Assembly: GCA_000165425.1 (NCBI GenBank) | Contig: CT868030.1 | Span: 434,001-498,000, forward strand | Source of the DNA: Paramecium tetraurelia | Lineage: Eukaryota | Direction: 5' to 3' | DNA: 64,000 nt | In this document: in pieces, positions 1 to 64,000 of the stretch | How the letters are laid out: every line of letters begins with the position of its first letter | Numbering within the stretch: the stretch's first letter is position 1 | Notes under the pieces: model-generated | The model's database searches: none | The model's input: only the letters and a program-made list of their open reading frames with translations | Told to the model about the DNA's origin: nothing | Position numbers and translations under genes: made by a program

Positions 1-3000
1 ACGCAAACCTTAAAGTTTACTTTTTAGAGGCTAATATAAATCCAGCACTTTTTACTGAAAATCCCAATCTTAAATAGATTATCCCTTCAGTTGTTGAATA
101 AACTTTAGACATAATTTTAGCAATTTAAAATAATCATTAATATTAGTTGGGAACATTTGAAGAATTAATAATTGAATGATATTGATTTCATAATTAAAAT
201 ATATTGTATAAATTATAAAGCATCAAATCTTCTTTATCTTTACTTATCTCCTTAAGAGATTAGAAATTTTGGAAAATCCCTTAGGAGTCCAAATAATATT
301 CTCTTTAGGTTTCTGATAATAAAGGAATAATATCATAAAGTGGGAATCTATAATGAATTATCTAGTATTTACAATTAGTTTTATAATCCATACTAAATGA
401 CTAGATCTAATTCCTCTTCACGTTTTTGTTGAGATAGTTTAATAGCTAAATCTTTAATATACTTTTCTTTATTATCAGCTACTGTTAACATCACTTGATC
501 TATTAAATCTAACTAAATATTAACACTCTTAGTACAGTTAATTATGTTTCATTTAAATTGTGATCCAATTCTAAAGTCAAGCGTTCGTGCAAATCCATAT
601 TTAAATATTAAACCTGATCGATTGCATTTTTTGCAATAAACATCTAAGCAATCAATTTTTGCATTTTCTAATCCAATTTACTTGCATTATCAACACACTT
701 TGAAAAGTCATCCACTTATAAATTAATCTTTTTATATTAGATATTAATACACAAAACTCTAGTAATGCATGTTTCAAATGGATAAATGAAATTTCTTATG
801 CCTAATTAATGACAATAAGTTTACTATCATGAATCATTAACTATAATATAATTACAAATTCATTACAATTTTTAATTATCCATTTGGTCTAACCTGTATT
901 TCAGGATATTACCCATCAAGTTAATTAGCTTTTAAAAATTCACAACTTTAAAGTTGGTTTTATGGTGGATCTAATTGGGCTAGAGTAATTGTAATAGCAA
1001 CTTAATTCACAACAATAACCATCTTAATTTGAGTTTAAGTGACATAAAATAATAAGTCTTCCCAGAAATAGCTATCGGTAAGTTGTTCAAATTCAGTTAA
1101 AATGGGGATAAACTATCCATTTTATTTCATGAGAAGAGAAAAGGTCTTCTCATATTAAAATAACAAAAAGGTTTCATTTATGTTGCTAGTCACATTCAAA
1201 GGAGAAATAAACTAATTACCAAATGGAACCAATTAATTGTTTTAAAATTAATAAAATTAACCATTTTTCAATTTTAGTTGTTTAATTTCTGCTTTCAATT
1301 TCTAATCTTCAATGTTGCATTCAGAATTTGTAACAATAAAATAATAACTTTACACTCCAAATACTCTTTCAGGCTATGGCAAGTTATTTATTGAAGCTTT
1401 TAAAAACATTGACTATTTCTTTGTGTGATCAAAACCATAGATTTGGATGACAAAATTAACAATGTTTGAGGAATAGTTGTAAATATTTCTGGAAAACGTT
1501 TTCTAATTAAAGAACCCACTTGTTTGAGACTCAACCTTTTCTTCTATTGTGACATTTTAGTTTCTTTCATTCAAGGGAACAGAAACGATTAGCTCTTCCT
1601 TATATTGATGCCATGCTATGGAGTTGCCTATTCCTGTTGATAGTTGTTCTAATTCACTCAAAAAATGCAAAGTCAATTTGAGATCACTTTCCATCATATC
1701 ATAGTTCAAATTTTTATTATTTATTGAAAGCACAGCATATTGACCATTATTGTTATGGATCACAAAATATCTACCTGATAATGAAATCAAGATTTTAGAA
1801 TCTACATTAAAAAATAATAATGATACCATCCCAAGCATAAGACGTTTAAAATGAAAATATTTTATGTTGTCTACTCATAACGGTCCATTCTTCTTTTTTA
1901 TTTGTGAGTTCTTAAGTAAATTCAGTCAATGTACAAATCACATTTTTACCACTTGTAGATAGATACATCAAATTAGATTAATCAGTTTATTTGTTTAATA
2001 CTTCATATTATTTTAATTGCTCTTAAGAAATATTGGTTAGTTTCTTAAGTAATCCAGTGTCATCTACAAAAGTTTTACTTTAATTTAATGTCAGTGAACA
2101 AACAAAAGTATGATGAAAGCAATATTTCTATAAGATTTCAGAAGCCTGTAGTAAAAACAAGCCATGAGTGGTCGCAACACATAAAAGATTTGACTTCAAT
2201 CTATTGGTTGTTATTGTATTGATCTTAATTTATTTATCAACATCAGACACATTTTTCAAATCTAAAAGTATCACATAATCAAATTTCTTTTATTGCTTTC
2301 CTATCAGATATAAAGCATAAATTTCTGATGATCTTGTATGACCAATATATGTTTAAGAAGGAAAATTAGAATGGCTTATATGAACAAGTTCTTTAATTGG
2401 AATAGGAGGTTTGAATCTATTAATTTCCATTCCATTCAAAGAACTCCATAAAGTAATATAGTTTTCCGTAACTGTGACTATTTAAAAGTCGTATGGGTCA
2501 TATGCTATTGATAAGATCTCTTATCCATTATTGGCAGTCATTAATTGCTTTCCTTTTTTAGACATTAAAAATTTAAATGTTGGTTATTCATTTGCTGTGT
2601 CTGCATTCCAACATGCCATTGTACCATCTAAACTGCTGGCCACAAGACGAGGTCTGTCAAATTAGTTTTATTTATATGATAGCATCTAATTGATACCTTT
2701 TTGATGATATCCCTTCATTGTTTTTACAATTAGATTCTGCTTCAAATCTATAATCTTTACTCCCTCACCTCCTACTGCTATATATTATGAGTCGATAAAT
2801 TCTAAACATTTATTTGAAACACCAATAGGTCCATTTGTTATTAGATCTGAATAATCAGAGCAATATTTGTAGGAATACAATTTATCAGATGTCAGAATCA
2901 TTATGCTATTCTACAAATATAAGGATTAATCATTAAAAAGTCTATAAATAATCTAATTGTCGTGAAATTTCAATTGTTTAACTTCCTACACTCTATCAGG

Positions 3001-3180
3001 TTCAATTAATGAAACATTTATTGCTCTCAAGCATGTCTTTTTTTCATAGTCCCAAATCTATAAAATTTGATTTGTTGTATAAAGTAAAAGGAATGGTTAT
3101 ACTAAATGTACTTCTACATACCTAATCCTTATGTTAGACTTTATATCAAATAAAAATTAGAAATTCGGTATTAAATACAT
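1..3180 (-). CDS. Large WD40 beta-propeller protein resembling TSET/TPLATE complex subunit TTRAY2 (TWD40-2); runs off the left edge
   Basis: Code-6 frame from ATG 3180: MYLIPNFQFLFDIKSNIRIRYVEVHLVQPFLLLYTTNQILQIWDYEKK..EVKQLKFHDNQIIY..KCLEFIDSQYIAVGGEGVKIID..PRLVASSLDGTMACWNAD..IKINTITTNRLKSNLLCVATTHG..ISLSGRYFVI. Block order matches remembered plant TWD40-2 motifs. Confidence 0.65.
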
Positions 3181-3187
3181 AAATTAA

Positions 3188-3985
3188 TCAATAATTTTAT
3201 TTTTCATCGCTAACTTGAAATAAACTATCCTCTAATACACTCTTTTTGCTAGCTAAATTCTAATCGAATGAATATTCAGGATCAAATAAATTCTATTCTC
3301 CTCTATTATAAAACTAACTACTATGAATAGACATGAATTCTGTAAGTTTTGATGGCTTCATACTCGCTCTAGATGCCTTAACTTGATAAAATAATTAAAG
3401 GTTGAAAACATCCTTATCTTTCTCTAATAATTAAAGTATTTCTAATTCTAAATGAGGACTCTACAATTTAGATTACAATATCTTCTTTATTTTTTCTTAT
3501 AAAATTTGCAAAGGTTACACTTCTTAAATTGGGATAGTTTATATTCCTTAATCAATGGTTTATTTTTTTGGAAATGGAACAATTACAATCTCCTCGCTGA
3601 TTTTTTGGCACTCCTTTTTCTGTTCTTTCATAATAGTTGGGATTTCTTCCTTTTTAATATTTTTTTTTATTGGTGTTTTATCTAGAATTGATTTTATAAA
3701 TTTGAGTAAATTTAAAATCATATTAGACTCTTTATTTGCTATTTTTAAGATATCAACCTTCATTGAATTGTCTAATTTCGAACAATAATGAGCAACTTAA
3801 GTTAAAGTTTCTAAACGAGACACGACTGTTGAGTTTTTTTTAAATTATGGAATTTCTATTTCAGGAAAGTATCTTCGGAGTAGACATAAGAAATGTCTTC
3901 CATCTGACATGCTTTCAATGTTACTTGCCTTCATTTGTGGACATTTCTCATTAACCCACCTTAGGAGTCCCAATCTCACACTCAT
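3188..3985 (-). CDS. Calponin-homology (EB1-like CH) domain protein, 265 aa, intronless
   Basis: MSVRLGLLRWVNEKCPQMKASNIESMSDGRHFLCLLRRYFP... has CH-type LLxWVN and SDG motifs. The 798-nt frame closes at TGA 3188-3190. Confidence 0.7.
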
Positions 3986-4140
3986 CCACTTCAAAGTTTT
4001 TATATTATTTATTAATAATTAAACTAAATTAACTTATAAGTTTACTTGTATCTTTTAATTCATTTTTTATTCAAAAATTCACAATTTTACTTTTTAGATT
4101 AATTGTATAAAGAAAAAAATAAATAAATAAAATAATTATT

Positions 4141-5421
4141 TCAATATTAAAATATCCACCAGATCATAAATTTAATTTCCTGTAATTCTAGATTTTCTTT
4201 ATTAAACAACATACTAATTTTGTGATATGAGAACTATTGTTAGCCAAAAATAATTGTTTTTCATTTTCTAATACTTTTCCATCTTCCTAATTTGTTGGAA
4301 TGGTTTCTGTATAGTCTTAATTGCAAAAGACTTATCCAGTATAACCTTTTTTAAATCTAATACACTGAAAAAATTATTAAAAAATTTACAAGTTTCAAAT
4401 TGGACCTCAATTTCAGAGGACCAATAAAAGTTATTGGATTGATTGTTAATTCAAATAGTTGGAAAAACTTTGTTTTTTCGTTTTACATCTTCTAGAGTTT
4501 ATTAATTTTTAGTTCTCCTTCCTTTTCATGAACATAAAAACCTGGTATTGATAATGATAAGTGTTTGAATTCTTAGGTTTGGTACTATGTATATTTCTTC
4601 GCTTCTCTCCTATTCTTACCTTTTTTCCAATTTAAGTTAGCATTGAAGTTAGGTTTCTCCAAATCCTAAGACATTTAGATTTATTTTGTTTTTTCCTAAT
4701 AAAATTAAGGAGATGGTATATCTTCATAAATTCTGTCTTTCAATTGACTAGGCTTTTGTTTATGAAATTTGAAAATCCCTTCCTCAAATGAATTGTTTTA
4801 TTATTCTTAAAATTAAAAGCTTGCATCTAAAAATTGTTTAATTTTTTTTTATTTTTATTTTTTCTCGTTATTCTTGCATTCAGCAAAACTAATTTCCCCT
4901 TAAAATAAATAATTTCTCTCTTATAAATCTTGATTATCATTTCTAAGCTTATTTCAATGAATTACTTATTTGAATTATAATCAAAGCTGTCCCTCTATTA
5001 AACTTAATTTTTAGATCCTTTTTTTTAAATTGGAATTTCACATTAGAACTAACAATGATTCCCTTTATTGATATTCTTTTCAAGTTCTTATTAGTTATCA
5101 AGACCCCAAGAGTTTCTTTTAGTATTATTATTACTAACAAAGAATTCCTCTCTTATATCATTTCCACTTGATATTAGGTTTTGTTTTATTTTAAGAGGTT
5201 AGGGCTTTGCGATTTTTAGAATTTTGTCAACCTCTTATTCTATTTCATTTGATAGCCAGGATAAATCACTATCATCAAGCCAGAAATTAGGATCTCTACT
5301 TTGATTACACCTAATATTACTATGTAGAAAGAGGAGGTGAATTTAATTCTTAGGTCTTCTGTTCAATCATTTTACCAACTGAATTGTTAATCTTAACTTT
5401 CTTTCCAAAAGAGGTTCTCAT
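4141..5421 (-). CDS. Hypothetical low-complexity K/N/Q-rich protein; 5' end uncertain
   Basis: Code-6 frame ending ..KENLELQEIKFMIWWIFQY* at 4141. The 5' region needs an unresolved intron or a different start. Confidence 0.5.
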
Positions 5422-5593
5422 ATTGAATTTAAATTTAATAATTTAACTTCTTTCTTGGTTATAAATTATTTCTAATAGATAAATAAACAATAATTATTAT
5501 ACTAAATAAGTACATAATTGCTTATTCGATCAATTATTGATGATGATATCTTGATTACCTCTTGAAATCATAATAAACCTAAATAATAGTTTA

Positions 5594-6650
5594 ATGAAAT
5601 TTATATATAATTTAAGCATTTTAGGAGATATTCTGCTATTTAAAAAAAGAAGGTATTTGACAGATGGAGTAAATGAATTATTTGATGATAATATTAAATT
5701 TAACCTAAACATATTTCAAAATGATATTTATTTATTCAATTATGAGTTTATTACATTAATATCTGTGATTAATTTATTTTAATTAATGAGGTAATAAAAG
5801 GATGGTCTTTTTTGTCAAAGCCAGTTATATGTAAAAGAACTATGTGAATCATTAAATGTTTTAGAATTTTTAGATGATTAAGCTAATTTGAGTATAAGTC
5901 AATCTTTTCAACCAGAAAATTAGTAATTATCTAATAAAGGCAACAAAAATGAAAATTTAACTAAAAGTAGACCTTAAGCGTAATAATCTAGTTTATAGTA
6001 AACAGAGAAATAAAATAAAATCCGTATGGATCTGAATGGGCAAATAAAGTGCTAGAAACATAATTCGGGGTTCATTTATCTCAAATAACTCAAAGAAAAA
6101 GGCCTAAATGGATCATAAAAAAATTGAAACCTGTAGAAAACGATGATAATAATGAAAAATAACATTCTCGATTGATTAATGTATTGAAAACGTTTATTTT
6201 AAGGATTAAAAAAGTCAAGAAAGGTTATATCGAAAAATAACTTCAAAATCAAATAACAGAGAAGTAGATAGCGTAGTTAAAAATTATCGACAATCTTTTA
6301 GTAGGCTTAGATAGCCTTTACCTACTTTTGGAATAAATTTCGTTCAAAAATTGGATTAATAAAAATATGATTATATTTTATGAATTTGTAAAAAATCTTC
6401 AGAGTCAATTTGTTTCCATCAATTTTTCATATTGTAATTGTTATTTTAATGACAAATAAATGCAATCAATTTTTATTATAGATAAATATATCTTTTTTAG
6501 ATTATGAATCAAAAATAAAAACTTAGATAAAAAGAGATCATATCAGTCTAAAGATTAGAAAATGAAAAATTAAGTGTTATATTGAAGACGAACATATCAT
6601 TAGAACATTATGCTGAATTTACAAATTAAAATATCATAATATAGATATTA
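5594..6650 (+). CDS. Hypothetical protein; 3' end uncertain
   Basis: Track ORF from ATG 5594 continues under code 6 with coding-like composition. Confidence 0.4.
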
Positions 6651-6654
6651 TTGA

Positions 6655-8530
6655 TCAGTATGAAACTTTCCTAAAAAGCAATTTTGGAGAAAGGATTTCT
6701 TCATCATGATTTTGAATTGTATTATCATCCTATAAATAATTTTCTTACTTTGAGACTAAGAACTGCATACTTTGTATTGCTTTTTAATAATTTTTTGGCA
6801 TTTTCAATTATTCTATCATAGTATTTAAATCATTAAGATTCAGGTCTGGATTTTATACAAATTGTATGACTTACTTAGGACAACTAGCTAGATTATGAAA
6901 TGGGAGGTAGGTGAGAGACATAAAGTCGTTAAATATATATTTATAAATTTTATAATATATGTTCAAGAATCAAAGGAATTATTTAGATTTTTATTCCCAA
7001 TTATTTCGGCGATTTCTTAATTATCAACTTTTTCATCAGTATGTATCTCTTTTACTATGATTTCACAACTCTATTTTATAGAAGAGAGAACTACTATTAC
7101 CGAATAGAATTGAAAATTTGAAGGGATATAAAGTCAATGACTATTAATGAACTATCGAAATTTAATCTGTTAATCAAATAATAATAATGAATGATCTTTA
7201 AAACTTATCTATTTTTTAAAAATTAAAATAACATATTTAATAATTTGAATCTGCTCAACATAATATAAGATATAAATCCAATTAAGAATTGATTGGTTAA
7301 AATAAAATTGGAAGTATATTTAATATAAAGAAAAATCAAAATATTAATTGTTCTAACCCAAGTAGTTAGTTAATTTTATCTAATGTATTCTCATCACAAC
7401 ACTTTGGAGGATCTTCCTCATTTTTCTAATCTAATTATCATAAAATATAGTACTAGTGAATTGTAAATTAGGATAAATTTTTCAACTCCCAATTATTCTT
7501 CAAGATCCATTCTCATTTTTTCAATTTAATCTGCTAGGGATTCACCAACAAACTTTTATTCACTCTAATAATGTCTTATTTTTTCAGAGTGCTTCTCATA
7601 TTTATTGATTTATCCTGAAATAAATTGAATCTTTTGTAAATTATAAGTTTTTCTTTGCAAAAATTCATTCCTGGATTTTCTAACTATTCTATAATCTAAT
7701 ATCTGATTGATAGTAAGTCTTTTCTAAGGATCTGTATTTAATATATCCTTCAATAATTAAATCAGTTCTTAGGAATAAAATGTAGGCACAGGTTAATATT
7801 TTCCATTGATAATTTTCAAAAATAGACCTTCCATAGCTTTAAATATTAAATATAATCATACTTTTTGCATCAAATGCATGTTTTAATGCCATCATTTCAT
7901 ATAGCATGCAACCTAAACTCCAAATGTCTGATTTAAAGTCATAAGGTATTCTTTAACATACTTCTGGACTGATATAGTATGGAGTTCCTATAGCAGTTTA
8001 GCAAAGATCTTCAGAATTGATTAATGATTTAGCGATTCCAAAATCACCTAGCTTTATTTCTCCTTTTGAAATGAAAATATTTTGAGTTTTGATATCTCTA
8101 TGTATGATTCGTCTATCGTGGATGTATTTGACAGCCAGACAAATTTATGTGAACCAATCTATAATTTATGACTCTTTCAAATGTTCCTATTTTTATTTTT
8201 GTTATTCAAGTCTTTGATGTAATGTTCCTTCTTCTGCATAATCCATGACAATACACAAATATTTACTAAGTTAGATAATTTAACTTACTTTCTGTCTACA
8301 AAAGATTCTCTGTATTCAATAATGCAGGGATGATGCAAATTCTTCAACACATCTATTTCATTAAGTGCATTTTCTTTTTCTTTGATGTCGAATTTAGACG
8401 CATCTATTATCTATAATAGCCTTCAGATTACCTTCATGATATAAAATTTTCTATCCTATTTATTTTAAACCAATATAGCTTGTCCATAACTACCTTTTCC
8501 CTTTAATTCTATCTTCCTATAGCGTTCCAT
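6655..8530 (-). CDS. NIMA-related (NEK) Ser/Thr kinase; extent of C-terminal tail uncertain
   Basis: [59 protein letters not shown]. Short introns include 8411-8431. Confidence 0.9.
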
Positions 8531-8760
8531 TAATCTGTTTTTAACTGTTAAATAATAAATAAAATTTAAGTCATTTAATTACACCTCAACTTTATAAATC
8601 TAATTGAATTGCCATATGAAAACTTAACCAAAACTAATTAGAGTCTTGACCTAAAATATCATTTTATTTAACATAAAATTCATCATCTAAGTTAATACTT
8701 GAGATTCAGTTATTTGATTCATAAATCCCTTTAAATTATCAAAATTTCATAATTTATTAA

Positions 8761-10486
8761 ATGGAAAACAAGGAAGAACAACTCCAACTTGAAGTCACAA
8801 TTGTAGAATTATCATCTGATTCTACTTTGTCCCAATTGTTAGGGTTTCAGATTAAATCAAGTATCAAATTATCCTATTGTTTAGACCATGCAACAATTAC
8901 AACAACCTCATATGAAATATGCAAAGGGTTGAATCCAATCAATGAATCCCATTTAATTTCTCTAGAAAATAGATCTAATGACTTGAACTACAATAAATTG
9001 GAGCTCATCCTTCTTTTGAACAATGAGGTTGCAGGAAGAGTATAATCTAATTTAACCCGATTAATAAATTCTAAATTTGAGCTTCAATATGATAATGATC
9101 CATAAGCGGAGATTGAGGAAGAAGTATTCTTAAATGACAATCAAATATCCAATCTAAAAGTTAAGTTAAGACTAAAAGTCCTAAATCCAAATGAAGAATT
9201 TTCATAAAGAACAACCATTAATACAGCATCTTCTGAAAATTAATATGAGCAAAACCTAGTTCTATCTCAGATGAGAGAAGAAATTGAACTTTGGAAATCC
9301 AAATATACCAATATTGTGAAAGAATTAGATTCATTAGGAGATGAATTATTGGCTTTGTCGATTAAAGAAAAAGGAAACTTATATTCATACTTAACTACGG
9401 AGATCAATATATTTAGAAAAATAATGAAATCTAAATTGCAGCATTTCCTCTAAATACACGATAATTAAGTGGATCAAATATATTTATTGAAAAAAGAACT
9501 CAATTCTTACAGATCTAAATTATGTTGCAAAGTATCAATCTTAAAAATTATTATGTAGTGTTCAGAACCCTTTTTGAAAAATAGTTCTTAGAGCCTGTCA
9601 GAAAAAATTCAATACCTCTCCTCAATAATAGACAAGTAAATTTTTAGTTTATTTAAATAGAAAATAAACAGAATACATGTAATTAATGAAATCATTAGAG
9701 GTAGAGAAGTAAGAATAGAAAACCTTATAAAACACTATTAAAATCTTAAATCAACAACAATCTCAACTAAGACAAGCCTTGGCTAAGTCGAAGAAGTAAA
9801 TCGAAGACATCCTCAAACTCTAAGCTTAATAAGAACTAGAAAATTAATAGTTACATAAAGATCTCACAACTAAGACTTAAATCATGATTTAATTAAATAA
9901 ACGACATTTAGAATTGGAGAAATAAAACTCAAAAATGAATTCTGATTTCACAGAAATCATAAATCTATAAAAATAATGGAGTCTATCTATACTCAAATCA
10001 TTTGAAAATGAATCTTCTGAAAAATAACAATTAGTAGATGCCCTAAGTGAATTGAACATCTTAGTAAAATCTCTTACTTCTAAAGAGAACTCAAGTTCAG
10101 ATTCAAAATAAGTTAAGGAATGTCAATGCAAAATTGAACAATATATTCACGATTTTCATTTATAAGTAACTTAATTAGAGCAATTGCTAAATCAATATAG
10201 AATCAAATTCCTAAATTAAAACACAACATCCATTTCTAGAAACACAGATGAATAATTTAAATTTACATTATAATTACCTTTGGAAAATTTAAATGAATAA
10301 GGGATCAAAGATGCAGAAATATCAAAATATTTGAATTACCAAATGGAATAATATGTTTAAAATCTGATTCAATAGAAAGACGATGAGATAACTAAATTAA
10401 AGCAAACAATAGGCGATATGCTCAACCTTGCTTTAGAATTAGGCAATTCAGTGTTAATCGAGTAAATGTAACTCACAGTAATGTGA
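8761..10486 (+). CDS. Hypothetical coiled-coil protein
   Basis: Track ORFs at 8761 and 9271 join under code 6. E/K/Q/L-rich, several short introns, TGA 10484-10486. Confidence 0.65.
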
Positions 10487-10774
10487 GCATTATATGATTA
10501 CGAATGAAATTCATATTTTATATCTGAAAACACACTTCTAATATTAAAAGAAGTTATATTATTATTTATTTCTAAACTTAATATTAAAGAATTCAATATT
10601 ATATTATTAGAGATTTAATGCAAAATCATATAGAAATTTAAATAGATCCTTACCTTGATATATCATATTGATATAGATTTGAATTTGTTTCTTTTGTTTT
10701 CTATTTAGTTTTCGTTCAACTCTCTAAAATTATTTTCATTTATTAAAATTATAATAAAAAAAATAATTTGAAAA

Positions 10775-12338
10775 ATGCAACCAAATGATGAGGATGCACA
10801 GAGATTAAAGGCCAAGTCAGACTTATAATCTGTAACATATATGCAGTGAACAAGATCTTTTTATTAGTGTCAATTATAATGGGCTTTTGTTTTTTATTTA
10901 ATTCGAATATAACATTTGGATGGGATTACAAAATAATTATTGTATATGCATGTACAACATAATTCGCATTTATGATTTCGAAATTGCTTTCCAGTAAAGG
11001 GTATTTGCTATACAATTTTATATTAGCATCAACTCTTATTGTTGTTTTGCTGTACTTGAAAGTGCTATTTTAATAGCTTATTTATTGGGGATCGTCTATA
11101 ATAAAGAAGTCTCCCCAATAAACATTAATTTCATTAGCTATACTCTTCTTATCCTATAATTCGTAATATTGGCAATAACAGTATTAATAAGCAGATAAAG
11201 CTTCGAGAGTGATGCTTAAGATCAATCTAAACAAATCTAAGAAATAGTATATAATTAAGATATCTATATAAGTTAATTGCTGCAATAAAAAGCATAGGTT
11301 CATTGCAGATTGTATTCTTAAGTTTGAAATGGAGTCAATAAATCAATTGGGGTTGGATGCAAACTCTAGTGATTGTTTGGTTTTGCATCGGTACTATGAC
11401 ATTGATTGAGGTATGTTTAATTGTAGATCTGATGTTAAAGTGTTGCAATAATGAACTTTAAAATAAAAAGCAATTAAGTAATAAATATGTTTATTCCTAG
11501 TTTATGGAGGTGCTTGGGTGAACATTGTGATATTAGGATTTATTATCGATACAGGATTAACATTTTTAGGATTAGGTTTGTTATTGGACTATAATGTTGG
11601 ATAAGTAAATTTATATGGTTTCATTGCTTCTATTGTATACTATTTATTTCAGATATTTTTCTATTTGAAAAATTAAGAAGAATTAATGTAATAACATCTA
11701 TAAGTTGTAGCTAATTTTTAAATTTATCAGAAGTCTAGTAGCCAACTCGGCCATCAGAATAGCCTAATGAACAAGTTACATTAAAAGACAGGATTAAATA
11801 GATTCATAGAATTAGCATTAGCAAAGTTCCATAATTTATGGTGAAATTGTCAGCCACTTATTTTAGAAAGTAAGAAATAAATGAGAATCAAAAAAATTAG
11901 AATGAGTTAGGTTCATCTTAGGATAAGAAATTTCGATCAATTAGCTTTTCAGAAATAAAAAAATAAAATGAAATAAAGAAAAGTCCATCTTCGGATTTAG
12001 ATGGGGATTTATCTAAGAAATTTGATTAATTACTATCATCTCCACGTCTAAAATTAGAAGTCAGTGAAAGTATGGCTCCAGAATTATCAAGCAGAGGTCA
12101 ATAGAAATAAAATGCACTATGTCTCGTTTGCTATGAAAAAGAAAGCAATATGATTAATTAACCTTGTGGTCATGGAGGATTTTGTTAAGAGTGCTCAGAA
12201 TAATTATTATCAAAAAGTAATTACTGTATGTTATGTCGAAAACCTGTGACTCACACATTACTAGTGTAAGGAGTTGAGAATCGTGAAAGTTTAGTTGAAG
12301 TTGTAGGAATATATTAAGGAGGATAGAAATAAAATTGA
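10775..12338 (+). CDS. Multi-pass membrane protein with C-terminal C3HC4 RING finger (TMEM185-like TM region); probable E3 ligase
   Basis: Hydrophobic segments such as LQIVFLSLKWSQQINWGWMQTLVIVWF. RING: CLVCYEKESNMINQPCGHGGFCQECSEQLLSKSNYCMLCRKPV. Confidence 0.8.
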
Positions 12339-12885
12339 TAACATATTCTATTAATTCATTAATTAATATAAGTCAACCAAAATATAAATTGTTCTTTAAT
12401 ACCTTGGTAATAAATGAGAAATTAATATTGTTTTTTTGAAAATTCAAATAGGCTTTAAATAAAGTTTCAATCTCCCAATTTTTTTATTAATATTAATATG
12501 AATTATTTAGTAATAATATGGAGGATGAAAAGTACTAAATCAGTAATGAATAAAGCTATAAACCTTTGAAATTATAACAATAATAATTTTAATTTAATTT
12601 AGATAATTTTTGGGTTTTCTAAAATTAGGTTCAAAGAAATTTGATATTTTTAAAAAACATACACAAAAAATAGGAATTCTTATCTGGAAAGTTTAAAACA
12701 TCTTCCTTATTGGTTTCTAGCCTATTTCCGTAATTGTTCATATTGAAAAAATTCTATTTTGATTGAGATAAAATAATAAACTAAAACGAACAAAATATAA
12801 TTTAATTCTGTTTATGAGATTGTTACGAATTTATATGGGCACTGCTTCACAATGCATAAAAGGTAGAAACTAAAACAAATATTAA

Positions 12886-13648
12886 TCAATTAACTTCTTC
12901 TTCTACATCTCTTGCAAACTCTAATTTCAAATCTTTATAAAACTGGGTCAGATGGACATTGGTAATGGCTACACTGTTAGTAATAGACTTAGTTTAACTT
13001 GGTAAAATGGGAATCACCTAGAGTATTCTGCATTTTAAAGCGTCTAAATATTGTAAGATGGGAGCAGTGATAGAATCAGTATTTTCTGAAGTATCAGCAA
13101 TAAGAGAGAGCTGTTTCATACGATCACCAAAGTAGTCACCTCCCCACCATAATTCTGACTCATCGTCGAAGTTTTTATCCATTAAACAATTTAGAATGAT
13201 TGTTGTTTCTACAAATAACTATATTAGAGATTATTATAAAGATTACTTAAATGGTTTCTTTTATGATAAACTCTCTATTTTTAGGAGTATCATTTTTAGA
13301 ATTGATATAGTTTAGATATTCATTTCGGTAATATTCTAAAACTTTGGCTTTAATTTTTAAGGCCTTCTCAGTATAGTTATTGTAAGATCTGAGTATTAAT
13401 TAAGATTTTCCTTCAATTCTTTCTGCCAGTATATCACAAGAATCGACATAGAGTTGATTATTTGCAATTTACTCTGTTAAATATTCTTTGACTGGTTTTG
13501 TTCTCATCAAATTGGCTAAAGATTAACTTTCCACAAAATCTATAGCCTCTTTCGTGGTGCTGAGTGTTGAAGGACCGCTTTAGTTTTGTTTACTCTCAAG
13601 TACTTTGATTGCTTTTTTCTCTTTTGGTTTAGCACACTGAAGACCCAT
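12886..13648 (-). CDS. Hypothetical protein with N-terminal MGxxC acylation motif
   Basis: MGLQCAKPKEKK... ends DVEEEVN* at 12886, with one short intron. Confidence 0.65.
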
Positions 13649-13682
13649 ATAATATGTATTGTTATTATTAATAATTTTAAAT

Positions 13683-14913
13683 CAAATTTAGCCATGTAGT
13701 CCCATAGAGTATCTTTCTAGATTAAGCAAGTTTGCTCTAATCCTGAGAATGGTTTTGATAGCTTATATGATCATGGTGAGAAAAGAGAAAAGATTTTTCG
13801 CTTATAATTTTATATGCGTCATCAAAATTATAAATAAATTTGAGAATTCAGAATTTAACAACATCCTTCCATTATTATTGATAACAAAATCTCTAAAAAA
13901 TTTCTGAATTGAAAGTCTTATCCAATCTAAAACATTAAAATATAACTATCAACAATTTACTTAGAAAAGAGTAACATATTCTCCTCTAAATAATTTGAAT
14001 CTTGATTGAGAATATTATTATTTCTTATTATTAAGCAATTTCGTAATTCTTGTAAATTTAGCTAATTGCCTTATTCAGATATGTATTGATTAGAATGATT
14101 AATTACCAACATTATTTGTAAGACGTTCAAATAAAAAAGTTTTTGGAAAATACTTATTATACTCTGAAAAAAGTTATACAAAATTTTCTTATAGATCTAC
14201 AAAAACTTTTAAATAACGAGCAAATAACTTCTTCTAACACAATAAGGTTGATAAATCAAATACATAGTGAACACTTTTTTTTTAATTACAACGAGTTAAT
14301 CTACTAATATTTTAAATCCTTTTGCTATGTTTTTGAATCTAAATGGTTTATCTACATGAAATAAACAAAATTATCCAAATTTTTAATCTACTCTAAGAAT
14401 GTCTTTTGAAATTTAAAGTAAATATATTTTGTGACATATTTTTTGATGTTTGAATTAATTAAGCAAAAACTTTAGATGTTAGGTTGAATTCTAAATTTTA
14501 TGATTCTCTTCATATGTATTTCTTGTTTAACTTATATTTATTTGTCACCCCACTCAAAATTTGTTTGATTCAAGCCCATTTGTATTTTTTCAATTTTTTT
14601 GAAAAGTGATTTTTTTTCAAAATATCTAAATTTTTATTATAAAGTATAACTAAATTTGTGAATTGTAACAGATTTTTAGGTAGAGTTGTTTAGTAATCTT
14701 TAACCTAAAGGTTTAGGTCACTTCTATGATGATCTTAAACGCTTTCTTTCAACCCCTTACAACTACTATATTTACCCTAAATAATACAATTTGTAACATT
14801 TCTTACACTCCTAAACTATGGAGGCGTATTTTAGGAAAATATTTGGATTATATTTTGATAGATGAGGCTCTAACTTCATTTTTTGGATTATTGCTGTTGT
14901 CTCTAAGTGTCAT
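13683..14913 (-). CDS. Hypothetical protein; exon structure unresolved
   Basis: ATG 14913 (MTLRDNSNNPKNEVRASS..) and coding-like minus-strand frames. Confidence 0.35.
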
Positions 14914-15450
14914 GGCGTATTAAATATCAAATTATATATTAATATTAAATTTAAAAATAAAGAATTTATTAACATAATTGAACTTAATTGAACACATCCT
15001 TTTTGGAAATTTTCAATAAAAAAAAAAAATTATAGATATTCTTGGATAGTTAAAGAAGTTTTTCTTAAAATTATCTTATTATAGGTTGAGGTATATGAAT
15101 ATACCTCAATTTTTTCGAATTTTATTTTTTATTTATCTTAATTAATTTAATTAAAACGACACTTTAGAATGTAATTCAAGAATTTTTAGTAAAAATACTT
15201 TGTTAGTTAAAAAAATTGCATTCCTTTCCAATAATCTAAAACTCTATTATATCTCAACCATCATTCTGTTCTTCATATTGATTAAGATTATGATGAAGTA
15301 TTACTTCTAGACTGACGATTTTGGTGTCATTTATTTTCTTCTAAAAGTAAAATTTCGTATAATAATTATAAATAAGAAAATATTATTCAATATCATTAAT
15401 CTTGCTAAATGAGTTAATATACATAATTATTATATATTATTAAAAAATAT

Positions 15451-16571
15451 TCACAAATCAGTTTATGATTCATTCTATTGAATATCATTATCCAAGGGAT
15501 GATTATTATTCACATCACCTAAATTGTCATCATTATTCACATCACCTAAATCACCAGTATGATTATTATCATCAATATGTTATTGTTGGTCTAAACCATC
15601 CTAAGTGTTATTTTTTTGATGATTTGCTAGATCTTCCTCGGCTTATTTCATCAATTCACTAAGATCTGGAATAGCTCTTTTATGTATTGGTTCCTAATTT
15701 AAGTATTTCATAATACTTATTTGCCCTCCAATTTATCTTTGCCCCAATCAAGAATGTCATCTATTGTTTATGAGCTAGCATCTTGAAATCCAGTTATATA
15801 TGAAGGCTCTTGGACAATAACGTAGATCAGGAAAATGAACGCAATTATGCCAATTAATCTGAAAGAAATTTCTAACTTCCCATCTGTGTATTTGTAATTT
15901 GAATATAGAGGTTTGAATGATCCTAAGATTCCATATGACTAAGTTTCTTAATATGAAAGTTACATCATTGTTTAAGTTGGGGAGAATCCAAAAAGCATAT
16001 CCCATTAATCGTGAGATTATGTAAACAACCATTCTTACCACTTGGAGGGCAACCAGAAATACTAGAAGGTACAATGTAACTTTAAAGACACCGAATTTAA
16101 ATGCAAATGGCCATATTGGATAGAGGAAAGCAACAAATACTGCAAGTAGGATGCCAGCCATGATGAGATTGTTCATTTTGCTCTTTACAACCAAATTCCA
16201 GGTATAAAAGCTTTCATTCGTAAAGGTTTAGTCCTTTGAATATGACTATATACAATAACCTTAGCGTCAAAGACCTTTCTAGGCCATTTCTTTTTTGGGT
16301 CATCTGGAAGCCTGTCGATTTTAACAATAATGCGATTTTCATTGAGATATTTTGCGATCGATATGGCATCCTTCTTTTTATCAGGAAGTAGATTCTTGAT
16401 GTCCTCGAAATAGGTAGTAGTGAATTTAATGAAATCCTCACCCTTGAAGATTTATATCTTCTTCTGATATTTGAAATTGGCATCTTTAAGCTGAATTGCA
16501 TCTTTGTGTTTATGATAGAAGTTATAAAGAGGATATAATTGTTTCTCAAAGGCTTTTCTTTCCTCAGTCAT
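15451..16571 (-). CDS. SEC62: ER translocation protein Sec62
   Basis: LYPIWP, two TM helices, FWILPNL..D..SFKPLY motifs and an acidic C-terminal tail ending ESQTDL*. Confidence 0.9.
15505..15551 (-). repeat. Two-copy tandem repeat (27-nt period) in the Sec62 acidic tail
   Basis: attattcacatcacctaaat occurs twice, encoding xLGDVNN twice. Confidence 0.7.
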
Positions 16572-16599
16572 ATACGTGTATAAATATTAAATTAATATA

Positions 16600-18166
<1,567 letters not shown>

Positions 18167-18190
18167 TTATAATTTTATTATTATTATTTT

Positions 18191-19305
18191 ATGTGCACCA
18201 AATTGAATATAGCTAACTCTAATTCAAATGTAATGCTCTATTTGAAGTTAAGAGAAGGCGGTTGTGACAAAGCCTAAGCTCGCTTATTTTGCAGGAAGAA
18301 CTTTTGCCAAGTAGAACAAATGTTATATAACAAGATCGATTAAACCCAAAAGTCAATTGGACCAGCAGGCCACAAGGTTCTCAAATTACTACCCAACCGT
18401 CTACAAGGAGATCGAGGATGGCAACCTGGATTCATGATGAAATACGATCTTGGCAGTGGTTATAGAGACTCCAAAGGTATTCTTGTATAATCCACTCATT
18501 AGATCTAGTAGAGGAATAAACTCCAGCTGAAGAAGCCATTTTGAAGCAATATGATAAATATGAAAAAAAGAAGAGTGCTGCACTCTTATAGAAAATGTTA
18601 GCTGTTAAGAATTATGCCGATTCCCTCAAACCTCCCAAGATAGATGTCTTCACTAAAGACAGCATTGATAGGATAAGAAAGATATCTTAAGACTTACATG
18701 AAAACCAATAAAAACCTAAAAAATACTACTAATAAGGAGATATCAAATTTTATGCACTCGCTGATTATATTACTACAAATCGCTCAGGGTCATTAAATGA
18801 TCTCAGAATCAATTTTGATCCCATTACCAACACATAACTAAAATTAAAAACAGAAAATTCTTAATACTTAAGTCCAACCAAATGCTTTAAAAGGTAGGCA
18901 ACCATAAGTAATATTGAAAAAGGAGCCAATCTTATTATGGCCTTTTAGAATTAAACTCCTATTAATGAAGAATTAGATACGAAATCCTCTTTTCCGAATA
19001 CTGAAGTGGCATCCTCACTTTTAAGACTCAATCCTCATAAATTAGAATTGGCAGAAGAATTCAATTCAACTTAATATTTATTCACTCCATCTAGTTCTCA
19101 CACAAGATAAACAAGCCAAATTGACTAGAATGACCATGCAGTTAAGTGTTTTGTATAATAATTTTATGACAAACAATACAATGACAAAGTTATTCCATCT
19201 ACAAAGAGGAATCTAAGGTTGAGGACTATCGAAAATAGTGAAATACAGAAAATTGAACAATCGAAATATCTAAAAAAAAGACAATAGAAAAGATTAAGCA
19301 TGTGA
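18191..19305 (+). CDS. Hypothetical protein
   Basis: Code-6 frame from ATG 18191 (alternative in-frame ATG 18233), one intron near 18477-18502, TGA 19303-19305. Confidence 0.6.
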
Positions 19306-19416
19306 CTATATTATCTCAATATAAATTATATTTTAAATTAGTTTATAGGAATTGAGAGAATTCTTTACAATTAATAGGGATTCAATATCTTCATTTTAAA
19401 TTATTAATAAATCCTA

Positions 19417-19962
19417 ATGAACATACTCAATAAAGCTACATTTGGAGGGGGCTGTTTTTGGTGCATTGAAGCTGTTTACAGAAGAATTGAAGGAGTAGCT
19501 GAAGCATACTCTGGATATAGTGGAGGTGCAGAATAGACCACAGCCAACTATAAGGATGTGTGCAAAGGGAATACTGGCCATGCTGAAGTTGTGCAAGTTA
19601 TTTTCGATCAAAATAAAGTTGATTATAAGGACTTGCTGCATATCTTCTTTGCCTCACATGATCCAACCACTTTGAATAGGTAAGGTGAAGATAAAGGTGA
19701 ACAATATCGTTCGGTCATTTTTTATCATAGTGAAGAGTAATTAGCATTAGCCAATGAAGTTATAAAGGAATTGTAAAAAGAATATGAGAATCCAATAGTG
19801 ACTTAGCTTATTAAATTTTAAGAATTTTATAAAGCTGAAGATTATCATCAAGGATATTATGACATCAACTAAAATGAGGGATATTGTAAAATGGTCATAT
19901 CACCTAAGATTGAAAAGATAGTCAAGAAATATAAGACATAACTCAAGCAGGAATATTAATGA
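19417..19962 (+). CDS. msrA: Peptide methionine sulfoxide reductase A, 181 aa, intronless
   Basis: [59 protein letters not shown]. Confidence 0.95.
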
Positions 19963-19989
19963 ACAAGAATTCAATTTTTGTGTTTATCA

Positions 19990-21173
19990 TTATTCAACAT
20001 TTAATGCTCTGAATTGACCTTAGTTAAAGAGTGACCTCGGAATTGAGCAGTATAGCTAGTAGTTGATTTATCTGATTCAACTTGATTTATGAAGATCCCC
20101 CACTTTCTGAGAATTCAACTAATTCTTAATTTATCAAATACAAAAGATATAGAATGTGTTATTGAGACATAATTGAAAAGAACAGAAGCTACTCCAGCAC
20201 CATCATCAGCAACTTAAGCAGCTCATACTAAACTTATCAACACTTCTACTTTCCTCAAGTAACTTATTTACCCAAATATCCTATAATATTTTTAATAATT
20301 TAATATCAATAACCTATTAATATCTTCTTAGAATCTTAACTCATATTTAGGAAATTACAACAGATAAGGAAAGGAGCCTTTAAAATAGCCCATAAAGCAA
20401 AATGAACTTCATACTTATGAGTTCTCATTTAACAATACCCGCTTCTAACATATCTGGATAACTCCACAATTCTGGTACAGTTAGACCAAATTAGCCTATC
20501 CCACCAAAATAGCTTAATTATTAAAGTTAATCATTACCAATAGAAGAATACCAACGATCTGAAGTAATACCTGTAGATCTTCATGAGTTAGCAATCAAAG
20601 AAACCCACAGCCAGGGTTTCTCCTAACTCCATTCTCAAATTAAAAAGAGATCTTCTTAATGTATTTTCATCAAACATAGGAGAATAGGTTATTTTTGGAA
20701 ATGTACCATCAGTATGCCAATTATCATATCTCAAGTAGTTGATATCCATTCAGAATAGGTTTCCTCATCAATTTCTTTATATTCTACAGAGTCTGGTTTG
20801 TCTTCTCATTTTTGCATGTCCTGAATTGCATTAGTATAAAATTAAAATTACAGCATCCGAATACAATCCAAATTTAATCCTTATGAATGTACATATCAGA
20901 TCAATAAATGAATATCAGAAAGGAATTGAGTTGGATGAGCAATAATCTTTTTGGTAATAGCATCTCTAGCTGATTGCAACAATCAGCCAAATTTAAGTAA
21001 GTGTATCCTACTTCTGCCAATCAGATGGAGACCAAAGATTCGGCGGTTTGTCTCATAATTTCTTAGTTAATATGGTGGCTATATTTATTACTTGGATTCC
21101 AGTCCATAGGAGACTTTCTGCCTGGACCGTTACCAAAAGAATCAATATGAAACAGATATATATATTTGTACAT
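19990..21173 (-). pseudogene. Degraded GH27 alpha-galactosidase (melibiase) pseudogene
   Basis: Colinear remnants GNGPGRKSPMDWN, IMRQTAESLVSI*LAEVGYTYLNLADC, KFGLYSDA, YLRYDN, HFALWAILKAPFLI. In-frame TGA (e.g. 21021-21023) and several frameshifts. Confidence 0.85.
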
Positions 21174-21220
21174 ATTTTTAATTAATTTAGAGGGTTGAAA
21201 GAATCTATATAAATATGAGA

Positions 21221-21583
21221 TCATCGTAGTTCTTTTTCGCTTTAGGGATTAATCATTTTAAATGATCCATACGAGATTCCATTAATATTGAAGCAGCTTT
21301 CTACATTATGATAGGAATTATCTGAAATTAACTCAAAGCATTCTTCTATTTCATATTCATCCTGTTTATTCATTTCTTGCAGATGCTATTGCAATTAGAT
21401 AAGATTCTCATTTTTTTTAGGATAGATTATATAAAATGCCCTTACATTCTACATAAGGCATGCCATGGTTGGTTGATCATTTAACTTCTTTTGTTGTTTG
21501 AAATGGTTATTTTTCGACAAATAAGTTATTTCGCTTTCGGGTGCTTCAGTTTTCCTGACCTCACATTTGCAAGTTGAACCCAT
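21221..21583 (-). CDS. Small hypothetical protein with MGSTCKC N-terminus
   Basis: ATG 21583, putative myristoylation/palmitoylation motif, TGA near 21221. Confidence 0.5.
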
Positions 21584-21841
21584 TTTAAATTAACTACTTA
21601 TTAATAAATCAAAAATTCAGATACGCAAATAAACATATAAAGTATTTTTGATGATTTAACAATATTGATCTCATCTATTAGATTACATGATATATATTTT
21701 TAAGGGTAAATTACAAGAAGACTAAATCGAAAGAGTTGACTCGATGATCTCGAAATTTAATTAAATATGGAATATAAAATAATTAAGAAAAATATCTGTA
21801 AGCAACGTTGATAGATTAAATAACTATTTTTTTATATTGCT

Positions 21842-23428
21842 TCATTATTGCATTTGCATCGAAATTTCTTCGGTTTATAAGTCTGTATCAACTTCAGTCT
21901 TACATATGGGACATAGAGTACTCTTGTGTAACCATTTGTCAATACATTCTTGATGAAAGTAATGCCCTAGAAATTAATGAATATCAATCTTTACAGCATG
22001 GCATAGTACGAACAATTTGATTCTCCTCATAATCCTCTAAGCAAATCATGCATTTGATATGATTGTCATCATTTTGATGTTAGTTGATAAACTCCATACT
22101 AATCTGACGTATTGGCAATTGGTTGATTTAATCTTCTGAAGTTCGATTATTTCTGAGTTAGAGTAGCAATTGCTGATTCTCATTCAAGATAATGAAGGTA
22201 TTCAGCAATCGATGGAGTGCTTCAATTTATTAAGCATGTTGTCGTTGAAGATCATTTCTTCTATAGGGAACTAGATTTTATGGAAACAACTGATCAAATT
22301 GTCTATTGTGTTGAATTCTTTATTGGGGTATAGGGGAAAAGAGGTCGATATCAATTTGAGTGTGATTCGGAACAACCAATCCTTGTTCTTCAAACATCTA
22401 AACTTGAAATTCGAAATCCCAAATTCTCAAGATTTAGCCCTTCTCTAGGTATCTATTTAATCCCACAAAGTAGGGATTAATGACAATTTTTCTTATGGCT
22501 TCTTTGATTCTCTCTTTTTGAGATTAAAAGGTTGAAAAATATGCTGGAAATTTTATACAGCACAATTTAACATCTCTTAAATTCTACACATTTGGGATGC
22601 TCTCTATAGTCTTAAAAGGTTAATGTAAATGTTTACAGAGTTTCTATCGATTTTGCCAGATGCGTTTTCACATTGCAAAATCAGTAATTTTTGTGAGTTA
22701 ACTCTAATGGTTGAATCTTATATAATCTGATTGTCTTTGGGATTGACACTGAAGTAGGACTTTATTTCAAAATCTAATTATTGAGATGGTTTCTTCGATA
22801 AAATCTTAACTCTCCTTGTGGTGTCCTGAATGTAATAACCATAACAGTAGATTTGAGTTTATTTAGTTATAATTCCTCTAGATGGAAATCCACCTACAAC
22901 TCGAAATTCGAATGCCCCTATTGAAAACTTGATGCCTAATTCCAAGACTCTTTGACGTACAGAGAAGAAAGGTAAAAGTACGTTATTGATTAATCTTTAA
23001 AAGTCTATTACATTGTCTTTAATTAAGGCTGGATCGAGTTTGGTTCTATTTTAGAAGAAATTGAAACCTATTTACATAGAAGGTGACACTTTCTAAATTA
23101 TGCAGTGTTGTTTCGATAAGCTGAAATGTTCTCTTGTCTTCGAGCTATGTAGAATCTGGTCTTATTTAGATCTGACCATCATTCACAGAAAAGACCAGTT
23201 TGCACTAAAAACAATTGGTAATCCTCCCCAATTAATCGTCGAATTAGCAACTGCTACACTTAGGACATTTGACCAGAAATTGAACTTCCTCCTAATTGCC
23301 TTATATGCGATGAGCTGCAGTAGTGGCAGCTAGATGAGAATATCATTAAACTTACTCTTTTACAAATACACGACATGCTCATTTCCGAGTACCATATCTT
23401 ATTATTATTGAGTTTAAGCTTAGCCCAT
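21842..23428 (-). CDS. RING-H2 E3 ubiquitin ligase-like protein
   Basis: C-terminal [41 protein letters not shown]. Start MGQAQTQ, short introns. Confidence 0.85.
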
Positions 23429-23466
23429 TTAATTTGATATAAAAAAATAATATTTATAAGAGTTCA

Positions 23467-23879
23467 TCATTTTCTCTATTATAGCCAATTCCTGGATTAT
23501 TTATTGTCATCATGTTCTTCCTCTTTGATGTTCTAATGGTTATGTTGCTAATTCTAAGAGATTTAGGGTGCTAGTCTTGTTTAAAGAGTCTGTTATGGAT
23601 GTAATTGAGGCTACTAAATGTGAGGGTAATAGGGACCCATGTTGATCTAAACTATTTGAATGCTAAGATACAATGAAAGTGTTTGGAATCTGCGTGGGCA
23701 AGATCACCGGGTATTACAATTGAGGACAATACTAATTTAACATATCATTTCCATTATACATCCTCTAATTTTAAACCTCCAACAGCTCCTTAAAAGCCTA
23801 ATTTTAACTTAATTCAATAAAGTACTTCCAAGAATTGCTGTTAAGGATCTCCCTCGTTCTCAAATTGGTCTTGATTCAT
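23467..23879 (-). CDS. Small Q/H-rich hypothetical protein
   Basis: MNQDQFENEGDPQQQFLE, one intron, ends NWLQQRK*. Confidence 0.55.
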
Positions 23880-24129
23880 GATCAATTTTTATTAATTAAT
23901 TAAATAGAAATTCACAATAAATAACCAGTGAAAATTGTAATTATTACCCTAACAATTATAGTACTTATCATTTGTATTCAACTTTAGGAATAATCTGTTA
24001 TTCCTAAAGTAGAATATTCATCACCAAAACCCAATATTCAAATAATCTTTTTTCAAGCTACAGACCAATTGAATTAAGTTGAAAACTCAAATCTATTCAA
24101 TTAAACTAAATTAGAGTTAATTAATATAA

Positions 24130-25191
24130 TCATTTTTTCCAATAAGATTGAATATCTACAACTATTAAAGTCATGTTGTCCTTTTTATAATTTGTATTTT
24201 TCGATGCTGCCTTATCTAGAAGATATTGAGCCAACTGATCGACCTCCTGTCTCTTCCAGTTTTCAATCAACTACTGCAATTCCTCATTCTTCATCATCTA
24301 AAAAGTATACAAATCTCAAATACATCCCAAAATCCATCCGATGCCAAAATCAAGTACTTATCACAAGGCCTAATTTTGTGCAACTTTATCTCAGGAATAG
24401 CAATCAACCCAGATTAACGGTGTTTCTTATCCCCAAATGCCCTTGTCACTGCTAACTCTCCATTTATACGAGGAATCGAACTACCATTAATGATGAATCT
24501 TACTGTCTATCCAATATTGTAGCCATTTTTTCTACTCTTTTGAATTCGTCTTCCCTATTCAATTTGTGTTCCTAATTCAATTTCTCGATCTCATATTGGT
24601 CTGTCATTAAGACACATGCCGAATCTCCTAGATTCACAACATACAGGTCTTTCTGTCTGTTGATCACACAGAGAGCTGTTGATCCACCCAAATGTTGATT
24701 CTCATCCTGACAATCCAATATGTATTGATTCATCTTCTCAAAACTATTTAAAATAGCCTTCTCCAGATTATCCTCAAAATTGCAATCCTTTTGTAAATAA
24801 TCATGAAGTTTGTTTTCTAGGATGGCTGATACGGAATGTCCTGCATGCCCATCATATATTGCGTAAAAGAATTGCAGATCTTCATTTTTATTTAGATTAG
24901 GAATTGCGACAAACTTAAATTAATTGAATAAAGTACTCTATCCTCCTAATATTTCCGACCACATTTCAATTGGGCTACATCTGCAACTGTTTTCCCATTA
25001 TGCATAAATTATAAGGATTAATCACTTGCTATAACAAATATAACATACATAGGCTCATTGAAAAATATGTCAGTTTGCTGTTTCCAAGCATCAGTCGAAT
25101 GAGTACTCTCAGGCTGAACATCTGGGACGTTAACAACCAACTGCAATTTAGGCTTTTGCTTTTTCTAAGTATTAGTTTGTGTCAAGCTCAT
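24130..25191 (-). CDS. Protein phosphatase 2C (PPM family)
   Basis: GRKYQEDR, FYAIYDGHAG, GGSTAL, NLGDS, GELAVTRAFGD, LILASDGFWD, KDNMTLIVV. Confidence 0.92.
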
Positions 25192-25496
25192 TGTAGTAAT
25201 AAAATTTATTAAACTATTAATAATCCAAAAGGAAAATCACATTTTCTTAAAAAATGTTGAATAGAATTTCAGTCACTATTACGATCCCAAATCATAAATC
25301 TCCATAAATTTAATTGATCAAGGTCAATTACATTTATTTTATATCCATATATGCAATTATTATTATAGATCTCCTAATCATAATTAATAATTAATAACTA
25401 AGAACTAATAAACTATTTCGTAATTGATTATATCATTACTAATATCTTAAATTGTCTTTAATAATTTCTATATTATGTAATAAAATAAAATAATAA

Positions 25497-26970
25497 ATGA
25501 AAATCGTCATCCTTTTGGTTTTAGTGATGTCATCGTTAGGAAGGCTTACACAGAGAAATGACCTGTTTGGAAAAGAACAGATAGTCAAGGCCGCTATTAC
25601 AGAGTGGTTTACACAGAAACTAGATCACAATGATCCAACTTCACAAGAAGTGTTTAAACAAAGAGTTCACATTTATAATGAATATGTAAAAGATGACTAG
25701 CCTGAAGCAGTTATTTTATATATCTGTGGTGAATGGACATGTAATAACGAAGTACTTATCTTATAGGTGATGGAATTGGCAAGGGATTAACATTTGATGC
25801 TGCCTAATAATTGAATGCTGTTGTACTAGTTTTGGAACATAGATATTATGGTTAATCACAACCATTTGAGGATTGGAGTACTCCAAATTTAAAGTATCTC
25901 AATATCCACTAAGCATTGGATGACATAGCCTATTTTATCACTAGCATTAAAGCTAATGGAAACTACAATATTAAGCCAGACACTCCATGGATCCACCTTG
26001 GAGGTTCATACCCAGGAGCACTGAGTGCTTGGTTTAGATACAAATATCCTCATTTGACTATTGGAGGTTTGGCATCCTCTGCAGTTGTTAGGGCTGTTGC
26101 TTGTTATCACGAATACGACATGCAAGTTTATCTTTCTGCCTTAGAGAGTTCAACTGAGTAAGCTAAATTTTAACATAATTTTAGATGTGCGGATAGAATT
26201 CAGCAAGTAAACCAAAAGATTGAGGATGAATTGGCTAGAGATCCTGATGCTATCAAGGCTGCATTTGGTGCTTCAGAATTATAAGATATTGAATTCTTGT
26301 CTATGATTGCTGATATCTATGCTGGTATGGTATAAGGAAGAAAGAGATCAAAGATGTGTGATAGACTAGCAAAAGGATCTACTGTAGAGGAATGGTTTTT
26401 AGAAGTAAAGGACATGGCTAGAGAAACAGTTGATTAGGAGAGTTACGGTTCAGAATTTTTAAGGGATATCACTATTGACTTTTCAAAGAGTTCAAGATAA
26501 TGGACATATCAAACTTGCATTGAAGTTGGCTACTTCTAAACTGCTAATGTAAATAATCAATAATACATATTAAGCCCAATGCAGAACAATCTACTAGATC
26601 ATAAGAGTTAGTTCTTGATTTCTTCAGATAGTTGTGTGAGTACTCCTATGACATCCCCATATTCCCTGATGAAGATAGAACAAATGCTTATTTCGGTGGT
26701 CTTGATATCAATGTGGATCATCTCATATTTTCAAATGGCTCTGATGACCCCTGGTAACATGCTTCAATAACAAAATGGAAGTAAGGAAAAGAATATGATG
26801 TCAAATATATTAAATGCAAGGACTGTTCACATTGTATTGATCTTAGGGCATCCAGTCCAGAAGATCCCCCCGAATTAACTAAAGCTAGACAAGAAATCCT
26901 AGCAACATTCTAATAATGGATTAACGAATATTAATTGCAACAACAATAAAAAGCTACGATAATTGAGTGA
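25497..26970 (+). CDS. Secreted/lysosomal serine carboxypeptidase, peptidase family S28
   Basis: Signal peptide, FTQKLDH, LEHRYYG, GGSYPGALSAWFRYKYPHL..G.LASSA, FSNGSDDPW, SHCIDL. Confidence 0.92.
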
Positions 26971-27023
26971 ATAATAATATATATAGACATATAGATAGAT
27001 ATATATGAAAAGTAATAGGGTTA

Positions 27024-27545
27024 TCAATAAGGCATGAAATGGCCTCTTTGGTGATGACAACACTACTAAGTTGGTCTTCTGAAAGATCTCTGCATCATTC
27101 TCATTTGTAAGAATTCTTGCCATAATTATTCTAATTCACAAGGACAAGGTTGATAGGGTTAATGATAGTACATTTGAGGTTCCTCTTATCGATATTGCTA
27201 TCTTAAGGGTGATGCGCATAGAGATTTACTTTGGGACTATTATTGAGGTGATTTTTATTATTGCCATGAACTCATCCTCTTGTGTCCTGCCTATTATTCT
27301 AACTATTTTTATGGTTATTGGATCATTTGATTTAAGTGTTTGTGACTCTCCTCCTCTAGAAAGCGCGAATTCTCTTGGATGTAGATTTGGCTTTAAGCTA
27401 ATTGAGCAAATTGTGGACTCTATTCTTCAACGCTCATTATTGAACTTTATAGTGGAAATCTGGCAAATGAATGGCTTAATTAGGTTTGGTTCAATGAAGA
27501 CCCTTAAGTATAAGACATTCCCACAAATTGATAATTATTATTCAT
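27024..27545 (-). CDS. Q-rich hypothetical protein, 173 aa
   Basis: Intronless 522-nt code-6 ORF from ATG 27545 to TGA 27024. Confidence 0.55.
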
Positions 27546-27596
27546 AAAAATATAATTGTTATTTTAACTTTAATCATATATAATTTATATAATAAT

Positions 27597-28160
27597 ATGA
27601 ATACAGAATATTAATAATAAGAAGTTGAATTGTCAAGACAATCCCAATAAAGCTTAGAGGACACAGGCAATTAATTATTCTCAATTGTTTTTGCCATCAT
27701 TTACAATTGCATTTGGGGAATCCTATTTTGCTCATTTAGACATCTCTATTGTAAATTATAAATTATGACCAACAGATGATGAGGAATGTAAATAAATAAA
27801 CCTTTGGTCACTCTTGACAGAAATCTTTTTATTTTCAGTAACCATCTACAAATTGTACGATACTATTACTAGATAGAGCTATTGAATTACCAGTATATTA
27901 TAAAGTCTAAGGTAGATGGAAATAACATCTATTTCAGATTACGGAAAAGGTGGAATTTGTTTTAAGCATTATTGTATTAATTGGATTAAGTGTAATTTTA
28001 AATGTATTTATCTATCTAGTATGCTTATTTACAATTTGAAGATTGCAATGGATTGAGAAGCTTTGTTCTCTTTTATTTGATTGTGACTTACCTAGTTCTA
28101 GGCATATATTTGGTTTCTCTTCTTTTACTAATCACAAATAAAAGTCATAATTCTGGGTGA
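27597..28160 (+). CDS. Small multi-pass (about 4 TM) membrane protein
   Basis: Hydrophobic segments across exons separated by three short GT-AG introns, TGA 28158-28160. Confidence 0.65.
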
Positions 28161-28202
28161 GATATAACGAATCATGATTTATTATGAAAATTTAAATCAA
28201 AG

Positions 28203-29620
28203 TCATTTTCTCAAAGTACTAAAATGTTGTTTCAGGATCTGGCTACAATTCATTTTTGGCTTAAACTTTTTCTGCTAGACTGGCTCAGGACATATAGTTA
28301 AGAAATCAGGGTCATTCTCTATTGGAATATCGTTAATAATTAAATTATCCAAGATTATTGTTTTATCCCCTTTCCTCATAATTAATTTGGGTTTCCGTCC
28401 AATTGCTGGCATATATCTATTTCTTTAAGATAAACCAGACATGCCATGAGAAAAGGTTTGATTTAAATTAGCTGCTAATTTAAAATTACTTTCCCCTGAT
28501 TCCCACATACTATTACTTCTATGATTTGTTAATACATTATTTTCAAATCGACCCTTCTTTATCACTCCATTCTTACACAATTCTCCATCTCCATGTTACA
28601 TACCCCTTTCCCAATAACCCTTATAATACTAATCCTTCCAAAACATATCACCATAACCATGTCTGTAATCATTCACAAAAGCACCAACATAGTAATTTCC
28701 TGATGGCCATGTAAACACTCCTTGTCCATGCTTTTTATCATTCTCAAACATCCCCTCATATCGATAATGACCCTCCTTCAAAGGATCCCATTTACTCCAC
28801 ACTCCCTTTCCATGTCTTACTCCGTTTTTAAACATACCTACACCTTTAGTTATATATTCAACCTCTATATTCTGCCCCATTGTTCCATATATAAGTGCCT
28901 TAACCTTCTGGTTTCCCATTACAAAATTGTCCATTATACACATCCCCATTGGAAAAGTTCTCTATCCCATGTCCATGCTTCAAATTGTTCCTAAAACTAC
29001 CTGTATACTTATTATTATTCTAAATGTAGACTCCATATCCATCGATTTTTCCAAATTTCCATTCTCCTTCATAAAAGTCATTTCCCATCTTCCAAATTCC
29101 ATGTCCATGTTTAAATCCATTCACCCATTGTCCGTCATAACTTTCATTATTACGAATATAGACTCCTTTCCCCTACGGTTTTCCATTTTAATATTCGCCT
29201 TCAAATGTCTCCCCTGTATCGAAGATCTCTTTGCAATATCCATGTTTTCGGTCATTCTACCAAATTCCCTCACATACTCTACCCTGCAATAGCATTAGAC
29301 CTTAGAAAATAAATATTTTATCCTACCCTGCCCATGTTTTTTGCCATTCATCATTTAACCATAAAAAGTTCCATTTGGATAGTCTTATTCCTGATAATTA
29401 GCTAGTCTTTTCAGCATTAGAATCTTACCTCTAAAAATGTTAAGTTATTATATCCTTACTCATAATCCTTATTATAAATATGGATGTTTTGTTACGGTTT
29501 AACAACACTGATTGGACTTAGTGGTTTATCATCTGGTATACTGATAGATGCAATCGTCGGATTGATATTCATATTTTGTTAAACTTATTGCTCAATTAAT
29601 AAATCATTTCGTTATTGCAT
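28203..29620 (-). CDS. MORN-repeat protein
   Basis: Repeated YEGMFENDKKHGQGVFTWPSGNYYVGAFVNDYRHGYG-type units. Confidence 0.88.
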
Positions 29621-29700
29621 TTAATTTATATATAATATTATTACATATTTCGGAATAAGAATTCACTATTCTTACAGATATAGTTAAAAATTTATTTTAA

Positions 29701-30311
29701 TCAACAATTTCTAATGCTATTCATATGTGCAAAGTAGCCAATCAAAAGGCAAACTGTACCAACTATTAATAAATGTAAAACAGTGGGCTGGAATTAATCC
29801 TTCTTCTCATTTAGAGGAGTTTCCATATGATTTATAGGAACTATAGGTATGATTTATTTAGGAGCAATTGTAGACTTGAAATGGGATTTTTCAGAAATTA
29901 AAGATTAGGTATCTTACTCAATTGTAGGCTTGGTTTTTAAGGTCTCCATTTAAATTTATTCTGAATTTGCTCTTTGAAATGCAATATCGATGTCATCATT
30001 AGGACTGACAATCACTGTCATAATCTAAAACTTTGCTTTCATGATATTCTACTATATAGTTAAATACACCCAACCTCTTTATTGGTAATGATATGGATTA
30101 TATTTGTAGTCATTGGATTGAGGATGCCTTTATTTCCAATCACTTTAAAATCTACATTGTTAGTTGTTCTGATCTAAGTAACTATCATTAAAAAGGAGTA
30201 TACTTTAAATGCCAGATGAGATCTAGTGATGTTCTGAATTTGAATTTGTGCTTTTTGGTTTGAAAAGTGCACATTCTCTTTTGGGTTGACTAGAAAGTGA
30301 AAATTATACAT
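29701..30311 (-). CDS. VAMP-associated protein (VAP/Scs2-like): MSP domain plus C-terminal TM anchor
   Basis: IQIQNITRSHLAFK/IRTTNNVDFKVIGNKGILNP, KFQIMTVIV and C-terminal LHLLIVGTVCLLIGYFA. Confidence 0.78.
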
Positions 30312-30319
30312 TAATTATT

Positions 30320-31150
30320 ATGTTTATATTCTTTCACTTAATAGTATTAGCCATACAATTCACTATCAAAGTCGATTAAGTTTCATGCACATGTCCAGAC
30401 ATTCCACAAGAAGATATCTGTATTGAAACGAAGGTTTGTAAATGGGAGGATGGATCATGTTAAAAACTGAATTGCACCGATGCAACTGATCAAGAATGGT
30501 GTGATCGAATATTGCCAAATTCATATAAATGTGCTTGGAATTAGGGAAAGTGCGATGCATTTACTGCTTGTTCAGACTATATAGTCTCCAAACCTTAAGA
30601 ATGTTTTGAAAAATGGTTCTGTGCAGATGGTGGCCTTACAGCAAGTGGACTTTATGCTTGTACAGATTTAAATACAGATGATACAGATGAAGGTCAGGAG
30701 ATTATATGTTAAGATGTAAAAATAGAAGAGGAATGTGTTGGTTTATAATAAGATGGCAATTATTGTATTTGGGATTCTACAGCTCAGAATTGCAATGCTA
30801 TAGGTATTGAAAGCTGTGGTGATGCTTCGAATACAACCTAAGAGTATTGTAGAGACACATCATGTGAGTGGAGTGAGTCCAATAATGAGTGCATGGATTT
30901 ATCTTGTGATTTATTCAAAAGCGAGGATAAGTGCAATTTATACTTTAGCTTTGATTTATCCGAAGTCACACGATGTTTATGGAATGGTACATCATGCTTA
31001 GATTTTGATATAACAGAACTACCTTCAGAGCAGTGTTTGAATATGACATTAAATACTTATGTTTGGAACTCGGTTTAATCGCGATGTGTAGAATGTGCTG
31101 AAAGTTTAATCCTTAAATTAACTTTAATTTTAATTTTGATTTATATTTGA
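30320..31150 (+). CDS. Cysteine-rich mini surface antigen, 276 aa (signal peptide, probable GPI signal)
   Basis: Intronless. Hydrophobic N-terminus, CTC..C..CKW...C periodicity and hydrophobic tail LILKLTLILILIYI*. Confidence 0.85.
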
Positions 31151-31339
31151 AAATACATTTATTATAGTTTTTATTTTAATTTTATAATAATTTATTTCGC
31201 AAGATTAGCTGATTTAAAAGTTAAATTTAAGGTGATAATGGATACTTAGATTTTGTTAAATTTTGTAAAAAGCACTTCAAATCTTAGAAAAACAAATTCA
31301 ACCATCAAAAACTTCCAAATAATAATTATTAATTAAAAA

Positions 31340-32842
31340 ATGACTTAATTCGATTTCCAGAATTTATTATTAATTTCTAATCCACCCCCTTTAGGATAAA
31401 ATCCTACCATTTATAATGCACGTTAGTATTCTAAGAATTTATTAATTTTAATTTTACATGTCCAAATTTTCTTGTTCAGGTCTATATGCAAGCAATTAAG
31501 GAGAGCATTAAGAAGTGATGATCATCACTCAATCTGGCGATTTACAGATAGTGGTACTTATGTTTTTGTGATTATTTAAGTCAAAAAGTGGAAATGAATA
31601 GATGGTTTACTTACCTTCCAATTCTATGGATACAATTCTTTGCTTTGCAAGAGAAGTGGATTAAAGTACAGTTAGGGTTCACATTATTTAGGTTAATAGA
31701 GTGGGACCTTTGACCTACTTCATCCAGAGTCACAAATTAGGGTCTCCTTCCTTCTCAATTTAAAAGATATTGAATAATTAAGAGTTCTAATGAGAGGGAA
31801 ACAAGTTTTTTTGGATACTTAAAATTATGTTGTCTTGGGAAAACTAGCTTCTGATATATGTAATTAAAGATACTTAACATTAGAACTCATATAAGCAAGG
31901 AACAGAATTTAAGTGCAAAAGAAAGCTTCTCTTGTATTGAAAGATTCAGTTTCCAGGGGCAGATTGGTATTGTGTATTATAAAAGTGGTAGGGACAACTA
32001 AGATAGGAGGCAAAGATGTTACGACTGTTAAAAGATTACCGTCACAAAAATATAATTTTATTGGAGGAAATCATAACAGATTGTAGATCAGTGTCAATCG
32101 TATTGGAGTATTGTCAAGGTGGAGACCTTCTGCAGCTCTTGTAGCAGAAGAGTTTTGATATTGATGTTCCTAGGTTAATGTTAAATCTACTTTCTGGTAA
32201 AAAAACTTATTTAATTATATTTTAGGTTTAAAACATCTCCATGATTTGGAAGTAGTTCATCGAGATATCAAGTTATAGAATATTTTATTTAAAGACTCCA
32301 AGAATATGGACACCCTGAAAATAGCTGACTTTGGATTCTCTTGTCTAAAATCTCAAATTTCATTTATTAATCCAATGTACACTCTCGTATATACAATCAT
32401 TTTAGTTGTGGTACTCCAGGATATACAGCCCCTGAAGTATTTAGTTAATCGAGTAGCTATGATGAAAAGGTTGATATCTATAGTGCAGGTATCATTTTCT
32501 ATAATATGTATTCCTTAATTAATACGTAGTTTAACATCAAAAAATCCTTTTGGAAATTCTAAGAATATTTCTGACCTGATCTAATCTAATATTAGTGGCA
32601 ACTATAATTAGGCATATTTAGAATCAACATATGTTAATAATCCTCTTGCTTATGATTTACTGACTAAGATGCTCCAGAAGGAACCACACTCAAGACCCAG
32701 TGCTGATGAATGTCTTAATCATCCATATTTTAAAATCCAAATAAATGGCGATTTTAGAATTGATGATGTTAAAGAAAAGATATAAATTAAAAGAAAATCT
32801 AAAAAATAAAAGAGGGAAGCTTAGAAGCAAAGCAGAATGTGA
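31340..32842 (+). CDS. CAMK-like Ser/Thr kinase with degenerate N-lobe
   Basis: LEYCQGGDL, HRDIKLQNILF, KIADFGFS, CGTPGYTAPE, KVDIYSAG. Multiple short introns. Confidence 0.85.
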
Positions 32843-32893
32843 TTTTACTATAAATATTAAATTTTGTAATATAACTGATTAAAATTCGTAATT

Positions 32894-35800
32894 TCATTAC
32901 ATAAATATAAAAATTGAAAAGAGCAGCATTCTAGTAAAAGTGTCTGTATTAGGGTCTGTAGTGTTGGTGGGTTGTGGAGGGGTTATGGTCGTAGTGTTAC
33001 ATTTTTAGCAAAGATTAGTTTCAGCATTCCAACTATAAGTATTTAAACTTTATTCTAAACAGTTACTGGCTGATAATTGATTAGGGCTTCCAGAAGAACA
33101 TCCAGATGAAGTCATTACACAAACAGTGATACTCTTTTCATCAAACGAATAAACTGGTTTACAGATGCTTCCATTTGCTACAGTGGCACAAGTGTGATTA
33201 ATGCAAGAAGTAACTTCGATTCCATTTTGAAGGGAGGCTTGAAAATGGCATGAGTTTTGCTTGGATTTACAGGCAACCAAATCAGATTTAGCTTGCTCAC
33301 ATGTGGTCATTAAAGTACATGTCCCTTTCTAAGGATCTGCAACTGAAGGTGTAAAAACACAGATGCCATCCAATCCGCCAGAATTGCATGCAGTTTTAGT
33401 TTTGTATGTTTAGCATTTATTTTTTATGATACAAATGGTGCCATTTGAAATGCATGCTTTTTTATGTTATTTGCACAATTCTGTTGTTGTATCTTAGTAA
33501 TCTTAACAAGATTTAACCCTGCAGGATTTAATTCCTTAAGTTTATCCATCTTAAAAACCATAAACACAATTACCATCAGTTCCATGATGACATCCTGCCT
33601 CTTTGTATGATGAACACAATCCAATAGGGATACAATTAGTTCCATTAGTTGTACATTTAGTAGTTGCAACAAAACTATTGCATGAGGTATATGATGTAAT
33701 ATCGATTCCCATGTTTACAGTTGCATCTGTGCATTTTCTTTATCTGCAAGATTCTTCAGCCCATATACAAAAGCCATCAGTACCTCCAGAGAGACAGGAT
33801 GTTTCAGTCTAGTAATAATTGCACTCAGTCTTTGAAATGCAGCCCTAGCCATCAGAAATACATTGACTAGAATATGATTAGCATAGTTCTGTAGTAATAG
33901 CATTAAAATCAGAACACTTCTTAAAGGGAGCACAAGTGTTATCAATCCATCCACATTCTCCATCGATTCCAAGTGAGCAACTAGTCTAATTAATGTATTT
34001 GGAACATTGGGAAATGGGAATACAGGTTTAACCATTACTAGTACATTTATTTGAGTGTTATTAGCATAAAGTACGAGATGAGCTTTAGATATCAGCGCAT
34101 TATGAATAAGCAATGCATGATTATTAAAACCATAAGCATACATTTCCTGCATAATCTTTAGTGCATTTTGCTTTGACAACAATGTCCTTACAAGTATAGT
34201 TCTGATTGACACACCCTTTACCATTGGAGAAACACTTGCTAAGAAACTCTTGGCATTTCGCATCAGTAGTGAATTCCTTGCTTGCATCATTGCAATCTAA
34301 TTTTCTGCAATAGGTCTTCTCCCAAATGCAAAGACCTCCCTCATCTGTAGTTTTGGCAGAAGAACAAGAAGTAGAAGTAGTGTAGGATGAACATGCTCCA
34401 ATTGGTATGCACCCTTTCCCCTTTGAAGTACATTAACTAGACAGTCGTTGACAATCCTCATGAGTTAATACGCTTTCAGATGCATCCTCGCATTTCCAAT
34501 CTCTACACTACCCAATATTTGAGGCCTTATTGAGTTCCCATTAGCACCTGCCTATAGTAGTGTAGACAGGAGTATTTACACATACTGATTGAGATGAAAA
34601 AACACTGCATTTAGTTGACAATTATGTGCAATTTCCGGTATATAAGCATTGCGATTTCTTTTAACATGCTTACTACGTTTAAATGTCTTCGCAAGAAACA
34701 CTACTGACACAACCATATCCATTAGTTACACACCCTTCCTTAAAGATATTACATAGTTCATCACTGTCATAGTTGTTTGGTGCTTCACTGCATTTTAGGG
34801 CAGCACAAGGAGCAACTGAGTTACTGCTTTGACCTTTACAGGGTCTATCGGTTGCTGAGAATAGAGGACAAGACTTGGTGGTTCCACTGAATAAAGAACA
34901 AGGTTAAGGCAATACACAGCCAATTCCCTTCGTTACACATCCGCTTAAGAATTGACTGCATTCTTTATCAGTCTTTGCTGTAGTGTTATGCGAACAATTT
35001 CTTACGACACAATTCATCAAAGGAGTGGCTGCAATATCATTCCAACAAGGTTTAGTTCCATTAGATCCCTTTAGTTAACTGCACTCTAGTTGAGTACCTT
35101 GATAATCTGAACATTTTGCAGTCTAAACTATACAACCTCTGCCTTTGGTTACACATCCAGCTTAGAAGTCTTAACATTATGAATCTGTATTGTAAGTCTA
35201 ATTATCACTGCATAATCTGACTCTACACTATGAGATTGTGCTGGTGCTGTCATTCCAACAGTTTTTACCATTCCCAACAAATTTAGAACAAGTCAACTGA
35301 TTTCCAACATAATTATTGCAAGGGTCACTCTTATCAATACATCCTAATCCCTTTGTGACACATCCCTTCATGAATGCATCACATTGAATATCAGTAACAC
35401 TGATGGTATTATCATAACATTACTTCTATTCACAATATCCAAAAGAATCTTACCCTTTGCATTTGATTGAATTACCCACAAATGTCAAACAACTAGAACT
35501 AGTTCCTCTGTATTATGAACAAGTCTATGAAGCATCAACACAACCCTTGCCATTGGTTCTGCATCCTGGTAAAAATGAATCACATTCCAAATCTGTCATT
35601 CCACTTTAGTTTTAAGTACATGTTCTTTATACGCAATTACCTGAATCGAACCAACACCTGTCTCCAGCTGTAGTTCTTAAATTCTAACATTAAGTTTCAC
35701 TCACTCCCACATATAGATTACAAGAAATTTAAACTACATAACAATTCTAACCATCATAAGTACATGTAGACAAATGAATTCCACAATTTACATAATTGGG

Positions 35801-38800
35801 ATTCTCAATTGTATTTGAACAACTCCTATCTTCACATGTTCCTATATCATTTGTTTGTTTCCAACAAGGAGTGCCACCAATAGTTGTAGTAGATTAACAT
35901 GCTAATTTGGTGAATCCTGTGTATAAATTACATGAAGCTTGTTGATTTACACAGTCCACTCCATTATATCTACAACTAGCGAGATGTTATGGACAACTAA
36001 TAGCACTTGTAATATCTATTGTATTGCTACAAGTTCTGTCACTGCATTATGTAGATCCAGTCGCTGGAATCCAACATAGACCTCCTGAAGTCGTTGTTAC
36101 TTATTTACATGCTTCAGATGTGAATCCCACATATCCATTACAATTAGTCTATTGAATAACACATGATGAACCATTGAATCTGCATGTACTCATATGATCT
36201 AAACATTTCTAAGTAGTGGTTGCAACTGTCACATTAGTACATTACCTGTCTTCACATGTTCCAACTGAATTTGATGTTCTCCAACACTTAGTAACCCCAT
36301 CTGCCAATATCGCATCTTTACAAGCCTACTAAGTGAAAGATGTATATAAATTGCATGCTGTATGTGCATCAACACAAATAGTACCATTATATCTACAAGA
36401 AGATTTGTGAGCCTAGCAAGTAATTGAGTTTGAACTAGTTACTTTATCACTACATAATCTACTTTCACATGTTGTCAAAGCACTATTTTCCAACCAACAA
36501 TTCTCGCCAGAAAGTTTAATCGCTGTTTTACAAGCTGATTAAACAAAACTGGTATACGAAGTACAACTAGATTACTTGTCCACACATTTTACTCCATCAT
36601 AAACACAGCCATCAGAGTATTGAGTACAAAATTATTGTGAGAATGAATAAGGGTTTAACACACTCGTAACACTTGAACATGTTCTCGCCATGCAGGCTCC
36701 AATTGAATTTGATGATCTCCAACATAATCCAGTTGATAGACTTACTGCTTTCTCACAAGCATTGGGCTAGAAGTTTAAATACGAACTGCATAAATTCTAC
36801 TTTGCAACACAATTCGAACCACTAAAGATGCATCCAGATAAGAATTGATCACAATCACTTTAATTGGATGCTGATGTTAAATGTGTACAACTTCTTGTTT
36901 AGCATGTACCTGTGCCACTTGCTAAATAACACTTACCACCAGAGATTGTCGTTATCTATTAACAAATTTAATAGTTCAAACCAATATATGATGTACATGA
37001 AATTTAAGCATCTATGCACACGAATCCATTAAACCTACAAGTTGACAAATATTCTGTACATTAATCATTGTTTGCAGGATTAATTACATCTGAGCAACTC
37101 CTATCCATACATGTACTTTTACGAACACAAGGATACCCATTGCCAATCAAGTTTGAACATTAAGCTTCATCTCCTTAAAATTAAGTGCATGGTTCTGTGT
37201 TTTCAATACATCCAATACCTTTTGTAACACATCCAGATAAAAACTATTCGCATTATTCATTCTTTGTTGATGCAGTATCTTATGCACATTCCTTATTTAC
37301 ACAGCTAGTTCCACTTATCCACCAACATTATTTTGTGTTATTTAAGCCTTTGAATTTTGAGCAGTCAGTAGTGTTACTTCCAGGATATGATGTACATGGT
37401 TCTGTTTGATCAATGCACCCTAATCCTTTTGATACGCATGTACTTAAGAATAATGTGCATTATTCATTTGTAGTAGCTGTTATGTTATCTCCGCATTTTA
37501 AATGTCTACATGGTCCAGTGGTTCCTGTATCCTAATAGCATTTAATTGTTCCATTTATTCCAGAATGCTGGGAACATGCTTCTTAATTGCCAGTATATTA
37601 ATTACAATCAGCAGATTTATCAATACAACCAGAGCTACCCTAAAATTTGCATCCACTCAAAAAGTCATCGCATTATTTTTAATTGTTTGCTGTTGTATTG
37701 TTTGTGCATAGCAGAACTTCACAAGCTCCCTTTACACTACTAGTGCTAGTGCATTTCAACCCATTCCCATAGAAATTGATACAAGTCTCTGTTGTTCCTT
37801 AATACTAATTACAAGGGACTGTGGATGGGAGACATCCCTATGAATTTGTAACACATCCTGCTAAAAACTTCTTGCACTAATCATTAGTTGTATATGATGA
37901 AGGAGCATCAGTACATAATCTAATTCTGCAAACACCATTAACCCAAAAACAAGGTTAGCCATTTCCCAAATTATTATTACACAAACTAATGCTTTTAAAA
38001 TATGAGCAATTGGTTTTGGTAACACAAATTTGATTCCATTAACATGAAGCAGTAGCCTTACAAGTGAACTCTTTAATAGTAGATACACAATCTGTTTTTT
38101 TCACACACCCTTCGCCATTTGACAAACAATCACCTTAGAATGACATACACTATTCATGTGTCTTGTATTCAGAAGGAGCATCAGTACATACCAAATTTGA
38201 ACAATTTCCCTCAACTGTGTTTTTAGAATAACATCTTCCATCAGACCCTTCGTATTTAGAACATGTTGTTGATGTTCCATTATATGTTGAACATAATTTT
38301 CTACTACTTAAACAATTCACTCCATCAGTTACACAACCCTTTTAGTATTCGTTGCATTCTCGATCTGTTTTTAATTAAGCTTCTTCACAAACTCTTGCTT
38401 TACACCCATTTGTACCTAAAGTACATCTACCATCACTTCCTATGTACTAATTACACTCCTCAGCTGTTCCTGTATAGAAACTACATAATTTCAAAGAAGT
38501 ATCACATCCTCTTCCTTTGGTTATACATGAACTCAAATATTCCTTGCATTTTTCATCTGTATTATAGGTAGTAGGTGCATTTTCACATTTCCTTGACTAA
38601 CATTTATTTGATGATCCATTGTCACATAATCCCTCAGAACCTGTCATCTTATTGCAATCATTTCCAACATAACTATCACAAGTTGGCAATGGTTTCAACC
38701 AACATCCCTTACCTGTTGTAATACATCCAAACTGATATCTTGCGCATTGCTCATCACTATTATAATCACTAGGAGCAGACTAGCACTATCTTGCACCACA

Positions 38801-39436
38801 ACCACTTGCTGTCCTCGCACAATAACCATCACTTCCTATCATTTGATTACAATCAGTAATTCCATATGAAGAGCATTCGCTTCTAATCTCCACACATCCC
38901 TTGCCATTTGTAAAACATCCTATTTTAAATTTATTGCAATCTTAATCCGTTTTCAATTCACTACTTGCTTCTATGCATCTTAAATCTCTGCATTAGTTGT
39001 TCTCCCATTTACATTAACCTCCTTAAATATTGATATTCTGATTACAAAATATCTAATTCTTATATTCACCACAATTCTGTGGATCCTAACACACATTCCC
39101 ATTTGATGTACATTATAATGAGATCTCTTGACAAAAATCATTTGTACTGCCAATATAAGCAGAACAACCACTAAATTATTCACATTTATTATCAACAAAA
39201 GCACATCCTTTCATCTTTGGACATGTTGCTTAATCAAATGATCTGCAATATACACTTATGGTATCCTCATTTTCTGTTTAATCATTTTGGACACATTTAT
39301 CATTATCCCATCGACACCCAATGTTTGCGCAATCAGACTTCGATTTTATTTAACTACAAGTGCAAGATTCCTCCACATTTATCAAAACTGCTAAATATTG
39401 ATTAGCTAATATGAGTAAAAAATTCAATCTCAACAT
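32894..39436 (-). CDS. Large cysteine-rich Paramecium surface-antigen-family protein, about 2180 aa, probably GPI-anchored
   Basis: 6543-nt span divisible by 3 and apparently intronless. Signal peptide, many repeats with GCVTKGxGC and CxW motifs, T/P-rich spacer, hydrophobic C-terminus. Confidence 0.88.
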
Positions 39437-39706
39437 TTGTTTTATTCTATATATATTAAATAATTATTTCGAGTTAACTAATATTAATTACTATATTCAT
39501 TTCATTTTACAAATTCTCTTCCATTTCTGACATTGTATATTATATAAATTTAACTTATTTTGACTTATTCTCCTCTGACCTATATTTATGACTTCTTTAT
39601 TTATCAGTTTTTATCAGCCTCCTAGAATTATCAATTAATATTTATATATAAACAGATTATACATCTACATTATTGTACAAGACTATTTTATTATTAATAA
39701 TATACA

Positions 39707-40185
39707 ATGAGTTCAATATCTAGAATTAAAAAAGAACTGTAAAATCTTCAAGATGAACCTCTGAATGGGTTCTTGATCAGCATTTTGGACGACAATAATT
39801 TATTTCATTGGAAAATTTGTTTTTCTGGACCCCAAGGATCCTCTTATGAAAATGGAAATTTTACTCTAGATGTATTGTTTCCAGAAGATTATCCATTAAA
39901 ATCTCCAAAAATATTATTTCTGACTTCTATCTATCATTTAAACATTGATTATAATACAGGGTAAATTTGTCTAGAGATCTTGGGATAAAATTGGTCTCCA
40001 AACCTAACTATTAGAAAGTGTATGAAGTTTTAATCTACATTTTAGTACTCTTAAGTATTCTAGCATTGCTTTATGATCCAAATCCTAATAGTCCACTACT
40101 TGAAGATGTTAATACCATTTTTAAGAATGACAAAGCAGCTTATTTATAAAAAGCAAAGGAATGGACTAAAAAGTATGCTAATTGA
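39707..40185 (+). CDS. Ubiquitin-conjugating enzyme E2 (Ubc4/5-like, divergent)
   Basis: RIKKEL, GPQGSSYENG.F, FPEDYPLKSPK, YHLNID..GQICLEIL..WSP, DPNPNSPL, AKEWTKKYA. One intron. Confidence 0.92.
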
Positions 40186-40505
40186 TTAGTCATTTTATAT
40201 ATTTAATCTAATCCTTTGATAATCAAATTATAATGTAAAAATCTTAATTTATTTCTAAACTAAAGATGTTTGAAAAGTAATAGAAATATAAAAGATAAGT
40301 GTTTTTTTCAAAAGACAAAATTAAATTATACCCAATATTTATCGTATATAAAATATATTAATGGGTATTATCAGGATATGATTTTTCTCTGCTTTGTTTA
40401 TCCATAATTTGACTTAAGTAATAGAATATAAGAAATATTCAATAATTTAAATATTTTACTAATTAATTGTAATAAAATGAAGGTAAATGATTGATTATAA
40501 ATAAT

Positions 40506-40786
40506 ATGATTGAATTAATTTTATGAGTACTGTTAAAATCGATAAATGCTGTAATTAAATTGTTCTGATTTTAGATTAAAATAATAATATAAAAAGTATG
40601 AATGAGATCATCAATAAAAAAGAAAGTATTATGCTTGACCAAATTGCGGTTCTGAAAAATTGGGAATACCTCAAAGATCATTTGGTTATGGAGGACTTGT
40701 TGAATTAAAGTAAAAAAGAGAATTTGGAAGCGCAGTAAGATTTAGACACAACTATACTAATCTGTACTTCAGATTACGAAGATTGA
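40506..40786 (+). CDS. Small hypothetical protein; 5' end uncertain
   Basis: Code-6 frame ending ..CTSDYED* at 40784-40786. Confidence 0.3.
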
Positions 40787-40871
40787 TTTACATGATCTCT
40801 CTTCAGGGTTCTCATTGATAATATATATAGTATATGATTACTTCATAAAACTTTAACATTTTCTTGTATAC

Positions 40872-41445
40872 TCATTCACTTTTTTAATGGGAATCTAGAG
40901 GATCCACCAGGAACAATTTCAAACGAAATGCGTCATTTCCTGACATGTAATAGTTTTGCATTCTTTTCATTTTGGCAAAACCCAGAGACTCATACAATCT
41001 CAACGCTGCATGATTTGTTTATTCGGTCTCTAACACTATTTCATCACCACCTTATTACAATATTAAATATCAATTCAAACCTTTTTCTTTTATTTTGTCA
41101 ATAAATTTTTATGCCAAAATTCTTCCTATTCTAAGGCGTCTATACTTCTTTTCTACCACAATCATAGCTATGTAACCCCTGTTTCTGCCAGATTTACTAT
41201 GCTTATCTAATTTTCCAATTACAACCTAAGGATTTGATTAAACAACTCACCCCGATAATTTCATTGTTATAATATGCAAAAATAGACAGATCTGGCCACC
41301 CATATAAAAAATATCTATAAGTGTAAATAGAATAGGGCTCAGATAATTCAGCATCAATCATAGGCATAATTTTGGGTATTTAACTATAGTCTGTGAAATT
41401 TGTATAATGAATGTCCTCCAATTTGATTGATTAATCTTAATCCAT
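40872..41445 (-). CDS. NAA30: N-alpha-acetyltransferase 30 (NatC catalytic subunit, Mak3)
   Basis: [66 protein letters not shown]. Confidence 0.92.
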
Positions 41446-41519
41446 AATTTAAATTAAACAAATATTACAACTATTGTGTTGTGTTTGTAATTTATGTGAT
41501 TAAATAATAAAATTTATTG

Positions 41520-42444
41520 AAATCAATGATGAATTATTATTCTACAATTGATTTTTACAATTAAGATGAAGAGGTACCTATATGCAACCCAGCCAATTTT
41601 AAACTTTAATACTACTCTAGGATGATTATAATTTTAATGTCCTTTCTTTCATCGAGCTTCATAGGACTAACATGCATATTGAGCAGCAAAAGAAGTTTTT
41701 GGACTTTTAGATTAATCTCTTTTTAATCCCTATTTGAATGCATAGATTTGGCCTTAGCATTTATTTATAATAGATTCTTTATGTAACAGGAGACTTTAGA
41801 AAAATAATGCAATATAATCGGATACATAATGCATTCAAGTTGGCTCTCATCATTTTGTTGCTGCCTCTTAATAATCTATTAGTTGAGATTATTATTAAAG
41901 GTATAATGATTTTAAATATAGGTTGATAATTTGTACGAAACTTTATCTAAAAATTTATTTAAAGTAATATTTTTATTTTGGATTACTTCGTATCTTTGGT
42001 TACTTTTTCCATTTTTATAAGATGAATTTATTCCAACAGGATGGAACTCTTTTAAAAAGGATTGCATATAATACTTTTTTTGTGGGTTTAGCAAAAGCTG
42101 GAAAATCTATTTAATATTCTGGACAATTCCTTAAATAATTATTTTTGTGAGTGGAATCATCATAGCAAGAAAAGTAAGAATTTTCTATTATATTACTACT
42201 TTAGAATCAAAAATTAGCTGCAATCCATCTATCCACATTTTAAGATGAAGAATTTGAAATTATCTAACATCTTTAAGTATTTCCTATAATATATGGATTA
42301 GCTTGGTTCGTTAATTAAATCATAAGGTATTATTTATTTTAAAATAGATATACTGATATTATAGATGTTTTTGTTAAATGGATTGTATTCAATGATTGGC
42401 CTTACGCTTTTTATGTCTTATTTAATTTAATTTTTGAATTGCAT
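41520..42444 (-). CDS. Hypothetical protein; boundaries approximate
   Basis: ATG 42444; includes track ORF 41912-42094. Confidence 0.4.
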
Positions 42445-43174
42445 TTAATTATAGTTTTAGGTTTTTTTCTCTACAATTACAAGTAAAATTATTTTATATT
42501 AGCTTTTAGCCAGGTGTTGAACATAAAGTAAATTTGGCTTTCTGCTTTGTGCTGCCAAAAAAAGGTTGAAGTAAAAGATAATGAAAGTCTACTATATCAA
42601 GATGTCAATGGGACTTCATGATAGAATTATTTATTTGTATATTATCTTAAGAAAATGCTAAAATTATGATAAAATAGTTTTTTTTGTCACAAAATTAAAT
42701 AACCTTAAATAACTATCTTTACTTCTATGTTTTATAAATCTATAACTCTCTTCCTAGATTTACTTTTACTACTATCATTATTCTTTTGATGTTAAATCTA
42801 TTGATGATAAACTAAAAAATAGAGATCTCTATCTCCTGGCTTCAAAACTCTAAATTTATAGTTAAAAGATACTTAATTCTGATATGGTTTATCTCATAGC
42901 TTATTTAGATGATTCAAGAAAATTAGAAGAGAATGAATTGAAGGATTAAGCAAGGGGTAATAATAATGTCATTTTAACATCTTTTAAAATTTAAGTAAAT
43001 AATATTCAATAAAATTGATAGTGTAACTGATAGATGCTATTTAGTGAAAGGAGACAATTTTGAATTTTTATTCTAATTCTTCAATTATCATGATGCAGCA
43101 TTAAACGAGATGAGAGATATGCATACACTTATTTATTGAGAGTCTATGATTTTACAAATTATTTTAATATAAAA

Positions 43175-44770
43175 ATGAACAACTCTCAGAAAAGCAAAAC
43201 AGTTCGATCAGGTTCAGCAAGAGTCAAATCAGCTATTGAAAGGGCTGGGTTGATCCAATAAAGGGAGCAATTGAGAGAAATGTTGATTAGCAAATTTTCA
43301 AAAGATTTTGCTTAGGGTAACAAGAATAAAGAGGTGTTAATTTCGTAAATAGTTAATGAATACTTCGCAAATGAGCAAGTATCAAGCATAAAAAATATTA
43401 GGTCACAGAGAATTCCTTAAAATAACTGAAAGCGAGAGTGTAGGAGGCTATTCAAAAATAAAAACAACAAAGTTAAACATAATAAAACCCATCCTAAAAT
43501 ATTTAATTTGACAACAGAAGTGAATAGAAATCACAAAACCTCAGACCATAATCTGTTAAGAATTCTGTGAGATCTGAAAGAGATCCCGATTAATATTCTG
43601 TAACGTCTTCACAATTTGAAAAACCACCAAAATCAGTTTATGTGGTTGATGAGGAGGATGAATGGGCTGCTTTGGTCAAGTTTGATACAGAACTACACAC
43701 CAAGGAAAGATAGCTAGAATCATAGAGGTAAGCTGAGTTTAAAAAGAAAATGAAGTCAGAACTTGATAGATAGTTGGAGGAGAAAAGAAGAAGGCAAGAA
43801 GGGGAGAAGAAGTAGGAAGAAGCCTATGTTAAGTTAAGGGATTACTAAATGAATGTGTACGATCAAAGAGAAGACTAGAAGAAGAGAGAGAAGGAAAGAA
43901 AGTAGTAAATGGAGAAAGAGCAAAGAGACAGACAAGTGAGGGAAGAGGAGAAGAGAAGATTCTTAGAGAAAAAGAGATAATCGGAATAAGATGCAGTATT
44001 GGTTTAAAGAATTTAAGAAGAATTGAAATAGGAGTAGAGGGAAATACTTTAAAAGAAGGAGATAGAGAAGAGAAAGTTTATGGAGATGATGGAAGAAAAT
44101 GAAAAAAATAGATAGAAGTAAATTCATGATGAAATAGCTGAAAAATAATTAGAAATTGATATGCAAAGGAAATATATAGATTTACAATAAAAATTAGAAT
44201 AGGAGAGAGAATTAGAAAAGAAGGAGAGAGAAGATAAAATCAAGAAGATCATGAGTGATTTTTCATAAACTGTAGTAAAGAATCAGAAAGATCAAATTAA
44301 GTATTATCTTATCTAGAATTAGGGCTGAAGATGATAAGATGATGAAAGCTATTCTTATGTAAAATTAAATTGAATAAAATGATGAGGATTACAAAAAGAG
44401 ACAAATTAAATAGTAGCAATAGGAAATGAGATAGTATTTAATCAAGCAAATGGAAGATAAAAAGTAAATATAATATGATTATTTAAGATAGAAAATAAAG
44501 GAAGAGGAAGATTTAAATAGAAAATAGGCTTAGGTTTGGTAATAAGATTTATAGATGTATTAAACACATGAAAAATAAAAACATAATTACATAAAGGATG
44601 TAAATTTGAAGCACTAAGATATCCTAAAATAATAAATAGATGAGAGAAAATCTTAGTAGAGACCCAGAAATAAAATGAATAATGAAGAATTGATGCATAA
44701 CAAGCCTTTACTGAGAGAATTGGCAGACAAACAAGATGCAATAAAAGTCAGAAAGATGAATATTGGATGA
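43175..44770 (+). CDS. Long E/K/R/Q coiled-coil protein (trichohyalin/TPH-like, possibly ciliary)
   Basis: DEEDEWAALVKFD, an extended charged helix and C-terminal MNNEELMHNKPLLRELA. Two short introns. Confidence 0.7.
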
Positions 44771-44861
44771 GATGGATTTATTCATATAGATTATATATAT
44801 ATATTATGTTAAATATATATATTTAAATGTGATAGCAAATCCATAAATTAAATTATCAAAT

Positions 44862-45363
44862 ATGACTCACAGTTATGGTTTGAAAAAGGGTACCAGAAGC
44901 AAGTTTGCCAAACCTTTCAGAGGACATGGAAACATATCAATAAGAAAAACCCTTTAAACTTTCAAAAGAGGTAAGTCTTAGTTAATAATCTCAAGGTGAT
45001 TTTGTTGATATTTTGGTTGATGGTGCTTAACACAAAGGTGTTCCATTTTAATATTATCACGGCAGAACTGCAAGAGTATTCAATGTCAATCCAAGAGGAA
45101 TTGGTGTCTCATTACAAAGAAGAGTCAGAGGAAGATATGTCGAAAAGCGTTTTCATGTTAGAGCTGATCACTTGAGACCATCAAAATGCAGATAAGAATT
45201 TGTCAAGAGAGTCTAAGAAAACGATAAGAAAAAGACTGAGGCAAAGAAGAATAAGCAAGTCATTTCAACAAAGCGATAACCAGTTCAACCAAGAGGTGCA
45301 GCAGTTGTTATTCCAAAATAAACAACTTTCTAACATCCAAAGGCATTTGTAGAAATTATTTGA
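44862..45363 (+). CDS. RPL21: 60S ribosomal protein L21 (eL21)
   Basis: MTHSYGLKKGTRSKFAKPFR, GDFVDI, HKGVPFQYYHGRTARVFNV, HLRPSKCR. 25-nt intron 44971-44995. Confidence 0.97.
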
Positions 45364-45773
45364 TCGAATAAATCAGTATATTACAAAAAAATATGTTAAT
45401 AAAATTAAATAGTTTTATTAATGATTAATGCATATTTCTACTTGATACCAATTTACTTTATTATTAAAGTCAATTATCGTCAATTCTGGATTATGTATTC
45501 CATAGAAATTTACGTAAAATTTAAACTCATTTCAAAACATTTTAAACTCAAATTTTAATCCAGATTACTTGTATAAGCAATCATAAAGTTATTTTAAAAA
45601 AGCAGCACTCTACTTATTTTCAACTTCTTTTAAAGAGAGTATTATATTGTAGATACTACAACCTCTAATAAATTAAGATAAATTGCAAATGTTAAATATT
45701 CATAAAAATTATGTAACAATAATTTTTATATAGATTAGAATTGATATTTATTTGATACGACTATATATCATAC

Positions 45774-47418
<1,645 letters not shown>

Positions 47419-47521
47419 TTATATAATAAAGATATTTATGTTTTTTAAGAATTTATAAACTCATTTTAATATCATCCATATATATATACATTAATATAAT
47501 ATTAACAAGAAAAAAAGAAGT

Positions 47522-48983
47522 TCAATGTCTCCATATTTTAACCCTTCTATCCTTGCCCCCACTTCCAGCTTTCTCTCCTCCTATTGGAGCCCAATCAACA
47601 GCATAGACTTCATCAGCATGTCCTGGCAAATCAAAGGCCAACTTCTTTTTTTACAAAGACCATAATTTCAAGGTAGAGTCCTTGGAAGCTGACAACATAT
47701 ATCGAGAATCACTAGACCATGAAACTTAATAAACTGAGCCTACATGACCTCTCAGAGTAGCAATCCAATTTCCATTGTACCCATCCCAAATTCTCAAGCT
47801 CTTATCAAAACTAGCTGAAACGATATATCTTCCATCTGGTGAGAATTATACATGATTCACTTATTATTGATGTCCAGTCATTCTAACCTTTGGTTTCGAT
47901 GATGTATATTCCCACAACATCAAAGTTTGATCATCACTCGCACTGACAAGTCTCTCGTTTTTACCACTTAACATCTTATCATAAAGCACCTTAGCTTATT
48001 TCCTGTTGATTTCAATGTTTCCTTCACTAAAACAAGCACATCTTAGAGTGTAATCAGTATGCAGGGCAATAGAATTGACCCAATGGCCATGACCTTTGAG
48101 TTCTTAGACTCTTTTTCCTGATTTATTCCATACACCGATTGTGGTGTCTTCTGATGCAGTATAGATATATCCTTAACCACCCCAGAGCATTCTAGATTTA
48201 ATAAGAGATGTACTTTGTAATTGCTTTTTAATGAGCATTGATGGATATCAAACAAGACAATGAAGTTCTGCTCCAGATTCTTACACTTCCATCTTTTGAT
48301 GAGGAAGCCACCAAGGTGCATTCTTCATCCAGATGCATTGGCTACCAGGCTATACTAGTTACCCATTTGGTATGTCCTATTAATGGTTACCCTTTTAATT
48401 GATTGGTTTCAACATCCCATATGCAAACTTAGCCATCATGACTACCAGAGGCTATGTATTTGCAGTCAGGACTCCATGCTAAGCACAATACCCAATTCCT
48501 ATGGCCTTTGAGTGTGGCAATTGGAGTTTCTGTCAACATATCCCATAATCTTATGGTTGTGTCACCACTACCTGTTGCCAAGACATCTCCGTGAGTTCTG
48601 AATTGAACACATAGCACAGGTTGTTCATGGCCTTCTAAAGCGGCTGTTTGACGGGTGATAGGCTGAATTCGAAAGAGTGATTAGGGATGGTATGTGAGAG
48701 AAAAGGTATTTTCCAGTTTGTATTCAGGATCTGAAGCGATTAACTAGTTTAATGTGTCGACCAATTCAATGTTATTGTGGAAAAAGGTGTAAACTTGATC
48801 TTCCTCAGTTTTGACCAATGATTATAAAATTTATTGCAATTCTTCTTTGGTTGTGTTCACTGAGAGTTCCAAGGATTTTTAGGCTTCCTCTCCATAAGGA
48901 TTAAATAGAGTCACGAATACTCTTGTATCAGGGGGGAGGAGAGTAATTGTATTAGTTTTTATCTTCTTCTTGGTTTGATCCAT
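47522..48983 (-). CDS. NLE1: Notchless/Rsa4 WD40 ribosome assembly factor
   Basis: YHPQSLFRI, SGSHDG, RMTGHQQQVNHV, DLPGHADEVYAVDW..GGKD..KIWRH*. One 22-nt intron at 48192-48213 restores the frame. Confidence 0.95.
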
Positions 48984-49005
48984 TTATTGATCACTATTAA
49001 AATTA

Positions 49006-49937
49006 ATGAATTAAGGTAATTAAGACAAGAGAAAATAAAGGGATTATGAAGATGAGGATTCAGAGGAAGAGGAAATCGAACAACCAATAAATGTGCATAA
49101 TAAGGGAGATATGGAAGAGGAAATTAATCTGGACTTTGTATTCCTCGATCCAAATCAAAAATAATTTCACTCTATCAAATCATTCATCAATGGCTATCTG
49201 GAGGGAATAAGCTTTAAATCCTCTGAGTTGGCCAACATCATTTGTGATCAAGTTGAATTGGGAACCATGGTCGGACAAGAAGACGAAGACAATGTTTTTG
49301 GTTTTACTACAATATTAAATATTGGTGAAATTAAGTAATTTAGAATTTAATCATCAATAGGAGCAATGCCATTGGTGAAATCCTGCATTATGTCGATACT
49401 AAATCACAACAATACAATAAGTAACATCAACAACTACAACACATCTTTTAAACACCCAAGAAAATAGGTTTATTTATAAATGAGAGGATTCTTAATTTGG
49501 CTCCACAACTCGTTCCCATTTTACACAACCAATTAGTAATTTCTTATTTCATTTTAGAAAGAAGACATCAATTGGTTATAAAAAGAAGACCCTTCCAATC
49601 CCCTCACCAATCTAGATTACTTACTCGTCATTACCAAATGTTTTAAAGATAATGACCAACAAAAACAAACACAAAAAGTAAACACTACTCTAAACAATAG
49701 AAATCTACTTCAGATCTGAATGATTTGATATTCTAAAAGTTCGAGGACTATGTCTTCTTGGAAAAGTCTGTAGTTTCATTTCGATTCCTGAGCGAAGGAT
49801 CAAAATAAACTCAATAGGTTTCTGACTATATGAAGACTGACCAAGAAGGTTAGATTTGCTATCGATTGATCTATCTGATACAGTTGAAGGATTACCTAGC
49901 ATAAATTGTGAATATTGAAAAATATGTATAATAATGA
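49006..49937 (+). CDS. BCCIP: BCCIP/Bcp1 family protein
   Basis: Acidic N-terminus, INLDFVFLDP..FHSIK, NVFGFTTILN, GLFINERILNLAPQLVP. Confidence 0.88.
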
Positions 49938-49996
49938 ATTAAGAAACATCTAACTTAATTATCATATTATTATGTATTCATATACAATTTCTATAG

Positions 49997-52704
49997 TCAT
50001 AAATTTAGATTTTCGAAGCACCCTTTGATCTTCTCTTTAGTAGCTGGCTTGATTATTACTCCGTCGAAACCTTCATTAATACTCTTTTCTTAGTCCTATA
50101 TGCTACAAAAAGCAGTTACAGCTACTACAGGAATTGCCTTTACCAATTATAATTCACATTCCATTTACCGAATGATTTAAACAGCCTCCCATCCACTCAT
50201 CAAAGGCATGTTTATGTCCATCAATATACAATGATAACCAGTGCATTTTCCACTACATTTATCCTATAATTTCTTAGAGATTTTTTCTATTGCTTACTTA
50301 CCATTAAGGGCAGTTTCTGTATAGAATCCCATTTCTTTTATTATGTGAGCAATAATATCAATGTTAAATTGCTCATCATCGACTATCAAAATGGTCTCAC
50401 AATTACATTGATCCTATCTCTTTTTAGGAATTTCAATTGACAAATCATTAGAATTGCTCCTTTTAAATATATTTATTGCAGCCAATTGATGACCTTTATT
50501 GTAATTTAGGACCTTCACAGACGCACTTTACGCATCTTAATATGGGATAGTCAATTATTACGATTTTTGTATCGAGGATTTCTCTTCAATATACCTTAGA
50601 CTAAAATAAAATGATGATCCACTATCCTTCACAGAATCAACAAATAATAGATTAGAATTTTCTGGGGCTAATTATCGGATTATTGATTTACAAACTGATA
50701 AACCTAAACCAACACCAACAGAATATTTTGATACTTTTTCATCTTCATCTGCAACATGTAACTATTTATATTTATACTAAACTTACTTTCTTCCTCAGAG
50801 TCACCAATTCATCCTCATCCATACCTAGACCACTATCTTTTATGTAAATTTCCAAAATATTCGAATCTTCTTACGACAATTAAGACTAGACCTCATCAAT
50901 AATTCCAAAGCAAGACGGAGAATTTTTCTTTTTTTTCACTTCTACAGTTATTCCACCTTAAATAGTAAACTTTATAGCATTCGTTAATAAATTCAATATA
51001 ACTTGACAAAACCTCTATCGATCTCCTTTCACTATGTATGCACAATTCTCAGGGATATCTAATTAATAACTCAACTATTTTCTATATATCTAATCTTTAA
51101 TTAAATCTACACATTCCGTAATAGCATTAATCAATTCAAATTTGTCTTCCCTCAATTTTAATTTATTGTCTAATAAATATCTGTAATCAAAAAAATCCTG
51201 CACTTTGAATAATTGCAATTTTGTGTATCTTAATGCACAAGCCAATAATTCTGACATCTCTTCTCCTTTTAATAATCTATCCTAACATTGTTTTATGTAA
51301 CCATACGCTGCATTCAAATTTGTTAGCATCTCATGAGATATTGATCTTAATAAATTCTTCTTGACTGATTCTAATTTTTTTAAACTAGTTTTCAGAAGAA
51401 CTGGATTCAATTCATGAACAAAAAATATTTGGAAATCGTCCTCTTCATCAAATAATTTATAATTTTCTATCACATGAATTAAGAACTTCATATCATGATT
51501 CATTGTTGATGGTGATGAATTTTGATTCTTTTGATTATTATTGTCCCTCAACATCTACTCAAAAGATAACTTACCACTTGTAGGTGTTGATGGCCTATTA
51601 ATACTGAGTCTATTTGATGATCTCTTCCTCTGTTTCTTTTTCGAACTTAATGTACACATATAGGGTTGATGCCTAAGCTCTACTTATAAGGATATATCAG
51701 CAGTATACTATTTTTTGAGTACCTATTCATCATCTTTCATTTTAAATGACGAAAAGAATTCCTATTTATATTATATCTTTTTATTGATTGGAGGGTTATC
51801 GCTCAAATTAAAAATCAACTACCTAGATCCACACTCTGGACTTAGAGCTTCCTTTTTATAATTCACTTTTCTTATCTTATACTAATCAATCTGCAATTCA
51901 TCGTCAAAATCTATAATTGATATTCCTTACTAATTCAATTCAGTTAATTGGAGATTAGATAAGAAATGCAATTATAATTTTTAATAATTTATGAATCTGT
52001 CAGGTGACTGATCAGTATCAGAATTGTTCGATCCCTCTAGTGTTAACGATAGATTTTCAAAGCTTTTATTTGAATAAAGCAACTAGCTTTTGTTTTTCTA
52101 GACAATACACATTGCCGATGGAATTGTATCTATTATAAGAAACAATGCTTAGAGTTTTGAATAAAATGACATTAGATTTCCTTCTCTTCGTATCATGTGT
52201 ATAATCATTATAAGAATAAATAATCCCAAACATTCATAAGATTTATCTTCAACTGATACTAGATACCCTCCCATGCATATTCCTAATGTTACCAATTTTA
52301 CTAATATTGTATAAGCCATGTTAAACTAAATTACATTAAATGTGGTGTAAATCAATAAAAATGAAGGGTTCGACATATAAAAATATAGACAATACCAATT
52401 AATGAGAATTATTTAACAAATTCTAATTATATGAGTCATGATAGCCTTACAAGAATGGTTCTTTTTGATGAGTATCCCCAAAAATAAATGTGAAAAGCAG
52501 TTAATACTTAGTTGAATATAAAGTTCCGAATCACTTTTGTTAATGATCAATTTTATTAAGATTATTATAAACGATATGAAAAGAGTTGGAATTTGAATCA
52601 GGTCCATCTCCATTTAGAATTCCTACTTTTTCCATGATTAATATTATTCTGATATGAATTTGTTGTAAGAGTTCTAAAAAGTCCTTATAAAATCACAAAG
52701 CATC
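49997..52704 (-). CDS. Membrane-bound hybrid histidine kinase (HisKA, HATPase_c, receiver)
   Basis: N-terminal TM helices, H-box RSISHEMLTNLN, N-box QVILNLLTNAIKFT, IKDSGLGM, GVGLGLSVCK. Receiver ILIVDDEQFN..ILMDINMPLMSGWE..VTAF..IIKP. Confidence 0.93.
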
Positions 52705-53558
52705 TTCAAAATTAATTAATAATATCATTAATATAATTTCAATCAATAGCAAATCCCTTAAACTCTTTAACCTTTTTTGAGCCCTCTCTTTATTATCCCG
52801 TTTAGAAATCACCTAAAATATATCTAATAAAAACTGGTTATACACAATATTCTCAAAATTTAATTCTCTGTCCTATTAAAATACAATCATTTTGTAATGA
52901 TCATCATCCTACACATTATGGGATGTTGAAAAATGCAAAAATATTGAATTTATTAAGTTGAAAAAAGAAAGGAAATATCATTTCAAATGGTAATTTCGCC
53001 ATTTTAGCATTCACAAGCTTATCAAATTTGTGGTTGAAGATCAGGAATAATGTAAAATGTATACCCATCCAAATAAATAGATACTTTGGCTAAATTTCTA
53101 AGAAGGAAATTATCCTAACAATTTTAAAGTTCATCACAGATTTTTGATTAATCATATAAAGAATAATTAATATTATAATCAAGAGTTTGTGATTTAATTT
53201 TTGCTCTTCTTTTGGTAAGTAGCATTGAATTTTCATAACTTATAAAAAATTACAAGACCATTTAATAATTAGACAAACATTTATTTATTTGTATTTCAGC
53301 TTATTATTAAATAGTACTTTACAATAAAGCCAATAAAAGTATGGATATTATAGAATGTACTTGGTGGTCTGCATGATATTGATTTCATTGAAAATATGCA
53401 ATATAAAAAGTACAAATTGAAGATAATTGAAATATTTTTACGGATTTTAAGTAATTTATTATTTTTGAAATCTAAATTTTATACAAATTTTGAAAACACT
53501 TTTTTTTAATTTATTCAAAATATTTATTTATTTAATATATATTAATATAATAATAAGA

Positions 53559-53825
53559 ATGGAACAAATAAAGCTCTAAATAAAGGCCACAGATATGGAT
53601 GAAGATTTCATTAAAAAAGTTACAGATATTACATAATCAGCTATGCAATAGTTTAGAACAGAGAAACAAATTGCTCATCATATTAAGTATGAATTTGATA
53701 AATTTGATTAATTTGGTTGGAATTGCATTGTTGGTAGAAACTTTGGAAGTCACGTAATTCATTAAACAAAAAAATACATTTTTTATCAACACAAAGAATT
53801 GTATTTCTTATTATGGAAGGCTTGA
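53559..53825 (+). CDS. Dynein light chain type 1 (LC8-like), 88 aa
   Basis: [46 protein letters not shown]. Confidence 0.92.
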
Positions 53826-54194
53826 ATAATCTGATTATGATTATTTAGAATAAGTTTATATATGAACTGTTTCATTTATTTTTTTTGAAATTCTTCACTA
53901 CAACCAGGTCAATTGACTATACTTAACAACGAACAATAAAAACAAGAGAGGAATTAATGGTATTTGAATAAGAGATGTTACTTAAAATTCAAGTATCAAC
54001 GTCATAAAAAATATGCAAATTTGAAAGGGCATTTAATGAATTTAACATATTTCGATCATTTAAAGTTAAAAATATAAGGTAAATTTTTAAATCTTCTTAA
54101 TGTGTATAAAGATGTGATGATTATTTACAAAATTTATAATTAAAAACTATTTTGTATTTTAACTTATTAAATAAAAATAAATTTTATTATTATT

Positions 54195-55821
54195 ATGAAA
54201 TAAGCTAATAATTCCAACTAGTTGTAATAATTAGACCCAATAGAAGTGATTGATAATCTAGAAACTTTAAAAAAAGTGATTAAATAAAAAGATGTTTAAA
54301 TTAAAAATATGGAAACAGAATTTTAAGAGAGATTGAATGCATTTTAATTAGCTGTTGCAAGAGACTAAGACGGATTAAAATAAGACATAATCTAATTTTT
54401 ATTGAAAGACAATGAGTAATAAAAAAAGATTGAATAGCTTCATATAAATTATGAATTGTATGCTTTAATATCAATTATTTTAGATTGCAAAATTAATTAG
54501 AAGAGACATTCTTAGAAAGTAATAATAAAATAAAGACCTTGCTTGACATAAATGACAAAAAGGATCATGAAATAGAGCAACTTAAATAGTAAATTAAGGA
54601 CACTGAAGAGAGGGTTAATCAACTTAGAAAAAATTCGATTTCAAAAGACAGGAATATGTATGAAACAGAAGCAGTTATTAATAAAAAGGTTCTTGACTTA
54701 TAAAAAAGAGAGGCTGACTTGACATTTAAATTAAAGCAAGCCTTAGAAAAAGTAAATATAAATTCAAATATTAAATAGAATGAGTAATTATCAAACTACT
54801 TTGAAAATTATTAAAGTGAAAAGGAAGTTAAATTAATTAAATAAGTTGAGCATCTAAAGAAGTAAAACTCTTCCTAAATAAACAATATATCATCAAATTA
54901 TGAGGATTAAGTTAAAACTTCAAAAGAAGTTATCGAACAATTATAAGATCACATTCTTAATTAAAAAGATAGATTTTCTTAAATTTAAGATGAAAATTAA
55001 AAATTAAAATGTGAAACAGAAATAGCAAATGTGAAAATCAATTGTATACCTCTTATTAATTATTTTAGAATTATTATCAATTATTGATAGGCTTCAAGAT
55101 ACAGAGTCATTACATGATCAAACAAGAAAAGAATTATAATAAGTAGAAGACAGTAAGAAAATATTAGAGAGAAATTATAAATTGTAAATAAACAAAATTT
55201 ATTTTTAGGGAAATCTAAGCTTTATAAATCTAATTGGGGGAAGCTACAAAATATATCGATTTAACTACTAATCTTTAATAAAGACTGAATCAGAAAGATT
55301 AAAAAATATCACATTTATTATAGGAAAATTAATAATTACAAGAATTAGTTTAAGATTTGAGGCTCCAAGTTTCATCTGTTGAATAACATTTTCAATAGCA
55401 TGCTGATGAATAGAGAAAAGCTAATATATTATTATCAAATAAAGAATTCGAACTTTAAACTATTATCGAAAGCCAAGCTCAAAATTTTGCTGAATAAGAA
55501 TAAAAGTTAAAATAAGGTTTTGAAGAACTCTGGTTAGATTACTCAAATCTTTAATACAATTATGAGTTGTTAAAGTAAAAGAGTGGAGAAGACTCATTTA
55601 GATTAAAATTATATAAAACCAATGACAAAAAGGCCAGTAGAGCCATTCACGGAAGTCAAACAAGAATGACTATTGGTGAGAAAGATCACTAAAACAATTA
55701 AGAGACAATAAAAATAAATGATGATGCCTTTTTGAAGACTCTGGAAAGCTTCTAAAAATAGGATTAAGCAAAACAAACTAATAAAAGATTAGATCGTAAT
55801 GTTTATGTTCGAAGAGGTTGA
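54195..55821 (+). CDS. Hypothetical coiled-coil protein
   Basis: Q/E/K/L-rich code-6 frame with several short introns, TGA 55819-55821. Confidence 0.65.
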
Positions 55822-55911
55822 ATACATCGCTATTATATATTAAAATTATCATTAACTTAATTATTAAAACAATTTCTATGAAAAATGATAAACTAAACTG
55901 ACTATTATATA

Positions 55912-56771
55912 TCATTTTGATTCTTAAAAGGCAGCCTTCTATTTTTAAACTTTTGCATGTGTTTCTTCCATTTTATCATAGGCTTCTTCTAAGATTGACA
56001 ATAAGGCTTCATGGCCATCCATTCTTAATTATCTTTCTTCTTCTAATTCGCTTTTGACTCTTATTACAACTTCTTTGAGCATAGTGAATATACCAACTTC
56101 AGCATCTTCTCTGTTAATAAATATAGATTATGATTACCTTTATGATTTACCTTGGTTCGCTTAATCAAATAATTTGGAAATTTCCTAACTTGCTTTTTTC
56201 ACAATAGATTGATCTTCTTAAACTCTTTCTTAATTTTCTTAAACATTATATTACCATAATGCAGGTAAGTCATTTTGCAAAGTTGTGTTAATAATGTTAA
56301 CTTATTAGTTTTTCACTTTAATTTCTTATCCAATCTATTAAAGCAAGTCTTAGACCTTTGAGATTATTCAATTTAAATTTACTTATTAATCATAGCTGGA
56401 CAATACTTATTCACTCTGTTCTCTATTGGCTTTAACGTCATCATCTAACTTTTTTTAGAGTTTATTCTCTAAATTTTTGATTTCTTTTAACTTTTTTTCA
56501 TGCGAAGAACTATATTAATCATTTTGTTTTTCAAATTATTTTGTAAGCTCTTGAAATTAACCTGACAATTATCCCTAATTTTATGAAAATTAAGTACAAG
56601 TTATTCACTGTAATTATTGATAATTTCCTTCAATTCACTCTAAGCTTTGTTGATTCTGTCATAAATTTCATCAATTTTTGCATCTTTTGTGTTGTCAACT
56701 TCGAATTGAAGAGCTCCCAATTTTTCTTGCAATTTTGTGTATCTCTCATTGATTTAAGCATTAGGATCCAT
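55912..56771 (-). CDS. SF-assemblin/beta-giardin-like coiled-coil protein (putative kinetodesmal fibre component)
   Basis: Coiled coil of about 260 aa with C-terminal REDAEVGIFTMLKEVVIRVKSELEEERQLRMDGHEALLSILEEAYDKM, resembling remembered ciliate SFA C-termini. Confidence 0.65.
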
Positions 56772-56799
56772 TTAATAATAAATAAATATAAATTTTATT

Positions 56800-58468
56800 T
56801 CAGTTCTAATTTTTCTTTTCAATTAAAACCATCATAATTTCTTTAATTTCATCCTCTTTATTACTCTCAACCTCTCCATCCGAACTAAATATCTCTAAAA
56901 ATGTATTTACTTTTAAAAATCTAATGATTTACCAACTGTATCATATGGTAATGTGATTGTAGCGAATGTAGAAACAACAGAACTCACAGCAAAAGCCAGA
57001 AAGGGTAAATGTAATTCCTATTCAAATAAGGGTATGAGAATATAGGGAGAAATAGCAGCTCCTATTCTTCCAACAGCAGCACTGCTCCCAAATCCCAAAG
57101 TCCTATTTGAAGTGTGAAATATCTCTGTAGAGTATGGATATAGCATAGCCCAACATTCTTTCATAAAAAATCGGGCAAAAAAATATGGCCAAGAAGCATA
57201 ATAAGACCAAACATGCATAACTGTTGCAAAAAAAAATGAGATTGCCATTGTGTTCCTTCTTCCTAAAAAAGGAATTTCTACTATTAGCAATGATAAAATG
57301 ATTGATGGAATTTCACCTAAAACGGTTGTTAGGTAGTCAACAAATGTTTTTTATTTAGATCCTAAAATGAATGGTAAAATCAGTAACTATCCAAAATACA
57401 TCTAAAATATTTATAGCACAAATTACAAAATTAATACAAAACCATATTATCCACAATCGAATGGTTGTGCTTTTATTATTTTTGTTAAATAATTCTCTAA
57501 GTGTTCCTCTATTTTCAGAACGAAATACTTTAGTTACCCATTTTTCTATTGCTATTCTCTCTTTGGCTGAAATATACCCATATCTAAAACTTATAAATAA
57601 TAACTTTACTTAGATCCTTTAAATGGATCCGATGATACTTCTGGTTATACACTTTTAAATATCCTACTTATTAGACCTTTATTGTTTTCATTTTTGTGGA
57701 TAATTTCTTCGATGATATTTAAACCCTCTACTACCTAACCACTAGCCATCAAATATCGAGGACTCTCCATCAAAAAGATCCATGCCAAAATGCCTACTAT
57801 TAGAGAAGTCGTTGAACTGAGAGTCATCATTAATCTCCAGTGTCCTCTATTGAAATTCTCAAGACATAAAAATGCCAATAAAAATGCATAAATTTTGCCA
57901 ACGGATACAAAGAAATTTATAACAATTAAAAATCTTCCTCTTACATCAGGTGCTGTAATTTCAGATATCATAGTTGTAGTTAAAGGAATTGAAAATCCTT
58001 GTCAATTAATTGTACAAAATACCATAAACAAAACCATATCCTAATCTTGCAAAAATCATATGATAAAAATTTGTACAAAGCAAAAAGCTGTTTGCCATAA
58101 AAAATTATATGATGCAGGATAAGTAAATACATTTTAATCTGCCTTTTCGATCTGCAACAAATCCAGTCAATAAAGAACCTAATACCATTCCTTGACTATT
58201 TTGAAATAGAAGACTCTACCCAAATAAAAAATGCTGGTTAAGGTTTAGATTTATAAGCTTGTTAATTGCCACTCAGTTTTTAAGATGGGCATAAGAAAGC
58301 TCATCAATATCAATTCACATCCATCATTTAAATCAATAAAAACCAAAATAGATAAGGCCAAAATTTAATATTTCCCTGTTCCACACTTACTTAATAATAT
58401 CATAGATTTACTCTCTTTTCTATCAGTTAATCCAAAGATAATTTAGCATTCTCTTTATACGGATTCAT
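56800..58468 (-). CDS. MFS transporter, SV2/SVOP-like
   Basis: DGCELILMSFLMP, ADRKGR, ISEITAPDVRGR, WR, ESPRYL, LGRR, YSTEIFHTSNRTLGFG, GRIGAAISP. Confidence 0.9.
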
Positions 58469-58667
58469 TATTAAATGATATAAAATATTATATTATTGGC
58501 AAATTATTTTTGTATGTTGAAAGTTATATAGATTTTAAATCACAATTGTGTTTATCATCAAGACTAGACATGCATTCATCATAGGCTGTACAAGTATATT
58601 GAAAAATAGAATAATGCAATATAAAATTATCATTATTATCTAAAACCTAAGTACACAATGATAGACT

Positions 58668-59162
58668 TCATTAAGAGTGTTATTTGTATTAATTTAAAGT
58701 AGATTCGATAAAGTAGGTAAGTTATCTTACTGCAGATTCAACTTGTTCATTATCAGATTGACAATCATTATCCATAGACTATAATAATGATAAAAGCTGT
58801 ACATGTGAAATAGTTTAGTTATAGGCTGGAGGTATTTTGAGTACCTTGTCATCATAACATAAGAACTCTCTTACATTGCCTTTTGAGTCGTACAATTGTA
58901 GGTTTGGATATTTTTTTAGATTTGTGAATTTGAAATATTTTGTTATCGTTCTTTAAGGCAATGGCTTCTTTTTCTCCAGAGTAATGGCTGTTGTGCACTT
59001 TTTGATGGTTTTTGTTGCTGCAATTTTGTTATTGACTTGGATATTTTCTTTATTTCCAATATTGGCTGTTAATGTTTCCTGTAGAAAATTATATTATAAT
59101 AATTATACCCATCTTTATTTTGTATTATTGAATTTTCTATTTGTATCATATAATTTAGACAT
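58668..59162 (-). CDS. Small hypothetical protein
   Basis: MSKLYDTNRKF, intron, ..REFLCYDDKVLKIP..DNDCQSDNEQVESA..HSQ*. Confidence 0.55.
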
Positions 59163-59296
59163 ATTAATGTACTTATAAACAATAATAATAAAAATAATGT
59201 GGCATTCAAATTTAAAATTTCGTTAAAAATGCCTAGTTTAAATTCCAAAAAAATGGCGGAATATAAATTTTTGTAAACACATAAATTAATTTGAAA

Positions 59297-60290
59297 TCAA
59301 ATTTATTATTGGATTGAAATGGTATTTTTCATGCAGGTGGTAAATTAATGTTTTGAATATCCTTTTCAGATATTTCTCCAGCCTGTAATTATTTCTATTA
59401 TAACAATAGCTAATTTTACAATTATTTTCTGACGTTCACTCTTATTACCCCCATTATGTTTGAATTTGATGTGTAGATTCAATGAAACATCTGACCCATA
59501 GAGTTTCTCGCAATTTTTATAAGGGCACTACAAAATTAATAAATTCAATACACACTTTAAAATTCTTATCAATTTCAGCTGCAGTTCTCCTTTTCTTCTT
59601 TTTCTTATTGGTTGCTTCGATTTCTTAAAATTTTTACTCAATCAATTAGACTCTCTGTTTTAACTCGTGTATTTAAGATTAGAATTCTTATAATTAGGCA
59701 CAATTTTTTTAATATAAAATCATCATTTCCTAAATGGATTATTGACTTTCAAATTGCATGTTATCTAATTTAACTTAATCAAATACCCTCAAATTAATTT
59801 GGAAGTTGTTCCTCAACAGAAACATTCTTTCTGTCAGTATTATTTACTTAAACATTTTGAATATTCTAAAGATTATTATTTTCACTAATCATATTCGACC
59901 TATAAGTAATCACTTCATACAACTTACTTTTGATTTATAATAATAACCTTTTTAGTTACTTTCGGAATTTATTATAGCTATCTCATAATTAAATTTTATT
60001 TAATGCTCTTCAAAATTTATTTCAATATATTTTATTAATTCCTAATTATATAATTATACATTTATGAATATTAAATAGTAATTCTAATTCTAAAATATAC
60101 TGTTTTAAATTATCACCTTATAACACCTCAATTTCTCGTTAATCAATATTAAAAATCAAAAGAATTCAGAGAACTATACAAATATTAATCTGATATTGTA
60201 AATTCCTCAATTTTTACTAAATGTAAATCATTTTAAGCATTCTTAGAATTCGTGTTTTTGTTTCCTTAAATAACGTAAATAATCGATTTT
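59297..60290 (-). CDS. Hypothetical coiled-coil protein; 5' end uncertain
   Basis: Minus-strand Q/K/E-rich frame with short introns ending at TGA 59297. Confidence 0.4.
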
Positions 60291-60336
60291 ATAATTATTA
60301 ATCAAGGGCAAAAAAATATTATTTTTTTAAGTAAAA

Positions 60337-61985
60337 ATGTCTGCGTTCAGAGCTTTTATGATTTATGATTACCAAAGAAGCTTTTTCTTCCTATTCATTA
60401 GAAGAGGTTTCTAAGTTTCTCCAAAGTGGAATGAATGTAGAAAAGGATTAGAAACAAAACTTCAAGAGATGGTCAAAGAACCTAAAGACGCTTTTGAGTA
60501 ATCTTCGCCATATGGAGTATTTAAATGTAAATATGACAAAAAGAACAGTAATTTATTTAGAATAAACAAGAATGTTACTTCATTTTATTGAGTAGCAATG
60601 AAGTTTAAGAAGTTTTTCAAAATTCAGTTTTGGATGAAATTTATAAAATCATAGAAAAAGCACCCAATTATTCAAAAGTATAATATTATTGCAATAGTAG
60701 ATTAAAAAAGAGGAATTAGAATAAAAGGAGAGTGAAACAATCTAGAATCTGCTGGAAACTAAAGAAAATGAATATATTAAAAAATATGGAAAAGTGAAAC
60801 CCTTTGAAGAGTCCAATGAATCTAAAGCCAATGGCTAGAATCAATAGAAAGTATTTATAACTTAATCAAGTTTAGAGTATGATATAATCATAACCAAAAG
60901 TGGTATCTTAAATTAATGGAAAATAAAATCAAAGACCACCCTCTTAACTTCAAAATGCATCTGCTATTTACAATTAAAGTTAAGGAATTAACTCCGATAA
61001 AGATCTAAGTTCTGACACACTCATTAAAATATTTCGATGCTTTCTTATGTGGGATTACAATAGACAATTCTTTTTTATGTTCATTAGAAAAGGATTTCCA
61101 ATTGATAAAATCTGGAGTCAAGAGCGAGTCAAATTAGAAAATTAACTGAGAGCTAAATAGTTAGATCCAAATGATCCGAAAGCAAAACCAAAGGAACCTC
61201 CTGAGTTATTCGATTATAGAGGCAATTTTGGATAATATAAAGCAAAATATGATAAAAAAGCTAGTATAATATATATTTATATTCTAGAATGCTATTTTAT
61301 CTTACTCTCAAGATTTAAAATTAAAGAAGATCCGTAAATTAAACTCCTAGATGCTTTATATAATGAGATATAAAAGGTGGATAAATATATTACAGTAATA
61401 AGTTTAAGTTAAATATAGATGAAATATGACGATTTAGAAAGTAAGAAAAAAGGAGTTTTAGAAAAAATCATAGACGAACATGAGAAGGAAGCATAAAATC
61501 AAGTGAATCAAAGATTTATTGACACTAAAGTAATAGAATCAAAATTAGGTATCCTTCAATCACCAGAAAGAAATCCTTAAAGAGATTCTGAAGAAAGTGT
61601 GTCACCATAAAATGGTAGAGTATCGATTAATGATACGTCATAAAAATAAATATAAATGTTAAATTAAAATCAAACCGAATAAACTTAACAATAGGAAAGT
61701 AGAATAAATAATTCAAAACTATAATAATAAAAATCCATATTTAATTAGTAACAATAACCATAAGAATTTGAATAATAGAAGGAAAAGCTTTAGACGTTGG
61801 ATCTATAAGAAGCTTAAGGTGATCCTGATCCTTCTGCTAAACAAGATAATCTTGATCTTAATTCTAACCAAGATGATCCTGAAGCTATTCCTATAAACAC
61901 AGAAGATGGCCTATTAGCATAAAGAATTAGTTTGTATTATACCAAACCATTAAATGTTTCTTAATACATTAAATCTGGAAATTGA
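60337..61985 (+). CDS. Uncharacterised protein with two tandem homologous (longin-like?) domains and a Q/D/N-rich tail
   Basis: Repeat 1 FRAFMIYDYQRSFFFLFIRRGF..GVFKCKYDKK..YFILLS. Repeat 2 FRCFLMWDYNRQFFFMFIRKGF..GQYKAKYDKK..YFILLS. Confidence 0.7.
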
Positions 61986-62580
61986 ATATTTATAAATAAT
62001 TCGATTTTAATGTAATCTGCCATATAAATTATATTTTGTAAATTATTCTATTGAGGCCTTTAATTTCAATTATTGTACTTAATCGAGGCATTCTATTCCT
62101 ATTGGCCCTAATTTTTTCATCATTTTTTTTAATCATATTCGATAATAATGATTAATAATATTTAGTTTCATCCTTTGATTTAATTTGACATTATGACTTC
62201 ATATTCTTCTAATAAAATGAAATAGCTAATTCTATCTAAGCTCAAATTTAAAATATAATATTAAATTCAGTTCTATAATTTCCTTCATATATATTTTAAT
62301 AATAATAGTGAAAATTTTTATAACTACCTTCGGATAATATTGAAATATATTTTTAATATCAATATAATTTTAATGTAGTATTATTTCCGAATTAAAAAAA
62401 TAAAACCTTGATCAAACAAAATTTTGAGACTAAATTAGGTCTAGCAGTAATAATTTATTAAAAAAACTATCATTTATATTAAATTAATTATTGTAGAAGG
62501 GGCACATTTATTTTTAATTAATATATGGTGGATTAAAAATCATGAAACGTATAAATAAACTAATTTTCATAACAGGCTAT

Positions 62581-63111
62581 TCATAGATTATAAGAAGGTT
62601 AAGAATTTATTCTATTTCTTATTTTTGAATGAGTTCTTTATTGTTATTTGTGTGATTTTGGTAATTTAAATCGGACATGCCTTGCTTAATGGTCTTTAAT
62701 TTTTGGGCTAGATAATTATCGTTTGCTGTTCAACGTAGAGAAACCTTTTAAGGATGACTAAATTAATTAATAAGATCTTTGTTATTTCATGATGCCTATT
62801 AACTGTTTTTTATCCTCTTAAACAAACAAATTTTTCTCTGAATTTGAATATGTCGATTTTTATAGGTCTGACTTCTGTTATTAGTGTATTTGATCAAAAG
62901 AATAAATCATAGATTCCTAAATTACTTCATCGCACTCGATATTCTTGGGCAGTCTTTTACTTTTATGTAAGGCTTTTCTTCCTCCTTTATGAACTTTTAA
63001 AGGATATTGTTCTTTCTCTATTTAATAGTCACGCTAATCAAAATCGTCAATTTCTTAATTTTCTGATTTTTCTGATTTTTCAGAGAGTACTTTTTAACAT
63101 GCTGAACCCAT
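62581..63111 (-). CDS. Small protein with MGSAC acylation motif and RHVRF (RVxF-type) motif, 176 aa
   Basis: 531-nt intronless code-6 ORF. Confidence 0.6.
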
Positions 63112-63283
63112 TTTATGATAAAATACAAATTAATTGTCAATATTTCATTATCTGTTCTCTAAAAAAACAAAAATATCTAATAATATGTATTAACCATTAG
63201 AAATTGTTAGACTATTTTACGATTGATGCTTTATAATTAAACTTAAGCATTTAAGTGAATATTTAATTTATTTTAATCCTCGA

Positions 63284-64000
63284 ATGTAGGCAGGATGCAA
63301 AATTACTCTTCACTTAGCTTGCAGAAAGCTAAAAGACAAGGACACTTTTTCTAAATCAGACCCTTAAGTTTGGGTTTTTGGAAAACAGTTTCGAAACAAT
63401 TGCCTTGATAATAATTGGTCATTTTTGGGGAAGACTGAATTAATTAAAAACAACCTTAATCCAACCTTCTAAACAGCCATAATTTTAGATTATATATTTG
63501 AAGTTAAATAACCGCTTAAATTTGAAGTAAGAGATGTTGACGGAGAACAATTTGATGAGCTTGGATTTGTTGAGTCTACAGTTGGAATAATATTCGGATC
63601 AAAAAATTAAACTTGTATACTTGATTTGAGTTTGGGAGGAAAACTGATAACAATGTGCGAAAAAAATTAAGATTTAAATGAATTATATATAATGCAAATA
63701 CAAGGGTCTAGATTAAAAGGATCTTGGTGTTCAGCTCCAAATCCAAGTTTTAAACTATTTAAATGCACAAACAACAACGAATTTTTCGCATATGAATCAG
63801 AACATATACATAAGACATCAAATCCATAATGGAAAACCTTTTAAATGAAACAATTCAAGATTGGCAATAAGTTTAAATTAGAAGTTTATAATTCAATCCA
63901 TAACATTATAGGATCAAGTTACATAGAAATAGATCAATTAAAGAAGCAATAAAAAGAATACACATTAAACAATAATGGTGGTGGTATTACATTTTCTCAA
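63284..64000 (+). CDS. Copine-family C2-domain protein; runs off the right edge
   Basis: LACRKLKDKDTFSKSDPQV, GKTELIKNNLNPTF, LDYIFEVKQPLKFEVRDVD, followed by a second C2-like segment. Confidence 0.88.

What the first reader, a model, noticed from the sequence alone, without database searches (positions are those of the whole stretch)
1..3180. Probable TSET/TPLATE coat subunit (TTRAY2/TWD40-2) in a ciliate
Seen: a WD40 protein of roughly 1000 aa or more. Its blocks align in order with my memory of plant TWD40-2: EVHLVQPFLL vs QLHPTHPWLV, VKQLKFHD vs VKQVKFYD, CLEF vs CMEF, LVASSLDGTMACWNAD vs LVSGGSDGLLVLWSAD, EINRFKP vs ELRRIKP, NRLKSNLLCVATTHG vs HPLQPHLVATGTNVG, SLSGRY vs SSSGKY. Established: TSET is an ancient, patchily retained adaptor-like endocytic coat studied mainly in plants and Dictyostelium. 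Inference: this ciliate may keep a divergent TSET pathway that automated annotation would call only a WD40 protein.
Basis: partly seen in the sequence, partly recalled or inferred. Interest (0 to 1): 0.8.

Follow-up and report, generated by a model that had tools for sequence, protein, structure and literature searches.

The report
Paramecium TTRAY2 coat scaffold gene

Summary
A minus-strand gene (CDS 3180..188, six exons, five introns of 23-26 nt, ciliate code) encodes a 956-aa WD40 protein, or 965 aa from an upstream ATG at 3207.

The protein matches P. tetraurelia GSPATT00006070001 letter for letter over 904 residues. Hirst et al. 2014 (eLife, Figure 3-source data 1) list that accession as PtetTTRAY2.

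Independent tests agree with the name. A ciliate profile aligns almost end to end with proteins anchored to the published Naegleria and Dictyostelium TTRAY2 (hhalign E 5e-54, 764 columns). Against beta'-COP it aligns only over the first propeller (E 3e-12, 219 columns). No COPI or IFT Pfam family is met.

RNA-derived contigs lack all five introns. They show that the public 916-aa P. tetraurelia model wrongly keeps intron 5.

The inferred "TSET pathway" is not shown. The 2014 tables list only TTRAY1 and TTRAY2 for Paramecium and Tetrahymena, and none of the four core subunits.

Verdict: correct identification, already known. The open question is what a scaffold without a core does.

The parts
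188..3180 (-). TTRAY2 coding region, from the annotated ATG at 3180 to TGA 190..188. 956 aa once the five introns are removed.
   Evidence: model; identical to P. tetraurelia XP_001431615.1 over model residues 10-913; 97.8-99.1% identical to the 956-aa models of three sibling species.
3181..3207 (-). Nine in-frame codons from an upstream ATG (MKNKIIDQF). Probably not translated, because they lie inside the upstream neighbour's reading frame, whose TGA is at 3190..3188.
   Evidence: The 5' end of the transcript was not resolved.
1827..3180 (-). Exon 1.
1802..1826 (-). Intron 1, 25 nt, GTA..TAG.
   Evidence: Left out in contigs of runs X3 and X10.
867..1801 (-). Exon 2.
841..866 (-). Intron 2, 26 nt.
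751..840 (-). Exon 3.
728..750 (-). Intron 3, 23 nt, GTA..AAG.
536..727 (-). Exon 4.
513..535 (-). Intron 4, 23 nt.
373..512 (-). Exon 5.
348..372 (-). Intron 5, 25 nt. The public 916-aa P. tetraurelia model retains it and so ends early.
   Evidence: the C-termini differ from model residue 914 onwards. (left out in X3 and X10 contigs).
188..347 (-). Exon 6, including the stop codon TGA at 190..188.
   Evidence: This C-terminus is conserved in the 956-aa models of P. primaurelia, P. octaurelia and P. pentaurelia.
2134..3138 (-). First beta-propeller, roughly residues 15-349 of the 956-aa protein. Limits are approximate.
   Evidence: hhalign against beta'-COP residues 14-302. PDB hits to the N-terminal propellers of beta'/alpha-COP.
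996..1827 (-). Second beta-propeller, roughly residues 452-720, spanning intron 1. Limits are approximate.
   Evidence: the family profile aligns these residues with beta'-COP ~340-549. The printed alignment was cut off there.
191..1235 (-). C-terminal third (residues 641-956), holding the end of propeller 2 and the presumed alpha-solenoid. This is the part that tells TTRAY2-type proteins from COPI.
   Evidence: an HMM of this part hits 15 of 24 labelled proteins, including the dictyostelid orthologues of DdisTTRAY2 (37.5-43.6 bits), and 0 of 5 COPI or generic WD40 proteins.

Best explanation
The gene is TTRAY2 of Paramecium tetraurelia (GSPATT00006070001). It is the ciliate orthologue of Dictyostelium TTRAY2 and plant TWD40-2. 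It is expressed, spliced at five tiny introns, and encodes 956 aa.

Shown here: its identity; full-length collinear homology to TTRAY2-type proteins; a layout collinear with beta'-COP (two beta-propellers followed by a C-terminal region); and transcription from the minus strand.

Inferred: like the B-COPI pair (alpha-COP with beta'-COP), it probably pairs with TTRAY1. Together they would form a beta-propeller/alpha-solenoid scaffold on a membrane, with the N-terminal propellers facing the bilayer or cargo.

The published survey found TTRAY1 and TTRAY2 in Paramecium and Tetrahymena but none of the four core subunits. In other lineages TSPOON and TPLATE are usually the easier subunits to detect. 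I therefore think it more likely (about 55%) that ciliates keep the scaffold without the canonical TSET tetramer than that a complete but unrecognisably diverged TSET exists (about 25%). The most plausible site of action is clathrin/AP-2 endocytosis at parasomal sacs, but that is a guess.

Confidence in the identity is about 0.9. Confidence in the mechanism is about 0.4-0.5.
For: Identity. The spliced product is identical to P0192 (XP_001431615.1, 'uncharacterized protein GSPATT00006070001') over model residues 10-913. Hirst et al. 2014 Figure 3-source data 1 lists GSPATP00006070001 as PtetTTRAY2, 916 aa. The PtetTTRAY2 row of their alignment prints the same N-terminal residues as P0001 residues 10-138.

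Independent family tests:
- A Paramecium+Tetrahymena profile searched against 1.84 billion representatives gave 232 hits at E<=1e-3. They include NAEGRDRAFT_68453, which is the published NgruTTRAY2 (E 1.7e-12).
- They also include Tieghemostelium (3.1e-11) and Dictyostelium citrinum (2.8e-7). The D. citrinum N-terminus matches the printed DdisTTRAY2 row.
- hhalign of the ciliate profile against a 9-sequence set anchored on these gave probability 100%, E 5.4e-54, 764 columns, query 17-923. Against beta'-COP it gave E 2.8e-12, 219 columns, first propeller only.
- The HMM of the C-terminal third hits TTRAY2-type proteins but 0 of 5 COPI or generic WD40 proteins.
- No COPI or IFT Pfam family reaches its cut-off.
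- The tree groups follow taxonomy: ciliates including the heterotrich Fabrea 97*, Heterolobosea 100*, stramenopiles 100*. That is what one vertically inherited family would give.

Architecture. The family profile, with the Paramecium protein as first row, aligns with beta'-COP 14-782 over 665 columns (E 1.3e-40). The best solved relatives are beta'-COP and then alpha-COP. Hirst et al. report the same for Dictyostelium TTRAY1 and TTRAY2 (section 7).

Expression. Contigs of runs X3 and X10 span 222..3176 and 243..3167 with exactly the five introns left out. In two oligo-dT RNA-seq runs, 153 and 184 reads were laid on 1..3600; over the gene (bins 241..3240) every read has its first mate on +, which indicates minus-strand RNA. 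Depth is 0 at all five intron places in both runs.

Core subunits. All 10 'Paramecium' and all 25 'Tetrahymena' entries of the table were read. Only TTRAY, COPI and AP rows occur.

Role of the subunit elsewhere. DdisTTRAY2 co-precipitates equimolar with the TSET core. TWD40-1 and TWD40-2 cross-link in the plant complex, and the TTRAY/TWD40 propellers are proposed to lie near the membrane (passages). Parasomal sacs are the sites of clathrin/AP-2 endocytosis in Tetrahymena (abstract).
Against: - The two-propeller plus solenoid layout therefore rests on profile alignments only, and the solenoid part was cut off in the printed output.
- TTRAY2 versus TTRAY1 was not tested here, because no TTRAY1 sequence was available. 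That label rests on the published table.
- Ranking by E-value alone is not clean. Generic WD40 arrays (P0098, 3.8e-9) outrank the Dictyostelium orthologue (2.8e-7), and a true beta'-COP is not far behind (1.9e-6).
- The C-terminal HMM does not hit NgruTTRAY2 itself.
- With NgruTTRAY2 as phmmer query, the Paramecium and Tetrahymena proteins are not among the 30 best session proteins. Other ciliate-type proteins are.
- In the tree, beta'-COP sits on a 2.0 branch in an unresolved fork next to the ciliates.
- The language-model look-up cannot tell the protein from IFT80, IFT140 or beta'-COP; all score 0.94-0.95.
- Absence of the core rests on searches made in 2014 and on a 2022 ciliate survey that I could not read.
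- Nothing here bears on partners, location or function in the cell. RNA depth is low, about 1-10x.
Confidence: 0.85

Rival explanations
1. Ciliates have a complete TSET, and this TTRAY2 docks on a TPLATE/TSAUCER/TCUP/TSPOON tetramer. The core would have diverged too far for the searches of 2014 to find it.
For: Both scaffolds are kept, and TTRAY2-type proteins occur in two ciliate subphyla (Fabrea, Tetrahymena, Paramecium). Wherever it has been studied, TTRAY2 sits in a stoichiometric complex with the core. Ciliate proteins diverge fast: this one is only about 15-20% identical to non-ciliate relatives.
Against: Hirst et al. searched with iterated HMMs, BLAST and tblastn (methods passage) and list no core subunit for either ciliate. 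In algae, TSPOON and TPLATE are the subunits most often detected and the TTRAYs are the sporadic ones (passage). Detecting only the TTRAYs is therefore the unexpected pattern if the core were present. A review cites a ciliate survey for frequent loss of TSET.
Confidence: 0.25
2. The protein is a TTRAY-family scaffold but not a strict TTRAY2 orthologue. It could be a TTRAY1-type copy or a ciliate-specific paralogue.
For: I had no TTRAY1 sequence, so the 1-versus-2 split was not tested here. TTRAY1 and TTRAY2 share their architecture, and both have beta'-COP as nearest relative.
Against: The published table assigns different Paramecium genes to TTRAY1: four models of 807-943 aa on neighbouring accessions. 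Tetrahymena TTRAY1 is 1613 aa, against 1055 aa for TTRAY2. The Tetrahymena relative found here is 1046 aa. The anchors reached by my profile are published TTRAY2s.
Confidence: 0.06
3. It is a divergent COPI (alpha- or beta'-COP) paralogue, an IFT-type protein, or a generic WD40 protein with no link to TSET.
For: The best solved relatives are beta'-COP and alpha-COP. The language-model neighbours include IFT80, IFT140, IFT122 and beta'-COP at 0.94-0.95.
Against: COPA/B second-propeller and TPR families, and all IFT propeller families, are absent at E<=1. A true beta'-COP among the hits scores 290 and 277 bits on the two COPA/B families. The ciliate profile matches beta'-COP over the first propeller only, but matches TTRAY2-type proteins over 764 columns. 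The C-terminal third matches no COPI or generic WD40 protein.
Confidence: 0.03

Closest known systems
PtetTTRAY2 (GSPATP00006070001) of Hirst et al. 2014, eLife 3:e02866
   Same: It is the same gene. The sequence is identical over 904 residues, and the printed alignment row matches.
   Different: The 2014/GenBank model has 916 aa because it reads through intron 5 (348..372). RNA-derived contigs and the sibling-species models support 956 aa.
Dictyostelium TTRAY2 (XP_637150.1) and Arabidopsis TTRAY2/TWD40-2 (NP_197859.4)
   Same: Collinear homology along nearly the whole length to proteins anchored on Dictyostelium and Naegleria TTRAY2. Both have beta'-COP as nearest solved relative.
   Different: It is shorter: 956 aa against 1122 and 1377. 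It is about 15-20% identical to non-ciliate relatives. In Dictyostelium and plants the protein is a stoichiometric part of a complex with the four core subunits; no such core is listed for ciliates. No Arabidopsis sequence was available to my tools, so the plant comparison was made by eye on the printed alignment.
B-COPI scaffold: beta'-COP and alpha-COP
   Same: The same order of parts. The family profile aligns with beta'-COP residues 14-782, and the first-blade motif is shared.
   Different: It fails the COPA/B Pfam families. The ciliate profile matches beta'-COP over only 219 columns. The C-terminal third is not recognisably COPI.
IFT-A / IFT80-type beta-propeller plus solenoid proteins
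   Same: The same broad protocoatomer class, with similar language-model features.
   Different: No IFT propeller family is hit at E<=1. No IFT protein appears among the named hits.

Membership tests
TSET subunit TTRAY2 (TWD40-2) | Full-length homology to TTRAY2 proteins that were shown, or published, as TSET subunits | tested here: met
   hhalign of the ciliate profile against a set anchored on NgruTTRAY2 and orthologues of DdisTTRAY2: E 5.4e-54, 764 columns. The anchors were tied to the published entries.
TSET subunit TTRAY2 (TWD40-2) | [quoted passage not shown] | tested here: met
   (score 445) against (score 106, first propeller only); the C-terminal HMM hits 0 of 5 COPI or generic WD40 proteins. 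Caveat: the COPI profile had only 2 sequences, no alpha-COP profile was tested, and the tree does not resolve where COPI attaches.
TSET subunit TTRAY2 (TWD40-2) | Two N-terminal beta-propellers followed by an alpha-solenoid | tested here: inconclusive
   The profile alignment is collinear with beta'-COP 14-782, and the PDB profile hit covers beta'-COP 313-785. No structure model could be made, and the printed alignment stops inside propeller 2.
TSET subunit TTRAY2 (TWD40-2) | Distinct from the paralogue TTRAY1 | not tested
The label comes from Hirst et al.'s table, which assigns other Paramecium genes to TTRAY1.
TSET subunit TTRAY2 (TWD40-2) | Physical association with TPLATE, TSAUCER, TCUP, TSPOON and TTRAY1 | not testable with these tools
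   This needs purification. The published tables list no core subunit for Paramecium or Tetrahymena. No genome was held for a search of my own.
TSET subunit TTRAY2 (TWD40-2) | Action at the plasma membrane in endocytosis | not testable with these tools
   No localisation or phenotype data for any ciliate TTRAY turned up in searches (25 of 47 papers were listed).
COPI outer coat (alpha-COP / beta'-COP) | COPA/B second beta-propeller (PF04053) and COPA/B TPR (PF23953) above their Pfam cut-offs | tested here: not met
   Neither family is hit at E<=1 in the Paramecium or Tetrahymena protein. A true beta'-COP scores 290.5 and 277.2 bits.
Intraflagellar transport WD40 proteins (IFT80/122/140/172) | IFT-specific propeller and TPR Pfam families | tested here: not met
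   None is hit at E<=1. The only likeness is in language-model features.

The most novel reading that the evidence does not exclude
Ciliates keep an expressed, conserved TTRAY1/TTRAY2 scaffold although the TSET adaptor tetramer is gone. This would be a free-standing outer coat without its original inner layer. It would either be re-wired onto another adaptor, such as AP-2 with clathrin at parasomal sacs, or be used in a ciliate-specific membrane process.
Probability: 0.45. Interest if true: 0.55.

Novelty: already known. Interest (0 to 1): 0.28.

Why it matters
As an identification it adds little. The gene has carried the name PtetTTRAY2 in a supplementary table since 2014, although GenBank and UniProt still call it uncharacterised.

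Two modest points remain. First, the public P. tetraurelia model is truncated by a retained 25-nt intron; the real product is 956 aa. Second, ciliates seem to keep both TSET scaffolds without any reported core subunit. Paramecium and Tetrahymena are tractable by RNAi, tagging and uptake assays at parasomal sacs. They could therefore show what a TTRAY pair does on its own, which bears on how outer-coat and adaptor layers of vesicle coats evolved and can be uncoupled.

Tried and rejected
Each retry came after the stated wait. As a result there is no model and no fold search.
- No whole genome is held for this window, so TPLATE, TSAUCER, TCUP, TSPOON and TTRAY1 could not be sought. I also had no permitted query sequences for them.
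- Word-indexed homologue searches gave little. One search found 2 proteins. One search found only the query's own cluster. One search (46-sequence profile) returned 20 hits swamped by generic WD40 arrays.
- The look-up of sequencing runs: no RNA holder listed among the indexed runs. I laid two raw oligo-dT RNA-seq runs, and two contig runs whose kind is not on record.
- In the raw reads no read showed an intron as a deletion. Reads are 58 nt and the listing threshold is 3 reads.
- The transcript's 5' and 3' ends were not resolved.
- Richardson & Dacks 2022 (Traffic; a ciliate trafficking survey) and Bashline et al. 2015 (TWD40-2) are not held. A preprint search found nothing. The 2022 paper may already state the TSET status of ciliates.
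- A text search of the supplementary alignment for four Arabidopsis motifs found nothing, because gaps break them. I read the row instead. One supplement look-up repeated an earlier one, and part 337 held other rows.
- The search of earlier findings returned nothing three times.
- The mixture-model tree did not finish in 300 s. The tree reported is the quick LG+G4 one.
- I considered and rejected a fusion with the upstream ORF 3188..4063. The only candidate intron (3238..3210) leads into a stop, and a contig reads straight through it.
- I considered and rejected reading the 23-26-nt segments as IESs rather than introns. They are present in this (macronuclear) DNA, absent from the contigs of runs X3 and X10, and have GT..AG ends.
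- COPI and IFT membership was considered and rejected.
Full report
**What is there**

Read with the ciliate code (table 6), the minus strand of the first 3.2 kb holds one long gene broken by frame changes. Candidate GTA..TAG introns of Paramecium size sit at each change.

A 956-aa Paramecium primaurelia protein, found with exon 1 as query (98% identical), guided the model. The gene has six exons: 3207 or 3180..1827, 1801..867, 840..751, 727..536, 512..373 and 347..188. It has five introns of 25, 26, 23, 23 and 25 nt and ends at TGA 190..188. The product is 965 aa from ATG 3207, or 956 aa from ATG 3180.

ATG 3207 lies inside the reading frame of the upstream neighbour, whose TGA is at 3190..3188, only 7 nt before ATG 3180. 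The annotated start at 3180 is therefore the likelier one, but the 5' end was not resolved.

**Transcription and splicing**

Contigs of two public runs whose kind is not on record span 222..3176 and 243..3167. Exactly the five predicted segments are left out, 122 nt in all. The window's DNA contains these segments and they have GT..AG ends, so I infer that the contigs derive from spliced RNA.

In two raw oligo-dT RNA-seq runs, 153 and 184 reads were laid on 1..3600. Over the gene (bins 241..3240) every read has its first mate on the + strand, as expected for a minus-strand RNA in the usual stranded libraries. Depth is 0 at all five intron places in both runs, and about 1-10x elsewhere.

**Which organism and which gene**

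The spliced product is identical to P. tetraurelia XP_001431615.1 ('uncharacterized protein GSPATT00006070001', 916 aa) over model residues 10-913. After that the public model reads through intron 5 and stops early.

The 956-aa models of sibling species are 99.1% identical (P. octaurelia), 98.0% (P. pentaurelia) and 97.8% (P. primaurelia). Two P. sonneborni copies are about 92% identical. A 2200-aa Paramecium surface-antigen frame elsewhere in the window fits the genus.

**It is already named**

Figure 3-source data 1 of Hirst et al. 2014 (eLife; I read the supplementary table, parts of the supplementary alignment, and sections 7 and 9) lists GSPATP00006070001 as PtetTTRAY2, 916 aa. It also lists PtetTTRAY1a-d, TtheTTRAY1 (1613 aa) and TtheTTRAY2 (1055 aa).

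The PtetTTRAY2 row of their alignment prints the same residues as the window's protein. The Tetrahymena relative I found is 1046 aa, which is TTRAY2-sized.

All seven Paramecium strings are present once each and in order. All seven recalled Arabidopsis strings can be read in the AthaTTRAY2 row, one of them a letter off.

In the published alignment the first three pairs share columns. Two later ones are placed differently there.

Some blocks are also shared with COPI: the HP..PW block, and SLSGRY, which aligns with SPNGRF of beta'-COP. On their own they would not separate TTRAY2 from beta'-COP.

**Independent tests of the family**

Pfam gives only sub-threshold generic WD40 matches. No COPA/B or IFT family is hit.

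Against solved structures:
- With exon 1 as query, the 20 best rows are all beta'- or alpha-COP N-terminal propellers.
- With the ciliate-only profile, 20 of 20 hits are coatomer.
- With a 46-sequence family profile, the best hit is beta'-COP (E 3e-49, chain residues 313-785), followed by other beta'-COP chains. Alpha-COP scores about 1e-31, behind a few generic WD40 proteins.
- None of the 60 listed chains is named as a TSET or TPLATE-complex subunit.

A Paramecium+Tetrahymena profile was searched against 1.84 billion representatives. It found 232 proteins at E<=1e-3, many of them short fragments. Of the long hits I could name:
- One is NAEGRDRAFT_68453, the published NgruTTRAY2.
- Three are dictyostelid proteins whose N-termini match the printed DdisTTRAY2 row.
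- The rest come from Amoebozoa, oomycetes, a brown alga, a chrysophyte and the heterotrich ciliate Fabrea.

Of 25 long hits scanned with Pfam, 1 is a true beta'-COP, 3 are generic WD40 arrays, and 9 show the COPA/B second propeller below its cut-off.

Profile against profile, the ciliate pair matches the TTRAY2-anchored set over 764 columns (E 5.4e-54). It matches beta'-COP over 219 columns, first propeller only (E 2.8e-12). An HMM of the C-terminal third hits 15 of 24 labelled proteins, including the dictyostelid TTRAY2 orthologues. It hits none of 5 COPI or generic WD40 proteins, but it also misses NgruTTRAY2.

A quick maximum-likelihood tree of 30 rows gives groups that follow taxonomy, as one vertically inherited family would. 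Beta'-COP sits on a long branch whose attachment is unresolved.

Some results weigh against a clean picture:
- E-value ranking alone interleaves generic WD40 proteins with true relatives.
- With NgruTTRAY2 as query, the Paramecium and Tetrahymena proteins are not among the 30 best session proteins.
- The language-model look-up cannot tell the protein from IFT80, IFT140 or beta'-COP.

**Architecture**

The family profile, with the Paramecium protein as first row, aligns with beta'-COP residues 14-782 over 665 columns (E 1.3e-40). Propeller 1 is about residues 15-349. An insert follows. Propeller 2 starts at about residue 452. The printed alignment stops at residue 717, so the solenoid part is inferred.

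**How it probably works**

In Dictyostelium, TTRAY2 co-precipitates equimolar with the four core subunits and TTRAY1. It is predicted to have two propellers plus a solenoid, with beta'-COP as closest match (Hirst section 7).

In the plant complex, TWD40-1 and TWD40-2 cross-link. Their propellers are proposed to lie near the membrane, as in COPI (Yperman et al. 2021, passages). By homology, the Paramecium protein most likely pairs with TTRAY1 as a scaffold on a membrane.

Whether it sits on a TSET core is the open point. Every Paramecium (10) and Tetrahymena (25) entry of the Hirst table, and every 'PtetT'/'TtheT' label in the table and alignments, is a TTRAY, COPI or AP entry; none is a core TSET subunit. 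Their methods included iterated HMMs and tblastn.

In algae, TSPOON and TPLATE are the subunits most often found and the TTRAYs are sporadic (Dacks-group 2025 paper, passage). A TTRAY-only pattern therefore looks more like real loss of the core. I put a scaffold without a core at about 55% and a cryptic complete TSET at about 25%.

Clathrin/AP-2 endocytosis at parasomal sacs is the obvious place to look (Elde et al. 2005, abstract). Nothing here tests that.

**Literature**

In the held library I found no paper whose main text discusses ciliate TTRAYs. In one search, 25 of 47 papers were listed, and no paper with TTRAY or TWD40 also held Tetrahymena or Paramecium; one general review held TPLATE once and Tetrahymena once. 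I read passages of three reviews.

Richardson & Dacks 2022 is cited for frequent loss of TSET. It is not held and may already cover this.

**Verdict**

The pathway inference is unproven.

Noticed in passing
window 348..372 (-): The public P. tetraurelia protein model (916 aa) retains this 25-nt intron and ends in a short out-of-frame tail. Contigs of runs X3 and X10 (inferred to be RNA-derived) and the sibling-species models support a 956-aa product with about 50 more conserved residues.
   Followed up: yes
window 3181..3210 (-): The upstream minus-strand ORF (3188..4063, 291 aa, no Pfam hit) ends at TGA 3190..3188, only 7 nt before the TTRAY2 ATG at 3180. The untranslated ends of the two genes must therefore overlap coding sequence. 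Six RNA-seq molecules begin at 3209 in one run.
   Followed up: partly
window 1..214 (+): A plus-strand transcript contig (1939 nt in run X3) runs to 214, and raw reads of the opposite orientation cover 1..120. A convergent neighbour's 3' end therefore overlaps the TTRAY2 stop codon at 188..190.
   Followed up: no
window 32897..39496 (-): A 2200-aa open frame rich in cysteine repeats matches the Paramecium surface antigen domain (PF01508, 463 bits, 8 stretches).
   Followed up: no
window 11433..12335, 25733..27034, 39242..40216, 48057..49154, 50748..52724, 56835..58001: Other open frames with Pfam matches: RING finger, peptidase S28, ubiquitin-conjugating E2, a generic WD40 propeller, a histidine-kinase-like ATPase, and an MFS/sugar transporter. 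None is trafficking-related.
   Followed up: no
Hirst et al. 2014 table (not in the window): PtetTTRAY1a/c and PtetTTRAY1b/d carry neighbouring accession numbers and add up to about 1730-1750 aa, against 1613 aa in Tetrahymena. They look like two duplicated TTRAY1 genes, each split into two models. TTRAY2 is listed once.
   Followed up: no
protein P0150: A 948-aa TTRAY2-like protein is filed as 'uncharacterized protein LOC126316933' of the locust Schistocerca gregaria, on a 343-kb contig. Animals are reported to lack TSET, so it may come from a protist in the sample. It groups with an unnamed Logan protein (99*, long branch) in the tree.
   Followed up: no
window 3428 and 3434: The RNA-seq reads of runs X19 and X20 show T>C and A>G here, in the upstream neighbour (4 of 6 and 3 of 3 reads). 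This is probably a strain difference.
   Followed up: no
protein P0007: A 741-aa TTRAY2-type protein occurs in the heterotrich Fabrea salina and groups with the Paramecium and Tetrahymena proteins (97*). The scaffold is therefore kept in both ciliate subphyla.
   Followed up: partly
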